From Candidatus Thalassarchaeum betae (GTDB lineage Archaea; Thermoplasmatota; Poseidoniia; Poseidoniales; Thalassarchaeaceae): DNA of 64,000 nucleotides. Positions 1 to 64,000 of this stretch are shown here, in pieces (position 1 is the first letter of the stretch; each line of letters begins with the position of its first letter). Below the pieces are notes generated by a model. The model searched no databases, had not been told where the DNA came from, and saw only the letters and a program-made list of their open reading frames with translations. Where the stretch lies: NCBI GenBank assembly GCA_022447095.1, contig JAKUUP010000002.1:16841-80840 (forward strand), written 5' to 3'. The position numbers were made by a program, and so were the translations under genes.

Positions 1-730
1 TCAGTCCGTCCAAGGCAGGATGGAGGTTTGAGGCTCCTGATGGAGGCTTCAGTGAGCATCGGATCTGCATCGTATCGTCTTCGATCACGAAGTTGAAGTT
101 GCCCGACCTCGCCCACCTTGTCTCGCTCACCAGTCCTACCAGAGTGACCTCATAATCGGTGCTGGAGTAGCGCTGCCTGTTGCGCCACGCCTCGGAGTTA
201 CTAATGGGTCGACGTGGCAATGAGCGGCCTACAATCATCATCTGGCGGATCTGGCGCAAGCGGTCCGCGAAGCAGGACCGCATGTCGAACATCTTTCCCT
301 CTGTTGTAGAGAGACCGGTAATGTCGAAGTGTATCTCGATTTCGGAATCAACGTCCTTAGCCTCCATCGGAAAGTCGTCGAGGCTGTAGTGCGAGAGCCC
401 ATGACGGCGAGGAGCAGGGTTGGGTTTAGTGGACACGATAGGAGCCAGTGTGCGGCCGATAGGAGAGTGGCTCTCCGGGTCGGCTAGGGTAGCCTGCGCA
501 GTCCTGAGGGTTGCTGGCGGAGTCTCAATGGCCCCCTCGGTCGGCACCAAAGTCAAGATCTCGTCAATCGCCCTCTCACTGAGCATCACGACATTGGAGC
601 TCTGAGCCGCCTCAATCAGTGGCGCTATGTCCGGCAGACTCTGGACCTTCTCCTGTGCGGCCCTACCTATCACCAGCAGTCCGGCAGCGGCGAGTACTCG
701 CTGCCGTTCTCCCCAATCCTGACTGGTCAT
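1..730 (-). CDS. polB: DNA polymerase D (Pol II) small subunit DP1, N-terminal part; runs off the window
   Basis: Not in the ORF track. Hand translation from ATG 730 is open to base 1: ...EAKDVDSEIEIHFDITGLSTTEGKMFDMRSCFADRLRQIRQMM...YEVTLVGLVSETRWARSGNFNFVIEDDT, the DP1 'DITG..T.EG...F.DR' segment followed by an OB fold. Confidence 0.8.
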   Translation of the reverse strand, partial: MTSQDWGERQRVLAAAGLLVIGRAAQEKVQSLPDIAPLIEAAQSSNVVMLSERAIDEILTLVPTEGAIETPPATLRTAQATLADPESHSPIGRTLAPIVSTKPNPAPRRHGLSHYSLDDFPMEAKDVDSEIEIHFDITGLSTTEGKMFDMRSCFADRLRQIRQMMIVGRSLPRRPISNSEAWRNRQRYSSTDYEVTLVGLVSETRWARSGNFNFVIEDDTMQIRCSLKPPSGASNLHPALDGL

Positions 731-801
731 CCGCCCGAGCAGTTCTAGGGACGCTCATGATAATATCGCCTGAAGTCTGCTTTCGGTGCCGCGGGCACCG
801 T

Positions 802-1485
802 TCACTCGTCCCAGTCTGTGAGAGAAGCGAGGTCGACCTTGGAAATCTCCTCTGCGACCGTCTTCTTCGAGCCCTTCCAACTCATGCTGCCCTCCCACTC
901 CTCGTCAGATGGATCGAACTCAGAGGTGTCGATGGAAGATGTCTCCCCTTCGCTGATTGTGGCTCTAGAGGCCCTCTCCTCGACCTCGACAACCTTGTCG
1001 AGAGTCTCAAGTGCAAGTCGCAGGGCGAAGGCTGCGAAGGAACGCTTGTTGTCGAGACGGTCGTTTTCCCCAAAATCCATCCTTCTGACTAGAAAGTAAT
1101 CACCGGTCACCACCGCCACGTGGACCCTCCCGACCTCCTTCTCGGCAGTGGCTCCGCCAGGGCCGGCTATTCCAGTTATTGAGATGGCCACGTCGGAGTC
1201 GGACTGGTACCGAGCGCCTTTGGCCATCTGGATCGCGACCTCATGAGAGACTGCGCCGGCCTCACCCTCATCGAAGGCGGTCTTCTCGACCCCGAGCTCG
1301 CGCATCTTGGACTCATTAGAGTACACCACCCAGCCCTGCTTGAACCACTCAGAGGCCCCTGAAATATCGGTTATCAATGAAGCTAGCAACCCACCAGTGC
1401 ATGACTCGGCGGTGGATATGGTCCACTCTCGTTTGCGCAGGCGCCGGGTCACTCGGGAAGCCAGTCCCGCAGTCTCTTCGACCAC
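802..1485 (-). CDS. CinA C-terminal domain / nicotinamide mononucleotide amidohydrolase (PncC-like) with acidic tail
   Basis: TAESCTGGLLAS, GASEWF..G.V.YSNESK, GAVS..VA..MA.GA, SITGIAGPGG. Confidence 0.88.
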   Translation of the reverse strand: MVEETAGLASRVTRRLRKREWTISTAESCTGGLLASLITDISGASEWFKQGWVVYSNESKMRELGVEKTAFDEGEAGAVSHEVAIQMAKGARYQSDSDVAISITGIAGPGGATAEKEVGRVHVAVVTGDYFLVRRMDFGENDRLDNKRSFAAFALRLALETLDKVVEVEERASRATISEGETSSIDTSEFDPSDEEWEGSMSWKGSKKTVAEEISKVDLASLTDWDE

Positions 1486-1588
1486 GTTCTCCGGCCATAG
1501 CCGACACTCTTGAGAGTTTCAGTTGCTATCTTGTTGGCAATCGGGGCGAAGTGTGGCGAATTGTTGGTTTGAGCCGAAGATTGCGATT

Positions 1589-1664
1589 TGGTGGGTCCGG
1601 CAGGAATTGAACCTGCGATCTTCGCTTTGTAAGAGCGACGTCATAACCCCTAGACCACGGACCC
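1589..1664 (-). tRNA. tRNA-Val (TAC), CCA encoded
   Basis: Reverse complement GGGTCCGTGGTCTAGGGGTTATGACGTCGCTCT-TAC-AAAGCGAAGATCGCAGGTTCAATTCCTGCCGGACCCACCA folds as a cloverleaf. Confidence 0.96.
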
Positions 1665-1730
1665 TAGGAGAGCGCAGAAGCGTTGTGTTCAAATCCTCTG
1701 CGGCCGAACCATTGGCACGGAGGAGCACGG

Positions 1731-2723
1731 ATGGAGGGGATTTCGGAGTTGATTGCGCGGCTGAAGGACGCTGGCGTTCCTCTCGACGATAGAATCGAGG
1801 ATGCGATGAACTCGGTGGACCCGCGTTGCTTCACCGATCACAATCTGGAGCCATTTCTGGGAGACAGGCCGGTCCCGTTCCTAGTCACTGAAGGAGGTGC
1901 TGCCAAGACCATCTCGGCCCCGCATATGGTGGCAACGCTGCTACACCACTTGGAAATTAGAGAGGGTCAGCATGTCCTACTGCTTGGCTCTAAGGGAGGT
2001 TACCTCGCTGCCCTGCTGGACTGCATGCTCGGCCCAGACGGCGTCGTGACCATCATCGAGCCGCATGATGAGGTCTTATTGCATACCAGTGAGAGACTGG
2101 AAATGTTCGATTCAATGGGTTTCCTGACCGTACTCCCCTCCGAGGCACTAGAAGATTGGAATGGCCTTAGCAGGCGCGTAGACAGGGTACTAGTCACTGG
2201 GTCTGTACGAATATTACCGCCGGAAATCGAAGCGCTGGTCGAGGATGGTGGTTTCGTGCTCGGTCCTTTCGGAGGGCCAGTGCACCAGAGGCTTCTCAAG
2301 CGCGAGAAGCAGGGTGACGAGTGGATTGATACGGACCTAGGTGGTGTGGTGTTCGGACCGATGGACCTCAGCGAGTCTGAGCGCTCCCTACTGGACCCGC
2401 ACTCACTAGCAGACCACCTTGAGGATCTGTTGGGTCTGATGTCCGAGGTCATAGAGATCGAAGATGATACGATAACTCGCCTCGAAGGGTTGATCATCTC
2501 CCTCAAAGAGCTCCCTGCTGACCTGCCTACGCTTGATGAGGATTCGACCGAGGACGAGATTCTCGAGCATCCTGTGATGGAGTTGCTACTGATGGAAATG
2601 GAGTGGCTCGGCCCCATGTGGCCACTGTTCGGAGATTACATGTCGATCGAGTTGGCCAATCCAGGATCTCCGGACGATGAGGAGCCTGGAATGTCTGGTG
2701 GGCACAAGGATCTCGTTCCCTGA
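1731..2723 (+). CDS. Protein-L-isoaspartate O-methyltransferase-like protein with acidic C-terminal extension
   Basis: TISAPHMVA motif, VDPRCF, GPDGVVTIIE, DRVLVTG; SAM motif I is degenerate (VLLLGSKGGY). Start taken at ATG 1731. Confidence 0.75.
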   Translation: MEGISELIARLKDAGVPLDDRIEDAMNSVDPRCFTDHNLEPFLGDRPVPFLVTEGGAAKTISAPHMVATLLHHLEIREGQHVLLLGSKGGYLAALLDCMLGPDGVVTIIEPHDEVLLHTSERLEMFDSMGFLTVLPSEALEDWNGLSRRVDRVLVTGSVRILPPEIEALVEDGGFVLGPFGGPVHQRLLKREKQGDEWIDTDLGGVVFGPMDLSESERSLLDPHSLADHLEDLLGLMSEVIEIEDDTITRLEGLIISLKELPADLPTLDEDSTEDEILEHPVMELLLMEMEWLGPMWPLFGDYMSIELANPGSPDDEEPGMSGGHKDLVP

Positions 2724-2744
2724 CTCTCACCTTAGATGGCGCGG

Positions 2745-3188
2745 CTAATTTCCCTCGACATCTCCAGTTGCCGGTTCCACTAGTCGGGATAGAGGTACGG
2801 ATATCGGCGGCAGGTGGTCAGAGAGTAGGTGTCTTGAGGTCTTGGGAGGGAAAAGTTCGCCGGATAGTGCGGCTTCGATGACTTCCGACTTGTCCAATGA
2901 ATCCCTGCCGCTCTTGGGCCAAATATTGAGTATGATGCCGTCGTCATCGAGATAGTCGACAGATACACAAGGAAGGCACTTCAGTTTCAGTCGTCTAGCC
3001 ACTTCGGTGCGATGGTGCCCATCTAGGATGGTACCCGTCTTTCGGTCAATCAAGAGGGGTTTGGTGTAAGCTTTCCAACGGAGGGTCATTCTCTCTAACT
3101 GGTCCACTTTGTCAGGCACGACCTGCTCGTGCGGACGGAGGGCCTCGATGGGTACTAGTTCTACCTTCACAGCAGCCCGACGGGCCAT
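2745..3188 (-). CDS. ParB/Srx-fold protein, SerK/SbnI (free serine kinase)-like, short form
   Basis: LRPHEQ, KPLLID, ILDGHHR, VDY, KSEVIEAALSGELFPPKTSRH. Confidence 0.7.
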   Translation of the reverse strand: MARRAAVKVELVPIEALRPHEQVVPDKVDQLERMTLRWKAYTKPLLIDRKTGTILDGHHRTEVARRLKLKCLPCVSVDYLDDDGIILNIWPKSGRDSLDKSEVIEAALSGELFPPKTSRHLLSDHLPPISVPLSRLVEPATGDVEGN

Positions 3189-3243
3189 TAGCCAATATGC
3201 CTAACGCCCGAAGCAATCATGGCAGATAGTCCGTCGGCGCACC

Positions 3244-4485
3244 ATGGAGCGCGCGTTGGAGTACCTCAGCGAAGCTGATACGCGGGTCCTCACTAGACTG
3301 CGTTCCGCCGGTGAGGCTTGGATTGTTGGGGGTTGGGTCAGGGACTCGATAATTGGTCGTCCTGACACCGACATCGATATCGCCACCAGTCTGCTCCCTG
3401 CCGAGGTCAAGGAACTCTTTCCCCGTTCGTTGATGGTGGGAGAGAAGTACGGGACCGTTATTGTGAGGCTGGATGAGGGTGTTGTAGGTGAGCCAAGTTG
3501 GGAGGTCACAACTCTGCGCAGCGAAGGCACCTACGGCGATGGCAGGAGGCCAGACGAGGTTGTTTTCGGAAGCAGTATCAAGGATGACTTGGCTCGCCGT
3601 GACTTCACCATCAACGCGATGGCAATCGATGCCAATGGTAAAAGAATAGACGAACACGAAGGGGAAGCTGACCTCAGGGCTGGGGTTCTGCGCTCCGTTG
3701 GAGATGCCAGAGAGAGGCTGGGAGAGGACGGTTTGCGCATCATGCGTGCGTTCCGATTCCTTGACTCAAAGAGTGGGGTGCGTCAGATGGAACCCGAACT
3801 CAGAGCTGCTGTGATGGAATGCAGCGAGATGCTAGAGAGAGTCTCACGAGAGAGGATTGGGGCGGAGATGCAGCATATACTCACTGGTGGCAACGTGGGT
3901 GAGATCATAGCGGTGATGAACGAGAGCGGGGCCCTAAAACGAGTCCTGCCTGGAATCCGCACTACCATCGAGCCGGTATTCGGCAGTGACTTCGTGGTCA
4001 ATCTCGCAATGCTGTGCAGTGCTGAGGACGATGATGGTGATGCGCTGGCAGAGAAACTGCGAGGGGCATTGGTCCTAGCAAAGGATCCATTGAGGGCAAT
4101 CTCCTTCCTGCATGATTCGGCAAGCGCCTCTCTATTGGCCGAAATCGGAAGTTTGAGGCGTTTCAAGGCGGCTCTCCCAGAGATTTGGCAGGAGTTCTTC
4201 ATATCCTATTCCGAGGGCCTAGGGCGCGACGTTGATGACTTCAGATCTGCATTATCCTCTCTGGACGCTCTCAGGGCCGGAAACAAACCACTGGTCGATG
4301 GGAATATGCTGGCGGACGCGACCGGTCTTGAGCCGGGTCCTCGAATGGGGCGACTCAAAGGCTGGTTGCACCGGGTGCAGGTCGAGCGTGACCTATCGTC
4401 TAGCGATGAGGTGCTCTCCCTTCTCAGGGAGCTTGACTGGAGCGATTCGGACCACGAAGAATGGTCGGCCCTGTCTTGGCCCTAG
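3244..4485 (+). CDS. cca: Class II (bacterial-type) CCA tRNA nucleotidyltransferase
   Basis: VGGWVRD..DIDIAT, EVTTLRSEGTYGDGRRP loop, DLARRDFTINAMA, EDGLRIMRAFRF, SRERIGAE. Confidence 0.85.
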   Translation: MERALEYLSEADTRVLTRLRSAGEAWIVGGWVRDSIIGRPDTDIDIATSLLPAEVKELFPRSLMVGEKYGTVIVRLDEGVVGEPSWEVTTLRSEGTYGDGRRPDEVVFGSSIKDDLARRDFTINAMAIDANGKRIDEHEGEADLRAGVLRSVGDARERLGEDGLRIMRAFRFLDSKSGVRQMEPELRAAVMECSEMLERVSRERIGAEMQHILTGGNVGEIIAVMNESGALKRVLPGIRTTIEPVFGSDFVVNLAMLCSAEDDDGDALAEKLRGALVLAKDPLRAISFLHDSASASLLAEIGSLRRFKAALPEIWQEFFISYSEGLGRDVDDFRSALSSLDALRAGNKPLVDGNMLADATGLEPGPRMGRLKGWLHRVQVERDLSSSDEVLSLLRELDWSDSDHEEWSALSWP

Positions 4486-4985
4486 GGGAGCTCGTTGAGC
4501 ATTTCGATGTACTCTTTCTGATCTAGGAACTGATCCTCGTCGAAATCATGTGGCTTGACTATCATGCACCAACCATCGCCGTAGGCATCGTCATTGACAA
4601 GATCTGGATTGTCCTCGACTTCGCCGTTCAGTTCAAGGATCTTGCAGGGGATTGGGGAGTTGATCAGAATCGTCTCCATATCTCCGTCATAGTTGGCTAG
4701 GACTGTGATCAGCAGGTCTTCCACTCCTAACTCGTCACCACTGCCCATTATTCCAGGGGCGTCGTCGTCACTCACCTCTGCATCCGACTCAAGTTTGAAC
4801 TCACTATCATCCTCCGGACGAGTTAGCACCACGCGTACGATGTCACCATACTCCGCACGTAGAAACTCACTGATTCCAATCTTGACGGTCGTGGCCTTGT
4901 CATCGAGCACCTGAAGCCACAGATGCTCCAGTGTGTACTTGCGATCATGAGCGATGCTAAATTCGAAAAAATCACCGTCTGCCAT
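4482..4985 (-). CDS. Glycine cleavage H-protein-like, lacking the lipoyl-Lys motif
   Basis: RKYTLEHLW, KIGISEF...YGDIVRV, SP...N.EVEDNPDLVNDDAYGDGW; start taken at ATG 4985. Confidence 0.75.
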   Translation of the reverse strand: MADGDFFEFSIAHDRKYTLEHLWLQVLDDKATTVKIGISEFLRAEYGDIVRVVLTRPEDDSEFKLESDAEVSDDDAPGIMGSGDELGVEDLLITVLANYDGDMETILINSPIPCKILELNGEVEDNPDLVNDDAYGDGWCMIVKPHDFDEDQFLDQKEYIEMLNELP

Positions 4986-5104
4986 GTTGATTCCGAATGG
5001 CGCGTTCAGATATCCAATTTGAACTATTCGATTCATCATGCACTCAGAAATAGCGACCAAGAGGGGTTAACAACATAACCCGCCTCGGTTGAGCGGGGAG
5101 AGCG

Positions 5105-6280
5105 ATGGACTTCAGCGAGACCGAAGAACAGAGCATGATTCGCGCTATGGTACGCGACTTCGCCGAAGAGGTTCTGGCACCCACATGCCTTGAGAGGGAC
5201 AAGGCGCAAGCAGCTCCTTTGGACGAATGGCGCGCGTTCTGCGATTCCGGCCTACAGGGAATCACAATCTCTGAAAACTACGGCGGCAGCCCCGTCGACG
5301 ACGTCTCCGAAGCAATCATCGTAGAGGAGCTCGCAAGGGTCGATCCATCATTCTCCGTGATGTTCTGCGTACATGTCGGACTGTGTTCCAAAACCATCGC
5401 ACTGCACGGTAACGAGCAGCAGAAAAAGGAGTATCTTTCGCGCCTTGCTGGAAGTGAAATCGGCGCCTACTCGCTTTCCGAGGCTGGTGCAGGGACTGAT
5501 GCGGCGGCTCTGAGTTGCAGGGCCAAGTTGAGTGACGATGGCAGTCACTACATGCTCAACGGCGAGAAAATGTGGGTGACTAACGGAGAGAATGCCGACA
5601 TCTACGTGCTTTTCGCCAAGGATGTCGACCATCCCGACTATGGCGAGAAGAAGCACGGTGGGACCACCGCTTTCATCGTCGAGAGGTCGTTCGAAGGCTT
5701 CTCTGTCGGCAAAAAGGAGGATAAACTCGGAATCCGCTCTAGTGACACATGCTCTCTGCTGTTGGAAAACTGTAAGGTGCCTGTTGGGAATGTCCTGAAA
5801 GGATCGGGCGGTGGCTTTCCCATCGCCATGAACGCCCTCGACAATTCCAGAATAGGCATCGCCGCACAGGCACTGGGCATCGCTCAGGGAGCCTACGAGG
5901 CGGCACTGAACTATGCTCACGAAAGAATCGCCTTCGGCAAGCCTATCGCCCAACACCAGAGCATCGGTAACTACCTCGCCGACATGGCCACCCGTACCGA
6001 AGCGGCTAGGTTGATGGTCTACAAGGCCGCCTGGGCTAAGCAGAGGCACTACGAAGACGGATCTCCAAGACACACCAAAGAGGCGAGCATGGCCAAACTG
6101 TTCGCCGGAGATACGGCTATGTGGGTCTCGGAGAGGGCGGTGCAGGTTCTCGGCGGTTACGGCTACACCACGGACTTCCCAGTCGAGCGCTTCTTCAGAG
6201 ACGCCAAGATCACCCAGATCTATGAAGGCACACAAGAAGTGCAAAGGATCGTCATCAATCGTTCAATAGCGCCAGAATGA
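5105..6280 (+). CDS. Acyl-CoA dehydrogenase (short/branched-chain type)
   Basis: YSLSEAGAGTD, NGEKMWVTNG, KLGIRSSDT, RIGIAAQALG, QVLGGYGY, QIYEGTQEVQR. Confidence 0.95.
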   Translation: MDFSETEEQSMIRAMVRDFAEEVLAPTCLERDKAQAAPLDEWRAFCDSGLQGITISENYGGSPVDDVSEAIIVEELARVDPSFSVMFCVHVGLCSKTIALHGNEQQKKEYLSRLAGSEIGAYSLSEAGAGTDAAALSCRAKLSDDGSHYMLNGEKMWVTNGENADIYVLFAKDVDHPDYGEKKHGGTTAFIVERSFEGFSVGKKEDKLGIRSSDTCSLLLENCKVPVGNVLKGSGGGFPIAMNALDNSRIGIAAQALGIAQGAYEAALNYAHERIAFGKPIAQHQSIGNYLADMATRTEAARLMVYKAAWAKQRHYEDGSPRHTKEASMAKLFAGDTAMWVSERAVQVLGGYGYTTDFPVERFFRDAKITQIYEGTQEVQRIVINRSIAPE

Positions 6281-6288
6281 GGTGTTTC

Positions 6289-7539
6289 ATGGCCGCTTTC
6301 CCGATCGACGAGGTGCGCTCCAAGTTTCCGGGCTTGCAACGCATGGTCTACGGTCGTCAAGCCATCTTCTTCGACGGGCCCGGGGGCAGTCAGTCCCCTG
6401 ATTCGGTCGGTGATGCCGTCAGGCACTACCTGTTGCACCAAAACGCCAACGTCGGCATGTCGTTCGCGACCTCCGTGGAAACGGATCGCCTGATAGATGA
6501 TGCATTGCTGGCCTGCGCCGACTTCGTCGGCTGTGAGGATCACAGAGAGATAGTGTTCGGCCAGAATATGACCAGTCTCACCATACAACTGGCGAGCGCC
6601 CTGAGCAGGACTTGGAATCCAGGCGACGAAGTCGTAGTCACGCGACTCGATCACGATTCAAACGTGCGCCCGTGGATGCTGGCTGCAGAGTGGTCGGGCG
6701 CTACTCTTCGTCGAGTCGACATCGACCCGGATGACTGTACTCACAATCTATCTTCTCTTGAGGACTCGATCAACGAAAACACTGTCCTTGTCGCCGTCGG
6801 TGCTGCCTCAAACTTATCTGGCACCATCAACGACGTATCCGGGATCGTCGAGAAGGCCCATGCCGTCGGTGCAGAGGTCTTCGTCGATGCGGTGCACTAC
6901 GCGCCTCACTGTCTCATCGACGTTGAAGAGATGGGGTGCGATTACCTCGCCTGCTCTTCGTACAAGTTCTTCGGGACCCACCAAGGAGTCTTGTGGGGTC
7001 GCTCGGAAAGGCTCGCCGAGTTACCGGTGGCCAAACTCCGGGTCGCCACCGAGGAGATCCCATTCCGATGGATGACCGGGACTCAGAGTCATGAGGCGAT
7101 GGCCGGCACCATCGCGGCTATCGAGCACATCGCATGGATAGGGCACTGCGTTTCGGATGGCGACTTGAGTCGGAGGGAGGCACTAGGATGCGCCTTCAAG
7201 GTAATCGAAGAGTACGAGCAGTCACTGTGTTGGAGGATGATCGACGGGCTGCAAGCCCTCGATGGGATCAGGATTTGGGGCATCACCGACTCTGAGCGCA
7301 AGACCGAAAGGGCGCCTACAGTCTCCTTCACCCATGACTCGATGAGTCCAAAACGGATTGCTGATGCACTGGCCGAACGCGGTATCTTTGTCTGGGAGGG
7401 GAACTTTTACGCCCTTGAGCTCACCGAGGCTCTCGGCCTTGAGCCAGAGGGAGTGCTGCGTGTAGGCGTGCTGCACTACAACACGATGGACGAGGTCGAT
7501 AGTTTCCTCAACGAGTTGGCAGAAATACTCTCGAATTGA
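6289..7539 (+). CDS. Cysteine desulfurase-like class V PLP enzyme (VC1184-type, no catalytic Cys)
   Basis: FFDGPGGSQ, LDHDSN, DAVHYAPH, SSYKFFG, VWEGNFYA, HYNT. Confidence 0.88.
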   Translation: MAAFPIDEVRSKFPGLQRMVYGRQAIFFDGPGGSQSPDSVGDAVRHYLLHQNANVGMSFATSVETDRLIDDALLACADFVGCEDHREIVFGQNMTSLTIQLASALSRTWNPGDEVVVTRLDHDSNVRPWMLAAEWSGATLRRVDIDPDDCTHNLSSLEDSINENTVLVAVGAASNLSGTINDVSGIVEKAHAVGAEVFVDAVHYAPHCLIDVEEMGCDYLACSSYKFFGTHQGVLWGRSERLAELPVAKLRVATEEIPFRWMTGTQSHEAMAGTIAAIEHIAWIGHCVSDGDLSRREALGCAFKVIEEYEQSLCWRMIDGLQALDGIRIWGITDSERKTERAPTVSFTHDSMSPKRIADALAERGIFVWEGNFYALELTEALGLEPEGVLRVGVLHYNTMDEVDSFLNELAEILSN

Positions 7540-7543
7540 GGGT

Positions 7544-9094
7544 TCACTCGACCCAGCAGTACTCGCGCTGCCCCTCGAGTTGCCCATCGCCGCCGATAGC
7601 GACGAGGGCAAACTCGTCGCTGGGCTTGACGACCGAGCGCTTGCGAGAGCCGCGGTGTAGTGCCTCGTAAATCGTCTTGTTAATCGGATGGCGGGATGAG
7701 AGGCGTTCGAAGAGGTGGAATCGCGAGGCGATTTCGCGCCATTGCGGCTGTACCTCGCCTTCGAAGACCTTTGCCTTGGCGCCTGAACCATATCCACACA
7801 ATCCGAGTTTCTCGCCGGTCATGTCCACGTTCTCGATGTAATCGGACTCCATCGAAGACATCAGCGCGAGGAAAATGGAGCCAGTGTATTGGTTGCCGAT
7901 GAGGCTGGAAGCCCTTGTGGTCTTCTCGATACGCTCGTCGACAAACTGCTTGAATTCGGCAGTCTTGGATATCAGACGGCGGTATGAATCGTTTGCCTTC
8001 TCGAACTCCTCGAGCCCATCGGGAGTGTCTGGGAAGTTCTCCGAAAACGGCTCGGGGCCGATCTCCGACACGATTCCTTCCCACATCGGCAGGTGCCGGC
8101 GGTCGTGGCGGAAGACATCGGGAAACATCCTCTTGCCCTGAAATGCATAAGGTAGGTGGACGATGATTCGGCTCCACTGTTCAGTGAGTATCTCATCGGA
8201 CTCGGGGTCATACCTGCCTTCGCGGATAGCCTTGATACGGAAGTTGATGAAAGCCTGCTTGACCGACTCTGAGTAACAGCGGTTCGAGTACTGACCGTCG
8301 AAAACAGGGGTGTCCTTGTGTATCTGAAGCGTCGGGTTCTCAAACATCACATCGTCCTTCTTCGATGATCTAGGCAGATGCTGGAGGATACGCTCAGCCA
8401 GTCCCTCCTTGACCTTCTCGCCGCTCTCTCTGGCGAGGTCGAGCACATTCTCGACGATGGTCCTAGTATCAACCTCACGCCGAGGCTTGAAGAAGTCGTG
8501 CACCGGCATCGTCGAGACGCCCCAGATATCTGGTATCTCCAGCAGCCGTGGGTTGTGGCGAATCAAGATGGCGCCGCCACCAGCGCCTTGCGTGTACTCA
8601 CCGGAGGAGCCGATGTCGTACTTGGCGTTGTCAGCGAAGACGACAATTCCGACTCGGTCCTTGTCCTCGCCGCCACGGGCGACCCAGTCGAGTGTGTTGT
8701 GCATGGCATCGACAGCGCCAATGCAAGCGAATGTCAGGTCGACAACGTCGCAGTTGCGGAAGCAGTCCTTGCCATGAGCCGGGGTGTATCGCTGCTCAAG
8801 CATGTCCATGATGTAAGTGGCTGTGGGCTTTGAGCCATCGAGAGCCGACTCTGTACCGAGGTAGATTCTCCCAATTGTGGTTGGGTCCATGCCGTTGCGG
8901 TCGATGAGTCTACGAACGGCGTTGGCCCCCATCGTGGCGGTATCCTCGTGGACGTCCGGAATCGCCATGGCGGCGAGTCCGAGGCCCCGATTCAATTTGC
9001 CAAAATCGGCACCTCGCAGTTTGGCGAAGTCCTCCATGTCGAAGTACAGCCGGGGAAAATGAATCGCGACGTCATCGATGCCTACTGAAACCAT
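7544..9094 (-). CDS. Hydroxymethylglutaryl-CoA synthase (long, bacterial-type)
   Basis: GTESALDGSKP (Glu), FACIGA (Cys), EYTQGAG, VHLPY (His), GNQYTGS, GYGSG. Confidence 0.9.
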   Translation of the reverse strand: MVSVGIDDVAIHFPRLYFDMEDFAKLRGADFGKLNRGLGLAAMAIPDVHEDTATMGANAVRRLIDRNGMDPTTIGRIYLGTESALDGSKPTATYIMDMLEQRYTPAHGKDCFRNCDVVDLTFACIGAVDAMHNTLDWVARGGEDKDRVGIVVFADNAKYDIGSSGEYTQGAGGGAILIRHNPRLLEIPDIWGVSTMPVHDFFKPRREVDTRTIVENVLDLARESGEKVKEGLAERILQHLPRSSKKDDVMFENPTLQIHKDTPVFDGQYSNRCYSESVKQAFINFRIKAIREGRYDPESDEILTEQWSRIIVHLPYAFQGKRMFPDVFRHDRRHLPMWEGIVSEIGPEPFSENFPDTPDGLEEFEKANDSYRRLISKTAEFKQFVDERIEKTTRASSLIGNQYTGSIFLALMSSMESDYIENVDMTGEKLGLCGYGSGAKAKVFEGEVQPQWREIASRFHLFERLSSRHPINKTIYEALHRGSRKRSVVKPSDEFALVAIGGDGQLEGQREYCWVE

Positions 9095-9179
9095 ACGCCC
9101 ACCTTTGGTCCGGCCCGGTAGAGTACAGGTTATGAGGCCTCGCCCTGCATATCCGATGGAAAAAACAATCCAAAACGAT

Positions 9180-10298
9180 TTACTGAGAGCCGGTTAGCCG
9201 GTTCATTGCATTAAGTAATTCAGATTTGTCAGCGAAATGTTCCGAAATCGGGGCCAAGGCCTCTACGAGGCCTTCTGCCACAGCCATTTTCGCATCGAGA
9301 GGATGTACCGTCCCATTTGCAACAGCTTCGATGAAAGACTGCAAATCAACCCAAGTCGAAGGTTCGCCGTACTCAGGCTTTGGAATGACTTGGATCGAGC
9401 CGCTGTTCGGGAGTACGATGTGCTGGGCTATCTCGAACACCGGGGAGTCGTCGCTGCCCACCTCAAGGAATGCCTTGCCAATCTTCGCGCGCACCGTATC
9501 GGGTGAATCATCTAGGAGGATGGCATTGCCGGGTTCAGACTTCGACATCTTGTGGTCGAAGGAGTCCATCCTCCCTCCAGGGCCTTTGAGCCCCGATATC
9601 ATAGGAGTGTGAATGCAAGTGGCCTTGGTCCAGCCGTACCTGTCTGCGACGTCTCGCATGTACATATGCGCCTTGCGCTGGTCCATGCCGCCGAATGCAA
9701 TATCGACTCCAAGCTCGAAGATATCGGCGGCCTGTAGAGCCGGGTAGTAGAAGGCGGCAAGGTCGTGGTCAGAAGAGTCCTCGTCGCGGCCCATGATGCT
9801 GAACGTCCTGCGCACCCTAGCGAGGCTCATGTTCTTCGAGCAACGCAGGACCCTCTCCCAGTACTTGCCGGAGTCCATCAACTCGGATGCACTGAGGAAC
9901 CTCAACTGACCCGATCCTTCGCCCTCCTCCAGATTACCAAGCAGGGCTCGGAAGACCTCTGTCATGTACTCGCCCGCGAGTGTGATCTTGCCCATGTCGC
10001 GGTCGAACTTGTCGTTGACCCATGCGTGCCAGTCTGCGAGTAGGATGATGACATTGACGCCTTCATTAAGCATGTTGCGAATGGTGTCGGCAAGGAGAAT
10101 GTATGCTAGATGCGCCTTGCCGCTCGGCTCGAGTCCGATGTAGGCGACAAGCTGGCCGTCACCCGAGTGTGTAGGGCCTCCTGCCATCACTGAAGCCACA
10201 TGTTCCACACCTACGACTTCAGCGCAGCCTGAGAACATCCTCTCAATGCATGCACGGCCCTCCTCGTCGAGCGACGAGAGGGTTTCGTCTTGGCTCAT
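9180..10298 (-). CDS. tyrS: Tyrosine--tRNA ligase (archaeal type)
   Basis: YIGLEPSGKAHLAY, ADWHAW, YPALQAAD, GGMDQRK, KMSKS. Confidence 0.95.
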   Translation of the reverse strand: MSQDETLSSLDEEGRACIERMFSGCAEVVGVEHVASVMAGGPTHSGDGQLVAYIGLEPSGKAHLAYILLADTIRNMLNEGVNVIILLADWHAWVNDKFDRDMGKITLAGEYMTEVFRALLGNLEEGEGSGQLRFLSASELMDSGKYWERVLRCSKNMSLARVRRTFSIMGRDEDSSDHDLAAFYYPALQAADIFELGVDIAFGGMDQRKAHMYMRDVADRYGWTKATCIHTPMISGLKGPGGRMDSFDHKMSKSEPGNAILLDDSPDTVRAKIGKAFLEVGSDDSPVFEIAQHIVLPNSGSIQVIPKPEYGEPSTWVDLQSFIEAVANGTVHPLDAKMAVAEGLVEALAPISEHFADKSELLNAMNRLTGSQ

Positions 10299-10306
10299 GC
10301 TTCACC

Positions 10307-10822
10307 TCATTCGAGTGATTTCGACAGTTTCTCCGCGCGTCCTGCAGCTCTGGTATTGTCACCTTGTTCCAGCGCGGCCTCGATTTCCTCAATCATAGAC
10401 TCTGCCTGCGCACGCACCTCGTCGGGCAGGTTTTCGGACATTCTCATGAAATGTCGTGCCCCGGATATTGCTGACTGGGCTTTGCTCGCCTTCTTGGCCC
10501 ATTCCTTGGCCTTGTTGCCTCTCTGCTTGGAGTCGTATCCGGTGGCCTCGTCGAGGAAGGTCGTCCACCTCCTACGGGCATCCATGGCTGCCTTCATCGC
10601 TTCCGGATCTTCGAAATTCGGAGGCACGTTTGTCACCTCTGCCACCAGCGCACCCTGCTCGTTGTAACTTGCCGCTATCGATGTCATAATACCATGAGAG
10701 GCACTGAACGAGTTGCTCTCTGTGCCCTCGACATTCTCGAAGTGCCTGCGTGCTAGGGCGGCCAGTCCGCCATCTGCAGTGACCTGCTTTACCAGTCCGC
10801 GCTTGACATCGAATCTTTCCAT
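10307..10822 (-). CDS. Conserved hypothetical protein, DUF5611-like N-terminus plus helical extension
   Basis: FDVKRG start and FLDEATGYDSKQR motif typical of this euryarchaeal family; 8-nt gap to tyrS. Confidence 0.6.
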   Translation of the reverse strand: MERFDVKRGLVKQVTADGGLAALARRHFENVEGTESNSFSASHGIMTSIAASYNEQGALVAEVTNVPPNFEDPEAMKAAMDARRRWTTFLDEATGYDSKQRGNKAKEWAKKASKAQSAISGARHFMRMSENLPDEVRAQAESMIEEIEAALEQGDNTRAAGRAEKLSKSLE

Positions 10823-10922
10823 GTCCGGGCGCTGGCTGGGACCTTCTTGAATGCTGTTGCGAGTCAGGCTGCGTCGGGGTGTGTGTCGAACGGGCTAAAC
10901 CGGCATCACCTGTCGGGCGGGC

Positions 10923-12140
10923 ATGCGGCGAAGGGTCGCCAGTACATTGGCTGTGGCCTGCGTCTTGCTGATGATAGCCCCAGCAGCGAGCGCCGGTTCG
11001 GCCGTGAACATGTATGATGTAGTCAGCCTGTCGGAGGAGGATCTGGGATTGAATGGGGCGGCGCTCGACCCTGTCGGCGAATGGGCCATCGTATTCGGTG
11101 CGGATGCGTATCTGGAACTCGTCAGCACTACGGATCCAGAGACTCGGATAGAACTGCTAGGGAGCAGCGAGGTGGATTTGAATGATGGTGACTTTCACCC
11201 AGGAGGTCAGACGGCATTCATCGTCGGCAATGAAGGGCAGGTACTCAGGTACGCCCGGGCGGACCATTCGATCACCAACGCTGGCGGTCAGGTCGAGTTC
11301 GGCCAGACGAAGTTGACTGCGGTCGCATGGAACACCGGAGGTTCCTGGGCCTATGTCGGAGGAGAGGACGGCTGGCTCTGGAGAATGAGGGCGGCTGAAG
11401 ACGGGGGTGCTGAGGTGTATCCGATTCTGGGACGAGGAGGCAGTGACATCTCAAGCATTGACTGCCATCCCTCGCTGGTGCTCTGCGTTGTTTCTAGCAC
11501 ATTAGATGGAATCGGAGTCATCGACCGGGATCACTCTCTGTATTGGATTGGCGGAACGTATTACCCGTGGTCTGATGTCCAGTGTCCGACAGGGGATCGT
11601 GATGAGTGCGTAGCAGTCTCGAGCGATCGTAACATCGCCACGATCTCCCTTGATGGTGAGCAGCCCTCGACCTCGGGAGTGGAAATCGTTCAACTCAGCG
11701 GTTCCGAGGGTTACTTCACGGGGCTGTCGCACCAGCACGGAGATCGCTCGCTCATCATCGTGACTCCCTTCAGCCTGATAGAGCACGATCTCAGCCTGAG
11801 CGCGTCGTTCCCATGGCTAGAGTATCGTGATGCCGTCGACTTCAACGCATCGATTGCAGGCGAGAGGATAGTGTCATCATGGAGCACGGACAGGGACAGT
11901 GGCTGGATCCTCACGGATAGGGGTTCGCTGGTGCAGTACCATCCGCCGCTTTCGAACTCGGTCGGAGGAATCCTAGGGGCTTGGATCCTGTTTGCTATTC
12001 CCCTCGCCACCCTCTTAGTGATACTCAGCCTCATGTTTGGCCTGTTTCCTAGTCTCAGGCAGTGGTTTACTCTTCGATTCGGTAGCGCCGAGGAGAAGCG
12101 CGATGCTCAAAGAGCGGCTCGCAGAAAGAAGGGGGGCTAG
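10923..12140 (+). CDS. Secreted beta-propeller (WD40-like) protein with C-terminal membrane anchor
   Basis: Signal peptide, repeated blades (DFHPGG..AFIVG, AWNTGG..AYVGG), C-terminal hydrophobic helix and basic tail. Confidence 0.7.
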   Translation: MRRRVASTLAVACVLLMIAPAASAGSAVNMYDVVSLSEEDLGLNGAALDPVGEWAIVFGADAYLELVSTTDPETRIELLGSSEVDLNDGDFHPGGQTAFIVGNEGQVLRYARADHSITNAGGQVEFGQTKLTAVAWNTGGSWAYVGGEDGWLWRMRAAEDGGAEVYPILGRGGSDISSIDCHPSLVLCVVSSTLDGIGVIDRDHSLYWIGGTYYPWSDVQCPTGDRDECVAVSSDRNIATISLDGEQPSTSGVEIVQLSGSEGYFTGLSHQHGDRSLIIVTPFSLIEHDLSLSASFPWLEYRDAVDFNASIAGERIVSSWSTDRDSGWILTDRGSLVQYHPPLSNSVGGILGAWILFAIPLATLLVILSLMFGLFPSLRQWFTLRFGSAEEKRDAQRAARRKKGG

Positions 12141-12209
12141 CGAAATCCGGCCCTCCGGGTCGTGAAGCAACGTTCATGTGGGCCACACTGTCGGGACCGA
12201 TTGAGAGAG

Positions 12210-13382
12210 ATGGCGTACGAGGCATTGGACTTCTACGATGTCGATTCACTGCTGACCGACGAGGAGCGGATGATTCGCGACGCCGTCCGGGACTGGGTCG
12301 ACGAGAACGTCATACCAAACATCGAGAAGGCCTGCAGAGACGGGGTATTCCCCGACCAGTGGCGCGTCGATCTGGGTGAGATGGGCGTGCTAGGGGCTCC
12401 TCTCAAAGGCTACGGCTGCCCCGGGCTGTCATACATCGCATACGGCCTAATCTGCCAAGAGCTCGAGCGAGGCGACAGCGGTGTGCGCTCGTTCGCCAGC
12501 GTGCAGGGCTCACTCGCCATGTACCCGATATGGGACTTCGGCAGCGAGGAGCAGAAGAACCGCTACCTGCCCAAGATGCACGCTGGTGAGTGGATCGGCT
12601 GCTTCGGCCTCACGGAGCCAGACTACGGCTCCAATCCCGGCGACATGATTACTCGGGCCGAGGATAAGGGAGACCATTACTTGCTCAACGGCGCGAAGAT
12701 GTGGATCACCAACGGCACCATAGCTGATTTGGCCATCGTCTGGGCGAAACTCGACGGTGTCATCCGCGGTTTCATTGTCGAGAAGGAAGACCCTGGCTTC
12801 ACCGCACCAGAGATGACGGGGAAGCACTCTCTCAAGGCCAGCGTGACCAGCGAGTTGGTCTTCCAAGACTGCAAGATACCAAAGGACAGGATCCTGCCCG
12901 GCGTGGAGGGGCTGAAGGGGCCGTTCAGCTGCCTCAACAACGCACGCTATGGAATCTCTTGGGGAGCAGTGGGAGCGGCCCAGTCCTGCTTCAGCTCGGC
13001 TAGGGAGTACGCACTCAGCCGAATCCAGTTCGACCATCCGATAGCTTCCTACCAACTGGTACAAAACAAGCTCTCTTGGATGCTGCGGGAGATAACCAAG
13101 GGCCAGCTTCTCGCATTCCATCTCGGCAAGAAGAAGGATGACGGGACCTGGACGCCCGAGCAGATATCCTTGGCCAAGATGAACAACGTCGATATGGCAC
13201 TGGAGATCGCTAGAATGGCGCGCGATATACACGGGGCCAATGGAATACTCGACGAGTACCCGATAATGCGGCACATGGCGAATCTGGAGTCGGTCAAGAC
13301 CTACGAGGGCACTCACGATATCCACAATCTCATCATCGGACGCCACATCACCGGGATTCAGGCCTTCACGCGAGAGTCTTAA
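12210..13382 (+). CDS. gcdH: Glutaryl-CoA dehydrogenase
   Basis: ELERGDSGVRSFASVQGSL, GCFGLTEPDYGSNP, CLNNARYGISWG, HMANLESVKTYEGTHDIH; start taken at ATG 12210. Confidence 0.9.
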   Translation: MAYEALDFYDVDSLLTDEERMIRDAVRDWVDENVIPNIEKACRDGVFPDQWRVDLGEMGVLGAPLKGYGCPGLSYIAYGLICQELERGDSGVRSFASVQGSLAMYPIWDFGSEEQKNRYLPKMHAGEWIGCFGLTEPDYGSNPGDMITRAEDKGDHYLLNGAKMWITNGTIADLAIVWAKLDGVIRGFIVEKEDPGFTAPEMTGKHSLKASVTSELVFQDCKIPKDRILPGVEGLKGPFSCLNNARYGISWGAVGAAQSCFSSAREYALSRIQFDHPIASYQLVQNKLSWMLREITKGQLLAFHLGKKKDDGTWTPEQISLAKMNNVDMALEIARMARDIHGANGILDEYPIMRHMANLESVKTYEGTHDIHNLIIGRHITGIQAFTRES

Positions 13383-13465
13383 GTCTCGATTGGGCTCTAT
13401 AGAGCCCATTTCGCCTTCCCAATCTTCTTAGATGGGTCTTCGGTCGCCGAAGCGCCGGTGCTCAC

Positions 13466-14227
13466 ATGGGGATCGCAGTACTACTCAAGCAGGTTCCGGA
13501 CACCACTGCCAAGATCACCGTCTCAGGTGGCAGAGTCGATGAGGCTGCAGTCAGTAAGTGGTCGTTCAGCCCGTATGATGAATACGCCCTAGAATCTGCC
13601 CTCCAGATCAAGGAGGCCGGTGGTGGTGACCTGATCGCAGTGACCTGCGGTCCGGCACGCGCTGCGAAGATGCTCACAGACGCGGCAGCCGTCGGGGCCG
13701 ATGCATTGGTCCACATCATCGTGGACGACCTCAGCGCACTCGACACCACGCAGGTACAGGCGATACTGGCCGCGGCCGTCAAGCACATCGGTGCCGATGT
13801 CGTGTTCTGCGGCAAGCAGGCAGCAGACACCAACGCCGGCTCAACCGGCCCCGGTGTCGCTCATCTTCTAGATGCATCGTGTGTCACCATGGTCTCCGAA
13901 GTTTCAGCGGACGGAGACTCCTTCACCGCGATGCGCGCCAGTGCTGGCGGCAACGAGATGGTCGGTGTATCCGGCCCGTGCGTGTTCGCCTTCGACAAGG
14001 GTACCACAGAACTACGTCGGCCTAACGTACGAGGCATTATGATGGCCAAGAAGAAGATCATCGAGACGATGACCCCGGCCGACCTCGGTGTCGACACAGG
14101 CGACTCCTCCGTTTCCATTGATGCACACTCGCCGCCTCCAGAAAAACCCCCAGGACAGAAGTTTGAGGGGGCTGAGTCTGTCGCGACCGTGGTCGGCAAA
14201 CTGCGCGACGAGGCGAATGTGATCTGA
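13466..14227 (+). CDS. etfB: Electron transfer flavoprotein beta subunit
   Basis: LKQVPD, SPYDEYALE, CGKQAAD, LRRPNVRGIMMAKKK. Confidence 0.93.
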   Translation: MGIAVLLKQVPDTTAKITVSGGRVDEAAVSKWSFSPYDEYALESALQIKEAGGGDLIAVTCGPARAAKMLTDAAAVGADALVHIIVDDLSALDTTQVQAILAAAVKHIGADVVFCGKQAADTNAGSTGPGVAHLLDASCVTMVSEVSADGDSFTAMRASAGGNEMVGVSGPCVFAFDKGTTELRRPNVRGIMMAKKKIIETMTPADLGVDTGDSSVSIDAHSPPPEKPPGQKFEGAESVATVVGKLRDEANVI

Positions 14228-14236
14228 GGTTAGAGC

Positions 14237-15163
14237 ATGGATGTCACAGTGATAGCAGAGGCTTCCGAGGGCGGGCTGCACCCCGTCACCGCACAACTGG
14301 TAGGTGCTGCGTCTTCCATCGGAGGGAGCTCGACAGTGCTGTGCGCCGGAGGTGTGGGTGCTACCGAGGCAGCTTCCATCACCGGTGTGGCCAAGGTAAT
14401 CTCAATTCAGGGTGATTGCTTCGGTTCATTCGATGGCGGGGCTTGGGCGGAGGCTCTGAACTCGGTGGCGCATGGTGATGTCATCATGGCGGCTGCTACG
14501 GCCTCGGGGCGCGAGATAGCGGCGACGATGGCCGCGATGCGCGGAATACCGATTGTGCAGGACGCAACGGCTCTGGAGGTGGCTTCAGGAATCTCGATCA
14601 CACGGCCAATATACTCAGGCAAGGCAATCGAAACCTCGACAGTCCAGTGGCCTTGCGCGATCACACTGCGAGCCAATGCCTTCGATGCAGCTGGAGGCGG
14701 GGGTAACGCGGATGTCAGCACGGTCAACCAGAGCGCTGATGTCGCCGTCGCAGTCAAGGAAGCCATCGCCAAGGCTAGCGAGAGTTTGGATGTGGCCGAG
14801 GCCGACATCATCATCTCCGGCGGGAGAGGCATGGGCGATCCGGCCAACTTCTCGCACCTCAACGAGGTCGCTGACATGATCGGGGCTGCGGTCGGAGCTA
14901 GCAGAGCCGCTGTGGACACTTGGGACGAGATACCCCACAGCATGCAGGTCGGTCAGACCGGTAAGACGGTTACCCCCCGCCTCTACATCGCGGTCGGAAT
15001 CAGCGGCGCCATCCAGCATCTGGCTGGGATGAGAACAAGCAAGTACATCGTGGCCATCAACAAGGACCCTGATGCACCGATCTTCGGCGTCGCTGACTAT
15101 GGAATAGTCGCCACTTGGGAGGAAGCTATCCCTGCCCTCAAAGACGAACTAGGCAAACTGTGA
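14237..15163 (+). CDS. etfA: Electron transfer flavoprotein alpha subunit
   Basis: [45 protein letters not shown]. Confidence 0.95.
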
Positions 15164-16672
15164 TCATCGGGCTTGCACCGTTATCGTTGACTTCGTCGAT
15201 GCTCCTCTGTCGTCGGTGACAGTCAGGTGAAAGACGTGCACACCGCTGGCTATCCGGACGCGAATCTGCGGCGTGTCTCCGATGACCACCCCTTTTCCAT
15301 CCTCCCATGCCCATCCCTCGATAGTGCCGTCGGGGTCGTACGAGCGACCACCATCAAGCAGCACTGTTGCCTTGCGGTCCTCGTCGACATCAACGGTGCG
15401 GTCATCGCCAGCGTCGGCAACCGGAGGGAGGTTAATCGCGCGGGCTGATGCTGAAAGGTCATCGAGTAGGTCGGCTTCAACGGCCTGCTCGTCCACCTTA
15501 ATCTCCATCGCTTCCTCTAGGGTGTCGAGGATGTCCCTGGCTTGATCGGGGAGGGCCGGCCTCTCATCGGCCATCTGCTCTTCCTCCTCGGAGAGAGAGC
15601 CTGAGAATTCGTCCGAACTCGATTCAGTTGGCTCCTCTGTAGTTAGGAAGTCGTCATGACGAGGGGGCATGTCGGGGTCGAGAATGATCATGGGAGCAGG
15701 TGCCCCTCCCTTCCTGTCGTCACCAAGCACAGCAACTCGTTCACCCAGATCAAGAATGTGTTCGACCACGCCGATGTGCTCGAACTGCCAGATGACCTCG
15801 CCGCCCTTGGTAATCCGAAAGACGTCAAACCACGATGCGACCAACAGGTCATCACCCCATGCACAGACACCCGATATCTGGTAGTCAAGTTCCGCTATCA
15901 ACTGCTCTTGTCGCTCATCGATATCTAGACTGAGCAGGCTACCGTCAAAGCAGCCCACCACCACGCCCGAGTCGGTGGCCAACAGAGTGGTTGCTCTCGC
16001 GGGCAACTCGGAGATGTTGACGAGTCCGCGCTCGGAATGCCAGCACTCCAGCCTGTTCTCAGGCCGTTCGTCCACTGTCATGCCAAGAGAGTTGCGAGCG
16101 ACTACGAGAATACCGTCAGAGCGGAAAGTCATGCATGATATCGTCTCAACATCATCCTCTGCGGCCGGTGAATCTTGCAACACCTCGAGTTTTGGACCGA
16201 GGACGAGCAATCTGCCGTCCTCAAGCGCGATAGCGCAGGTTCCATCTTGGGCGCTGGCGAGTCCGGTTGGATGGCCGACGTGCAACTTGGCGGCCTCGCT
16301 GCCATCAGTGGCAAGAACCGTCAGGTAGCCGGAGCCGTCGGCCACTACCACGTGAGCGGCCGAGGTCGTCATCGTCTCACAACCAGATTCTAGAGGGTAC
16401 GACCATCGGGGTTCGGAGTGGAACGAGGATACACCGCCCGTGTTAGTGGCCCCGACCACTAAGTCGCCTAGACCAGCCAGTCCAACTACCCTGCTGCCGA
16501 GGTCAGTGGATTCGATGACGACACCGTCGCAGCCGAACACATGTAGGGCTCCGGAGTCGCACCCGATGGCGAAGTCACCGCCAGGGAGAACGCAGGTGCA
16601 GCGGGCGACTTCGTCGAGGTCGATGCTGGCGAGAGAGTCTATCGTGCCGCTCATGGTCTCCTGAGAGTTCAA
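15164..16672 (-). CDS. Beta-propeller protein with acidic linker and C-terminal PKD/REJ-like Ig domain
   Basis: Blade-like repeats; C-terminal NLPPVADAGDD...LDGGRSYDPDG...LTVTDDRGA; no signal peptide. Confidence 0.7.
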   Translation of the reverse strand: MNSQETMSGTIDSLASIDLDEVARCTCVLPGGDFAIGCDSGALHVFGCDGVVIESTDLGSRVVGLAGLGDLVVGATNTGGVSSFHSEPRWSYPLESGCETMTTSAAHVVVADGSGYLTVLATDGSEAAKLHVGHPTGLASAQDGTCAIALEDGRLLVLGPKLEVLQDSPAAEDDVETISCMTFRSDGILVVARNSLGMTVDERPENRLECWHSERGLVNISELPARATTLLATDSGVVVGCFDGSLLSLDIDERQEQLIAELDYQISGVCAWGDDLLVASWFDVFRITKGGEVIWQFEHIGVVEHILDLGERVAVLGDDRKGGAPAPMIILDPDMPPRHDDFLTTEEPTESSSDEFSGSLSEEEEQMADERPALPDQARDILDTLEEAMEIKVDEQAVEADLLDDLSASARAINLPPVADAGDDRTVDVDEDRKATVLLDGGRSYDPDGTIEGWAWEDGKGVVIGDTPQIRVRIASGVHVFHLTVTDDRGASTKSTITVQAR

Positions 16673-16700
16673 TCGAACTTCATTCTGCCGCGTCGGCGTG

Positions 16701-18203
16701 CTAGACGGATGCTTTTCTCTTCGCAGCGTCGTTGCGCATGCTCTCGACCTTCGCTAGGTACTCCTCTGTGATGCCTCCGGTCACGTACTCGCCGTTGAAG
16801 CAAGAGCAGTCGAAACTGGCGATATCGGTGTCCCCTGCGCCCAGACATGCCTCGATCAAATCAGGCAGTTCCTGATAGAGTAGCCAATCGACGCCGATGA
16901 CCTCGCGAATCTCTTCTATCGTTCGACCGTGGGCGACGTACTCGTTGCGCGCGGGCATGTCGATGCCGTACACGTTAGGGTGCACGATAGGAGGAGAGGA
17001 GGAAGCGAAGAAGACATGCTTGGCTCCAGCCTCCTTGGCCATCTCGACAATCCTGCGTGATGTGTTGCCACGGACGATGCTGTCATCCACTATCAGCACT
17101 GCCTTGCCTGCGAACTCCTCCTCGATGGTATTGAGTTTCTTCTTTACCGAGTCCTTCCTCATGGACTGCCCCGGCATAATGAACGTCCTGCCGATGTAGC
17201 GGTTCTTGACGAAGCCCTCTCTGAAAGGCACTCCCAGTTCCATCGCCAGTTCCATAGCGGCGATCCTGCCGCTGTCGGGCACCGGTACGACCGCCTCTAT
17301 GCCGTGGTCGGGATGCTCCTCCTGAATCCTTCTGGCCAGCGCAGCGCCCATCCTAAGTCGGGCCCCGTGTACTGAGACTCCATCCAGAACCGAATCGGGC
17401 CTAGCGAAATAGACATGCTCGAAGATGCACGGCGTGTGAACCGGCTCGGGGTGGCATACCTTCGACGAGAACGAGCCGTCCATACGGACGATAACGGCCT
17501 CCCCGGGCGCCACGTCGCGGTCCATCTCAAAGCCGAGCGCCTTGCAGACGACACTCTCTGAGGCGAACACACGCTCCGTGAAGCCGTCGACATCATTGAT
17601 CCCAATGAACAAAGGGCGGATGCCGTTCGGGTCACGGAACGCCACCAGACCCCAACCAGTGATCAGAGTGACCGCGCTGTAACTACCCTCAGCCCGCAGG
17701 TGTGTGCGCTCGACAGCTCGGAAGATGTCGTCCTCGGCCAGAGCCTCCATCCCGCCCGGTCGTCCGTTGACCGAGCGCTGTATCTCCGCGGCGAACAGGT
17801 TCAGCAGGGCCTCGGAGTCGGAACTGGTGTTGATTCTCCTGTGGTCATACTCCAGCAGCCCGTTGATGATGTCAGAGGTGTTGTTCAGATTTCCATTGTG
17901 AGCGAGGCTGACTCCAAAGGGAGTGTTGGTATAGAACGGCTGAGCCTCGGCCGCCGAGTTCGAACCGGCCGTGGGGTAGCGTACGTGACCTATGCCCATC
18001 GAACCGTCAAGTTTGGACATATGCTTCGACCTGAAGACGTCGCGAACGAGGCCGTTTGCTCGGCGATGAGAGATGTTGTCGGAATCACTGGTTACTATGC
18101 CAGCAGCATCCTGCCCGCGGTGCTGTAGGACAAGCATGCCGTCGTAGATGCAACTTACGACCTGCGAGTGCGGATGCCCCACGATTCCGATGATACCGCA
18201 CAT
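16701..18203 (-). CDS. purF: Amidophosphoribosyltransferase
   Basis: MCGIIG, QHRGQD, HVRYPTAG, HNGNL, CIFEHVYFARPDS, VDDSIVRGNT. Confidence 0.97.
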   Translation of the reverse strand: MCGIIGIVGHPHSQVVSCIYDGMLVLQHRGQDAAGIVTSDSDNISHRRANGLVRDVFRSKHMSKLDGSMGIGHVRYPTAGSNSAAEAQPFYTNTPFGVSLAHNGNLNNTSDIINGLLEYDHRRINTSSDSEALLNLFAAEIQRSVNGRPGGMEALAEDDIFRAVERTHLRAEGSYSAVTLITGWGLVAFRDPNGIRPLFIGINDVDGFTERVFASESVVCKALGFEMDRDVAPGEAVIVRMDGSFSSKVCHPEPVHTPCIFEHVYFARPDSVLDGVSVHGARLRMGAALARRIQEEHPDHGIEAVVPVPDSGRIAAMELAMELGVPFREGFVKNRYIGRTFIMPGQSMRKDSVKKKLNTIEEEFAGKAVLIVDDSIVRGNTSRRIVEMAKEAGAKHVFFASSSPPIVHPNVYGIDMPARNEYVAHGRTIEEIREVIGVDWLLYQELPDLIEACLGAGDTDIASFDCSCFNGEYVTGGITEEYLAKVESMRNDAAKRKASV

Positions 18204-18251
18204 CGGATACCGTACGGGCCTAGCGGTGCGGGCCTTAGCACTTTCCGGGAA

Positions 18252-18437
18252 TCACTTGCGCTCGGACATCGAGCGGTTACGCTTGCTCCACCTGTACTTG
18301 CGAATCCTAGCAGTGGCGCCGTAGCCGCAGTGAGCGCAAACGCTCTTGGTCTTGTGATAAGAGTGCCTGCCGCAGCGACGGCAGCGGATGTGCGTCGATT
18401 TCTGACGCTTGCCCATACTTGGAGTTCCCTTAGACAT
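18252..18437 (-). CDS. rpl37e: 50S ribosomal protein L37e
   Basis: [24 protein letters not shown]....CAHCGYG. Confidence 0.96.
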
Positions 18438-18505
18438 CGCTACCACCTATCTGAACAGCGCGGCCACCGACGCGGGTGTTATGAGAGTTGCCCAAGTGAA
18501 ATGAG

Positions 18506-18862
18506 TCACACAGAGCCGGATTCAGACTCCAGTAGAGCAAGCAACGGGTCTTCGGGGCGTTTTCTGAGGGAGATTCTGAACAGCATCACCGTTAGGAGCA
18601 CGAAGGCCAGTGGAAGGATTCTGATAATCGCCATAGCCCCCTCGACTAGGGTCAATCTGAGTGCATCCAGCCCGAATTCGACATCATGAATTTCCGCGAT
18701 CACATAGGTCGCAACGAAGATGACAGCGAAGGCACCCAGCGAGGGTACCTCAGGGCGGTGGTACGGGTTGATTGTGCCGAGCATCGTGAACAACACACAG
18801 AGAGAAGTGAGGGCGGTAGCGCCGGAGAAGGCAGCGATGGCCAGTTCTATCTCAAGATTCAT
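18506..18862 (-). CDS. Hypothetical membrane protein (about 3 TM)
   Basis: Hydrophobic helices; overlaps the stop of the upstream gene. Confidence 0.6.
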   Translation of the reverse strand: MNLEIELAIAAFSGATALTSLCVLFTMLGTINPYHRPEVPSLGAFAVIFVATYVIAEIHDVEFGLDALRLTLVEGAMAIIRILPLAFVLLTVMLFRISLRKRPEDPLLALLESESGSV

Positions 18863-19394
18863 CGCTTTCACCTCCGAGGTGCCGTTTCAGCACACTCTCA
18901 ACGTATCGCTGCTCCCTCTCGGTGAGCGGTTCGGTCTCGGCTTCTGAGGGCACCATCCTCTCAGCGGTTCTGACGCCGAGGGCGAAAACCGCGAGTGCGA
19001 GTGCCACCCCGGGAAGTGCGGCCAGGGCCAGCAGGAAATCGGTCAAACTGGTCCCCTCTATGGACGGGTAGGCTACGTACCAGGCGACAGCGACCAGAAG
19101 CCAGCCCGCTAGCAGGGTGGCAGGGCGGGCCTTCCAATACAGCGGGGCTCCCATCAGAACCAAAGCAAAGCCGAAGACCGCTGGAACTACCCAGAGTGAA
19201 TCGATCATGCTCAGGACCAACCTGGCCTCGGGCTCGGGAGGCTCATGCGTATGAACCAGCATCAGAGCGAGACCCAGCAGGGCCACCGGAGCGCCGAAGC
19301 GGTGGCGTGAGAATGCCGGGCCAGTCCTGTGCATCCCTATGCCGATGACGCACAGCGCAAAACCCAGCCACACCTGCAAAGCCCAAGGGGACAT
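18852..19394 (-). CDS. Hypothetical membrane protein (about 5 TM)
   Basis: Five hydrophobic stretches and a charged tail. Confidence 0.6.
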   Translation of the reverse strand: MSPWALQVWLGFALCVIGIGMHRTGPAFSRHRFGAPVALLGLALMLVHTHEPPEPEARLVLSMIDSLWVVPAVFGFALVLMGAPLYWKARPATLLAGWLLVAVAWYVAYPSIEGTSLTDFLLALAALPGVALALAVFALGVRTAERMVPSEAETEPLTEREQRYVESVLKRHLGGESDES

Positions 19395-19536
19395 GGCCTG
19401 CGACGTGCTTGGACATTACATCGTATTTGCGCAGTAAGCCCCCGAGACCTCGCCTTCCTGCTACGCAGGAGGCTCGATAGAGTTCATAAACGGGTCATCG
19501 GTGGCCGCGGTGTCGCAAGACGCTTAGGTGAAAGCC

Positions 19537-19818
19537 ATGGTCAAGATGCCACGCACGGTGAAGCGATACAGCCCCGCTGCTGGTAAGCACACCGAGCACA
19601 CCGTAGAACGCGTCAGGAAGCGACGTGCTAGCGAACTGAAGTGGGGTCAGCGCCGCTTCCGCCGGGTCACCGCGGGTTACCGCGGTTTCCCCCGTCCGAA
19701 GCCCTCTGGTGAAAAGCCGACCAGGCGTGTCAATCTCATCTACCGGTGCACAGAGACTGGTAAAGCACACTCGCCCTCGGGCAAGCGTGCTAGGAAGTTC
19801 GAACTAATCGACAAGTGA
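19537..19818 (+). CDS. rpl44e: 50S ribosomal protein L44e
   Basis: KMPRTVKRYSP...HTEH.VE, LKWGQRRFRR..GY.G.PRP, KPTRRVNL.YRC. Confidence 0.94.
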   Translation: MVKMPRTVKRYSPAAGKHTEHTVERVRKRRASELKWGQRRFRRVTAGYRGFPRPKPSGEKPTRRVNLIYRCTETGKAHSPSGKRARKFELIDK

Positions 19819-19831
19819 TTGAGGTATTGAG

Positions 19832-20002
19832 ATGAGTGGGAGATTCCTGCGTGTGAACTGCCGTGACTGTGGTCACGAAGCAATCATCTTTGACAGGGCG
19901 TCGACCTTGATCGCCTGCTCCATCTGCGGTGCGACACTAGCTCGCCCAGTCGGAGGCAAGGCGGATTTGTCCGGAAGCACAATTGAAGACGTCCTCAAGT
20001 GA
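19832..20002 (+). CDS. rps27e: 30S ribosomal protein S27e
   Basis: Below the ORF-track cutoff; hand translation MSGRFLRVNCRDCGHEAIIFDRASTLIACSICGATLARPVGGKA...; GAGG RBS upstream. Confidence 0.94.
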   Translation: MSGRFLRVNCRDCGHEAIIFDRASTLIACSICGATLARPVGGKADLSGSTIEDVLK

Positions 20003-20015
20003 AGGGGACGTTACC

Positions 20016-20801
20016 ATGGACGGCGCAGACGACTGGCCCGAGGAGGGTGAGTTGCTCATCTGCACAGTCAAGGACGTCCGCGAAAACGGAGCTTACCTCA
20101 ACCTCGACGGATATGGCGAACGTTCCGGCTTCGTCTTCATCGGGGAAGTGGCTGCCGGCTGGGTCAAGAACATCAGATCACACCTCAGAGTGGGTCAGCG
20201 GGTCGTGGCCAAGGTAATTCAAATCAAGAAGGACAGGCAGAGAGTCGAACTCTCCATCAAGTCCGTCTCCGATGAGCGCAGGAGGGACACTCTGCAGGCT
20301 TGGAAGAACAAGCAGCGTGCAGGGCAGATCATGCGCGTCGTAGCCGGGCGAGTCGGGTGGGACGAGGAAAAGACGAGCGCTGTATGCGACGAGATGGAGG
20401 AGATCTTCGGTACGCTGTATGGTGCGCTTGAGGAGTGCACCCTCAGCGAGGATGCTCTGTCCGATGCCGGCTTCACTGGCGATTGGATGAGCGTTGTCAT
20501 CGAGTTGGCCGTCGAGAACATTGTCCCCCCGTTCGTAGAGATCCGTGGCGAGTTCGACATTCAGGTCTGGGGGCCCGAGGGAGTCTATGCGATTCGCGAG
20601 GCCCTGCTCGCTGCCGAGGCCTGCGCAGTAGGTCTCGAGGAGGTTACACTGACGTGTCACTACGACGGGGCTCCGCACTACCGAGTGGATATCCACGCCC
20701 CTGACTATCAGGCAGCCGAGTCTGTCTGGGAGGCGGCGCAGAAAGCGGCTTCGGATATCGTGTCCTCGGTCGATGGTTCAATCAGCGCTGAACGCGTCTG
20801 A
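20016..20801 (+). CDS. eif2a: Translation initiation factor aIF2 alpha subunit
   Basis: WPEEGELLICTV S1 domain, GWVKNIR, GAPHYRV; conserved L44e-S27e-aIF2a-Nop10-PAC2 gene order. Confidence 0.93.
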   Translation: MDGADDWPEEGELLICTVKDVRENGAYLNLDGYGERSGFVFIGEVAAGWVKNIRSHLRVGQRVVAKVIQIKKDRQRVELSIKSVSDERRRDTLQAWKNKQRAGQIMRVVAGRVGWDEEKTSAVCDEMEEIFGTLYGALEECTLSEDALSDAGFTGDWMSVVIELAVENIVPPFVEIRGEFDIQVWGPEGVYAIREALLAAEACAVGLEEVTLTCHYDGAPHYRVDIHAPDYQAAESVWEAAQKAASDIVSSVDGSISAERV

Positions 20802-20864
20802 GTGAGCAGTTCGAGGCACAGACTTCATTGACCCTTCCAAATCGAAGCGGGCTTAGGGGATAGG

Positions 20865-21086
20865 ATGGTTCGCACCAAGCTTCAGCGCTGCACCTCCTGT
20901 GGCGAGCACGGTCTAGGGGCCAGATGCAAGGAGTGCGGTGCAGCCATGGTCGCCGTCTCGCCAATGAAGTTCTCACCAGAAGACCCGCAGGGAGCCAGGC
21001 GCAGGAAGAGGCTCGATGTGGGCAGCAAGGAGTGGCTGGAGTCGCTTCCTACCCCGCGCGAGGAAAACGGGGGCGAGGAGGAGTGA
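20865..21086 (+). CDS. nop10: H/ACA RNP protein Nop10
   Basis: CTSC..C.ECG, PMKFSPEDP.G..RR; synteny. Confidence 0.88.
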   Translation: MVRTKLQRCTSCGEHGLGARCKECGAAMVAVSPMKFSPEDPQGARRRKRLDVGSKEWLESLPTPREENGGEEE

Positions 21087-21847
21087 ATCGCACCAAGATA
21101 CACTGGCTGGTAGGAGATGGGCTGCCCGAGCACGTCGCGATGATTGAGGCGGTACCCGGGGTCGGCAACGTCGGTAAGTTGATCGTTGACTCGCTGATCG
21201 AGAAGCATCCCTCTCGCAGCATCGGATGGATTTTGAATCCGGACTTTCCTCCTCACTCGACTCTGGATGAGAATGGCCTAGTCGCGCCACCTCGAATCAA
21301 CATCAACTCCGTGATGCTACCCGATGGCAGTACCGTGATCACGATCGGCGGGTCGCTACAGCCCATGACTGCCGTGGGTCAACACGAGATCGCAGAGAGC
21401 ATCCTCGCGCTCGCGGCAGAATCGAATACACCTCGACTACTGGTACTAGCCGGCCTCGCTGCAGGAACCGATGACAAGGGCATCCACGTCATCTGCGCCG
21501 ACCCCAAAGTCAGAAAGGAGATGGAGGCTGACGACATCCCCGTTAGCCGGGAGCATCCAGAGGCTGGTATGATAGGCGTCGCCGGCCTTATTCTAGCGCT
21601 CTCTCCTCTCCATGGAGTGTCCGCCATAGGACTCGTCGCAGAGACACTCGGTGCCAGTACAGATGTGCTCGCCGCAGACCGGCTGGCATCTTGGATCGAA
21701 GCCGGACTCGACCTGCCTCTGAGTCTCGATCTGGATTCCACCGAGGAGACTGCGAGGAAGTTAATGGCAACCATGGAAGTCAGCGGCTCCATCGAAGAAA
21801 CCCTGGGGGCGGAAGAGTCGGAAGGTTCCAGCGACTTCTACGTCTGA
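21083..21847 (+). CDS. PAC2-family proteasome assembly chaperone-like protein
   Basis: EAVPGVGNVGKL, DFPP, G.IGVAGL; synteny; GTG start overlaps the nop10 stop. Confidence 0.85.
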   Translation: MNRTKIHWLVGDGLPEHVAMIEAVPGVGNVGKLIVDSLIEKHPSRSIGWILNPDFPPHSTLDENGLVAPPRININSVMLPDGSTVITIGGSLQPMTAVGQHEIAESILALAAESNTPRLLVLAGLAAGTDDKGIHVICADPKVRKEMEADDIPVSREHPEAGMIGVAGLILALSPLHGVSAIGLVAETLGASTDVLAADRLASWIEAGLDLPLSLDLDSTEETARKLMATMEVSGSIEETLGAEESEGSSDFYV

Positions 21848-21911
21848 ATCCACGATGACAGTACTCTAAGTAATGGAATTATATTTTACGTTCCTCGACT
21901 ACCGGTTGGAT

Positions 21912-23636
21912 ATGCGAAGCCTGAGTTATCTCGTCGTGCTGCTCCTTCTCTCCGGCTCTCTGGCCGGTTGCACATCGTCCCCGTATGACACCGAAACCGC
22001 GCCCGGATGCACCTATCCGGATGCGCTCAATTTCAACGAGTCGGCCGTAACTGACGACGGCTCCTGCGAATACCCCGAACCGCCCGAGGAGACCCCAGGG
22101 TGCACGTACGAGGGGGCCACCAACTACGACGAGGCGGCCACGGTCGACGACGGCTCCTGCGAATACCCTCCCGACCCAGTCCCGGGTTGCACGGATACTT
22201 CTGCCCTGAACTTCAATGCGACAGCCGACACCGATGATGGCTCCTGCAGGCACATCCAGCCCCATGTCCTGATGGTGCTTCTAGACGGCTGGAGGCCAGA
22301 TGTCATCGCTGCAGCACACACCCCGACCCTCGACATGATGATGCAAGACAGCGCCTACTCGATGGAAGCAAGGGTAGAGGACACGGCCATCAGCGGGTCG
22401 GGCCACTCCAGCTTCCTGACTGGTGTCCACAGGGACAAGCACAACGTGCATGGCAACAGCTTCGGTGATGCGAACTATCAGGAATACCCCTACTGGTTCA
22501 ACCTCCTGAAATACGAACGACCGGAGATGCACACGGCAGCGTACCACAACTGGCTCCCGATGGCCAATACTGCTCTCGATTTCTCGGTGTGCGGGTACTG
22601 TGTGGATATGTACGTCACGGGGAGCGACAATTCGATCGCAACACAACTCGCCACTGACCTTGCTAACCAGCAGATGGACGCGGTGACGATAGTCATCGAC
22701 GCCCCGGACGCAGCAGGACATGGCTACGGCTTCCATCCTTCGATTCCCCAGTATGTCGCTGCCATGAACCAAAGTGATGCATGGCTTGGCATGATAATGG
22801 ATGCGATATTCGCTCGGACCAACTACGCCGAGGAGGACTGGATGGTGATCATCTCCTCAGATCACGCTGGTTCCGGATATGGTCATGGGTACAACATCCC
22901 CGAGCATCGAAAGGTCCCGTTGATCATCTGGGGTGCCGAGTCCCTAGGCCCAATTTGGCCAGCCCCCGACTCGGTTGACATCGTGCCCACGGCACTGCAC
23001 CACCTGGGGGTGGAGGTGAGGGCCGAGTGGGGTCTGGACGGACGAGCGGTCAGCTTTGAGCCGACAGGGCCGCCGGATGCCGAACTTGGGGTCAATCTGG
23101 TATTCAACGGAGATGCGGAGCTAGAGCGTGGCTACTGGCCGAGTGACCAAGATGCGTCAATCCCGGGATGGACGGACAACGGCACACTCACCACTTGGAT
23201 ATACGGTGCACCGACATACATACTGATGGATGATCCAGGGCCTTCCGATAGGGGATTGAACTACTTCGGCGGTGGATCCGGTGGCGACTCATCTATGCAC
23301 CAAGACATCGACCTGAGTGCGATCCAATCCGACATTCAGAGCAGGAGTATCACCTATTCCCTGACAGCCTTCATTGGTGGTTATTCAACCCAGGACGACT
23401 GTATGGAGATACTCGTAGAGTTCTTCGATTCCTCGGGAAACCTCCTCCTCTCGGGCGGAATCGGGCCCCTATACGCTGAAGACAGGAACAACACGACTGG
23501 AATATACCTCCGAGGAGAAATCGGCGAAGTCCCTCCGTCCTCGGCTTATGTGCGAGTCACCCTCAACGCCTACTTGTCTTACGGGTACAATGATGCGTAC
23601 GCTGACAACGTCTCACTGATCCTATCAACTCAATGA
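21912..23636 (+). CDS. Alkaline phosphatase/nucleotide pyrophosphatase-superfamily lipoprotein with GCT repeats and C-terminal beta-sandwich domain
   Basis: Lipobox LAGC; LDGWRPD, SGSGHSSFLTG, DAPDAAGH, SSDHAG, GHG; C-terminal NLVFNGDAE...YADNVSL. Confidence 0.82.
   Translation: MRSLSYLVVLLLLSGSLAGCTSSPYDTETAPGCTYPDALNFNESAVTDDGSCEYPEPPEETPGCTYEGATNYDEAATVDDGSCEYPPDPVPGCTDTSALNFNATADTDDGSCRHIQPHVLMVLLDGWRPDVIAAAHTPTLDMMMQDSAYSMEARVEDTAISGSGHSSFLTGVHRDKHNVHGNSFGDANYQEYPYWFNLLKYERPEMHTAAYHNWLPMANTALDFSVCGYCVDMYVTGSDNSIATQLATDLANQQMDAVTIVIDAPDAAGHGYGFHPSIPQYVAAMNQSDAWLGMIMDAIFARTNYAEEDWMVIISSDHAGSGYGHGYNIPEHRKVPLIIWGAESLGPIWPAPDSVDIVPTALHHLGVEVRAEWGLDGRAVSFEPTGPPDAELGVNLVFNGDAELERGYWPSDQDASIPGWTDNGTLTTWIYGAPTYILMDDPGPSDRGLNYFGGGSGGDSSMHQDIDLSAIQSDIQSRSITYSLTAFIGGYSTQDDCMEILVEFFDSSGNLLLSGGIGPLYAEDRNNTTGIYLRGEIGEVPPSSAYVRVTLNAYLSYGYNDAYADNVSLILSTQ
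22003..22250 (+). repeat. Three tandem ~30-aa intragenic repeats PGCT(Y/D)..A.N(F/Y)...A..DDGSC
   Basis: Seen in the protein and in DNA (gacgacggctcctgcgaataccc occurs twice, with a third variant). Confidence 0.9.
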
Positions 23637-23664
23637 TCGGGACCGGGGATCAAATCCTCGCGAG

Positions 23665-23865
23665 TCAACCGCCCGATGAAACCACGATGAGTTCCAACCG
23701 TAAGTCGGACTCGATACGAGAAGTGTGGGGAACTATCGTATCACCATGCACTGCAAGAACAGTAGATGATGGAATTCCAAGCCGCTCAAGCACCTCGGAG
23801 ATGGTGAGCGGGCCCTCCGACTCTACCGATAGGACCTCCCCGTCGTGCTCCACCTCGACCTCCAT
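23665..23865 (-). CDS. MoaD/ThiS/SAMP ubiquitin-like sulfur carrier
   Basis: 66 aa beta-grasp pattern with C-terminal VSSGG. Confidence 0.85.
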   Translation of the reverse strand: MEVEVEHDGEVLSVESEGPLTISEVLERLGIPSSTVLAVHGDTIVPHTSRIESDLRLELIVVSSGG

Positions 23866-23920
23866 GGGGCTGGGAGACCCTAGTCAGACTTATCTCTAAT
23901 TCGCAGGTGGCCGAAGCGCT

Positions 23921-24006
23921 GCCGAGATCGCATAGCCCGGTATTGCGGTGGATTCGAAATCCACTGTCCATTGGACGCGGGGGTTCAAATCCCTCTCTCG
24001 GCGCCA
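23921..24006 (+). tRNA. tRNA-Ser (CGA), long variable arm, CCA encoded
   Basis: GCCGAGA acceptor stem, GTGGA-TT-CGA-AA-TCCAC anticodon arm, variable arm GTCCA-T-TGGAC, GGTTCAAATCC T-arm, GCCA end. Confidence 0.96.
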
Positions 24007-24007
24007 T

Positions 24008-25849
24008 TCAGAAGTCGGGTACTTCCGATGCTTCGCGCAGGAGTACGAGTCGCCCGCCGGGGCCTATCCGGACCTGCGGCTGACCGTTGAACTCGCCGAT
24101 CTCGCCGTTGAGTATAGCTATCTCGTCGCCTCGCGAAACGCCCGCTGCAGCGATCGGGATGAACTGCTTGAACGCGACCACGCCTGCAGAGCCAGTCTGG
24201 TCAACGATGGTGATTGACCACCTCGTGACGCCGGCACCGTCAGGGAAGGCATTGATCGACCATACCCTGCCGATGGCGTTCACCTTGGTCTCGACGTCGA
24301 CGATGGGTGCCGAGTCGGAGTCTTCTGCTATCTCCACCGATGACTTGGCGTCGAGGTCGAGGACCACTTCGCCGCGCCAGACCGACGCCATCGCGTTGTC
24401 GATCCTGACTCGGCTGCCGTCGCGTATCGAGCGCGTCACATCCGTGGGGCTGCCGTAGCGTGACGGTTTGACCTTGGCGCGGTCGTAGCCCTCCTGCAGT
24501 GTGAACGAGAGGTCGACGGTGCCATCGGCAGCCAGATTCGGACCGCGGAGTCCCGAGACCTCTCCGACCACATTGACGCGGGTCACTATCTCGCCCAGAG
24601 GGGTCACCGGCCATCTGTGCCCGAAGCGGTCTATGCTGCGCTCCAGCGGCAGTTCGAGTTCGTGCTCGCTGCCCTCGCACACCCCTCTGAGATCACATCG
24701 GATGCATCGTGCTCTCGGGTCGGGGTCGACAGGCTTTGCAGAGGGTATGCCGCCTTCGTCAAAGTAGCGCAATGGGGCAGGCTCAGGGGGGCACTCGTCT
24801 ATCGATGGGTCGCGCGAGTGTATTTTCAGATAGAGTTCCGACAGCTCCTCAGTGAGGCCTTCCAACTCCTCCGCACTTGGCCGGGGGACGTCCTTGACCG
24901 TACCTGGTCCCAGATACCAGATCTCCAGCGCCTCGACTTCGTCGGCGTGACCGTGGGTCTCCCACCACAGCCAGCCGTAGAGGCGGAGTTGCTCTATGTA
25001 GCCACCTGAGCGGTCGCCCTTTCCTATCGAGGCCTTGAGGTCGATTATCCGGATCTTCCCGGTCCAGTCGTACACCATGTCGTATTCGCCTTGGAACCAC
25101 TCGTCGGGATGTGATGTGGTCAGTTTGAACTGCCCAGCATCCGGGTCGACGAACCACGGGCGTGCGACTTCCCAAGCCTCACACCATGTGATCTCTCCAG
25201 AATCGTGGGCGGCAGGATGGACCTCGTTCCAGACTCGCGGGAACCCGTCTGGGGCTGGCCAGTCGCCTCTCGAGCCGCCTTTGCGCCAATCGGCTAGGCC
25301 GGGCCCCCCGCCCGCCTCAATACACGCCTGCACCTGGTCGAGATGGAGCCGTAGGCCGGCTCTGGTCATCGCGAGTCCTTCATCGGGGTCTGCGGCGTCG
25401 GCCGAGCCGACTCGGTTGGGAATGGACTCCCAGTCGAGCACAGCAGCCTCCCAGCAGGCCTCAAAGTGGACATCGGCCCTCGCCATCGCCCACGCCTCGA
25501 GTGAAACGCGGTCAGTGGGCCACTCGTCCTCGGACAGTTCGACCAGTGTCGGAGCGGGCCATGCCAACGGGTTGTCGTAGGCTGGCGAGCCGTCTTCCAT
25601 CAAGGGGGAGGTCATCTCATCGGCGGCATCGGCGGCGACCAGCACGGGGGTGTCCCTGAGCACTCGGCAGATGCACTCCTCTACTGCGTTGCCACGTATG
25701 ATCTGCGGAGGGAGGGTGCCCTTCAGGCGCTCCATGTAGGTGTAGTACCAGAGTCTGTTGCAGGACTTCCAGAGGATGACCTGGGAGGCGGAAAGCCTGC
25801 GGTAGGGGTTCACCCCCGCACTCTCAGGATCGCCTCTTCTGACCGGCAC
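24008..25849 (-). CDS. PD-(D/E)XK nuclease (AddB/Cas4-like, 4-Cys) fused to two C-terminal OB folds
   Basis: RLSASQ...C, G...E, GEYD....IIDLK, QLRLY, C..C.....C; C-terminal VNAIGRV...ITIVDQTG...V.F...GDEIAI.NG....NG...V.I OB pattern. Confidence 0.8.
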   Translation of the reverse strand: MPVRRGDPESAGVNPYRRLSASQVILWKSCNRLWYYTYMERLKGTLPPQIIRGNAVEECICRVLRDTPVLVAADAADEMTSPLMEDGSPAYDNPLAWPAPTLVELSEDEWPTDRVSLEAWAMARADVHFEACWEAAVLDWESIPNRVGSADAADPDEGLAMTRAGLRLHLDQVQACIEAGGGPGLADWRKGGSRGDWPAPDGFPRVWNEVHPAAHDSGEITWCEAWEVARPWFVDPDAGQFKLTTSHPDEWFQGEYDMVYDWTGKIRIIDLKASIGKGDRSGGYIEQLRLYGWLWWETHGHADEVEALEIWYLGPGTVKDVPRPSAEELEGLTEELSELYLKIHSRDPSIDECPPEPAPLRYFDEGGIPSAKPVDPDPRARCIRCDLRGVCEGSEHELELPLERSIDRFGHRWPVTPLGEIVTRVNVVGEVSGLRGPNLAADGTVDLSFTLQEGYDRAKVKPSRYGSPTDVTRSIRDGSRVRIDNAMASVWRGEVVLDLDAKSSVEIAEDSDSAPIVDVETKVNAIGRVWSINAFPDGAGVTRWSITIVDQTGSAGVVAFKQFIPIAAAGVSRGDEIAILNGEIGEFNGQPQVRIGPGGRLVLLREASEVPDF

Positions 25850-25897
25850 GGAGAGGTAACGAAAGTCGAGGCTCTATGAACCCAACGAGAATGTTCC

Positions 25898-27043
25898 TTA
25901 CACGCCCTTCTCGTTCAGCCACACGACAGTGACTTCCATCCTCTCGAATGTAGGTGTCACCTCAATCATCGCCACCGGCGCATCGATGTCTTCTGCAATA
26001 GTCTCCGCTACCACTAGGGGAATCTCGATTCGTCCGTTCTCGGCATCCCAGAGCATGAATCTACGCGGCAGGTCGGTCTGCTCGGTAATCTCATCGATCC
26101 AAGCGGCCTGATCCGCCTCAGAGGAGTAGATTGCCCCAAACATCAGAGTCGCGTCCTCTGTCAGCGTCTCGTGCGGGGCGATGGTCGCCTCCCCCCTCCT
26201 GAGGAATCGTCGGCGAAGCTGTCCGGCGTCCTTGTAGACGGCGGTGCAGAACTTGAGGTGGTACCCGTATGGTTCGCGCGTTCGGCCGTCTAGAGGGTCA
26301 TCCTCGCCACGCTCTGCGGCCATGGTCCTGTCACGCATCGCCAAAGCCAGTTCTGCGGAACCGGCGGCACCGGCGGTGATCTCGGTAGAGAGGTTGAATC
26401 CTCGCAACTCCATGTTGTCGATGTTGCCGACGGTGATCTCGAGCTCGTTCAGATTGAGGAACGAGATGTCGAAGTCGCGGAGCGTCTCGAGCAATTCGAA
26501 CAGTTCTGACTCCTTGTCCGGTTCGCATGGAAGCTCGACTCCGGTGAATATTCCCGCAGCCGAGCAGGCTGTGATGGTCTCGCGGTACTGTTCCGCTTCG
26601 AGGTCTAGGAAGTGGAAGCGGATCTCGTCGAGTCCTGCCTCGGCGAACTCGTAGGCCAACTCGGGTCGGAACGGGATGCTAGTGTACATGTGCAAGTGGA
26701 ATCCAGTGCCGAACTCGGCCTTCAGCCTCCTGATCCCCTCCAGAGTGCGCTCGCGGGCCATCAGCGGGTCGCCGCCGGTGATTCCGGCACCCGTTGCGCG
26801 CATCGCCCGAGCCTCCTCGATGACCTCGTCGAAGTCATCGCATTGGCGCTCGTTGGCGAACATGTGGTCGATGTCGCGGCGTGTCTCAGACAGAGGACAG
26901 TAGTCGCATCGCCAATGGCAGTTCCCGGTGACGAAAAGCACCAACTTGCTGCCCATCTGGCACTGGATACAGCCTTCGGCGTCGGCCTCCTCTGGTGGTT
27001 CGTGCAGGTCGGGGGCCTGCGGTAACCTGAGGCTGGTGCTCAT
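25898..27043 (-). CDS. Uncharacterised archaeal radical SAM protein (COG2108-like)
   Basis: GC..C..G.KLVLFVTG.CHWRCDYCPLS, GITGGDPL, HLHMYT, GLDEIRFH, NLNELE. Confidence 0.85.
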   Translation of the reverse strand: MSTSLRLPQAPDLHEPPEEADAEGCIQCQMGSKLVLFVTGNCHWRCDYCPLSETRRDIDHMFANERQCDDFDEVIEEARAMRATGAGITGGDPLMARERTLEGIRRLKAEFGTGFHLHMYTSIPFRPELAYEFAEAGLDEIRFHFLDLEAEQYRETITACSAAGIFTGVELPCEPDKESELFELLETLRDFDISFLNLNELEITVGNIDNMELRGFNLSTEITAGAAGSAELALAMRDRTMAAERGEDDPLDGRTREPYGYHLKFCTAVYKDAGQLRRRFLRRGEATIAPHETLTEDATLMFGAIYSSEADQAAWIDEITEQTDLPRRFMLWDAENGRIEIPLVVAETIAEDIDAPVAMIEVTPTFERMEVTVVWLNEKGV

Positions 27044-27645
27044 GCTCTGCTCCTCGCCGCTGCCGTCTCCAGCAGCCAGCGGTGGAAGCCGATGTCGGCC
27101 GACAGTTCAGGATGGAATGTCAGGGCGAGTCTGTTCCCAGTCCTGATTCCAACAATCTCGTCTCCGTTGCGCGCGGACACCTCAGAGGTCTCGCCGTGTG
27201 CTGCGAACCTCGGAGCCCGGATGAACACGCCCGGGAAGTCGCGCCCGAGCAATGAGGTCTTGAGGGTGGCCTGGAACGAGTCGGCCTGGCTGCCGTACGC
27301 GTTGCGGTCGATATCAGCATCGACCAGAGGCGCGCCGCCGTCCTGCGGGTCGGCTAGGAGTATCGCACCCGCACAGGTCCCCAAGACCGGTCGAGAGTCG
27401 TCAGAGCGTATCCACTCAAAGAGAGCCGGGAGGAGCTGTGATGCCGCGTCGTTTCCGGTGAGTCGCATCGTGGTGGACTCCCCTCCGGGCATTACGATGG
27501 CGTGAGGGTCTGCGGCGGCTAGATCAGATGCCTTGCGCAGCTCGTGTATCTCGACTTCGATTCCGGACTCATCAGCCGCTCTGCGCAGCGCAGCGATGTG
27601 GACGTGTCGAGCCCCCTGCAGCATGACTAGGCCTATGCGAAGCAC
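27040..27645 (-). CDS. pdxT: Pyridoxal 5'-phosphate synthase glutaminase subunit
   Basis: LQG, MPGGESTT, GTCAGAILLA, RNAYGSQ.DSF, FIRAP, FHPEL; start taken at GTG 27645. Confidence 0.92.
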   Translation of the reverse strand: MLRIGLVMLQGARHVHIAALRRAADESGIEVEIHELRKASDLAAADPHAIVMPGGESTTMRLTGNDAASQLLPALFEWIRSDDSRPVLGTCAGAILLADPQDGGAPLVDADIDRNAYGSQADSFQATLKTSLLGRDFPGVFIRAPRFAAHGETSEVSARNGDEIVGIRTGNRLALTFHPELSADIGFHRWLLETAAARSRA

Positions 27646-27726
27646 GTCTACCCGTCCGGCCACCCGAAAATGAACCCTGTCGTGGCCTCCGATGGGCTGA
27701 AAGACCCGAAGCGGACGCGACGGAAC

Positions 27727-28818
27727 GTGGAACCAACTGGTCGCATCCACAACTTCGGCGCTGGACCTGCTGTCCTGCCGCTTGAAGTGGTCGAGGAAGT
27801 GGCGGCCACTCTGCCCAACCTGCTCAACAGTGGTTTCGGCCTACTGGAGGTCTCACACCGAAGCCCCACCTTCCAGAGCGTCATCGACTCTGCTGTGGAA
27901 CGGATCAGAGGGGTTCTTTCAGTACCCGACGACTACGAAGTGCTGTTCCTCCAAGGAGGTGCTTCGACCCAGTTCTACATGACTGCACTGAACCTGCTCT
28001 CCGAGGGTGAGAAGGCTGACTTCCTAGTAACAGGGGACTGGTCGAAGAAAGCGCTCAAGGAGGCTGGTCGAGTCGGAGATACAGCAGCAGCATGGGACGA
28101 TTCTACCAATGGTTTCAGGTCGGTCCCCCAAGATGGCGACTACACCATCCGTGAAGATGCTGCATACGTCCACTACACTTCGAACAACACCCTCTACGGG
28201 ACTCAGTACCACCATCTGCCGGAATGCGGAGGCAAACCGAGGGTCGTCGATGCCAGCTCTGACATCTGCGGCGTACCGATAGACGTGGCAGCGCACGATG
28301 TGATCTATGCGGGTGCGCAAAAGAATCTCGGGCCGAGCGGCGTGACTCTCGTCATCCTCTCACCGTGGGCGATGTCAAGGGCCAAGGAAGGGATTCCGAC
28401 CATGCTCGACTACAACACCCACATCTCCAAAGGCTCCATGTTCAACACCCCCAATACATTCGGAATCTACGTACTCGACCGAGTCTTCGCCTGGGTCGAG
28501 AGGAACGGCGGCCTAGATGGCGCAATCGAGCGCAATCGAGCCAAGGCCGCTCTTCTTTACGGCGAACTGGACCGAAGCGACTTCTGGAGGCCGCACGCCC
28601 GTGGGGGCTCGCGCTCGGTGATGAACGTCACTTGGCGGCTTTCCGATGAGGGGCTCGAGAAATTGTTCCTAGATGAGGCGGGCGCTGCCGGCATGGGCGG
28701 CCTCAAGGGCCATCGCAGCGTCGGAGGCATCCGCGCCAGCATGTACAATGGATGTCCGATGGAGAGTGTCAGGGCGCTCGTCGGATTCATGCGCGACTTC
28801 GAGTCACGACACGGTTGA
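27727..28818 (+). CDS. serC: Phosphoserine aminotransferase (bacterial type)
   Basis: NFGAGPAVLP, SHRS, FLQGGA, YAGAQKNLGP.G, SMFNTP, GHRSVGGIRASMYN. Confidence 0.95.
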   Translation: MEPTGRIHNFGAGPAVLPLEVVEEVAATLPNLLNSGFGLLEVSHRSPTFQSVIDSAVERIRGVLSVPDDYEVLFLQGGASTQFYMTALNLLSEGEKADFLVTGDWSKKALKEAGRVGDTAAAWDDSTNGFRSVPQDGDYTIREDAAYVHYTSNNTLYGTQYHHLPECGGKPRVVDASSDICGVPIDVAAHDVIYAGAQKNLGPSGVTLVILSPWAMSRAKEGIPTMLDYNTHISKGSMFNTPNTFGIYVLDRVFAWVERNGGLDGAIERNRAKAALLYGELDRSDFWRPHARGGSRSVMNVTWRLSDEGLEKLFLDEAGAAGMGGLKGHRSVGGIRASMYNGCPMESVRALVGFMRDFESRHG

Positions 28819-28826
28819 GTGGTTGG

Positions 28827-29528
28827 ATGGATGCGCGGAGCGTGCTCGACCTGCTCGACTTGACCTTGCTCGATCATGATGCCAGCGAGGTCGACCTCGA
28901 TGCGCTGTGCCAGAAGGCAAACACCCACCGCCCGGCCGCAGTGTGCGTGTTCTCTGAGCACGTAGCTTATGTCAGGAGTCACCTGGAAGATGGTATCGCA
29001 CTGGCGGCTGTAGCAGGGGGATTTCCTGTAGGTGATGGCGATCCAAGTGCCGTATCGGAGTCGATTCGAGTTGCGGTCAAAGCGGGTGCGGATGAGATCG
29101 ACTGTGTCCTAGAGCCGCGCGAGGGAGAGGACTTTCCCAGCGAGTCTGAGCTCGCTATACTGCTCGCCATGCGCGAGGCATCGGCCGGTTGCACGTTGAA
29201 GGTCATCATCGAGACTCCACTGCTCGGAGAGAGGAGCATGCGCGCAGTGGCTCGGATGGCACTTGCAGCAGGCGCTGAGTTCGTCAAGAGCTGTACCGGC
29301 AAGAGAGGAGGGTGCAGCGATGAGGCGGCTGGAATCCTCGCGTTCGAAGTGATGAGGCATGGCGTGACGATGGGGGATAGGCGTGGGGTCAAGTTGTCAG
29401 GCGGAATTGCGACTAAGAGCGATGTTGAGAGACTGCTCGGTGTCTTACATTCTGAGGACCCCACCATCGAGGGCCCTACGAGGCTGAGAATCGGTGCCTC
29501 GACCTTGCTCGATGACTTAGTGGATTGA
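28827..29528 (+). CDS. deoC: Deoxyribose-phosphate aldolase
   Basis: DLTLL, AAVCV, GFP.G, GADEIDCV, LKVIIET, FVKSCTG, GVKLSGGI, RIGAS. Confidence 0.9.
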   Translation: MDARSVLDLLDLTLLDHDASEVDLDALCQKANTHRPAAVCVFSEHVAYVRSHLEDGIALAAVAGGFPVGDGDPSAVSESIRVAVKAGADEIDCVLEPREGEDFPSESELAILLAMREASAGCTLKVIIETPLLGERSMRAVARMALAAGAEFVKSCTGKRGGCSDEAAGILAFEVMRHGVTMGDRRGVKLSGGIATKSDVERLLGVLHSEDPTIEGPTRLRIGASTLLDDLVD

Positions 29529-29529
29529 G

Positions 29530-29605
29530 TGGTGGGCTCGGCAGGAATTGAACCTGCGATCTTCGCCGTGTGAAGGCGACGTCATAACCCCTAGACCACG
29601 AGCCC
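29530..29605 (-). tRNA. tRNA-Val (CAC), CCA encoded
   Basis: Reverse complement GGGCTCGTGGTCTAGGGGTTATGACGTCGCCTT-CAC-ACGGCGAAGATCGCAGGTTCAATTCCTGCCGAGCCCACCA. Confidence 0.96.
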
Positions 29606-29704
29606 GTGCCTCGGTGCCAGCCGCGAGTCGGCAATAAGCGTGATGACTCGGTATGGGAGCAGGACTCCCGCCGGAATCAAAAGTCGGTCCTAGGTCGGCG
29701 TTCT

Positions 29705-31150
29705 ATGGTAGCGGGTCTGGACTTCGGCGTTCTGCGCCAGAGGGAGACCTGGCAGGCGTTCGGCGTCGGCGTAGTCCTGTTCTGCATCATCGGGTACTCC
29801 TCGCTCAGCCTGTTCGGCCTATCGTCCGCGGCATACGGGGTGTCCGAAGACATCGAGTTGGTGCCTGACTTCGAAGTCGCCTCGATGAACCGCACCGGCA
29901 TCGATGATGCCATCGCGGACGATAGCGGTATGGTGCGGCTCTCGAGTCTGAGAGGGAGCGTCGTCGTCCTTGACTTCATGGCGGTGGACTGCGGCAACTG
30001 CCACTACGTTCAGGAGCATATAGAACTGAACCTCGACGCTTGGAGCGGACTCGAGGGCGAATACCCGGTGGTGGCCATATCCATCGGTTCTTGGTACGGC
30101 TACGAGCCCTTCGAGCGCATCAACGAGACCTTTGGCGGTGCCGATTCCTCCAGACACATGCGCTGGCCTGTGGTAAATGGGGCCACTGACTCAGTGCTGC
30201 TCGAAGACGGGGGAAGAGGGGATCTGGTCGAGTACTACTCAGCGCAGAACCTTCCTCTGGCGCTGGTGATCGACCATGAGGGATACGTCGTGGCCAAGGA
30301 AGGCACCGGGACCCCGTTGGATGGCTGGGAGTCATTCGACTCGGCGATACAGAGGGCCAATGGAGGAGAGGCTGAGTCACTGCGGTTCGGCATCGAGAAG
30401 GCCGACCGCTCACTAACAGGAGTCTTTGTGATCGGCTTGTTTCTCGGCGTCCTCGTTTATTTCTCCCCGTGCGCCTTCCCGGTCCTGCCATCCTACATCG
30501 CATACTACCTCAACCTCGGTATGAGGGAGGACGAGCTACGTGAGGCCGGGAAACTCTCCGGGAGCATGCCCAAACCATTCGAGGTAGGTGGTTATGCCGC
30601 TCTGGGACAACTGACCTTCTTCGGGGCGGTCGGTGCGATAATATTCGGACTGGACGGCATCATCGACCTGTCTGGCGTGCTGCACGATATCGCTGTGGGA
30701 ATCGCTTGGCTCCTAGTCATCCTAGGAGGGCTCATGCTGCTCGGTTGGACCTCGCATCTTCTGTCTTGGGTCCAGGGTATTCTTGACCGCTACCAGACCA
30801 CCGAGATGGATGAGCAATTCACGCCACGCCGTAACATGTACCTGTGGGGCATCGGCTACAGCGCGGCCTCTGTGGACTGCACAGCGGCGGCTGTCTTCCC
30901 GTTCGTCGCTTGGCTCGCAGTCGTCGGCGGGGGCGCCTTCGCCACTGGGATGGCGGGGCTCATCCTTTCTGTCACGCTCCTCATGATTGCCGTGACCGTG
31001 CTAGTCGGGATGGGACGTCAAGCCATGCTCGACTTCCTACGCCGCTCTACAGGAGTAGTCAAGGCAACAGGGGCATGGATGATGATGTTCGCCGGAACAG
31101 GGCTGCTCATCTACCTGACGCAGCCCGAAATCGTTGCAGGTTTGCTCTGA
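29705..31150 (+). CDS. Thioredoxin-like (TlpA/redoxin) domain fused to CcdA/DsbD transmembrane domain
   Basis: N-terminal TM; LSSLRGSVVVLDFMAVDCGNC; FSPCAFPVLPSY and second TM Cys SVDCT; about 6 C-terminal TMs. Confidence 0.82.
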   Translation: MVAGLDFGVLRQRETWQAFGVGVVLFCIIGYSSLSLFGLSSAAYGVSEDIELVPDFEVASMNRTGIDDAIADDSGMVRLSSLRGSVVVLDFMAVDCGNCHYVQEHIELNLDAWSGLEGEYPVVAISIGSWYGYEPFERINETFGGADSSRHMRWPVVNGATDSVLLEDGGRGDLVEYYSAQNLPLALVIDHEGYVVAKEGTGTPLDGWESFDSAIQRANGGEAESLRFGIEKADRSLTGVFVIGLFLGVLVYFSPCAFPVLPSYIAYYLNLGMREDELREAGKLSGSMPKPFEVGGYAALGQLTFFGAVGAIIFGLDGIIDLSGVLHDIAVGIAWLLVILGGLMLLGWTSHLLSWVQGILDRYQTTEMDEQFTPRRNMYLWGIGYSAASVDCTAAAVFPFVAWLAVVGGGAFATGMAGLILSVTLLMIAVTVLVGMGRQAMLDFLRRSTGVVKATGAWMMMFAGTGLLIYLTQPEIVAGLL

Positions 31151-31187
31151 GCAGAAATCAAGTACCATCAGCGGTGCGCGCGAATCA

Positions 31188-33311
31188 ATGGAACCCCTGA
31201 TGGGACTCGTCCTGTTGGTTTCGGTATTGGTCTGCGCGTATCTCGCGTGGAACATCGGTGCCAACGATGTTGCCAATGCGATGGGGACATCTGTCGGCTC
31301 TCGCGCCCTGACGCTCAAGCAAGCAGTAATCATTGCTGCAATCTTCGAGTTCATAGGCGCTTTCTTCGCTGGAGATGCGGTTACAGACACGGTTCGCAAA
31401 GGAATCCTTGTTGTTGATTTCGATAATCAGGCAATGGTTGATGCGATTTCTGCTGATCTGATGTACGGCTTCATCGCTGCCATGATGGCAGCGGCTGTCT
31501 GGCTTACTATAGCCACGAGATACGGCCTACCAGTGTCGACCACACACAGTATCATCGGTGGAATCGTTGGCGTCGGGTTGGTCATAGAGGTTCAACACGA
31601 AACCTCTCTTATTGACTGGGAGGTGGTTGAGAAGGTCGCTATGTCTTGGGTTGCCAGCCCAGTGATGGGGGGCCTATTCGCATTCTTCACCTTCTGGGTA
31701 ATCAGAGAGGCTATTCTCGACACAACTGATCCTGAGGCGCGCGCTCGCTGGATGGCCCCGATATTAGCCATCCCGACATTCTTCGTTCTTGGTCTTGCAC
31801 TGCAGTTCAAAGCTCTGAAGGGATTCTTCGCGAAGGCTCAGGACAGTGGCTGGATTGGAGACAAATATGACTGGTTGCCGGTCAAGGAAGATGGATCTTG
31901 GAACCCAATGATGGATAATGCGTGGTTCCCGATTAACAGCCTAATTCTAGCTGGAATTATTTCCATCATCGCTGCAGTGATTCTTGCTTACATCCTGAGA
32001 AACTACGATTTCAAGGGCGAAGAGGAGGGTTTTCACGGCGTTGAGAGGATATTTGTATGGTTGCAAGTCATCGCCGCTGCCTACGTCGCTTTCGCTCACG
32101 GAGCAAATGACCGGTCAAATGCAATAGGCCCTATGGCTGCTGTTTACCAAGTCCTGTCGAACGATGGGCAACTCGAAGCAGTGGCTGATGTACCGACTTG
32201 GCTCGTTCTACTGGGCAGCGCCGGGATAGCTATCGGTGTGGTGACTTGGGGGTGGAGAGTGATGGAGACCATTGGGAGCAAGATTACCGACATCACACCA
32301 ACTCGTGGCTTCGCCGCTACATTCGGTGCGGCGACGACTGTCCTGATTTTCTCCATGCCCTTCCTTGCTGTCCCCGTTTCCACTACTCACACGCTCGTAG
32401 GTGCAGTAGTGGGCGTCGGTTTAGCAGGTGGTGCGAAAGCCGTTGATTTCAGAGTCTTCGGGAAGATTATCGCCTCCTGGCTGGCAAGCCTTCCGGCCGC
32501 AGGATTCGGCGCGATAGTGATCTACGTAGCCTGCGGCTCCCAGGCACTCAATATGCTCATCGTCATACCCATCGCACTCGCTCTGGTGGGCTATGTGATT
32601 TGGTCAACTCGCGATGGCGAGATATTCGTAGACGAGGCTCTAGCGGGGGCGGATGGGTCAGAAGCCGGAACACCGACCTACTTCGAGCTCTTCCACACTC
32701 ACGCTGAGGCTGTCGAGGAGACTGTCAATCACATGCTAACAGCAGTAAACATCGCAGCAGACGGAGGAGATCCAAGCGAAGCCATAGAAGCGACTATCTC
32801 GGCTGAGTTGAGGGCTGACAATGTGAAGAACGATTTGCGAAGAAGGGTTGGTTCGGGCAAGTGGAACCTGTTGATGAGGTCCGATGACTTCTATCACATG
32901 CTGGCTCGTCAGGACCGAATCGCCGACTACGCCCAGAACGTCGCTGAGCAACTGTCCTTCAGGCCTCTCTACGACAATGCAGAGGCCAAAGCCCTCCTCA
33001 AGGAGATGGCAGGAGCGGTCGCCAAGACCGCAGCCACCTACGAAGACGCTGTCGAAGCACTGCGTGACCTGACTCTATCTGGATACACCAAGGCCGGACG
33101 AGAGAGGCTAGGGGAGCTGATTGACGATGTCAATCTGGCAGAACACGAGAGTGACCTAGTCGAGAGCAGAGCCGCTGGATTCGTGTTCAGCATTGGCGAA
33201 GACGACCCGCTGGCTGCTGTCCACATGTATAGGGTCCTACAGCGTCTTGACGATGTGTCCAATGCCTGCGAGACGGCGGCAAACGCCTTCCTGCCGATGG
33301 TGTACAACTAA
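31188..33311 (+). CDS. PiT-family phosphate transporter fused to DUF47 (PhoU-like) domain
   Basis: GANDVANAMGTSVGS, PVSTTHS, HGANDRSNAIGP, PVSTTHT; C-terminal E..AD..K...QD.IAD and EHESD...LDDVSNACE helical repeats. Confidence 0.9.
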   Translation: MEPLMGLVLLVSVLVCAYLAWNIGANDVANAMGTSVGSRALTLKQAVIIAAIFEFIGAFFAGDAVTDTVRKGILVVDFDNQAMVDAISADLMYGFIAAMMAAAVWLTIATRYGLPVSTTHSIIGGIVGVGLVIEVQHETSLIDWEVVEKVAMSWVASPVMGGLFAFFTFWVIREAILDTTDPEARARWMAPILAIPTFFVLGLALQFKALKGFFAKAQDSGWIGDKYDWLPVKEDGSWNPMMDNAWFPINSLILAGIISIIAAVILAYILRNYDFKGEEEGFHGVERIFVWLQVIAAAYVAFAHGANDRSNAIGPMAAVYQVLSNDGQLEAVADVPTWLVLLGSAGIAIGVVTWGWRVMETIGSKITDITPTRGFAATFGAATTVLIFSMPFLAVPVSTTHTLVGAVVGVGLAGGAKAVDFRVFGKIIASWLASLPAAGFGAIVIYVACGSQALNMLIVIPIALALVGYVIWSTRDGEIFVDEALAGADGSEAGTPTYFELFHTHAEAVEETVNHMLTAVNIAADGGDPSEAIEATISAELRADNVKNDLRRRVGSGKWNLLMRSDDFYHMLARQDRIADYAQNVAEQLSFRPLYDNAEAKALLKEMAGAVAKTAATYEDAVEALRDLTLSGYTKAGRERLGELIDDVNLAEHESDLVESRAAGFVFSIGEDDPLAAVHMYRVLQRLDDVSNACETAANAFLPMVYN

Positions 33312-34097
33312 TCAGGCCCAACCTGCGTCCTCGGCGATTTGTTCTGGCGACTCTCTCTCAGCCAGCGCAAGTGCGTACTCGAACAGCTTCCATGCCAGCA
33401 TGGCCGTGGCGAGTCCGGTTACCAGATCGAAGAGGTAGTGCTGCTTGGTAGTGAGGATGCTCACGCACAGCAGTGTGTATTCAACCCACAGAAGGATGAG
33501 GAAGACTTTGGCCAGTGGCTTTCCCTCGTGCTCGCGGTTGACCCAGAAAGTCATCATCCTCGCAAGCAGGTATGAGTGTACTATGTGCAGGCTCGGCCAG
33601 GCGTTCCAAGGATTGTCAGAGAAGTGGATGAATCCGAACAATGAGGCTTCCAGACCGCTCATCGAGTCCATGTCGAGTTGATCTCTGAGGTCTATCTCTG
33701 CTGGGAATGCAAGAAAGAAGAAAGTGCAGAACAGAGTCACTAGAATCAGACCCTGCATAGCCAGCATCAGTTCGACTCGTCCCCTGTCGTGCCTAGGGCA
33801 GACCGCGAGCGTGGTCGGGTAGAACAGATAGAGTGCCGCGTATGGGATAATCATCCAGTTGACCGCGGGAATTTCCCGGTCCAGCCATAGCTCCGGGTCC
33901 CAGACCGTGTCGAGGTAGTGCGCGGCTATGTTGTTGGAGCCGAAGTAGGGGACTGCGACGAAAAGCAAACCGACTAGGAATATCTCGAGCGGGAACCAAT
34001 ATCCGCCCATCCTCTCCCTACGGGACCACGTCGATTTCCAGAACCCCTTCCAAGGCATCACCAGCGCGTGGATGCGAGTCGGGTGTGACTTATCCAT
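33312..34097 (-). CDS. PAP2-superfamily membrane protein (Aur1/IPC-synthase-like)
   Basis: FP....R, NAWPSLH, KQHYLFDL..G; multiple TMs. Confidence 0.8.
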   Translation of the reverse strand: MDKSHPTRIHALVMPWKGFWKSTWSRRERMGGYWFPLEIFLVGLLFVAVPYFGSNNIAAHYLDTVWDPELWLDREIPAVNWMIIPYAALYLFYPTTLAVCPRHDRGRVELMLAMQGLILVTLFCTFFFLAFPAEIDLRDQLDMDSMSGLEASLFGFIHFSDNPWNAWPSLHIVHSYLLARMMTFWVNREHEGKPLAKVFLILLWVEYTLLCVSILTTKQHYLFDLVTGLATAMLAWKLFEYALALAERESPEQIAEDAGWA

Positions 34098-34126
34098 GGG
34101 GTGCCGATGCGAGTCGGGCAAATGAA

Positions 34127-35551
34127 TCACGCGACTTCATCGGGCATCGCATAGGAGCCTGCTACAGTCACAGCAGCAGAGCCAACCAGAGCCGACACGA
34201 AGACTTCGAGGTTAGCGAGGCCCCACTCGTTTGTGGGGTGGAAGATGTAATCCACACCCGTGGAGACATCCGCAGTCCACGCTCCGTAGGCGACTACAGA
34301 GAGAGGTCCGGCGACCGCCCCCATGAGGGCGCCCTTGGATGAAACTCTGTCCCAAAGGGTCAGCAGAACCGGAGCCACGGTAGCAGCAGCAAGAAGGTCT
34401 GCGAAGAGGAAAATCTCGAATACGCTCAGGGCGTCGATGGTGGTCGCCAGGTAAATTGCAATAGGCATCATCGCTATGGTTACGATTCGTGCTTGGCCAA
34501 GCTGCATCGAGCCGTTCGAGAGGTCACGCGATATGGAGGCTACCACGGCGTTCTGCAAGGTGTCGGCGCTCGAGCAGACGAGTGCGACTGCTAGGACGAC
34601 GAAAGCGGCGATTAGCAGAACCCCTGCGTCCTCAATCAGGTAGAAGAAGGCGGCAGATGGGTCTTCGGCGGCACCTTGTCCGGCCACCACTGTTCCCAGT
34701 ACGCCCATTACGAAGACGAGGGGGAGAACGAGACCTGCGGCCAGAAAAGCCCCTTTCCTGAGAGCCTCGTCGCTCTCCGAAGCCCATGTACGCTGCCAGT
34801 TGCCCTGAGAGAACATCTCGGCCGCGGTGATAGCCACCACTAGGGCGAGTCCGGATCTGAACGAATCCATGTAGGACATGCTGCCGATTGACCAATCGTC
34901 CTCTGGGTTGTACGCCTTGGCGTCATCGATGAGAGAGCCCAAATCAGCCCCGAACAGGATGAGCAGTAGAGCGATGACGAGCCATAGTATCATCCAAGCC
35001 TGCCAGCGGTCGGTCTGCAGTGACGCAGGGAGCCCGCCATACGCGGTGTAGGCAGCCGTCACCGCGGCAACGGCGACCATGGGCACAAGGGGCTCCATGC
35101 CAGCGAGAATGTCCATCGCCTTGCCGATGGCAGTGAACTCAGCGAACAGGAAGGTGAACATGTAGAGCACCGAGATTAGGCCAACGTAGACTTGCATAGG
35201 CCGACCGAGCCTCATACTGACGTAGTCGGCCAGCGTGACGCCGTAGGGAAGTTTCTCGCGGATCAACGGCCCGACGTATGCCAGCAGCATGAACGGTGTC
35301 GCAGAAGAGAGGGCGTAACCCACGACGTCCCAGAAGCCGCCGTAGTATCCGACCTCCGAGGGTCCGAACAGTATCCAGATCCCCATTCCCGAGGCGAACA
35401 GGCTCATGCCGATTCGTTGCCAGCTCTGACTCCCGCGCGCAGACATGTAGGTGTCTGAGTCCATTTTTCGTTCGGCCGCGGCAGTGTAGCCGACGTAGCC
35501 GAAGAACGAAAGGGTCCCCAAAAGCAGGACGTAGGAGAGCAATGTGTCCAT
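34127..35551 (-). CDS. Sodium:solute symporter family protein (possibly proline)
   Basis: SLFASGMG.W, YT.YGGL.ASL.TD, WQR.WA, SSADT; co-transcribed with P5C dehydrogenase. Confidence 0.85.
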   Translation of the reverse strand: MDTLLSYVLLLGTLSFFGYVGYTAAAERKMDSDTYMSARGSQSWQRIGMSLFASGMGIWILFGPSEVGYYGGFWDVVGYALSSATPFMLLAYVGPLIREKLPYGVTLADYVSMRLGRPMQVYVGLISVLYMFTFLFAEFTAIGKAMDILAGMEPLVPMVAVAAVTAAYTAYGGLPASLQTDRWQAWMILWLVIALLLILFGADLGSLIDDAKAYNPEDDWSIGSMSYMDSFRSGLALVVAITAAEMFSQGNWQRTWASESDEALRKGAFLAAGLVLPLVFVMGVLGTVVAGQGAAEDPSAAFFYLIEDAGVLLIAAFVVLAVALVCSSADTLQNAVVASISRDLSNGSMQLGQARIVTIAMMPIAIYLATTIDALSVFEIFLFADLLAAATVAPVLLTLWDRVSSKGALMGAVAGPLSVVAYGAWTADVSTGVDYIFHPTNEWGLANLEVFVSALVGSAAVTVAGSYAMPDEVA

Positions 35552-37167
35552 CAGTCATCACCCATGAACGGGTAGGTCCAGTCCTGGGGTATGTCGATGG
35601 TTCGCTTGACGGATCGCGGACTGATCCAGCGAAGCAGGTTCAACGGCCCGCCTGCCTTGTCGTTGGTGCCACTGGCTCGAGCCCCTCCGAACGGCTGCTG
35701 CCCTACGACAGCACCTGTCGGCTTGTCGTTGATGTAGAAGTTCCCTGCAGTGAAACGCAGTGCATCGAAAGCTGTCTGGATGTTCTCCTCCGAGGACGAG
35801 AAGATAGAGCCGGTGAGAGCGTAGGGGGAAGCCTCATCGCACATCCTCAGGACATCCTCAAAGTCGCCGTCATCGTAGACATAGACGGTGAGGACAGGTC
35901 CGAATATCTCCTCGACCATTGTCTCGGAGGTTGGATTCGTCGTGACGATTATGGTCGGCTCGATGAACCATCCAGTGCTGTCGTCTGACCCACCACCGAC
36001 AGCGACCTCGCAGCAGTCCCGGCCACTGGCCCGCTCGATGTAGCCGGTGATCTTGTCGAATGCACGCTGGTCGATGACTGCTGTCATGAAGTTCGTGAAG
36101 TCGCGCGCATCGCCCATCTTGATCATGCCGATCTCGGCATAGAGGTCGTCCGAGATGGCGTCCCATACCGAGCTCGGGACGTAAGCTCGGCTGGCAGCGG
36201 AGCACTTCTGGCCTTGGTACTCGAAGGCGCCGCGGAGCAACGCGACCAGCAACCCTTGGCGGTCGCAGTCCGGGTGGGCGACGACGAAGTCCTTGCCCCC
36301 GGTCTCCCCGACTATGCGAGGGTAGGAGCGCAGGTTCGGAAGTGCGAGCCCGATCTCCTGCCACAGTCCCTGAAAGGTTGCGGTCGAGCCGGTGAAGTGA
36401 AGTCCGGCGAAGTCAGGGTTGGCTAGCGCGATCTCGGTGATTTCGGCGCCCGAGCCGGGTAGGAAGTTTATGACGCCAGCAGGCAGGCCGGCCTCCATCA
36501 TCAGCCGCATCAGCACGTAGTTCGAGTGGTACGAGTTGCGGCTGGGCTTCCACACGCACGTGCAGCCGACCAGCGCTGGCGCGCTGGGCAGGTTTCCTGC
36601 TATACTGGTGAAGTTGAACGGAGTTATGGCCAGGACGAATCCCTCGAGGGGGCGGATCTCAGTGGAGTTCTCGACGCCGCTCGGGGATATCGGGGGCTGG
36701 AGGTAGTCGTGGAAGCCGCGCGCGTAGTGGCAGTTGAAGCGCCAGAAGTCGATGAGTTCGCAGGCAGCGTCTATCTCCGCCTGGAACACCGTCTTCGACT
36801 GGTCCAGCATGGTGGAGGCGTTCACTCTCATGCGCCAGTCTCCCGCTAGGAGGTCGGCGCATCGCTCGAAGACCGCGCAGCGGCCCTCGAGACCTAGTTC
36901 GATCCAAGCCTGCTGTGCATCGACAGCGGCAGCGCAAGCAGCCTCCATCTCTTCCCTGCCCGCTAAGTGGACGTTGGCGAGTATGTGCCCATGTTCGTGC
37001 GGGATGACCTGAGTGGTCGTCGTGCCTGTGTAAACCTCCTCGCCGTTGATGATGCAGGGTATCTCTACGACTTCTGACATCTGCCTATCCATCTCATTCA
37101 TGAGGGCAGATCTTTCGCTGCTTCCGGGGGCATAGCCCAAAATCGGTTCATTGATTGGTTGGGCCAT
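35551..37167 (-). CDS. pruA: L-glutamate gamma-semialdehyde (P5C) dehydrogenase
   Basis: NEPILGYAPGS, QAEIDAACELIDFWRFN, PFNFTSI, GETGGKDF, FEYQGQKCSA, NDKPTGAVVGQQPFGG; start taken at ATG 37167. Confidence 0.95.
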   Translation of the reverse strand: MAQPINEPILGYAPGSSERSALMNEMDRQMSEVVEIPCIINGEEVYTGTTTTQVIPHEHGHILANVHLAGREEMEAACAAAVDAQQAWIELGLEGRCAVFERCADLLAGDWRMRVNASTMLDQSKTVFQAEIDAACELIDFWRFNCHYARGFHDYLQPPISPSGVENSTEIRPLEGFVLAITPFNFTSIAGNLPSAPALVGCTCVWKPSRNSYHSNYVLMRLMMEAGLPAGVINFLPGSGAEITEIALANPDFAGLHFTGSTATFQGLWQEIGLALPNLRSYPRIVGETGGKDFVVAHPDCDRQGLLVALLRGAFEYQGQKCSAASRAYVPSSVWDAISDDLYAEIGMIKMGDARDFTNFMTAVIDQRAFDKITGYIERASGRDCCEVAVGGGSDDSTGWFIEPTIIVTTNPTSETMVEEIFGPVLTVYVYDDGDFEDVLRMCDEASPYALTGSIFSSSEENIQTAFDALRFTAGNFYINDKPTGAVVGQQPFGGARASGTNDKAGGPLNLLRWISPRSVKRTIDIPQDWTYPFMGDD

Positions 37168-37187
37168 GATATCACTCGATTCGTTCA

Positions 37188-37475
37188 CTATGTCCACTCG
37201 GTCGGCTCGTCCTTCTTCGCCTTCTTCCAAGCGCGGTAGCACGACTTGCACACCGTGACTCTGCGCGAGTCCTTGTTGAGCCCCGACTCGCCCCAAACAT
37301 CAGCGGCCCTGTCGAAGGCCAGCTTGCGGCCTCCGATCTTCTTGTCGGCCCAGTTGTCGCAACCGGCGACATCGCACTTGGCCTCGCCAACGTATTCCTC
37401 GACCGTCTTCTCCTCGGGGCCGGCCGCTGCTGCCGCGACCTGACGTCTCTTGCGGGCCTTGGACTTGAATCCCAT
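37188..37475 (-). CDS. Small basic hypothetical protein with four Cys (CDVAGC / CKSC), putative Zn finger
   Basis: Fills the gap between purA and pruA on the same strand with short spacers. Confidence 0.7.
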   Translation of the reverse strand: MGFKSKARKRRQVAAAAAGPEEKTVEEYVGEAKCDVAGCDNWADKKIGGRKLAFDRAADVWGESGLNKDSRRVTVCKSCYRAWKKAKKDEPTEWT

Positions 37476-37498
37476 GGCGACTGGCCAAAGTGACCCGC

Positions 37499-38860
37499 TT
37501 AGAAGGTTGCCTCAACAGAGGGGAAGTCGAACGGCCCTCCTGCCTTAGCTATGGACGCCCGGCGGTCGGGACCGACGCCGATACTCACTACGGGCACCCC
37601 CGCGAGATGTTCGATGCGTTCGATGTACGCCCTGATGGCGACTGGCATGGCGTCGAATCCTACTCCCTCGGACTTCGATTCTTCGGCCATGTTGATCCAC
37701 TCGTCCTGAGCCATGGATGGGAAACCCGTGTGAGTCTCGTAAATCGGGGAGCAGCGCGCTAGTTCCTCACTCGTGGTCGGCATGACGTGGAGTGTTTTGC
37801 CATCCATCTCATAGCCGACACATATCTTGAGTTCGTCCAAGCCGCCCAGGACATCCAATTTGGTGATGACCAGTCCGGTGTACCCGTTGATTCGGTGGCT
37901 CTCACGCAGGGCGACCATGTCGAGCCATCCAGTGCGTCGGGGCCTGCCGGTGGTGGTGCCGTACTCGTTGCCTACCTGTGCCATGTGCCTGCCAGGGCCC
38001 TCATCGAGGGAGAGTTCGGAGGGGAATGGCCCGTTGCCCACACGCGTGGTGTAGGCCTTCGAGATGCCGAAACACTGGTCGACATGCCCGGGGTGTATCC
38101 CTGCGCCGTGAGTGGCGTTGGCTCTGCTGGTGACCGATGAGGTGACAAAGGGGTAGGTTCCTTGATCGATGTCTAGCATGGCGCCTTGCGCCCCTTCGAG
38201 CAAGATTCGCTCGCCGTTCCTCAGAGCGAGATCGACCATCAGCCCGGTGGGCTTGATGGCTTCGGAGTATCTGTCGAGTACCCACTGGAGGTCAGCCCGC
38301 AGCGTCTCCGGTACGATGCTCTGCTCGACCCCTACTGTGGCGAGTTGCTTGTTCATACGCTCAGCAGCGGCTCGGATGGCCTCTGCGTCGTCCACCATGT
38401 TTGTGAGGTCAGCGAACCTGATTCCGACCCTCTCGATGCGGTCGCGGTAAGTCGGGCCGATTCCACGGCCAGTGGTGCCCACGAGTTCGTCGGCGCCGTC
38501 GTAGAGTCTGTGGAAAGGCAGGATTATCGAGGCTCGCTCACTGATAAACAGCCGCTTGCCTTCGGGCCTCTCATCGGTGAGTGCATGCCACTTTTGCAGT
38601 TCTTCATCCAGTACCCAAGGATCTATCACCATGCCATCACCGAGGACCAGGTTGCAGTGATCATAGGTCACCCCAGAGGGTATCTGATGGAGTTTGAGGG
38701 TGGTATCTCCGAGGACGATGGTATGACCGGCGTTGTTGCCGCCCTGGAAACGGACGGTCCATGTGGAATGGTTGGCTAGCTGGTCTATGGCCTTGCCTTT
38801 ACCTTCGTCGCCCCACTGGGCTCCAAGCACGACGCTGGCTGGCACCGTAGCCTCGGGCAC
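37499..38860 (-). CDS. purA: Adenylosuccinate synthase (long bacterial-type)
   Basis: GAQWGDEGKGK, GGNNAGHT, GTTGRGIGP, EGAQG, GTYPFVTSS, GTTTGRPRR. Confidence 0.97.
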   Translation of the reverse strand: MPEATVPASVVLGAQWGDEGKGKAIDQLANHSTWTVRFQGGNNAGHTIVLGDTTLKLHQIPSGVTYDHCNLVLGDGMVIDPWVLDEELQKWHALTDERPEGKRLFISERASIILPFHRLYDGADELVGTTGRGIGPTYRDRIERVGIRFADLTNMVDDAEAIRAAAERMNKQLATVGVEQSIVPETLRADLQWVLDRYSEAIKPTGLMVDLALRNGERILLEGAQGAMLDIDQGTYPFVTSSVTSRANATHGAGIHPGHVDQCFGISKAYTTRVGNGPFPSELSLDEGPGRHMAQVGNEYGTTTGRPRRTGWLDMVALRESHRINGYTGLVITKLDVLGGLDELKICVGYEMDGKTLHVMPTTSEELARCSPIYETHTGFPSMAQDEWINMAEESKSEGVGFDAMPVAIRAYIERIEHLAGVPVVSIGVGPDRRASIAKAGGPFDFPSVEATF

Positions 38861-38961
38861 TATGGAGGGCGGATGAATGCTTTGGCGGAGAACAATTCTG
38901 TTTTCCGGGCGATTTCGCGGTGGGAAGCGATTATGAAGGGCCGGTAGGTCGGCCGGTCTGC

Positions 38962-39117
38962 ATGGCTCAGAGGCACCCAGAGGCAGAGGCGCGTTTACTG
39001 AAGAAGTGGATTTGCATGCGCTGCTCGGCGACCCACAGGGGACGCCAGCCGAGGGTGTGCCGCAAGTGCGGATACACGGGCATGCGGATCAAGGCTGCCG
39101 AGCGCAGGACGACATGA
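38962..39117 (+). CDS. rpl40e: 50S ribosomal protein L40e
   Basis: PEAEARLLKKWICMRCSA......CRKCGY..MR.K. Confidence 0.93.
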   Translation: MAQRHPEAEARLLKKWICMRCSATHRGRQPRVCRKCGYTGMRIKAAERRTT

Positions 39118-39734
39118 GCATGGGCCTCGAGTCTGCAGGGCTCGAAGGTTTCGCCCTCAGTATTGGGCTCATACTCGCACTAGGTCCTCAGAACGTCTTT
39201 GTCCTCAGACAGGGACTTCTTCGCTCACACGTCTTCGCCGTCTGCCTAGTCTGCGCACTGGCTGACGCCAGTCTGATTGCAGCTGGAGTTCTGGGCGTCG
39301 GCTCGGTGCTGTCTGAGATGGAAGATGCGGCAATCTGGATCGCTGTATTCGCAGCCGTCTTCTTGATTGGGTACGGATTGCTGCGAATCAGATCGGCGAT
39401 GAACCCGGAGGGAATGGTAACCGAGGGGGACGGTGAGAGCGAACTCGGACCGACCATTGCCGCCGCACTCGCCTTCACCTTCCTCAATCCGCACGTGTAT
39501 GTCGACACCCTGCTGCTGATCGGAGGGGCCTCCAGCAGATATCTGGGGGATGAGCGGCTGGCCTTCGGAATCGGTGCTGCTGCGGCCTCCTTCGTATTCT
39601 TCTTCTCCCTAGGATATGGTGCGAAGATGCTCTCGCCGGTGCTGAACAACCCCAAGGCGTGGAGGGTAATCGATCTAGGTATAGCCTGCATCATGTTCGT
39701 CATCGCGGGTGCGATTCTCGGGCCTCACATCTAA
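39114..39734 (+). CDS. LysE/ArgO family amino-acid exporter
   Basis: LILALGPQNVFVLRQGL, TFLNPHVYVDT; ATGA overlap with the rpl40e stop. Confidence 0.9.
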   Translation: MSMGLESAGLEGFALSIGLILALGPQNVFVLRQGLLRSHVFAVCLVCALADASLIAAGVLGVGSVLSEMEDAAIWIAVFAAVFLIGYGLLRIRSAMNPEGMVTEGDGESELGPTIAAALAFTFLNPHVYVDTLLLIGGASSRYLGDERLAFGIGAAAASFVFFFSLGYGAKMLSPVLNNPKAWRVIDLGIACIMFVIAGAILGPHI

Positions 39735-40846
39735 GCGAGGATCTCGGCCAGCGCTTCAAGCAGCATCCTGACGTCGTTGTCGTCGTTGTCGATGTGGGGT
39801 GAAACTCTGAGCAGTCCGGCCCGGCTTGTCACCAATATCCCATACTCGTCCTGTAGTCTGCGGGCCACCTCCTCACTACTGACTCCCTCTGGCAGTCGTA
39901 GACTCACTATGGCGCTGCGCTCGGCTTTTGATAGGGGAGAGGCAATTTTGAGATCTAGATTCGCAGCACCCTCGATAACGGAGTCAGCCAGAGATAGGTC
40001 GTGCCTCCAGACCTCTTCCATACCCATCTGCACCAGTTCATCAACTGCTGCTGCGAGCCCTAGGGCTGCACCGAAGTGGATAGTGGTGTACTCGAAACGG
40101 CTGGCGTCATCGGCAAGTTCCAGCCGGTCGGCCCTCAAGTCCCAGAGGTCGGCGTGGCTACGGAAGCCCAGCAGCCCCGGTACCAAGCCGTCCCTCACCG
40201 AGGGCGAGATGTATCCAACCGCGGCACCATATGTGCCACGAAGCCACTTGTAGCCAGATGAGACCAGAGCGTCGGCACCTGTTGCTGAGGCATCGATAGG
40301 GAGCATGCCCATCGACTGCGTGGCATCAACGATCAGAACAGCCCCCACAGAATGCGCCGCCTCAGCGAATCTTGGCAGGTCGTAGCGCTGGCCGTTGGAG
40401 TACTCGACATGCGACAGGGTGACCACAGAGGTATCTTGGTCAATCAGTGCGAGTATCTCCTCTGGGTCCGTGTAGAGGTCCTCGTCGTGACCGGCTAGGC
40501 GGATTTCTGCACCGTTTTCCTCAGCGACCCTGCGCCACGGGTACACAGTGGACGGGAAGGAGGCGCGTGTCGAGACTATGTTGCTGCCGCTTGGAGGGGA
40601 TATTGCCCATGCGAGCGAGCATAGTAGTTCAGTAGCGCTCGATCCGACGCAGACATCCCCGATATCGCATGACAGCAACCTCGCGGCGGCTCGGCGTAGT
40701 GGTATCATACCGTTCTTCTCTGCCTCGCCGTCAAACTCAGCAGCGCCCCCGCGCGCAAGCGCTTCAGACCACTCCAATGAGACTCTGTGCGCAGCGGGGG
40801 ACGTGGTGGCGACGTTCGCGTAGGACAGGTTGGTCCAACTCGGCAT
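39731..40846 (-). CDS. Class V PLP-dependent aminotransferase/C-S lyase-like
   Basis: FPS.VYPW, SHVEYSNG, VDATQSMG, SGYKWL, LRVSPH. Confidence 0.85.
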   Translation of the reverse strand: MPSWTNLSYANVATTSPAAHRVSLEWSEALARGGAAEFDGEAEKNGMIPLRRAAARLLSCDIGDVCVGSSATELLCSLAWAISPPSGSNIVSTRASFPSTVYPWRRVAEENGAEIRLAGHDEDLYTDPEEILALIDQDTSVVTLSHVEYSNGQRYDLPRFAEAAHSVGAVLIVDATQSMGMLPIDASATGADALVSSGYKWLRGTYGAAVGYISPSVRDGLVPGLLGFRSHADLWDLRADRLELADDASRFEYTTIHFGAALGLAAAVDELVQMGMEEVWRHDLSLADSVIEGAANLDLKIASPLSKAERSAIVSLRLPEGVSSEEVARRLQDEYGILVTSRAGLLRVSPHIDNDDNDVRMLLEALAEILA

Positions 40847-40892
40847 ACCTAGCCCTCGGAGGCAGAGCGACAGGAGTTCTGCTCTTCAAGGC

Positions 40893-41168
40893 TCAGGAGC
40901 GTCTGAATTCGGCTAAAAGCGTCTCGAGAGCGGTTTGAATCTGCAGACACAGGGGGCCGTAGTGGATGGGGAGGTTTGCGTCGTTGAAGATGTCGTCCAG
41001 TATCGAGGCAGTCATACCAAGCCTCAGGTCCATCTCCTTGTCCTTGTTGAGAAGCCACTTCTCCACTGCGTCGTTAGAAAGGTTCCTGATGTTGCGAGGG
41101 ACTTGCCTGTCATCGAGCTGTCCGATAACCTGAGCAATCTGCTGTATCCTGTCCTCGATGTCGGTCAA
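40893..41168 (-). CDS. UPF0147 family protein
   Basis: DDRQVPRNIR, LDDIFNDANLPIH; TTG start. Confidence 0.85.
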   Translation of the reverse strand: MTDIEDRIQQIAQVIGQLDDRQVPRNIRNLSNDAVEKWLLNKDKEMDLRLGMTASILDDIFNDANLPIHYGPLCLQIQTALETLLAEFRRS

Positions 41169-41242
41169 GCATATCCCTCTGACGCGGCCACCCGAGGGGG
41201 CTCCTTAAGCGCATCCCCGGAACGAAGTCACATCGGTCTGGC

Positions 41243-42037
41243 TCATCCTGTCCAAGCAGCCCATGGCATGTCCGTGTTCGAGTGCCCACGCCCCTCGCCT
41301 TCGGAGCCAAGCGAAATCAATCCGACTGATACTCCCTCATCGATCAACTCGTCAATCCCCCACTGCATAGCGGTATCCAGCGAGTCGCCAGTCGAGCGGA
41401 TTCGCCTATAGACTCTGTAGCTGAGCAGAGACTTGGTAATCGCTTCTCCCACGCCGGTGGAGGCGACGGCTAAGCCTCCCTGGGTCCAGAAGCCAGAGCC
41501 AGGCAACGGGACATCTCCTACCCTTCCTGCCGGACGGCCACTGGTCCCGCCGGTGCTGGTCGCGCAGGCTAGAGATCCGTTAGAGTCCCTAGTGATGACT
41601 CCCACGGTGTCACCGGACTCGTCCTTGGGCGGTCTGCCTTCCACTGCGGCCTTGGGGTGGCCTCTGGCATCTGCCCAGACCCTCGCCCCGTCACCTGCGA
41701 GGCCGTTGATCTCCTCGTCGAGCAGGTCGGCTGCGACGCGAATAGGATTGGGGGTGTCGCGCATCGCTATGACGAAGCCCATGCGACCGTCAGAGGTCTG
41801 CAAGGAGGCATCGAGAAGAATCGAGCCGTCGTTTCGGAATACCGCTCCTGTGCCGGCGTTGAACACCGGGTCGTTCTCGAGTAGGACGCATGCCTCGACG
41901 GCAGCCTCGACGGCCGAACCGCCGGCTTGGAGTATCTCGGCGGCACGCTGCAACGCGGCCTCGACGTTGTGCTGTCTGTCTGGGCCCGGTCCGGCGCCAC
42001 CATGTGCCACTGCTGCCGGTATCGTCTTGTCTCCCAT
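41243..42037 (-). CDS. Isoaspartyl peptidase/L-asparaginase (Ntn hydrolase)
   Basis: HGGAG, FNAGTG, DTVG autoproteolysis site, TSTGG, GRVGDVP, STGVGE. Confidence 0.9.
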   Translation of the reverse strand: MGDKTIPAAVAHGGAGPGPDRQHNVEAALQRAAEILQAGGSAVEAAVEACVLLENDPVFNAGTGAVFRNDGSILLDASLQTSDGRMGFVIAMRDTPNPIRVAADLLDEEINGLAGDGARVWADARGHPKAAVEGRPPKDESGDTVGVITRDSNGSLACATSTGGTSGRPAGRVGDVPLPGSGFWTQGGLAVASTGVGEAITKSLLSYRVYRRIRSTGDSLDTAMQWGIDELIDEGVSVGLISLGSEGEGRGHSNTDMPWAAWTG

Positions 42038-42142
42038 GGGCAGTCCTGAACGGATCTCACCCTCAACCCACCGCTCGGCGAATCACGGTTCCTGTGAGGT
42101 GTCATACGATTTTTTCAATAATGAGAAATGAGTCGCCGAGGC

Positions 42143-42949
42143 GTGGAACCACCATTACTCTATGTCGGCCTCACGCTGGTGTTCGGATTGGTCGGTGGGC
42201 TATTGCCAATACTCAACCAATCCAAGGAGAATATCTCCAAACTGAAGATGCTCACCGGAATTGCATCTGGAATCCTCATCGCGTCCGCCATGCTGGTTGT
42301 AATTCCCGAGGGATTCGAGCTTGCCTCCGAAGACGAACACGCCGAAACGTTGGTTTTGGGTGGAGCCATTCTCGCCGGATTCGCACTGATGTTAATTCTC
42401 GAAGGTTCGGGCATTGGGCATGCCGTTCATGAAGAGCATCATGATCACGAACATGACCATGGACACAGCCATGTCCATCACGGCCCTCCAGGCTGGATGT
42501 TGGTATTCGGTCTATCGCTTCACGCCGCGACCGATGGTTTGGCGATTGGAGCGGCGGCGGCCAGCGGGGGAGTCACTGTGACAGCCGCGGTAGCGTTTGC
42601 TGTGCTAATTCACAAAGCACCTGCAGCATTCAGCCTCGGTGTGTTCTCAATGCATGAGCGGGGAGACAAGAGTAAATCCATTCGCGATGTGGTAATCTTC
42701 TCTTTGGCAACACCTGTGATGATCATGGTCGCATTCTATGCATTGACTGACTTGGGACATCATATGATTGGATTGGCAATGCTGTTCTCCGCAGGTACTT
42801 TCCTGTATGTCGCCACTGTCGATACACTTCCTGATATCCACAATCCCGATACAGGGAGGAAGGCACTAATGTATGTCATCACAGGAATTATCATTCTGGT
42901 AATATTGCTCATTTTGGCTGATTCCCTGAACCTTGGTCACGAACATTGA
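42143..42949 (+). CDS. ZIP-family zinc/divalent metal transporter
   Basis: IPEG, His-rich loop, HAATDGLAIG, HKAPAAF, AGTFLYV. Confidence 0.9.
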   Translation: MEPPLLYVGLTLVFGLVGGLLPILNQSKENISKLKMLTGIASGILIASAMLVVIPEGFELASEDEHAETLVLGGAILAGFALMLILEGSGIGHAVHEEHHDHEHDHGHSHVHHGPPGWMLVFGLSLHAATDGLAIGAAAASGGVTVTAAVAFAVLIHKAPAAFSLGVFSMHERGDKSKSIRDVVIFSLATPVMIMVAFYALTDLGHHMIGLAMLFSAGTFLYVATVDTLPDIHNPDTGRKALMYVITGIIILVILLILADSLNLGHEH

Positions 42950-43010
42950 GCCCTCAATGAAGACGGTCGTTGCGACTCGTGAACCTTGAAGCATTACGGC
43001 GAGGTGCCGT

Positions 43011-45065
43011 TCAAGCAGAAGGTTGGGTGTCGGTCCCCTTGGCAATGGTATCGATTACATTGGAGAGGCGCTCGACAAGACTGACCTTCTCCTCTGCTCC
43101 CACGAGAGCGTGCTCGAGAACCTCATCGAGTGAGTCCACTGCAAACACTTCGACCTTTTTCTCCCACTTGTCGTCCATCAGGACATCCTGCAGGTTCGCA
43201 CGGGGTATCACAACCTTCTCGATTCCGGACTTGGCAGCCGCCTCGATTTTAGCAGTCACGCCGCCGACTGGGAGTATCTCTCCTCGAACCGAGAGCGAGC
43301 CTGTCATAGCGAGGTTCTGTTCGATTGGTACGCCCTCAAAGGCACTGATGATGGCAGTTGCCATCGTGATTGACGCGCTGTCTCCGTCGACGTTGTGAGT
43401 GCCGGGAAACTGGACATGCAAGTCATAGTCCTTGATATCCTTGCCAGTGAGCTTCTTGATGACAGCACTGATGTTGGTCACACTCTCGTTGGCCAAGTCC
43501 GACAGCCCCCCAGTTGCTATGACTCGTCCGGACATCCCCTGGGCAGGTGTGACCATCGCCTCCACCGGGAGGACTACTCCGGAGTAGTCGGAAAGCCCGC
43601 TGTCTGCGCCGAGCACGGCGAGTCCGTTGACTCGTCCGACGCGGTGCCCTCGGTTGACCAGCAGAGCGTACTCTGACTGGCGCTCGAGGTAGCGGTCCGC
43701 TACCTGCTGCTCGAGAGGTTTAGCAATCTCCCTAGCCCGAGTAACGTGTATCGAACGAGTCAGTTCGGCGCTCTCTTCGGCTGCTAGGTCGCCGGCTATG
43801 CGAACTAGGCCGCCGAGCTCGCGCAGTCGCAGAGACAGTTTGCCGCGGCGCCCGCTGCGTCTCTGCGCCTCCTTGAGTATCAGTGAGATTGAGTCTCGGT
43901 CGAAGTGTGGAATCGCCTTGCCTGAGTCCTTGTCCATCTCGTTCCGGACCTCCTGCGCTATGAAGCGGACGAGGCGGCGGCGGTTGCGCTCAGTGTCCGG
44001 CATGTCGGTGTTGACGTAAACCTCGTATCCGTAGCCTCGGATGCGGCTTCGTAGTGCGGGGTGCATGTTCTGGAGGCTGTCGAGGTTGCCGGCCGCGATG
44101 AGGATGAAATCGGTTGGCACGGGCTCCGACTTGGTCAGTGCACCGGAGGAGCGTTCGGAGCGGCCGCTGATCGAGAGTTCCTTCTCCTGCATCGCGATGA
44201 GCAGAGCCTGTTGCTCCTCCATCCTCAGCATACGGATCTCGTCGATGTAGAGAACGCCCTTGTTGGCCCGGTGCACAGCACCCGGCTCGACCCTCTCGTG
44301 TGCTGGAGTAGCCAGATCGGCACCGGACTGGAACGGATCGTGGCGGACGTCGCCCAACAGAGCCCCAGCGAGAGTCCCGGTGGCGTCTATGAAAGGGGGT
44401 TCGTCGTCGCGCTCGTGCTTGATGAGGAGTTTTGGTATGTTCGCCTCGTCGCCAGCCGTCAGACGGGTTCGCAGGAAGAAGTAGCCGAATACGAGGATGA
44501 ATGAGCCGAAGATGAACGTCAGTATCTCGCCGCTGGAGATGGTCGCCAACAGGAGAGCGGCCCCTATGACGAGGGCGACGAACAGCAGGGTGCGGTTGGT
44601 ACGTTCCCTCTGTATTCGAATCTGGGCCTTGCGCTCGGAGAGAATCCGGGATCCGCGTCCAGCCGGGACGGTGCGAACGATTGGTTCATTCTCGTCCTCC
44701 GGGTTGCGATAGACCATGATGTCCTCGAGTTGCTCGCCCGGCAGAAACTCGGTCATCGAGCGTGCCAGCATTGACTTACCTGTACCCGGCTCGCCGACCA
44801 TGATGACGTGGCGTCGCTGCTCGGCAGCCTTGCGCACCACTATCGAGGCGGCTTCCTGCCCGATGACCTGATCGACCAGTTTCGGGGGAATTGGCACATC
44901 TGCGGTTGAGGTTATGTCGACATCTGAGATCCACTCCTCCACAGGTGTCTCACATATCGGATCCTTGTCTTCGGATACGCCGAAAGCAGGTCCGTCTTCC
45001 CAGGATTCCAAGGCATCCTGTTCAGGCTGCTCGATGTCGTCCGACTGGGCTGACTCATCACTCAT
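43011..45065 (-). CDS. lonB: Archaeal membrane-anchored ATP-dependent protease LonB
   Basis: VIGQE, GEPGTGKS, two TM helices, DEI, HPALRSRIRGYGYE, DGDSAS catalytic Ser, VTAKIEAA Lys. Confidence 0.96.
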   Translation of the reverse strand: MSDESAQSDDIEQPEQDALESWEDGPAFGVSEDKDPICETPVEEWISDVDITSTADVPIPPKLVDQVIGQEAASIVVRKAAEQRRHVIMVGEPGTGKSMLARSMTEFLPGEQLEDIMVYRNPEDENEPIVRTVPAGRGSRILSERKAQIRIQRERTNRTLLFVALVIGAALLLATISSGEILTFIFGSFILVFGYFFLRTRLTAGDEANIPKLLIKHERDDEPPFIDATGTLAGALLGDVRHDPFQSGADLATPAHERVEPGAVHRANKGVLYIDEIRMLRMEEQQALLIAMQEKELSISGRSERSSGALTKSEPVPTDFILIAAGNLDSLQNMHPALRSRIRGYGYEVYVNTDMPDTERNRRRLVRFIAQEVRNEMDKDSGKAIPHFDRDSISLILKEAQRRSGRRGKLSLRLRELGGLVRIAGDLAAEESAELTRSIHVTRAREIAKPLEQQVADRYLERQSEYALLVNRGHRVGRVNGLAVLGADSGLSDYSGVVLPVEAMVTPAQGMSGRVIATGGLSDLANESVTNISAVIKKLTGKDIKDYDLHVQFPGTHNVDGDSASITMATAIISAFEGVPIEQNLAMTGSLSVRGEILPVGGVTAKIEAAAKSGIEKVVIPRANLQDVLMDDKWEKKVEVFAVDSLDEVLEHALVGAEEKVSLVERLSNVIDTIAKGTDTQPSA

Positions 45066-45143
45066 ATCGCTCCCCCGGAGATCGGGCTGACGCTCGCACC
45101 TTCTTGAAGGTGCGTCATGGCCAGCATTCGCAAATAGGTGCGA

Positions 45144-48100
45144 TTACTGGCGCCGGCTGAGGTACTCAGCGCCGTAGTAGTGCCACTGTTCCATGGTCCA
45201 TCCGGGAGGCAGTCCCTCAGGTGGAAGTGGTGGCATCATAGGTGGTGGGGGCGGTATGTCCTCAGACAAGCCATCCTCGGCTTCCTGAGAGTGCTCATAT
45301 TCCTCGTCGCGAACCGTGCTGGCGTAGTCAATTGCCGACTCTGAAGCGAGGCTCTGGCGTCGCAGAGTGATGGCGAGCGCGAGGACCAGTGCAAGAGATA
45401 GCAGAAGTCCGATTCCCACCAATCCCATCGACATCATGGGGCTGGTGCCGGTGGATTCGGTTTCCGGGTCATCGTCCACAGGTTCTTCGATGATCTCCTG
45501 CGGCGCGATGGCGTATATCCGATGCTGCTCCTCCGTAACACGGTCGAAGCCGTTCTGGTCGATGCCTTCGACTGAGAGCGTGATGTAATCACCGACACCA
45601 AGGCCAGCGCCGCTGACGTGGTTGGCGATAAACGGCCCGAGGTTGTGTGAGATGCCCGATGAGTGGCAGATTCCAGTTATGCTGTTGCATATCGTCCAGA
45701 GGACCTTGATGTCGGTCAGCTCGTACTGCCCCGCGTTCTGAATCATGAACGTCGGATTGGTGCCGTACTCGACCGTGTCGAAACTAGCCACAAGGTCGGT
45801 TTCCCAGAAGAGCGGCAGGTCGTCGACAACATCGATGATGATGATGGCGGCACTGGCGTCACCATGCCTGTCTTCCAAGGTTATAGTGACCACCTCTTCC
45901 CCAGAATCTTCCCACGCCATGGTCAGTATGCCAGTTATGGGATTGAACTGGACTGCACCGGGGACGAAGGTCATCGCCGTGGCCCAGATCTCTTCATCTG
46001 GGTCGTCGATGTCTGTCATCCTGTCGAGCAACTCAAGGGTGATCCTGTCGCCGATCTTGACAGTAAACTCGTCGATTCCGGTCAGGTCGATGCGGGGTGC
46101 ATCGTTGACGTTGAGGACGTGGAAGGTGATTACGGTGTCCGAGAACTTGACGCCGTCACTGGCCCTGACGGTGATTTCGGAGATTCCGGTCGAGTCGTCG
46201 TCAAGTGAGCCAACGGAGAGAGAGTGGCCGGAGATGCTTGCATCGACCAGTGACTCGTCTGAGTTACTGAGCAGTTCAAGCGTCAGTCCTGAGACTGGGA
46301 CAGGGTAGCCGTTGTCATCGGTGTCGGACAGGAACTCTGACAGACCGATGCTGGCGGAGCCGCCTTCTTCGAAGGACTGAGTCGGTATAGATGCCCACCT
46401 AGGGGCACCGTTCTCTATCACGTTGAACATCATCATTCCAGAGTTAACGTCGTCGCCGTCATCTACCGTGACGAACATACCCTGTGGGACGGGGTTGCCT
46501 TGGCCGTCTCTGATGACTTGACTGAACTCGACGACTATTTCGAGCGTCGAGGAATCCCACTCCACAAACTCGGGAGAGTTACTGTCGATACTAAGCAACG
46601 AAATCGGAGTCTCGGCGTCGTGGACGAGACCGATCACAGAGACCCTTTCCTGGGTCTCGACCTTGACAGTAGGCATCCCGGCGTACTGAGGGTGTCCGTT
46701 GCCCAGAACGATGGGCAGGGCGTTTTCCAATTCGAAGGCTGCGGCGGATATCATCCAGTCGCTTGACTGGCCGCCAGCATCGGTCCACTTGATTCTGAGG
46801 TCGTAATCCCCCACTTCAGCATTGAGAGGAACTGCGATTGTGTGGACATAGCGGGCGTTGCCGCCGCTTCCCACCATGTCAATATCGGTGATCCATGCTT
46901 CGTCCCACATCTCGGATCCTGCCGTAGAGTAGTGCATCGTAGGTGTCAGCGTGGACATGTCGTCCACCAAGTCGTTGGGCAGGGCGGTCGACTCGAACTG
47001 GATGGTGTCGCCCCTCTCGATCGAGGTCGAGGCTATGGCCGTCGGCTGGTTGGAGACAGGCGGCATGTCGTGCAGCGCGCTGTCGTCGGCGTAGTCGTTC
47101 GACGATACACGATCCGCGGTGAGGCCGAGGAGCATGGCTCGGAAAGTCGTGGCGCCGGATGCGTAGGGCGTGATTTGGGATGTGTCGAAATCAACGGTCA
47201 GTGTCTGGGTTCCGGCGGTGGCGAGGTTAGTGATTGAAGTGCCTCCGATGTATATCTCGTCGAGACCCTGGAGCTCGTAGATGGCGATCTCGCCACCGTC
47301 GTTGTAGGGGTCGACGCCGTAGTTGGTAATCTCGACGGAGACATCCAAGATATCTCCCGGAACGAAGCCGAGATTGCCGTTCTGGTTCTCAATCTGGAAG
47401 TCGGAGACGCCCACGTCGACGAGCGGGATCATGTCGAGGTCGACGGCTGAGAGGAAGGTGTTGTACGAAGTGTGCGGTCCGTCCATCAAGGCGAGGACGG
47501 GCCAGAAGTTCTCGAACTGGGTGTGCCCGGGTGCTGCTCTAACCGTGCTCAGTGGAACCGTCCAAGTCCTTTCAGCGACATTGTTCGGAGTCAGGGTCAG
47601 CTGCTCAAAGCCGTTGTTGTTGCTGTTGGGGAGCCATTCCCTCCAGTTGTTGTGAGGCCTGTTGCCGTTGTCGTAGGCATCGGCGCCGATCCGCTCGGTG
47701 ACCGCTCCGTAGAGGTAGACGGTGACTGAGGACGACGATCCTAGGTAGGTCACCTCAACTGTGATGGTGACCTCGTCGCCAGCGCTGTTCAGGATGGTAG
47801 AGAGTTCCATTGCGTAGTCGGATACGTCAGAACCCATGCATCCGCCGGCCGAGTAGTCGGCGTCGTAGTAGTTGTTTCCGGCGGAGCCGACCTTGTAGCA
47901 TGTCCCGCTCTGGGCATCGGCGAAGCCGAATGTAGGGTAGCCGCTTGAGGCCGCCATCACGTGGTCCGTCCTGTAGATCGGGCCGTCGGAGGGCCAGCCT
48001 CCGGAAGAGGATTCAAAGAACGAAACGAAGGTGAAGTCCTCGCCGTTCGAACTCTTGAGGTTTGCAAGCGAAGGGGATGCGCTGTCCATGCACGGCCCGC

Positions 48101-48296
48101 ACCAGTGCGCTCCGACGTATTCGCCGAACACAGCGTGCCCCGGACTGGTTGCATACAGAGGCATTTTCTTCTGCTCCAGTTGTTCGCGTTCCTCGACCTT
48201 ATCGTCCATCGCCATGAAGCCTGTGAAGGACATCATGACTACCAGAGCTGCCAAGGTCACCGGTTGAATGATTGAGAGCATTCGCACTGTAGTCAT
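45144..48296 (-). CDS. Large membrane-anchored extracellular protein: thioredoxin/Omp28-like N-domain, Ig/cadherin-like repeats, TM, Pro-rich tail
   Basis: Signal peptide; GAHWCGPC; NGAP/NDAP/NALP beta-sandwich starts; C-terminal TM then PPLPPEGLPPGWTMEQWHYYG. Confidence 0.75.
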   Translation of the reverse strand: MTTVRMLSIIQPVTLAALVVMMSFTGFMAMDDKVEEREQLEQKKMPLYATSPGHAVFGEYVGAHWCGPCMDSASPSLANLKSSNGEDFTFVSFFESSSGGWPSDGPIYRTDHVMAASSGYPTFGFADAQSGTCYKVGSAGNNYYDADYSAGGCMGSDVSDYAMELSTILNSAGDEVTITVEVTYLGSSSSVTVYLYGAVTERIGADAYDNGNRPHNNWREWLPNSNNNGFEQLTLTPNNVAERTWTVPLSTVRAAPGHTQFENFWPVLALMDGPHTSYNTFLSAVDLDMIPLVDVGVSDFQIENQNGNLGFVPGDILDVSVEITNYGVDPYNDGGEIAIYELQGLDEIYIGGTSITNLATAGTQTLTVDFDTSQITPYASGATTFRAMLLGLTADRVSSNDYADDSALHDMPPVSNQPTAIASTSIERGDTIQFESTALPNDLVDDMSTLTPTMHYSTAGSEMWDEAWITDIDMVGSGGNARYVHTIAVPLNAEVGDYDLRIKWTDAGGQSSDWMISAAAFELENALPIVLGNGHPQYAGMPTVKVETQERVSVIGLVHDAETPISLLSIDSNSPEFVEWDSSTLEIVVEFSQVIRDGQGNPVPQGMFVTVDDGDDVNSGMMMFNVIENGAPRWASIPTQSFEEGGSASIGLSEFLSDTDDNGYPVPVSGLTLELLSNSDESLVDASISGHSLSVGSLDDDSTGISEITVRASDGVKFSDTVITFHVLNVNDAPRIDLTGIDEFTVKIGDRITLELLDRMTDIDDPDEEIWATAMTFVPGAVQFNPITGILTMAWEDSGEEVVTITLEDRHGDASAAIIIIDVVDDLPLFWETDLVASFDTVEYGTNPTFMIQNAGQYELTDIKVLWTICNSITGICHSSGISHNLGPFIANHVSGAGLGVGDYITLSVEGIDQNGFDRVTEEQHRIYAIAPQEIIEEPVDDDPETESTGTSPMMSMGLVGIGLLLSLALVLALAITLRRQSLASESAIDYASTVRDEEYEHSQEAEDGLSEDIPPPPPMMPPLPPEGLPPGWTMEQWHYYGAEYLSRRQ

Positions 48297-48343
48297 CGTT
48301 TTTCCCGCAGCGAGGCGCCGTATAACCATGTTGCACTTATGAG

Positions 48344-49222
48344 ATGGCGAATTATCGGCTCTATAGAGCCGCCGAAGAACTTGAAGCGTGGAGGCTGACC
48401 GGGGTGGTCATGAATGCCGATGGCGGCGGCGAGTGGGTAGCACTGAGGGAGGACGATGGACGGGCTTACCTGCTGCGTCGGGCTCCCGGTGAGGTCAAGG
48501 TGAAAGGACTGGGCAGGTTCGATGCCGAGCAGCTCCTGAACGGCTACTCTATCGGCGACAGAATCAGTGTCGGGCAGAAGTCGTTGACCATCGTCGATCC
48601 TGCACTTCCTGAAGCCCGCCGGAACATGGCGCGGAGGGCTCAAGTCATCGGCGCAAAGGACTCGGGGTTCCTCGTTTCCTGGATGGGAATCGGGGTGGGT
48701 TCAAGGGTCCTTGAGGGTGGGCACGGCTCGGCCGGACTCGCGATGCATCTGGCCAACGTCCTAGGCTCATCTGGGACCCTCATCTCAGTCGAATCCAGAC
48801 CTGAGCACGCTGAGGTCGGCCGAGCCAACATGGAGCGACTGTCAGAGGTGATTCCTGAGTTCCCCGACTGGCACCTGATAGACGGCGATCTAATCGATGT
48901 CGGACAGGCTGTCTCAGAGGTCTGCGAATCGCTTGATGCTGCCATCATCGACATCGCCGAACCGTGGCAGGTCGTCCCGGTCATCGAGCCGTTGCTGCGA
49001 GCCGGTGGAAGGCTGGCCTGCTACTGCCCGACCACCGCCCAACTGGAGAAGTCTTGGGAGGCTGCTCAGGAGCAGGACCTAGTTATCGAATGGGCCGGTG
49101 AGATGATCGAGCGCAAGTGGGTCAAGGCGAGCAAAGGCGGGGTCAGGCCCGGTAACCAGCCGATGGGGCACACCGCCTTCTTGCTGATTGCGGCAAAGAT
49201 TGCTCCTTACGAAGAAGAGTGA
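48344..49222 (+). CDS. trmI: tRNA (adenine-57/58 N1)-methyltransferase
   Basis: RRAQVIGAKD, VLEGGHGSAGL, D.AEPW, YCPT..Q, RP....GHTAFL. Confidence 0.85.
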   Translation: MANYRLYRAAEELEAWRLTGVVMNADGGGEWVALREDDGRAYLLRRAPGEVKVKGLGRFDAEQLLNGYSIGDRISVGQKSLTIVDPALPEARRNMARRAQVIGAKDSGFLVSWMGIGVGSRVLEGGHGSAGLAMHLANVLGSSGTLISVESRPEHAEVGRANMERLSEVIPEFPDWHLIDGDLIDVGQAVSEVCESLDAAIIDIAEPWQVVPVIEPLLRAGGRLACYCPTTAQLEKSWEAAQEQDLVIEWAGEMIERKWVKASKGGVRPGNQPMGHTAFLLIAAKIAPYEEE

Positions 49223-49232
49223 GGGGCTACCC

Positions 49233-49712
49233 GTGGGCTGGGTCAGCGACTTCAGAGACAGGGTTGCCGATGTCGGTTGGACTTCAGACACAGTCTTCCG
49301 GGAGTTCATGAGGTTCAACGTCACTGGCTGCTTCAACTCCGCATTCGCTTTTGCGATTTACCAGATTCTGTACTGGGTGAATCTCTGGGACGCTCACACT
49401 GCAGTGTCAGCGTGGGTTGTGTCCAACATCATAGGGAACGTCGAAGCCCACTATATGCACTACAGATTTACCTTCAAGTCGACATTTACCTACTCCACCA
49501 GTCTCAACAGGGCGTTCTGGTGCTACACGGCGCAACTGGTGGTGACGACCACTCTCGAGTACATCATGATTGAGAAGTGGCTCATCAACCACTATGTCGC
49601 TTGGCTGATCAACACCTGCTTGTTCGGATTCTTCAACTTCGTGCTCATCCGCTGGCTGGCCTTCCCTCCCGAACTCGACGACACTTATCTTGAACGATTG
49701 TCGGATGATTGA
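49233..49712 (+). CDS. GtrA-family small membrane protein
   Basis: REFMRFNVTG, Y...RFTF, four TMs, NF...RW.F; start uncertain. Confidence 0.75.
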   Translation: MGWVSDFRDRVADVGWTSDTVFREFMRFNVTGCFNSAFAFAIYQILYWVNLWDAHTAVSAWVVSNIIGNVEAHYMHYRFTFKSTFTYSTSLNRAFWCYTAQLVVTTTLEYIMIEKWLINHYVAWLINTCLFGFFNFVLIRWLAFPPELDDTYLERLSDD

Positions 49713-49761
49713 GCCTCCCGGCCCGATACCATTCAAAACCCCGTCCCGACACGAGAGGGGC

Positions 49762-51171
49762 ATGAGGGACAGCAGCGGATGGAGGCCTACGGCCTACCGC
49801 TCCCATACCATAGGGCAGGTGGTGTCCAACGGTGCGGACATGATTGGTTCCGAAGTGACTGTCGCGGGCTACGCCGAGACAGTGAGAGGACGCGGGGGAA
49901 TCTGCTTCCTGATGCTGCGAGACGGAACCGGTCACATACAGGCGTTCCTGAAAAGAGACAACTTGGACGATTCACTGTTCGACGCCATACAATCAGCGAC
50001 CCGCGAATCGACCATCCAAGTCACCGGGGCCGTTGCCCAGAAGCGCCCGCCTAAACTCGCCGAGGGCGAGCCGGCCCCTCCACCAGAGTACGAGATCAGT
50101 GTGACGGGCGCGAGAGTACTCGCCGATGCTGCAGCACCACTGCCAGTAGGTGTGACTGACGATGTCCATGTGGGACTCGATGTCAGATTGGACAACCGTC
50201 ACCTCGACCTGCGGCGAGCCCATGTGAACGCGATGTTCCAACTGCGAGGAAAGGTACTGCAGTACGGCCGCGACCACCTCATCTCCGAGGGATTCCAGGA
50301 AATCAACACCCCGAAGATCATCGCTGCTGCAGCTGAGGGCGGCACCAATCTGTTCCCGATGAAATACTTCGAGACCGATGCCTACCTCTCGCAGAGCCCG
50401 CAGTTGTACAAGCAGCTCGCTGTGCTCGGCGGGCTCGAAAGAGTGTTCGAGATCGGTCCGGCCTTCCGCGCCGAGAAGCACGACACCTATCGACACCTGA
50501 ACGAGTTCATCTCCTTCGATATCGAGGGCGCTTGGATGGATGACGAAGACGTGATGGGCGTTCAAGAGAGAATGATTCATCATATCTGGAGTCAAGTTGC
50601 AGCCAACGATCTAGACCTCATCGACGTGGTCAACGAATACCGAGCCAGTCAGGACCAAGAGCCTGTGACCGTCGATATCCCGAGTCTACCATTCCCTCGC
50701 ATACCCTATTGCGACGCCATCGAGATCGTCAAGGTCGGCGGTGGTGAGATAGAGTGGGGTGACGACATCGAGAGTCACCACTGCGATATCATTGCAGCTC
50801 AGTATCCCGGCTTCCACTTCATTCCACGCTGGCCGATGTCGATGAAGCCGTTCTACATCCACCACAAGGAGGATGAGGAGAGTGCGTCGGGCGGGCAACT
50901 CAGCCGGGGCTTCGACCTCAATTACGGGCGCGACGAGATGACGAGCGGCGGTCAGCGCGAGCACAGGGTGGACGTACTCGAGCAGAACCTGCGCAACATG
51001 GGCCTCGAGCCGGCCGACTTCACATTCTACACCGATGGATTCCGCTATGGTGCTCCTCCGCATGCCGGCTGGGGGCTTGGTGTGGCACGTCTGCTGATGG
51101 TCCTGACAGGGGCGGGCAACGTCCGAGAGGTCGTGCTGTTCCCGCGCGACAGAAGCAGGGTTACACCCTGA
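49762..51171 (+). CDS. aspS: Aspartate--tRNA ligase (archaeal type, probably non-discriminating)
   Basis: FLMLRDGTG OB domain, AEGGTNLF, QSPQLYKQ, FRAEKHDT.RHLNEF, SGGQREH, YGAPPHAGWGLG. Confidence 0.95.
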   Translation: MRDSSGWRPTAYRSHTIGQVVSNGADMIGSEVTVAGYAETVRGRGGICFLMLRDGTGHIQAFLKRDNLDDSLFDAIQSATRESTIQVTGAVAQKRPPKLAEGEPAPPPEYEISVTGARVLADAAAPLPVGVTDDVHVGLDVRLDNRHLDLRRAHVNAMFQLRGKVLQYGRDHLISEGFQEINTPKIIAAAAEGGTNLFPMKYFETDAYLSQSPQLYKQLAVLGGLERVFEIGPAFRAEKHDTYRHLNEFISFDIEGAWMDDEDVMGVQERMIHHIWSQVAANDLDLIDVVNEYRASQDQEPVTVDIPSLPFPRIPYCDAIEIVKVGGGEIEWGDDIESHHCDIIAAQYPGFHFIPRWPMSMKPFYIHHKEDEESASGGQLSRGFDLNYGRDEMTSGGQREHRVDVLEQNLRNMGLEPADFTFYTDGFRYGAPPHAGWGLGVARLLMVLTGAGNVREVVLFPRDRSRVTP

Positions 51172-51215
51172 CCGAAAATAACGGGTATCTAAGGCCCCTC
51201 CGCGAAACGGGGACA

Positions 51216-51938
51216 ATGGCCAAGCCGAGATTCGCCTATCTGCTCCTGAAGGAGCATCCGTATGGTCGCGAGATGCTACGGCAGATCCTCTCAGGGGGCT
51301 TTGTGCCGCAGATCATAATCGAAGAGGATTCGGCGATTGGAGACGAGGAGCGTGAGAAGTTCCTCAAACGCATCGAGGGGAATCCGATAGCGCCTCCAAT
51401 CGCTGAACAAGCCGCCGAAAACGGCATCCCGCTCGTCACCGTCCCAATCCACAGGTCACCCGAGGTGATGCCTCACCTCAATGGCATGGAACTCGATCTC
51501 ATCGTCTTCGGCGGGACCCGGATCATCCGTGGGGAGATTCTCGACTACCCCAAGGACGGGGTCATCAACGCACATCCGGGTTTTCTTCCCGACTGCAGGG
51601 GCTCAGCCTCACCGGCATGGTCTGTCTATCACGACATCAGGGTTGGCTCAACGTGCCACTTCTGCGACAACGGCATAGACACGGGTGAGATGCTACTGAG
51701 GCGCGAAGTGCCTGTGAAGCGGGGTATGACGTACGAAGATCTGTGCTACCAGACACTGGCCTTGGCTGGAGTCTTGATGAAGGAGGCATTGATGGCATAC
51801 GAGGACGGCCGATGGGATGAGATGCGTCGACCACAAGGTGAAAGCGAGTACCCTACCTTCCGCAATGCGTCGGATGAGGTGCTTGAGGTGGTTTACCAGA
51901 AACTGCGCGACCAAACGTACGCTCATTACGTGGATTAG
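51216..51938 (+). CDS. Formyltransferase family protein (N10-formyl-THF dependent, catalytic domain only)
   Basis: INAHPGFLP..RG, H..D.GIDTG: Asn-His-Asp triad intact; no Fmt C-terminal tRNA-binding domain. Confidence 0.85.
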   Translation: MAKPRFAYLLLKEHPYGREMLRQILSGGFVPQIIIEEDSAIGDEEREKFLKRIEGNPIAPPIAEQAAENGIPLVTVPIHRSPEVMPHLNGMELDLIVFGGTRIIRGEILDYPKDGVINAHPGFLPDCRGSASPAWSVYHDIRVGSTCHFCDNGIDTGEMLLRREVPVKRGMTYEDLCYQTLALAGVLMKEALMAYEDGRWDEMRRPQGESEYPTFRNASDEVLEVVYQKLRDQTYAHYVD

Positions 51939-51946
51939 GTGTGAAT

Positions 51947-52747
51947 ATGAACGATGAACTGCTCAATGACGGATTCCCGTTTGCCGAAGGCGTCCTAGAC
52001 GGAAAAACTGCGCTCGTTTGCGGTGCCTCAAAGGGCATCGGCCGCGCCTGCGCGCTGATGCTCGCTCGCGCGGGTGCCCGCGTAGTCGCGTGCGCCCGCT
52101 CTACGGCCGACCTCGACTCGCTGGTGACTGAGATGCACGGAGATGGGCATGAGGTCCTCGCATTGGATCTCGAAGACCTAGATGCGGTGCGCGAGGCCGT
52201 CTCAGGCATGGGTACCATACATATCCTGGTGAACAACTCAGGCGGTCCGCCCGGAGGTCCGCTGCTGGAAAACACGCTGGACGAGTTCGAAGGCCCGTTC
52301 CGCCGCCATCTGCACGCTGCTCACACAATCACTCAGGCACTTGTTCCTGAGATGGAAGTAGCCGGCACCGGGCGAATCGTGAACATCATCTCGACCTCGG
52401 TGCGCGAGCCGATCGACAACATCGGCCTTTCGAACACTCTACGCGGGGCGATGGCCTCGTGGGCCAAATCACTGTCTCGCGAGTTGCCCGCGTGCGTGAC
52501 CATCAACAACATCATGCCCGGCTTCACCGACACCGACCGGCTCGGCTCGCTGGCCGCCTCGATATCCGAGAGCACCGGCAAGCCGGTCGAGGATGTGCGC
52601 GACGAGTGGATGAGCGGCGTGCCCATCCAGCGGCTCATAGACCCGCTCGAGACTGCGGCTGCGGTCACATGGCTGTGCCTACCAAGTAGCAGCGCCGTCC
52701 GCGGCATCAGTCTAGCAGTCGACGGCGGGAGAATGCGTTCGATCTGA
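51947..52747 (+). CDS. Atypical SDR oxidoreductase
   Basis: CGASKGIG, NNSGGPP, STSV, SNTLR in place of YxxxK, PGFTDTDR, VDGG. Confidence 0.9.
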   Translation: MNDELLNDGFPFAEGVLDGKTALVCGASKGIGRACALMLARAGARVVACARSTADLDSLVTEMHGDGHEVLALDLEDLDAVREAVSGMGTIHILVNNSGGPPGGPLLENTLDEFEGPFRRHLHAAHTITQALVPEMEVAGTGRIVNIISTSVREPIDNIGLSNTLRGAMASWAKSLSRELPACVTINNIMPGFTDTDRLGSLAASISESTGKPVEDVRDEWMSGVPIQRLIDPLETAAAVTWLCLPSSSAVRGISLAVDGGRMRSI

Positions 52748-52753
52748 TTGGTG

Positions 52754-54001
52754 ATGCGCTTGCGCTTTGACATATTCTTCTCAATCTCTCAGACGCCGGA
52801 TACCTCCGGCTACACTCCCTCCGAGAGCGAGATGTTCACCGGCTTCTTCGACCAAGTGGAGCTCGCCGACGAGCTCGGCTTCGGAGTGGGCTGGGTCGCT
52901 CAGGCGCACCTCTCCACAGAGGTGCAGAAGCACAACAGCAGGCCCGTAGTGCCTCACTTCCCCGGTGAGGTGGGGCTTTGTACCGACTTCTTCCAAGTCG
53001 CAGGGCAGATGTTCGCCCGTACCGAGCGGATGGAAGTCGGTAGCGCGGTGATGTCGATCCTCGGCTCGGGGGGGCCGATCGCACAAGCCGAGCGTGTGGG
53101 TTCGTTTCTCGCCTTGCACGGCCTCGACCCGGATGAGTCCCGCCGCCTGCACGTCGGTTTCTCAGCCGGTCGCTTCGAGTTCATGGCCCGCCCCTATGGC
53201 GTCGTCCCGCGCGACGCGGTAGAAGTGGCCGCTTGGCCGGCCCTGCGCGGCCAGGTCTTCGCCGAAGCCTCGGAGATTTTCCTCCGACTACTGAACGGCG
53301 AGGTGGTATCGTCGGACATGATCCGACCCACAGTACTGACTAGGGCCAACTTCCGATCTGACGAGGACTGGAGGATGGTGCAGCAGGCCGCCGTCGAATT
53401 CCGAGGGCTAGATGGAGAGCCGGACGAGGTGACCATCGAGAGTCGTTACGAGTTTGAAGATATCAAGACGATACCCCAAGAGTGGAGGAGGGAACTGCTC
53501 AACCTGGTGCTCGGCAGCCACGACCCTGGACTGCAGGCCGATGTGAACAAACTCAGGCCGGTGCAGGTGTTCAACCTCAGCATAACCCCGCCTCACATCA
53601 TCGAGGAGACACACGACAGGTTCAGAGAGCACTACCACCCTGACGGCGGCCCATGGGAGCGAAGCATGATGCCACGCACCATCATGGTCTTCGTCAACGA
53701 TGAGAGTGGACTCACGCCAGAAGAGCAGAACGCTGCGGCGATGGATGAGGCGAAAGCCGCGCTTTCGACCTACTGGAGCGCTCTGGAGGGTACCATCGAC
53801 CCGGCGAAGGTCGAGCGGGCGACTGACAATGCAGTGATAGGAAATGTCGAGCGCGTGAGCGAGCAGATTCTCGAAAGATTCCATCCCGATGACCGCCTGA
53901 TGTGCTGGTTCGACTTCTTCAACCACGACAGCGAACGCGTCAAGAGGAACATGACGGCATTCATGACCAAGGTCGCACCGCGCGTCAACGGAGGTGTGTG
54001 A
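52754..54001 (+). CDS. Luciferase-like (LLM) flavin-dependent oxidoreductase, divergent
   Basis: ADELGF...WVAQAH, T.R.EVGSAV, P...AE, L.VGF..G; TIM-barrel length. Confidence 0.8.
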   Translation: MRLRFDIFFSISQTPDTSGYTPSESEMFTGFFDQVELADELGFGVGWVAQAHLSTEVQKHNSRPVVPHFPGEVGLCTDFFQVAGQMFARTERMEVGSAVMSILGSGGPIAQAERVGSFLALHGLDPDESRRLHVGFSAGRFEFMARPYGVVPRDAVEVAAWPALRGQVFAEASEIFLRLLNGEVVSSDMIRPTVLTRANFRSDEDWRMVQQAAVEFRGLDGEPDEVTIESRYEFEDIKTIPQEWRRELLNLVLGSHDPGLQADVNKLRPVQVFNLSITPPHIIEETHDRFREHYHPDGGPWERSMMPRTIMVFVNDESGLTPEEQNAAAMDEAKAALSTYWSALEGTIDPAKVERATDNAVIGNVERVSEQILERFHPDDRLMCWFDFFNHDSERVKRNMTAFMTKVAPRVNGGV

Positions 54002-54002
54002 T

Positions 54003-55187
54003 ATGAGCGAGGGAGAAAGTGGTCGACCATCGAGCGTGGCACCCGGCAGACCGGGTTCCGCCGTCTACCCGACGAATCCGCTCGGTGAGCAGCACGACGG
54101 CATCGCCACCGGGCGCGACGTAGAGTGGGAGCCGCTGGTCGACTTCCGTCGCATGGACGTCTCCGAGAACACCATCCACGGTGCAATCGCCTGGGCTCAC
54201 GGCACAGAGATCGTTCACTCCTTTGGGGGCAACGTGCTGGTCTACGGACGCTCGATGATGAAGCCGCTGATGATGAAGACCTTCCAAGAGGCGCTGACTG
54301 CCGAGGGTCTGAACTGGGAGCAGAAGGCAATCGCCTGCTCCTCGCATAACGGAGACACCGAGCACGTGGCGGCCGCCCAGTCTCTTCTCTCCGAGTCCGA
54401 GTGGGGGCTGATGCAGTGCCCCCTCGATGTCCCTCTCATCCAGTTCGGCCGTCAGGTTAGGCGCCCCCGCCGCTGGTTCCACACCTGTTCGGGAGAACAT
54501 GCTGCGATGCTCAAGGCTCTGCGCAGGATGGGAATCAACCGCGCCGGCTACACCCTTCCCAGCGCGTCTTGGTTCCCGATGTACCTCGATGTGCTCCGCC
54601 GCATCATGGACAAGCCCGAATGGGAGCCACAGAGAGTCGCCAAGGACGGTTGTGGCTTGCCAACGGTCTCCAACACCGTGGACGAACTCGCAGTGATGTT
54701 CGCTGGTCTCGTCCGAGAGAAGGACGAGGACTGGATTTGGGAATCAATGAACCGTCATCCTGACCTCGTTGGTGGGTTCAACCGCCTCGACTCGACCTGC
54801 CTGAAGGCCGGCCAGGGGGAGTTGCTCGCAAAGGAAGGCGCGGACGGGCTGCTCGGACTCTCTATCATACACCCAGACTGGCCGAAAGGGCTCGGAATAG
54901 TCATCAAGATCGCACACGGCTGGAACAGTCAGGCGACATGGTACGTAGCCCGAGCGGTCCTAGGAGTACTGGGGATTCGCCTCCGCAATCCCTACCCTCT
55001 CCATCGACAGAAGGCGTTCATCGTGCCGGGGATAGTGCCGCCGCAGTACCTCAAGGAACTCGAGAGTGTCGTCACATGGGACGAATGGGACCCAGACAGG
55101 GACCGTTTCACCTTGGACTGGAAGGAGTACACTGCAGCGATGACCCGTTCAGACCCGTTCGCCAACGAGAGCGCGGAGGGTTCCTGA
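54003..55187 (+). CDS. Class 3 (Rhizobium AnsA-type) asparaginase-like amidohydrolase
   Basis: RSMMKP, CSSHNG, HTCSGEH (canonical HNCSGKH), DGCGLP, AKEGADG. Confidence 0.82.
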   Translation: MSEGESGRPSSVAPGRPGSAVYPTNPLGEQHDGIATGRDVEWEPLVDFRRMDVSENTIHGAIAWAHGTEIVHSFGGNVLVYGRSMMKPLMMKTFQEALTAEGLNWEQKAIACSSHNGDTEHVAAAQSLLSESEWGLMQCPLDVPLIQFGRQVRRPRRWFHTCSGEHAAMLKALRRMGINRAGYTLPSASWFPMYLDVLRRIMDKPEWEPQRVAKDGCGLPTVSNTVDELAVMFAGLVREKDEDWIWESMNRHPDLVGGFNRLDSTCLKAGQGELLAKEGADGLLGLSIIHPDWPKGLGIVIKIAHGWNSQATWYVARAVLGVLGIRLRNPYPLHRQKAFIVPGIVPPQYLKELESVVTWDEWDPDRDRFTLDWKEYTAAMTRSDPFANESAEGS

Positions 55188-56627
55188 ATGGATGATCTGC
55201 ACAACTACATCGGCGGTCAGTTCCTAACTCACTCCGGAGGGCAGTGGATGAACAACACTGAGCCTGCCACAGGCTCGCACATCTGCCGCATCCCACTCTC
55301 TGATGCGTCCGATGTCGATGCCGCTGTCGATGCCGCGAGGTCAGCCCAGCCCGCTTGGGCTGCGCTGAGCCACTCAGAGCGCGCCGGCTGGTTAGATCGC
55401 ATCGCTGATGCTCTCGAAGCGCGCTACGAGGATATCGCTGTGTTGGAGAGTCGAGATACCGGTAAGCCAATCTCACTCGCCCGAGCAGTGGACGCCCACC
55501 GTTCGGTGTCAAACTTTCGCTTCTTCGCCGGGATTCTGCGCGAGCACGAGGAGGAGGTCTTCGAGATGACGAGCGCGACCAACTACGTGGTCAACAAGCC
55601 AGTAGGCGTTGGTGCGCTGATCACCCCGTGGAACCTGCCGCTCTATTTGCTCTCGTGGAAGGTAGCTCCCGCCATCGGCATGGGCAACACCGTGGTGTGC
55701 AAACCCAGCGAGTTGACTCCGCTGACCGCTGACCTGATGATGCGGGTCATCGACGAGGTTGGCCTGCCTGCTGGCGTGGTCAACCTAGTCCACGGTGAAG
55801 GGGCAGGGGCTGGCGCGCCTCTGGTCTCCCACTCCGGCGTAGACCTGGTCTCCTTCACAGGCGGCACGTCGACTGGCGAGAAAGTGGCGGCATCGGCTGC
55901 TCCCGCGTTCAAGAAACTCAGCCTAGAGCTCGGCGGTAAGAACGCAAGCATAGTGTTCGCAGACTGCGATATGGACTCGACTGTAGCCGGAGTTGTGCGA
56001 GCTGGCTTCCTCAATCAGGGTCAGGTCTGCCTGTGTGGCTCGAGGGTGCTAATCGAGGATTCCGCTTACGCAGAGTTCCGAGACCGCTTCGTGGATGCCG
56101 TAGAGGCAATGCGTATCGGCGACCCTTCTGAAGAGTCGACTGATCTCGGCGCGCTCATCTCAGAGGAGCATCTCGCGAAGGTGCAGGGTTACGTCGAACT
56201 GGCCAAGCAAGAGGGTGGAGTCCTCTTGACCGGTGGCACGCCCTGTCTACCATCCGGCTTCGAGGGTGGCAACTGGATGGCGCCCACGGTCATCGAGGGC
56301 CTTAGCCCCGACTCGAGGTGCTCGACTGAGGAGATATTCGGGCCTGTCGTCACACTCCACCCGTTCGGCAGCGAGGACGAGGCTGTGGCGATAGCCAACA
56401 ACACTCGCTACGGGCTGGCCGGCAGCGTCTGGACTAGTGACCTCGACAAGGGCAGGAGGGTCTCCGAGGCTATCGACACGGGGATGGTATGGGTCAACAC
56501 CTGGCTCCACAGGGACTTGCGCGTCCCGTTCGGAGGCGTCAAGGACAGCGGAGTGGGACGTGAGGGTGGCAAGTGGAGTCTGGGCTTCTTCTCAGAGGCC
56601 ATGAACGTCTGTGTCAAGCACGACTGA
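55188..56627 (+). CDS. Aldehyde dehydrogenase, ALDH8 / 2-aminomuconate-semialdehyde dehydrogenase-like
   Basis: RSVSNFRFFA, PWNLPLYLLSWKVAPA, LSLELGGKN, NQGQVCLCGSR, WLHRDLRVPFGGVK.SGVGREGG. Confidence 0.88.
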   Translation: MDDLHNYIGGQFLTHSGGQWMNNTEPATGSHICRIPLSDASDVDAAVDAARSAQPAWAALSHSERAGWLDRIADALEARYEDIAVLESRDTGKPISLARAVDAHRSVSNFRFFAGILREHEEEVFEMTSATNYVVNKPVGVGALITPWNLPLYLLSWKVAPAIGMGNTVVCKPSELTPLTADLMMRVIDEVGLPAGVVNLVHGEGAGAGAPLVSHSGVDLVSFTGGTSTGEKVAASAAPAFKKLSLELGGKNASIVFADCDMDSTVAGVVRAGFLNQGQVCLCGSRVLIEDSAYAEFRDRFVDAVEAMRIGDPSEESTDLGALISEEHLAKVQGYVELAKQEGGVLLTGGTPCLPSGFEGGNWMAPTVIEGLSPDSRCSTEEIFGPVVTLHPFGSEDEAVAIANNTRYGLAGSVWTSDLDKGRRVSEAIDTGMVWVNTWLHRDLRVPFGGVKDSGVGREGGKWSLGFFSEAMNVCVKHD

Positions 56628-56670
56628 TGCAGCAAGAGTGAAAGTCCGCTCTTGGGCGATGCGGGACAAT

Positions 56671-57651
56671 ATGGCGCCTGTGGGTATCGTCGGATTGGGT
56701 GCATACGTTCCACCCGATGTCATGACCAACGACGACTGGGCCGAGATAGTTGACACCAGTGATGAGTGGATAACCACCAAGACCGGTATCAAGGAGCGCA
56801 GGATCGCCGCGGAAGACGTTTGCACCAGCGACCTTGCCGTCATCGCCTGCAAGCAGGCCATGGACGAGGCCGGCATTGGCCCCGAGGATGTAGACATGCT
56901 CATCCTCGCCACCTCCTCTCCCGACGTCCCTCTCTCTTCGACAGCAGGCATCACCCAACACAAGCTCGGTTGCACCAATGCGGCCGCCTTCGACATCAAC
57001 GCGGTGTGTGCGGGCTGGGTGCAGGCACTCGATGTAGGAGCACGTTTCGCCGGCACCCCCGGATACGACAACGTGCTGGTCGTGGGTGCTGAGGTCTACA
57101 GCAGAATTCTCAACTGGGAGGACCGCACGACGTGCGTCCTCTTCGGCGACGGTGCCGGGGCAGCGGTCCTGCAGGAAGTAGGCGAAGACAGGGGTCTACT
57201 TGGAAGCTGGATGATGTCCGACGGCGGCGGAGCTGAGGTCATCGTGATCCCGGCGGGCGGAGTCAAGAAGCCGATTCCGTCCCCGGGCTTCGAGGACGGA
57301 GACCAGTACTTCCACATGGACGGGCCTGCTGTGTGGGACTTCGCCACCGAGGCTTTTCCGCAGGCGGTTCGGGGCGTTCTTGAGCGGACCGGTCACTCAC
57401 TGGGCGACGTCTCTCTGATTATCGCCCATCAGGCGAATCTTAACATCATCAAAGCGGGTATGGAGAATCTCGGGCTGCCGATGGACAAGACGTTCACGAA
57501 CCTGCACAAGTACGGCAACACTGCCGGCGCCAGTGTGCCCATCGCTCTGCGCGAGGCGCGCGATGAGGGGCTGATAGGATCAGGCGACCTTGTGGTCACC
57601 GTGGCCTTCGGCGGCGGCCTTGCATGGGGTGCAAACGCAATCATCTGGTGA
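56671..57651 (+). CDS. fabH: Beta-ketoacyl-ACP synthase III (bacterial type)
   Basis: DTSDEWI...TGIKERR, AVCAGW (Cys), LFGDGAGA, HQAN (His), GNTAGAS (Asn), FGGGLAWG; start 56659 or 56671. Confidence 0.9.
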   Translation: MAPVGIVGLGAYVPPDVMTNDDWAEIVDTSDEWITTKTGIKERRIAAEDVCTSDLAVIACKQAMDEAGIGPEDVDMLILATSSPDVPLSSTAGITQHKLGCTNAAAFDINAVCAGWVQALDVGARFAGTPGYDNVLVVGAEVYSRILNWEDRTTCVLFGDGAGAAVLQEVGEDRGLLGSWMMSDGGGAEVIVIPAGGVKKPIPSPGFEDGDQYFHMDGPAVWDFATEAFPQAVRGVLERTGHSLGDVSLIIAHQANLNIIKAGMENLGLPMDKTFTNLHKYGNTAGASVPIALREARDEGLIGSGDLVVTVAFGGGLAWGANAIIW

Positions 57652-57734
57652 GGGGAACAGCATCCACTAGGATGCCCGCTCCCTAAACCACGGAAGGTAT
57701 AGATGAAGTAGTATGAGTGTGGCGCAGTGAAAAT

Positions 57735-57926
57735 ATGCCTCAGGGTACAGTAAAGTGGTTTAACAGAGTAAAAGGATTCGGATTCATAGAACAGGAAGAC
57801 GGTGAGGACCTCTTCGTTCACAAGACTGCGGTCGAGGGGACGATTGCAGATGGCGACACTGTCGAGTTCGAAGTCGGCGAGGGGCCGAAGGGACCCAATG
57901 CCACCGATGTCCGTAAAGTAGAGTGA
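57735..57926 (+). CDS. cspA: Cold-shock domain protein
   Basis: GTVKWFN..KGFGFI (RNP1), DLFVH (RNP2), GPKGPNA. Confidence 0.95.
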
Positions 57927-57944
57927 TTCGCTGACTAAGTGACT

Positions 57945-57960
57945 CAGCGGGTGACCGCTG
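57945..57960. terminator. Short hairpin between convergent genes
   Basis: CAGCGG-GTGA-CCGCTG perfect 6-bp stem; no U-tract. Confidence 0.35.
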
Positions 57961-57966
57961 GTTCTA

Positions 57967-60900
57967 CTATTCTAGAGGAATCCACGACCCGGTGGCAGCA
58001 TCGAAGGTCAGGAGGCTCCCATCGGGGTTCTGTGCGAACACGGTTCCAGAGTCGTCCACCCAGACTAACTGGCCCTGTTCGTTCAGTTTCGCGTTGGCGG
58101 GTGCTGAAGGCGTCTCGAGCTCGGCCTCGAGCTCCTGGATGAACTGGTCGGAATCTAGAGTCTCTTCGACCTCAGGCTCCGTCTGGTACATCGGCTGAGA
58201 TTCAGAGGCCACGCTCTCGGTGTGCTCTGCGGACTCGGTGATTGTGGAATCGCCCCTTCGGCGCATCACCATAGTTCCTACTAGACCCAACACGAGCATG
58301 GCGCCCAGAACAGCGAATACGAATCCGTACTTCCCGAGAAGATCCTCCTCGAGATGTTTTGCGGGGTCGTTAGGGAAGGCATCGTCGTTGTCGCCGTAGC
58401 CGTCTCCATCGGAGTCGGCCCACTCGCGATGGTTGTTTGGGAACGCGTCGAGCGCGTCGTTGAAGCCGTCGTCGTCGGTGTCCGTGTCCTTCGGGTCTGT
58501 CGACATGACTTCTTCCTCGGAGTCGGTGAGTCCGTCGTTGTCGTCGTCCGGGTCCTCGTTATCACCCAGCCCATCCATGTCGTTGTCGTACCACTCGGTG
58601 GAGTCGAAGGGCAGGGCGTCAGCATCGTCAGGGAAGCCGTCGTTGTCGTCGTCCGCGTCCTCATCGGCGTCCTTGCACCCGTCAGCGTCGTTGTCCGAGC
58701 CGGGGCTGCTGGACCAACCCATCAAGCCCAGTGGGCACATGTCCACCCCGTCGTCGACGCCGTCCCCGTCGTCATCTAAGTCTGAGGCGTCGTGAATCCT
58801 GTCCCCATCCGTGTCGAGGTGGCAGTCCTCCTCCGAGTCAGCACCCACTTGCAGCGTGATGTGTCTCTCCGGACAATCCTCCACATCAGTGCTGCCTGTT
58901 CCGACCGCGTAGGTATCCAAGGGAGCCGGTATCTGCTCGGCCTGACCCTCATTGGGTGCGTAATGTCCGAGCATAGCATCCGAGCAGGACAGTTGGCCCA
59001 CTGCAGACTGGTAGGTGCCAGGGCTGCATGGAGTCTGTTCGGAACTGGCTTGACTGTCGACGTAGTGCCCTGCTTCGGAGGCCATGCAGTCGGAGCCACT
59101 ATCTGATGCAGAGGATGGATTGTAGGTTCCGGCAGGGCAGGGAGACTGGGACGTCATGCCGCTGTTGGTGACGAAGTACCCCGGGTCCGAGTCGAGGCAG
59201 GTGGTCTGACCCGAGTTCGGCTGGTAGGTGCCGGGGGCGCATTCAATCTGGTCGGCGAGGCCCGCGACGTCGGAGTAATGGCCGGGATCGACGTCGATGC
59301 AGTCGTCGCGGTCGTCAGAGCCGGTTGCTGAGTTGTAAGTGGTAGGGGGGCAGGGGGTCTGGGTTGCAGAGCCGTTGCTATCAACGTAGTTTCCTGACTC
59401 GGCATCTAGACAACTGGAGGCGCCGCTATCGGGTTGGAAGGTCCCCAACTGGCACTCGGCCTGAGTGGTTGATCCCAAGGCGGGGACGAAGTGCCCCGGG
59501 TCGGCATCGAGGCAGGAGTTCTGCCCGGTGCTGGGCTGGTAGGTGCCCACCTCACATCCCGACTGCGAGGACATGGCCTCCGACGAGGTATAGTGGCCTG
59601 CGTCTGTAGAGACACAGTCAGCGAGCGACGAGCTCCCGGAGTTCGGGTTGTAGGTCCCGGGGCGGCAGGCTGTCTGCTGAGTCGCTCCCGTGCCCTCGAC
59701 GTAGTACCCAGATGCAGCATCCGTGCAGGCACTCTGTGCCGTGTCAGGGTTGTACGTCCCCAAGCCGCATAGGGTCTGTGTAGTAGCCCCTCCTGAGTCG
59801 ACGTAGTTACCGGGGTCGGCGTCGAGGCACGAGGACTGTCCAGAGTTCGGTTGGTAATGGCCTGCCGTGCATGGGGTCTGATATGCCGATCCCTCTGCTG
59901 GCACTGAGTTGCCAGGGTCTGCGGGCAGACAAGCATCTGAACTCGAAGAGCCGGTGGATGGGTTGTAGGTCCCGGGCACGCAGGGAGTGGGCGATGTGGC
60001 CGCGGTGCTGTCGACGTAGTGGCCCGGTGGCGAGTCCATACATGATGAGGCTCCAGAACCAGGTTGGTATGAGCCGATGTCACAAGGAGTCTGGGAGGGA
60101 GAACCGGAAGAAGGAACATAGTAGCCTGGGTCTGCGAGATCGCACTTGTCCTGCCCCGACAGTGGCTGGTAGGAGCCGATATCACACGGGTTCTGAGTCG
60201 TGGAAGCCACGGCGTTGACGTAGTGACCTGGGTCGGCTAGCAGGCAGAATGATTGTCCCGTATTGGGCTGATAGGAGCCGATATCGCAAGGGTCTTGGCT
60301 AGTTGAGTTGTAGTACATTACGAAGTATCCGGCCGATGCGTCGATGCACGATGACTGCCCGGTGCTTGGCTGGTATGTGCCCGGGGCGCACGCGACATCG
60401 TCCGTGGCCCCCGTGGTGTTGACGTAGTGGCCAGCGTTAGCGGGAATCTGGTCTATGGCTCCAGATGTGTCGACGTAGTTCCCGAGGCTCGCTAGCAGGC
60501 ACGAGGACTGGCCTTGGAACGGCTGGTAGCTTCCCGGGCTGCACGCGGTCTGGGAGGTCGAGCCGTTATCAGGCACGTAATGACCTGGTGAGGCTTCCAC
60601 GCACGAGGACTCGTTGGAATAGGGCTGGTAGGTTCCCTCGGAGCACTGGTATTGCCCGGCACCAATCTCGACATCCACCGCCATCGACGGGTTACCGACG
60701 ACGGCTCCGTCGGTAGTGGAGAACAGCCATACTTGCAAGGTGTAGTGTCCGGTTCCGTTGTAGGGTGCCACCAGTATGTACAGGTTGGAATTGGCCGAGA
60801 AGTTCGTGTTGTTGGTCGAGGTCTCGTCGTATGCTGTGCTGTAACTCGAATTGAGCATGGTGAGGTTGTAGTCGTAGATGGCGAGATCGAAATCAGCGCC

Positions 60901-63075
60901 GGAAGGCGAGGTCAGGCCTACCGTCACCCCCATCTGCCTCGGCACCGACATCACGAACATATCCTGCACGTCACTGTTCGAATCGATGGATCCGTTGTAG
61001 TCTGCACTGTTGGCTGAGATGTTGAAGGCCGACGAGGAGTACGAGCCAGCATCACCAAAGTTGGGATTGGTATAGTTACCAGGTGAGCTGTCGACGCAGG
61101 AGGTCTGTCCCACATTGGGCTGATAAGTGCCTGCAGAGCACAGCGTCTGGGCAGATGCCTGAGTGGAGTCCACGTAGTTTCCTGCCGAGGCGGAGTAGCA
61201 CAGCGGGTATCCTGATTCCGGTTGGTATGCCCCTGCCTGGCAGGGCCGGTGATACAGGTCACCAGATAAAGCGAAGTGGCCTGGCTCAGCCTCGGTGCAA
61301 GTCAATCGTCCCCAAGATCCGGGGTCGCAGTTCATCCATCTCGCTGGGTTGCTGGGATAGGGGTCGTCGGGCACAGGGACGCCGTCGCCATCATCATCAC
61401 CTGCCATGTGTGTGTCCAAGGCATTCCGGGTGCCGTCGCCGTCCATATCTTGGTCGGAGTAGGCGATGTTGGCTCCGTCTGTGAAGTTCATTGTATGCGG
61501 GAGCAGCATGTTGTCTGAGGTGCCGTCGAACTCACCTGACTGCTGGCCCCAGCATTGCAGCGAGTAGTTGTCGAGGATTGCGCATGTCGAACCTGCTCCT
61601 GCGGAGATAGAAATGGCACTGCTGCCACTGCTGAGGCTCACGTGCACGGGAGTGTTGCCGTTTTGGCCATCACATCCACTGGTGCTGATTACCGAACTGC
61701 ATGTGCCGTCGCCCCACTGACCGTAGGTATTCACGCCCCAGCAGTTCATCGAGCCGTTGTCCAGGATTGCGCACATGTGATCGGAGGTCCCATCAATGGC
61801 GACTGCAGTCCTGCCAGCGGCGAAGTCAATATGGACAGAACCGTTTGTGACAGTCCCAAACATCGCGGTGACCGTGTAGGACTGACCCCAGCAGTACACG
61901 GAGCCATTCTCAAAGATGGCGCAGGCTCCATAGCCCGGAGTGGCTATAGCAACGGCTCGCATCCCTGTTGAGTGATTGACCTCTACTGGTACATTGCTGT
62001 GGGTGGTAGTACCGTCTCCTAGAACTCCGTAGAAGTTGCCACCCCAACACTTGATTGCGCCGGTGTTCGTTAACGCGCAAGTGGAATCGATTCCAGACGA
62101 GAGGGCTACAGCAGTGGTGTTGGTTCCTAGGTCAACGCTCACAGGTGAGTTCCTGTTTGCGTTGGACCCGTCCCCGAGTTGTCCGACGTTGTTCCTCCCC
62201 CAGCAACTGACTGAGCCGTCATCCAGTAGTGCGCAATTGTGGGAATTGCCGTCCGAGATTGCAGCTGCCATTCTGTTGCCGAGGTCAACTGTGCCGTTGC
62301 TGAGTGCGAAGGAGCCGATACCGAGTTGTCCGTAGTTGTTGACCCCTGTGCATCGGAGGCTGTAGTTGTCGAGTATAGCGCAAGAGCCAGCTATGGACAC
62401 GACGTCGTCTGAGGTGTAGACCGGGCTGCTGCTGTTGTTTGCTGAGGCGAAGGTGACGCGGGTGCCATTGTCCAGCACTAAGGTAGGAGATCCGGAGTTG
62501 AGTTCAAAGACGGAGTTGGAGAATACCGAACCCCTCTCCGAGCCGGCCTGATTCAGGGAGCTATTTGTCGAAGTGGTGGACTGAGAACTTGTCCAAGAGG
62601 AGTACCCCCAGGCATCTCCCGTATTGCCGCCGTTCCCATTGACGAAGTTCACCGCGAGGTAGAATGTGACGTCCCCGGAGCCGCTCGAAGGAGCGGTCCA
62701 ATCAACCGTCCAGGAGCGCGAGTTAGAGTTTGAATGGGTCACCTCATCGTTCTGTATCTTAGCATTCGAACCCGGGTTTGAGAATGCACCATGGGATGCA
62801 TCGAGATTGAAGCCTCCATTGGTCCCTGAAGGACCTCCAGAGCCCCCTATAGTGAGCGTGTACACCGCTCCACCAGAGTATCCAGAAGCGGGCAGACCCG
62901 AAAGTTCTGGAGTTACCGTGCCGGTGTTAGAGTGACACGCAGTACCTCCGCACCCGCTGTCAGATTTTCCCGTCTTGCCTGTGCTGTTGGCGAACGCCTC
63001 CTGCGGCACCGCAAGAACGAGTAAGAGCAGTAGTACCAACGCGATGTGTCTGGAACCCTTTTCCCCCATTTTCAT
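57967..63075 (-). CDS. Giant membrane-anchored surface protein (Reeler-like, RCC1 repeats, Cys-rich ephrin-receptor-like repeats, PPC-like domain, TSP3 Ca-binding repeats, TM)
   Basis: Signal peptide; GC....CH and W...WTAP..G.G.VTFY.A; CWG.N..GQLGDG; C.PG.YQP..GQ.SC; D.D.DG..D; C-terminal TM. Confidence 0.85.
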   Translation of the reverse strand: MKMGEKGSRHIALVLLLLLVLAVPQEAFANSTGKTGKSDSGCGGTACHSNTGTVTPELSGLPASGYSGGAVYTLTIGGSGGPSGTNGGFNLDASHGAFSNPGSNAKIQNDEVTHSNSNSRSWTVDWTAPSSGSGDVTFYLAVNFVNGNGGNTGDAWGYSSWTSSQSTTSTNSSLNQAGSERGSVFSNSVFELNSGSPTLVLDNGTRVTFASANNSSSPVYTSDDVVSIAGSCAILDNYSLRCTGVNNYGQLGIGSFALSNGTVDLGNRMAAAISDGNSHNCALLDDGSVSCWGRNNVGQLGDGSNANRNSPVSVDLGTNTTAVALSSGIDSTCALTNTGAIKCWGGNFYGVLGDGTTTHSNVPVEVNHSTGMRAVAIATPGYGACAIFENGSVYCWGQSYTVTAMFGTVTNGSVHIDFAAGRTAVAIDGTSDHMCAILDNGSMNCWGVNTYGQWGDGTCSSVISTSGCDGQNGNTPVHVSLSSGSSAISISAGAGSTCAILDNYSLQCWGQQSGEFDGTSDNMLLPHTMNFTDGANIAYSDQDMDGDGTRNALDTHMAGDDDGDGVPVPDDPYPSNPARWMNCDPGSWGRLTCTEAEPGHFALSGDLYHRPCQAGAYQPESGYPLCYSASAGNYVDSTQASAQTLCSAGTYQPNVGQTSCVDSSPGNYTNPNFGDAGSYSSSAFNISANSADYNGSIDSNSDVQDMFVMSVPRQMGVTVGLTSPSGADFDLAIYDYNLTMLNSSYSTAYDETSTNNTNFSANSNLYILVAPYNGTGHYTLQVWLFSTTDGAVVGNPSMAVDVEIGAGQYQCSEGTYQPYSNESSCVEASPGHYVPDNGSTSQTACSPGSYQPFQGQSSCLLASLGNYVDTSGAIDQIPANAGHYVNTTGATDDVACAPGTYQPSTGQSSCIDASAGYFVMYYNSTSQDPCDIGSYQPNTGQSFCLLADPGHYVNAVASTTQNPCDIGSYQPLSGQDKCDLADPGYYVPSSGSPSQTPCDIGSYQPGSGASSCMDSPPGHYVDSTAATSPTPCVPGTYNPSTGSSSSDACLPADPGNSVPAEGSAYQTPCTAGHYQPNSGQSSCLDADPGNYVDSGGATTQTLCGLGTYNPDTAQSACTDAASGYYVEGTGATQQTACRPGTYNPNSGSSSLADCVSTDAGHYTSSEAMSSQSGCEVGTYQPSTGQNSCLDADPGHFVPALGSTTQAECQLGTFQPDSGASSCLDAESGNYVDSNGSATQTPCPPTTYNSATGSDDRDDCIDVDPGHYSDVAGLADQIECAPGTYQPNSGQTTCLDSDPGYFVTNSGMTSQSPCPAGTYNPSSASDSGSDCMASEAGHYVDSQASSEQTPCSPGTYQSAVGQLSCSDAMLGHYAPNEGQAEQIPAPLDTYAVGTGSTDVEDCPERHITLQVGADSEEDCHLDTDGDRIHDASDLDDDGDGVDDGVDMCPLGLMGWSSSPGSDNDADGCKDADEDADDDNDGFPDDADALPFDSTEWYDNDMDGLGDNEDPDDDNDGLTDSEEEVMSTDPKDTDTDDDGFNDALDAFPNNHREWADSDGDGYGDNDDAFPNDPAKHLEEDLLGKYGFVFAVLGAMLVLGLVGTMVMRRRGDSTITESAEHTESVASESQPMYQTEPEVEETLDSDQFIQELEAELETPSAPANAKLNEQGQLVWVDDSGTVFAQNPDGSLLTFDAATGSWIPLE
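58365..58815 (-). repeat. Thrombospondin type-3-like Asp-rich calcium-binding repeats
   Basis: DTDGD, DDDGDGVDD, DNDADGC, DDDNDGFPD, DAFP.D..EW.D.DGDG.GDN. Confidence 0.85.
58820..60645 (-). repeat. About 17 tandem ~35-aa Cys repeats C.PG(T/S)Y(Q/N)P..GQSSC..A.PG.YV (about 3 more at 61070-61330)
   Basis: Counted by eye in the translation. Confidence 0.85.
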
Positions 63076-63196
63076 TCCCCGCTCGCAGTTCCATCGCTGT
63101 TTCGGTCAAAGAGGTTCGTCGGACTGGTCCGACAAGTGCCTATTATGGCCAAAAGCGAATCAGTAGGCATTATGACTATTCCTACGCCAAGATCGT

Positions 63197-64000
63197 TCAT
63201 GCATCACAACTGAGCACCAAACTCGCTACAGGGGGAAAATCAAGGCTGGCGGCTGCGAATGCCGATTCCACCGAGTTGAACGCCTCGCCCTTGGAAGCGG
63301 CCTTTGCACGAGCTGAGACCATTCTCCAAGCGCCTTTGCTGCCGATTCCCGGAATGGCCTCGAACTGCTGCTGTGTGGCAGAATTGATGTCGAGCCCTAC
63401 CTCAACGCCGGTGATGCTGCGCATGCCATGACCTGTCACCAGTATGTCCGAGCCGGTCTCTAGGGGAATCTTGTAGGGGACCCCGACGAGAATCGGGTAT
63501 GCGCCTATCTGCCGGCCGAAGGTGATGCCGGACGCACCATAGAGTGAAGCATCTCGGTAACTCGGGTCGAGGACCTGCTCGGGTCGGCGGATCCTATCGT
63601 CGTGCGCCTCCCACCAGACCTTCCGAAGAATTGTGCCAACCGGCAGCATCTCCTCAAGCAGGGGTCGGTCGATGTTCTCGCGTACCTCGCGCTTGAACTC
63701 GCGGAAGTTCTGCTCCGGAATTTGTTGGAAGCCCTGCCCCTCTACCTGCCGTATGTTGATTCTCCTCAGCCACAGGCCTTCGTTGCGCAGACTGTTTAGC
63801 AATTCGAGGTTCATGCGGTAGGTCCTCTCAGTCTCTCCATTCAGACCGGCGATGAAATTGAGCCCGGGCAGTAGCTTGGGCAGACCTCTCTCGCCTCGTT
63901 GCCTTCCATGCTCATTTACCAACCGGATGGCCGTCCGCAGTTGCTCGGGATCGCAGTTCAGCCAGTTTTGCTCATGCACCTTCGGGTCGGCCGACTCGAG
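63197..64000 (-). CDS. Radical SAM protein with C-terminal helix-hairpin-helix (COG1031-like), C-terminal part; start outside the window
   Basis: LESADP.V, LLPGLNFIAGL.GET, RRINIRQV, GRQIGAYPILVG, DINSA......IPGIG.K.A. Confidence 0.82.
   Translation of the reverse strand, partial: LESADPKVHEQNWLNCDPEQLRTAIRLVNEHGRQRGERGLPKLLPGLNFIAGLNGETERTYRMNLELLNSLRNEGLWLRRINIRQVEGQGFQQIPEQNFREFKREVRENIDRPLLEEMLPVGTILRKVWWEAHDDRIRRPEQVLDPSYRDASLYGASGITFGRQIGAYPILVGVPYKIPLETGSDILVTGHGMRSITGVEVGLDINSATQQQFEAIPGIGSKGAWRMVSARAKAASKGEAFNSVESAFAAASLDFPPVASLVLSCDA

Follow-up and report, generated by a model that had tools for sequence, protein, structure and literature searches.

A conserved gene block in a marine archaeon that may belong to a tryptophan catabolic route through kynurenine and 2-aminophenol

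The amn and cnb gene clusters are involved in the degradation of nitroaromatic compounds and aminophenols. In Pseudomonas fluorescens ACB, 4-hydroxyacetophenone is degraded via 4-hydroxyphenyl acetate and hydroquinone (PMC3727088), and this sets a precedent for a logic leading from aryl ketone to aryl ester to phenol to ring cleavage. In the AMSDH family of 2-aminomuconate 6-semialdehyde dehydrogenases, Arg120 and Arg464 are described as strictly conserved and absent from other ALDHs (PMC4286809). Lys138 of class 3 asparaginases is given as 97% conserved among true asparaginase orthologues (PMC11024299). A literature search found no description of a route from kynurenine to 2-aminophenol such as the one considered here. 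We describe a gene block (positions 51216–56627) in a 64-kb stretch of archaeal DNA, referred to as the window. These genes very probably belong to a conserved tryptophan/2-aminophenol module, and they may be the archaeon's copy of a module that degrades tryptophan via kynurenine; that route as a whole is put forward tentatively, as a near-even proposition.

Six genes lie on the + strand at 51216–57651, with spacers of 8, 6, 1, 0 and then 31 or 43 nt (Table 1). The ORF coordinates agree with the tight, one-strand arrangement of the original prediction, and its family names are confirmed by Pfam and NCBIfam profile matches. The longest ORFs of the SDR and LLM genes begin with GTG at 51941 and TTG at 52748, respectively, and the start of the hydrolase gene is supported by the observation that homology begins within query residues 1–10 in most related-locus matches. 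The coding share of the window is ∼96%, and spacers of 10 nt or less also separate 10 of its 26 other same-strand neighbour pairs (longest-ORF calls), so that tight spacing proves little by itself. Same-strand genes for a tRNA methyltransferase, GtrA and AspRS lie upstream.

Table 1. Genes of the block and the adjoining fabH, in window positions.
Gene	Position	Strand	Remarks
Formyltransferase-like	51216–51938	+	ATG start, 240 aa
SDR	51947–52747	+	ATG start, 266 aa
LLM	52754–54001	+	ATG start, 415 aa
Asparaginase II-like hydrolase	54003–55187	+	ATG start, 394 aa
ALDH	55188–56627	+	479 aa
fabH	ATG at 56659 or 56671, end 57651	+	Bacterial-type beta-ketoacyl-ACP synthase III

A neighbourhood search was run with the LLM gene as anchor and one genome per species. 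It gave 593 confirmed matches. We retained the 80 best, and the counts below are thus of top-scoring loci, not of a random sample. The scan loci leave out the window's own clade (LLM 87–98% identical); the scan pattern mismatches its anchor motif, and the archaeal/bacterial split is based on the record titles of metagenome bins. Within these best 80 of 593, the order SDR-LLM-asparaginase II-like hydrolase-ALDH recurs on one strand in 27/27 archaeal and 24/37 bacterial loci with enough flank; in the other 13 of the 37 bacterial loci, one or more of the three further core genes is missing from its expected place, in some cases the hydrolase (e.g. L050, L051 and L053). In the same best 80, the SDR gene is directly upstream of LLM in 30/30 archaeal and 33/42 bacterial loci, and the hydrolase gene is translationally adjacent to LLM in 32/33 and 35/44. 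The carriers are Poseidoniales archaea and many marine bacterial genome bins, and the core order persists, at 47–82% protein identity, in archaea and in several bacterial phyla, while the surrounding genes all differ. Bacterial branches in the LLM tree are separate and well supported, which argues against the bacterial contigs being mis-binned archaeal DNA. Gene-order conservation across two domains of life is far beyond chance, whereas spacing alone is not. Of the functional unit originally claimed, SDR, LLM, hydrolase and ALDH thus stand by synteny and fabH does not (0/35 loci of the best 80). Nor is the formyltransferase-like gene part of the shared core, being directly upstream of SDR in 19/19 archaeal versus 0/36 bacterial loci with enough flank (best 80 of 593).

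Genes flanking the block in related loci encode tryptophan 2,3-dioxygenase (TDO), the two subunits of 2-aminophenol 1,6-dioxygenase, a RidA-type deaminase and, in bacteria alone, arylformamidase; the identities were taken from locus L077, and that of TDO from L039. Of the LigB genes of L077, one has the beta subunit of 2-aminophenol 1,6-dioxygenase as its match (8ihg_A, E 3.1e-101) and the other the alpha subunit (7txy_A, E 1.6e-52). The L077 RidA gene matches PF01042, and its cyclase-family gene scores 208 bits against arylformamidase TIGR03035 (cut-off 223). The L039 TDO matches PF03301 (E 1.2e-60) and is below its NCBIfam equivalog cut-off (177 vs 391). Among the best 80 of 593 loci, LigB-type genes lie downstream of the block in 12/12 archaeal and 20/23 bacterial loci. 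Arylformamidase is found in 0/12 and 18/23 of them, respectively, at the block's end and on the same strand in the bacteria that carry it, and a TDO gene is present in the upstream 6 kb of 2/13 archaeal and 12/31 bacterial loci. Where present, TDO is usually directly upstream of SDR (e.g. L024, L038, L039, L049 and L059); in L012 a 379-aa TDO divergently adjoins the formyltransferase-like gene. An amino acid permease gene follows the block in 17/34 archaeal loci of the best 80.

Of the 162 eligible ORFs in ∼3 kb of flank at 44 bacterial loci, 136 were scanned. No member of the HAAO, ACMSD or kynureninase (Aminotran_5) families is among these 136, nor is any classical flavin reductase family represented; one of the 136 ORFs, a monooxygenase of L056, matches FAD_binding_3. 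With TDO and arylformamidase beside the block, and KMO, KynU, HAAO and ACMSD not clustered with it, the proposal of a non-canonical tryptophan/kynurenine route is supported, albeit not with the roles first assigned to its enzymes: ring oxygenation followed by N-formyl hydrolysis is not what the gene context suggests.

The ALDH (Aldedh, E 2.6e-167) is closest among NCBIfam models to 2-hydroxymuconic semialdehyde dehydrogenase (561 bits vs cut-off 693) and among solved structures to 2-aminomuconate 6-semialdehyde dehydrogenases (4u3w, E 4.5e-138; 4i1w). The substrate-binding Arg120 and Arg464 of AMSDH align with identical residues R105 and R442, which are present in 67 and 66, respectively, of 69 cluster-linked ALDHs; the catalytic Cys281, Glu247 and Asn149 occur in all 69. 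The type named originally thus holds, and the protein is predicted to be a 2-aminomuconate/2-hydroxymuconate semialdehyde dehydrogenase (AmnC/AMSDH-like).

The hydrolase matches PF06089 (Asparaginase_II, E 1.2e-44) and no NCBIfam family, its solved relatives being ReAIV and ReAV (8cly, E 6.2e-16; 7os3, E 8.8e-16). Equivalents of Arg47, Ser48, Lys51, Ser80, Cys135, His139, Tyr156, Asp187, Cys189 and Lys263 are invariant in 70/70 cluster-linked hydrolases. In contrast to the Lys138 of true class 3 asparaginases, all 70 have Glu at that position (motif CSGEH, E165 in the window protein). From its sequence, we classify the protein as a class 3 (Rhizobium etli type) asparaginase-like Ser-Lys amidohydrolase with one zinc-ligand position altered, and the copies with Glu at the Lys138 position as a subfamily of their own. 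Every residue that serves catalysis or lies near the substrate in class 3 asparaginases is kept, which fits an aspartyl-type substrate; we propose that the enzyme may cleave a beta-aspartyl 2-aminophenyl ester, or the 2-hydroxyanilide, to L-aspartate and 2-aminophenol.

The LLM protein is matched by PF00296 (Bac_luciferase) weakly and in its N-terminal part only (E 1.5e-7, residues 4–186), by no NCBIfam family, and by no solved structure by sequence at E ≤ 1; its family is small, comprising 320 of 1.84 billion cluster representatives at E ≤ 1e-3. An AlphaFold2 model (mean pLDDT 92.9) retrieves LLM TIM barrels with Foldseek, including 2i7g, luciferases, RslO1, RutA and SsuD, at TM-scores of about 0.5–0.6 and 11–16% sequence identity. 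The type II Baeyer-Villiger enzyme 3,6-diketocamphane monooxygenase (4uwm) ranks 17th, and Baeyer-Villiger enzymes do not stand out in the search, as RutA, SsuD and F420-dependent enzymes score alike. The model thus points to a divergent luciferase-like monooxygenase with a confidently predicted LLM fold, which we propose to act on kynurenine or N-formylkynurenine as a flavin-dependent Baeyer-Villiger oxygenase.

The SDR (adh_short, E 5.5e-33) scores 151 bits with its best NCBIfam model, PRK08339 (cut-off 339), and its best solved relatives carry only a generic SDR name (5va8, E 1.6e-36). In place of the catalytic Tyr-x3-Lys the protein has Ser-Asn-Thr-x-Arg, and the motifs GxSxGIG, NNxGGP and S162-N-T-x-R166 are retained in 62–64 of 65 cluster-linked SDRs. 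Either of two roles is conceivable: it may be the flavin reductase that serves the LLM with NAD(P)H, or it may catalyse a later reduction in the pathway.

The presence of 2-aminophenol 1,6-dioxygenase as a conserved downstream partner suggests that kynurenine is converted to 2-aminophenol by ketone oxygenation and beta-aspartyl hydrolysis. Ring opening of tryptophan would give N-formylkynurenine, and removal of the formyl group would give kynurenine. The LLM, with reduced flavin and O2, would then place an oxygen atom between the ketone carbon of kynurenine and its aromatic ring, giving the aspartate 2-aminophenyl beta-ester, which could shift to N4-(2-hydroxyphenyl)asparagine. The hydrolase would split the beta-aspartyl bond to yield L-aspartate and 2-aminophenol, an AmnBA-type dioxygenase would open the latter to 2-aminomuconate semialdehyde, the ALDH would oxidise this to 2-aminomuconate, and the RidA protein would deaminate the product. 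This chemistry derives from gene context and family membership. That the LLM and hydrolase bridge kynurenine to 2-aminophenol is, on balance, somewhat probable; the specific Baeyer-Villiger and beta-aspartyl reactions are possible but rather more doubtful. The proposed route gives a role to every conserved gene save SDR and needs no extra gene from tryptophan to 4-oxalocrotonate; if correct, it would make four textbook enzymes (KMO, kynureninase, HAAO and ACMSD) unnecessary. Against it, the cluster is missing a classical flavin reductase, and an SDR in that role would be unusual.

The canonical genes are missing from the window, as noted originally: the KynA, KynB, Kmo, KynU, HaaO and ACMSD families are absent among 46 other window ORFs (Pfam, E ≤ 1e-5), and the best window protein tested against the kynureninase model scores 50 bits (cut-off 246). 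Related-locus queries for TDO, arylformamidase, LigB and RidA likewise give no tblastn match in the 64 kb (E ≤ 1e-6). The window is thus without TDO, arylformamidase, AmnBA-type dioxygenase and RidA, which counts against the whole route being shown for this genome.

Genes for KMO, kynureninase, HAAO and ACMSD could be sited elsewhere in the carrier genomes, and a canonical-like route with swapped enzyme families has to be considered. Here the LLM would hydroxylate the ring of kynurenine or anthranilate, kynureninase and ACMSD would be encoded elsewhere, an AmnBA-like enzyme would cleave 3-hydroxyanthranilate in place of HAAO, and the hydrolase and SDR would perform side reactions; in a variant, the LLM would turn anthranilate into 2-aminophenol by decarboxylative hydroxylation. 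The TDO, arylformamidase, AMSDH and RidA context fits here too, LLMs also hydroxylate, and the fold search is blind to reaction type. However, this scheme has no step for the hydrolase, even though its gene is nearly always translationally adjacent to LLM, and requires at least two unlinked genes, with kynureninase, HAAO and ACMSD accounting for 0/136 scanned flanking ORFs. The dioxygenase subunits, moreover, match 2-aminophenol 1,6-dioxygenases at the E-values above, and the ALDH retains the arginines with which the AMSDH pocket binds 2-aminomuconate semialdehyde. We consider it unlikely.

Still less probable is that the block acts on another substrate yielding 2-aminophenol or a similar aminophenol, such as an N-aryl/N-acyl aromatic amide or another indole derivative, with the TDO and arylformamidase association loose or secondary. 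The use of the amn and cnb clusters, also suggested by the molecule names of the matched structures, favours it, as do the sparse TDO genes (only 12/31 bacterial and 2/13 archaeal loci of the best 80) and the sub-cut-off scores of TDO and arylformamidase. Yet arylformamidase ends the block on the same strand in 18/23 bacterial loci and a permease follows it in 17/34 archaeal loci (both of the best 80), TDO mostly directly precedes SDR where present, and the hydrolase retains residues typical of enzymes acting on asparagine. That the genes are unrelated and close together simply because the archaeal genome is compact is very improbable: short spacers are indeed common in the window, and AspRS, GtrA, tRNA methyltransferase and fabH genes adjoin the block on the same strand, but the synteny of four genes with wholly different neighbours contradicts it.

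The two outer genes differ from this core. The formyltransferase-like protein has an N-terminal formyltransferase domain only (PF00551, Formyl_trans_N, E 5.8e-14) and is far below the cut-offs of the NCBIfam equivalogs Fmt, PurN, PurU and ArnA. Among solved structures it is closest to the hydrolase domains of 10-formyl-THF dehydrogenase (4qpd, E 5.5e-14), with which the HP-motif His and DTG-motif Asp are identical in alignment, and its named homologues are all archaeal among the best 120. The gene is an archaeal add-on to the module. It occurs exactly where arylformamidase is missing, in keeping with the suggestion that it could substitute for an N-formyl-removing step; with low confidence, we propose that in archaea it replaces arylformamidase in deformylating N-formylkynurenine, possibly by transfer to folate. 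FabH exceeds its cut-offs (NF006829, 369 bits vs 249; TIGR00747, 336 vs 292) and is found within 10.5 kb of LLM in 0/12 archaeal and 0/23 bacterial loci with enough flank (best 80 of 593). It is a mere neighbour outside the conserved module, although it may be co-transcribed with the block.

The gene run is made up of six head-to-tail ORFs on the forward strand between 51216 and 57651, encoding a formyltransferase-like protein, a short-chain dehydrogenase/reductase (SDR), a luciferase-like monooxygenase (LLM), a class 3 asparaginase-like hydrolase, an aldehyde dehydrogenase (ALDH), and FabH. When the first ATG of each ORF is taken as its start, the spacers are 8, 6, 1 and 0 nt, as the original prediction had reported, followed by 31 or 43 nt before fabH. 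The window is approximately 96% coding, and of the 26 other pairs of adjacent same-strand genes, 10 likewise have spacers of 10 nt or less; tight spacing is thus not by itself a meaningful sign of a unit, and the case for one must rest on comparison with other genomes. The first five genes are all intact and keep every conserved residue examined, and this speaks for their being in use. Genes for AspRS, a GtrA-like protein and a tRNA methyltransferase lie ahead of the block on the same strand, and eIF2-alpha, L44e, LonB and PAC2 are archaeal markers among the window genes. By the named relatives of its LLM, the window belongs to Candidatus Thalassarchaeum / Poseidoniales (Marine Group II). The coordinates of these and other features are collected in the table below. 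The 1061-aa flanking protein has no Pfam match, and carries a C-terminal hydrophobic stretch followed by a proline-rich tail. Elsewhere in the window, a certified L-glutamate gamma-semialdehyde dehydrogenase (742 bits; cut-off 614) adjoins a sodium:solute symporter. The organism has the look of a heterotroph that oxidises amino acids and fatty acids.

Coordinates of the gene run, other window features, and examples from related loci (locus handles denote related regions in other genomes)
Feature	Sequence	Position	Strand	Remark
Formyltransferase-like	window	51216-51938	+	240 aa
SDR	window	51947-52747	+	
LLM	window	52754-54001	+	
Asparaginase-like hydrolase	window	54003-55187	+	
ALDH	window	55188-56627	+	
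fabH	window	56659-57651	+	
1702-aa protein with RCC1 repeats and many ephrin-receptor-like repeats, listed with the 1061-aa protein	window	57967-63075 and 45144-48329	- (both)	flank the gene run
Two acyl-CoA dehydrogenases with ETF alpha and beta, HMG-CoA synthase, L-glutamate gamma-semialdehyde dehydrogenase	window	5105-15163 and 33312-37296		
TPR protein	L040	5614-6453	+	279 aa
LigB-RidA fusion	L017	14520-15875	+	451 aa
Permease with EF-hand pair	L017	15929-17602	+	
Cupin	L039	7444-8037		recurrent upstream of TDO
DUF480 protein	L039	6681-7406		recurrent upstream of TDO
XdhC-like protein	L039	5840-6643		recurrent upstream of TDO

A scan of one genome for each prokaryotic species, based on an alignment of full-length LLM representatives, yielded 593 confirmed hits, and the best 80 of these (top-scoring, and not a random sample) were taken as related loci. 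According to their record titles, 34 are archaeal and 46 bacterial, the latter labelled as Planctomycetota, Myxococcota, Bdellovibrionota and various proteobacteria. The window LLM mismatches the scan pattern at its anchor motif, and its closest relatives therefore lie outside the sample. Synteny was scored by tblastn of the window proteins and of locus-derived partner proteins against all 80 loci, counting only loci with sufficient flank; recurrent partners were found by clustering all ORFs of the loci and identifying the clusters.

Gene neighbourhood of the LLM in related loci with sufficient flank
Arrangement	Archaeal	Bacterial
SDR directly upstream of LLM	30/30	33/42
Hydrolase directly downstream of LLM	32/33	35/44
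ALDH next after hydrolase	30/30	35/40
All four core genes in order	27/27	24/37
Formyltransferase-like gene upstream	19/19	0/36
fabH nearby	0/12	0/23
LigB genes downstream	12/12	20/23
Arylformamidase	0/12	18/23
Tryptophan 2,3-dioxygenase (TDO) within 6 kb upstream	2/13	12/31

These counts define a core of four genes, SDR-LLM-hydrolase-ALDH, to which the formyltransferase is an archaeal addition. The original prediction of a five-gene operon, possibly extending into fabH, thus holds for the four core genes in archaea (27/27) and in many bacteria (24/37), and for the formyltransferase in archaea only (19/19 versus 0/36). Its extension to fabH fails, with no copy near the LLM in any of the 35 loci with sufficient flank, and fabH is a bystander of the module. 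FabH itself, at 369 bits against an NCBIfam cut-off of 249, is a certified bacterial-type KAS III in an archaeal genome, and may be relevant to the question of fatty acid synthesis of a bacterial kind in Marine Group II archaea.

The typical bacterial order is TDO, SDR, LLM, hydrolase, ALDH and two LigB genes, the second often fused to RidA, sometimes with a separate RidA, and then a 'cyclase'. The archaeal order is formyltransferase, SDR, LLM, hydrolase, ALDH, LigB and LigB-RidA, with a TPR protein between SDR and LLM in 13 of the 34 archaeal loci and none in the window. In 17 of the 34, the gene after the dioxygenase pair encodes an amino acid permease whose C-terminus bears two EF-hands, a candidate importer of tryptophan or kynurenine. 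In the archaeal loci L012 and L015, TDO adjoins the formyltransferase gene and is divergent from it. Where other genes break up the block, as happens in some loci, they are unrelated insertions.

The recurrent partners point to both ends of a pathway. The TDO of the related loci matches PF03301 (E 1.2e-60), and the 'cyclase' is an arylformamidase match, albeit below the TIGR03035 cut-off (208 bits against 223). The two LigB proteins of one related locus (L077) match the two subunits of 2-aminophenol 1,6-dioxygenase (AmnBA), the beta subunit with 8ihg_A (E 3.1e-101) and the alpha subunit with 7txy_A (E 1.6e-52). The alpha-like subunit is fused to a RidA (L-PSP) deaminase-family domain in many loci, some of which also have a separate RidA. 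Neither a Pfam scan nor tblastn with locus-derived queries detected LigB dioxygenase, RidA, TDO or arylformamidase anywhere in the 64-kb window. When the window genes that follow ALDH, together with two upstream ones, were compared by blastp with every ORF of the related loci, the upstream methyltransferase gave the only match, and the genes after fabH have no counterpart. In several related loci the ALDH and dioxygenase genes are separated by unrelated genes, so any dioxygenase genes in this genome could be located a short way beyond the window. A homologue search shows an AmnB-like protein to be widespread in Poseidoniales. This subunit (database proteins P0273, P0283, P0290, P0315, P0320 and others) is named 'tRNA U-34 5-methylaminomethyl-2-thiouridine biosynthesis protein' by NCBI and 2-aminophenol 1,6-dioxygenase beta subunit by JGI; the NCBI name looks like a propagated mis-annotation.

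Of the exit enzymes, the window itself has the ALDH. Its closest solved relatives are 2-aminomuconate 6-semialdehyde dehydrogenases (AMSDH; E 4.5e-138), and its R105 and R442 are identical to the aligned substrate-binding Arg120 and Arg464 of the Pseudomonas fluorescens enzyme. These two arginines are described in PMC4286809 as strictly conserved in that family and absent from other ALDHs. Among 69 cluster-linked ALDHs, R105 is present in 67 and R442 in 66, and the catalytic Cys, Glu and Asn are found in all 69. The nearest NCBIfam model for the window ALDH is 2-hydroxymuconic semialdehyde dehydrogenase (HMSDH), with a score of 561 against an equivalog cut-off of 693, and the exact substrate identity is therefore uncertified. 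On these features we assign the ALDH to the HMSDH/AMSDH subfamily (ALDH8-like).

The LLM has a weak match to PF00296 (E 1.5e-7), no NCBIfam match, and no sequence match to a solved structure at E <= 1; 320 relatives were found at E <= 1e-3 among 1.84 billion cluster representatives. An AlphaFold2 model (mean pLDDT 92.9) has the LLM TIM barrel, and a Foldseek search with it gave 166 matches at E <= 0.001, with luciferases, RslO1, 4uwm, RutA, SsuD and F420-dependent LLM-fold enzymes among those listed. The search with this model confirms the LLM class and does not discriminate reaction type; identity to the structural neighbours is only 11-16%. A feature-based search returned LLM clusters and no others. 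One of these neighbours, 4uwm, is the type II Baeyer-Villiger 3,6-diketocamphane monooxygenase. With luciferase, 3,6-diketocamphane monooxygenase, RutA and SsuD the LLM shares its predicted TIM-barrel fold; unlike these two-component flavin monooxygenases it is some 70-90 residues longer and has no classical flavin reductase gene among the flanking ORFs scanned. In the 1501-aa database protein P0125, an N-terminal part from this LLM family is followed by GATase and ApbE (flavin transferase) domains, either as a genuine fusion or as an artefact of gene calling or assembly.

The hydrolase belongs to PF06089 (E 1.2e-44), matches the solved Rhizobium etli ReAV and ReAIV structures at E ~1e-15, and has no NCBIfam family match. 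The residues conserved in class 3 asparaginases are listed in PMC11024299, in which Lys138 is 97% conserved in orthologues. The Ser-Lys tandems (Ser48-Lys51 and Ser80-Lys263), Arg47 and Asp187 are invariant in all 70 cluster-linked copies, including that of the window, as are His139, Tyr156 and the zinc cysteines Cys135 and Cys189. The third zinc ligand, Lys138, is replaced by Glu in 70/70, leaving the Cys135, Lys138, Cys189 zinc site incomplete. The hydrolase thus has the family and both Ser-Lys tandems in common with ReAV and ReAIV, and differs from them in the Glu at Lys138 and in its gene context. The uniform replacement marks a distinct subfamily, which we do not file as true L-asparaginase, and because the gene always lies within an aromatic-catabolism cluster, the substrate is probably not free asparagine. 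The enzyme may work like a class 3 asparaginase on a beta-aspartyl substrate, and probably still binds a substrate of aspartyl type with a changed leaving-group or metal site.

The SDR has the dinucleotide-binding glycine motif (G26, G30, I31 and G32) in 65/65 copies. At the presumed spacing of the catalytic Tyr-x3-Lys of SDRs, 62-64 of the 65 have S162-N-T-x-R166. The classical combination of glycine motif and Ser...Tyr-x3-Lys is therefore incomplete, the catalytic Tyr-x3-Lys apparently being replaced. The SDR is the sole NAD(P)H-type protein in the conserved set, and no classical flavin reductase family was detected among the 136 of 162 eligible flanking ORFs scanned, from 44 bacterial loci. 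It may deliver reduced flavin to the LLM, or may reduce a later intermediate.

The formyltransferase-like protein consists only of the N-terminal formyltransferase domain (PF00551). Compared with 4qpd, the hydrolase domain of 10-formyl-THF dehydrogenase, the His of the HP motif and the Asp of the DTG motif are identical, and an Asn stands two residues before the His. Its equivalog scores are far below the cut-offs (Fmt, 52.9 against 201.5; PurN, 39.3 against 150.1), and judged by its sequence it is a member of the family and none of Fmt, PurN, PurU or ArnA. Its homologues among the matches listed are close archaeal relatives, all with at least 77% identity. The complementary distribution of this gene and arylformamidase suggests an archaeal takeover of deformylation, with or without folate as the acceptor.

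Since the gene context fixes both ends of the pathway, and only the LLM, the hydrolase and the SDR remain, these would connect kynurenine with 2-aminophenol. In the proposed route, TDO and arylformamidase would convert tryptophan to N-formylkynurenine and then to kynurenine. The LLM would insert oxygen between the ring and the carbonyl of kynurenine, an aryl ketone, to give the beta-ester of aspartate with 2-aminophenol, which could rearrange to N4-(2-hydroxyphenyl)asparagine. The asparaginase-like hydrolase, a type of enzyme from which cleavage of either bond would be expected, would split the ester or the asparagine form to aspartate and 2-aminophenol, and AmnBA, ALDH and RidA would then carry 2-aminophenol through 2-aminomuconate semialdehyde and 2-aminomuconate to a deaminated product. 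We infer the Baeyer-Villiger and hydrolysis chemistry from gene context and family membership. A further-reaching reading, to which we give clearly less than an even chance, is that marine bacteria of several phyla and MGIIb archaea, the latter possibly having acquired the genes once from bacteria, degrade tryptophan without KMO or kynureninase. Kynurenine would be split into aspartate and 2-aminophenol by the LLM, acting as a Baeyer-Villiger monooxygenase, and a re-tooled asparaginase of class 3. In the archaea the formyltransferase-like enzyme would have taken the place of arylformamidase, perhaps handing the formyl group of N-formylkynurenine on to folate rather than releasing formate.

We considered whether the genes could instead serve a pathway already described. 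The original prediction had noted that the canonical partners are missing from the window, and this is borne out: none of KMO, kynureninase, HAAO and ACMSD is found among 46 of its ORFs (Pfam, E <= 1e-5), the best kynureninase score being 50 bits against a cut-off of 246. The families of kynureninase (Aminotran_5), HAAO (3-HAO) and ACMSD (Amidohydro_2) are likewise found in none of the 136 flanking ORFs of the 44 bacterial loci at E <= 1e-12, and FAD_binding_3 in one, at L056. Catabolism of an N-heterocycle in the manner of the Rut or trigonelline pathways was first suggested by the combination of LLM, amidohydrolase, ALDH and SDR; RutA, too, is an LLM-fold enzyme teamed with an amidohydrolase and a RidA protein. 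We dropped this alternative, as the flanking genes are otherwise identified, the LLM falls in no NCBIfam family, and the L077 RidA reaches 38.5 bits where the RutC model requires 169. The trigonelline-like variant was likewise dropped on the identities of the flanking genes.

Cleavage of kynurenine to 2-aminophenol, the reading we prefer, has partial parallels in known systems. The enzymes of the kynurenine and 2-aminomuconate route are TDO, arylformamidase, KMO, kynureninase, HAAO, ACMSD, AMSDH and 2-aminomuconate deaminase. The entry enzymes TDO and arylformamidase are likewise clustered in the related loci, as are exit enzymes, namely a RidA-family deaminase and an ALDH of AMSDH type that carries both arginines; the four middle enzymes are replaced by the LLM, the hydrolase, the atypical SDR and an AmnBA-type dioxygenase. 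The kynurenine pathway yields alanine and 3-hydroxyanthranilate, whereas aspartate and 2-aminophenol are predicted here. A kynurenine/2-aminomuconate cluster is described for Burkholderia cenocepacia (bioRxiv).

In 2-aminophenol meta-cleavage (amnBACD, cnb and nbz; dioxygenases 8ihg, 3vsg and 7txy), the related loci have clear counterparts of both dioxygenase subunits, of the dehydrogenase and of the deaminase, whereas the window has one of the dehydrogenase and lacks the dioxygenase genes. In the amn, cnb and nbz systems the aminophenol comes from nitrobenzene or aminophenol pollutants, whereas the source proposed here is tryptophan. The lower meta-pathway genes (decarboxylase, hydratase and aldolase) are outside the conserved set and, unlike in the amn systems, the alpha subunit is often fused to RidA.

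The proposed logic, from aryl ketone to ester to phenol, followed by ring opening of extradiol type and a semialdehyde dehydrogenase, is the same as that of the 4-hydroxyacetophenone pathway, whose monooxygenase, in contrast to the LLM, is of the single-component FAD/NADPH type I. In Pseudomonas fluorescens ACB, 4-hydroxyacetophenone is converted to 4-hydroxyphenyl acetate, an aryl ester, and then to hydroquinone prior to ring cleavage (PMC3727088). The ester is split there by an esterase and would be split here by the asparaginase-like hydrolase, and the substrate there has no amino acid side chain; we liken the two by logic and not by sequence.

The history of the module was approached with a quick maximum-likelihood tree of 88 LLM sequences, comprising 77 of the 80 loci (three partial sequences were dropped), the window, and ten database proteins. 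The 35 archaeal rows lie on one side of a branch with SH-aLRT 94 and, when the tree is rooted on distant representatives, sit among bacterial rows. The archaeal module may thus have been gained by a single transfer from bacteria, a direction that depends on the assumed root. All other archaeal copies together form the sister group of the window LLM and that of its Thalassarchaeum betae relative.

In the literature searched, mostly at abstract level and with few subscription journals, we found neither this gene set nor a conversion of kynurenine to 2-aminophenol described, and no account of tryptophan breakdown by Marine Group II archaea. If true, the proposal would describe a widespread variant of the textbook kynurenine pathway with four fixed enzymes replaced, and two new activities, a kynurenine Baeyer-Villiger monooxygenase and a hydrolase of beta-aspartyl aryl esters or anilides. 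An LLM subfamily would thereby gain a function, as would a subfamily of asparaginase II proteins whose annotation as asparaginase is probably wrong. The proposal would also account for the frequent presence, in microbes of the open ocean, of 2-aminophenol dioxygenase genes, which are known from the degradation of pollutants. The yield of aspartate and ammonia from tryptophan would matter for how the abundant, uncultured archaea of Marine Group II use nitrogen and carbon.

Two further gene associations were observed among the related loci. In a planctomycete subgroup (L039, L049 and L059), genes for a small cupin with a weak match to cysteine dioxygenase type I, a DUF480 protein and an XdhC-like protein recur a short way upstream of TDO. 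A Lactamase_B_5 protein recurs in L032, L043 and L075.
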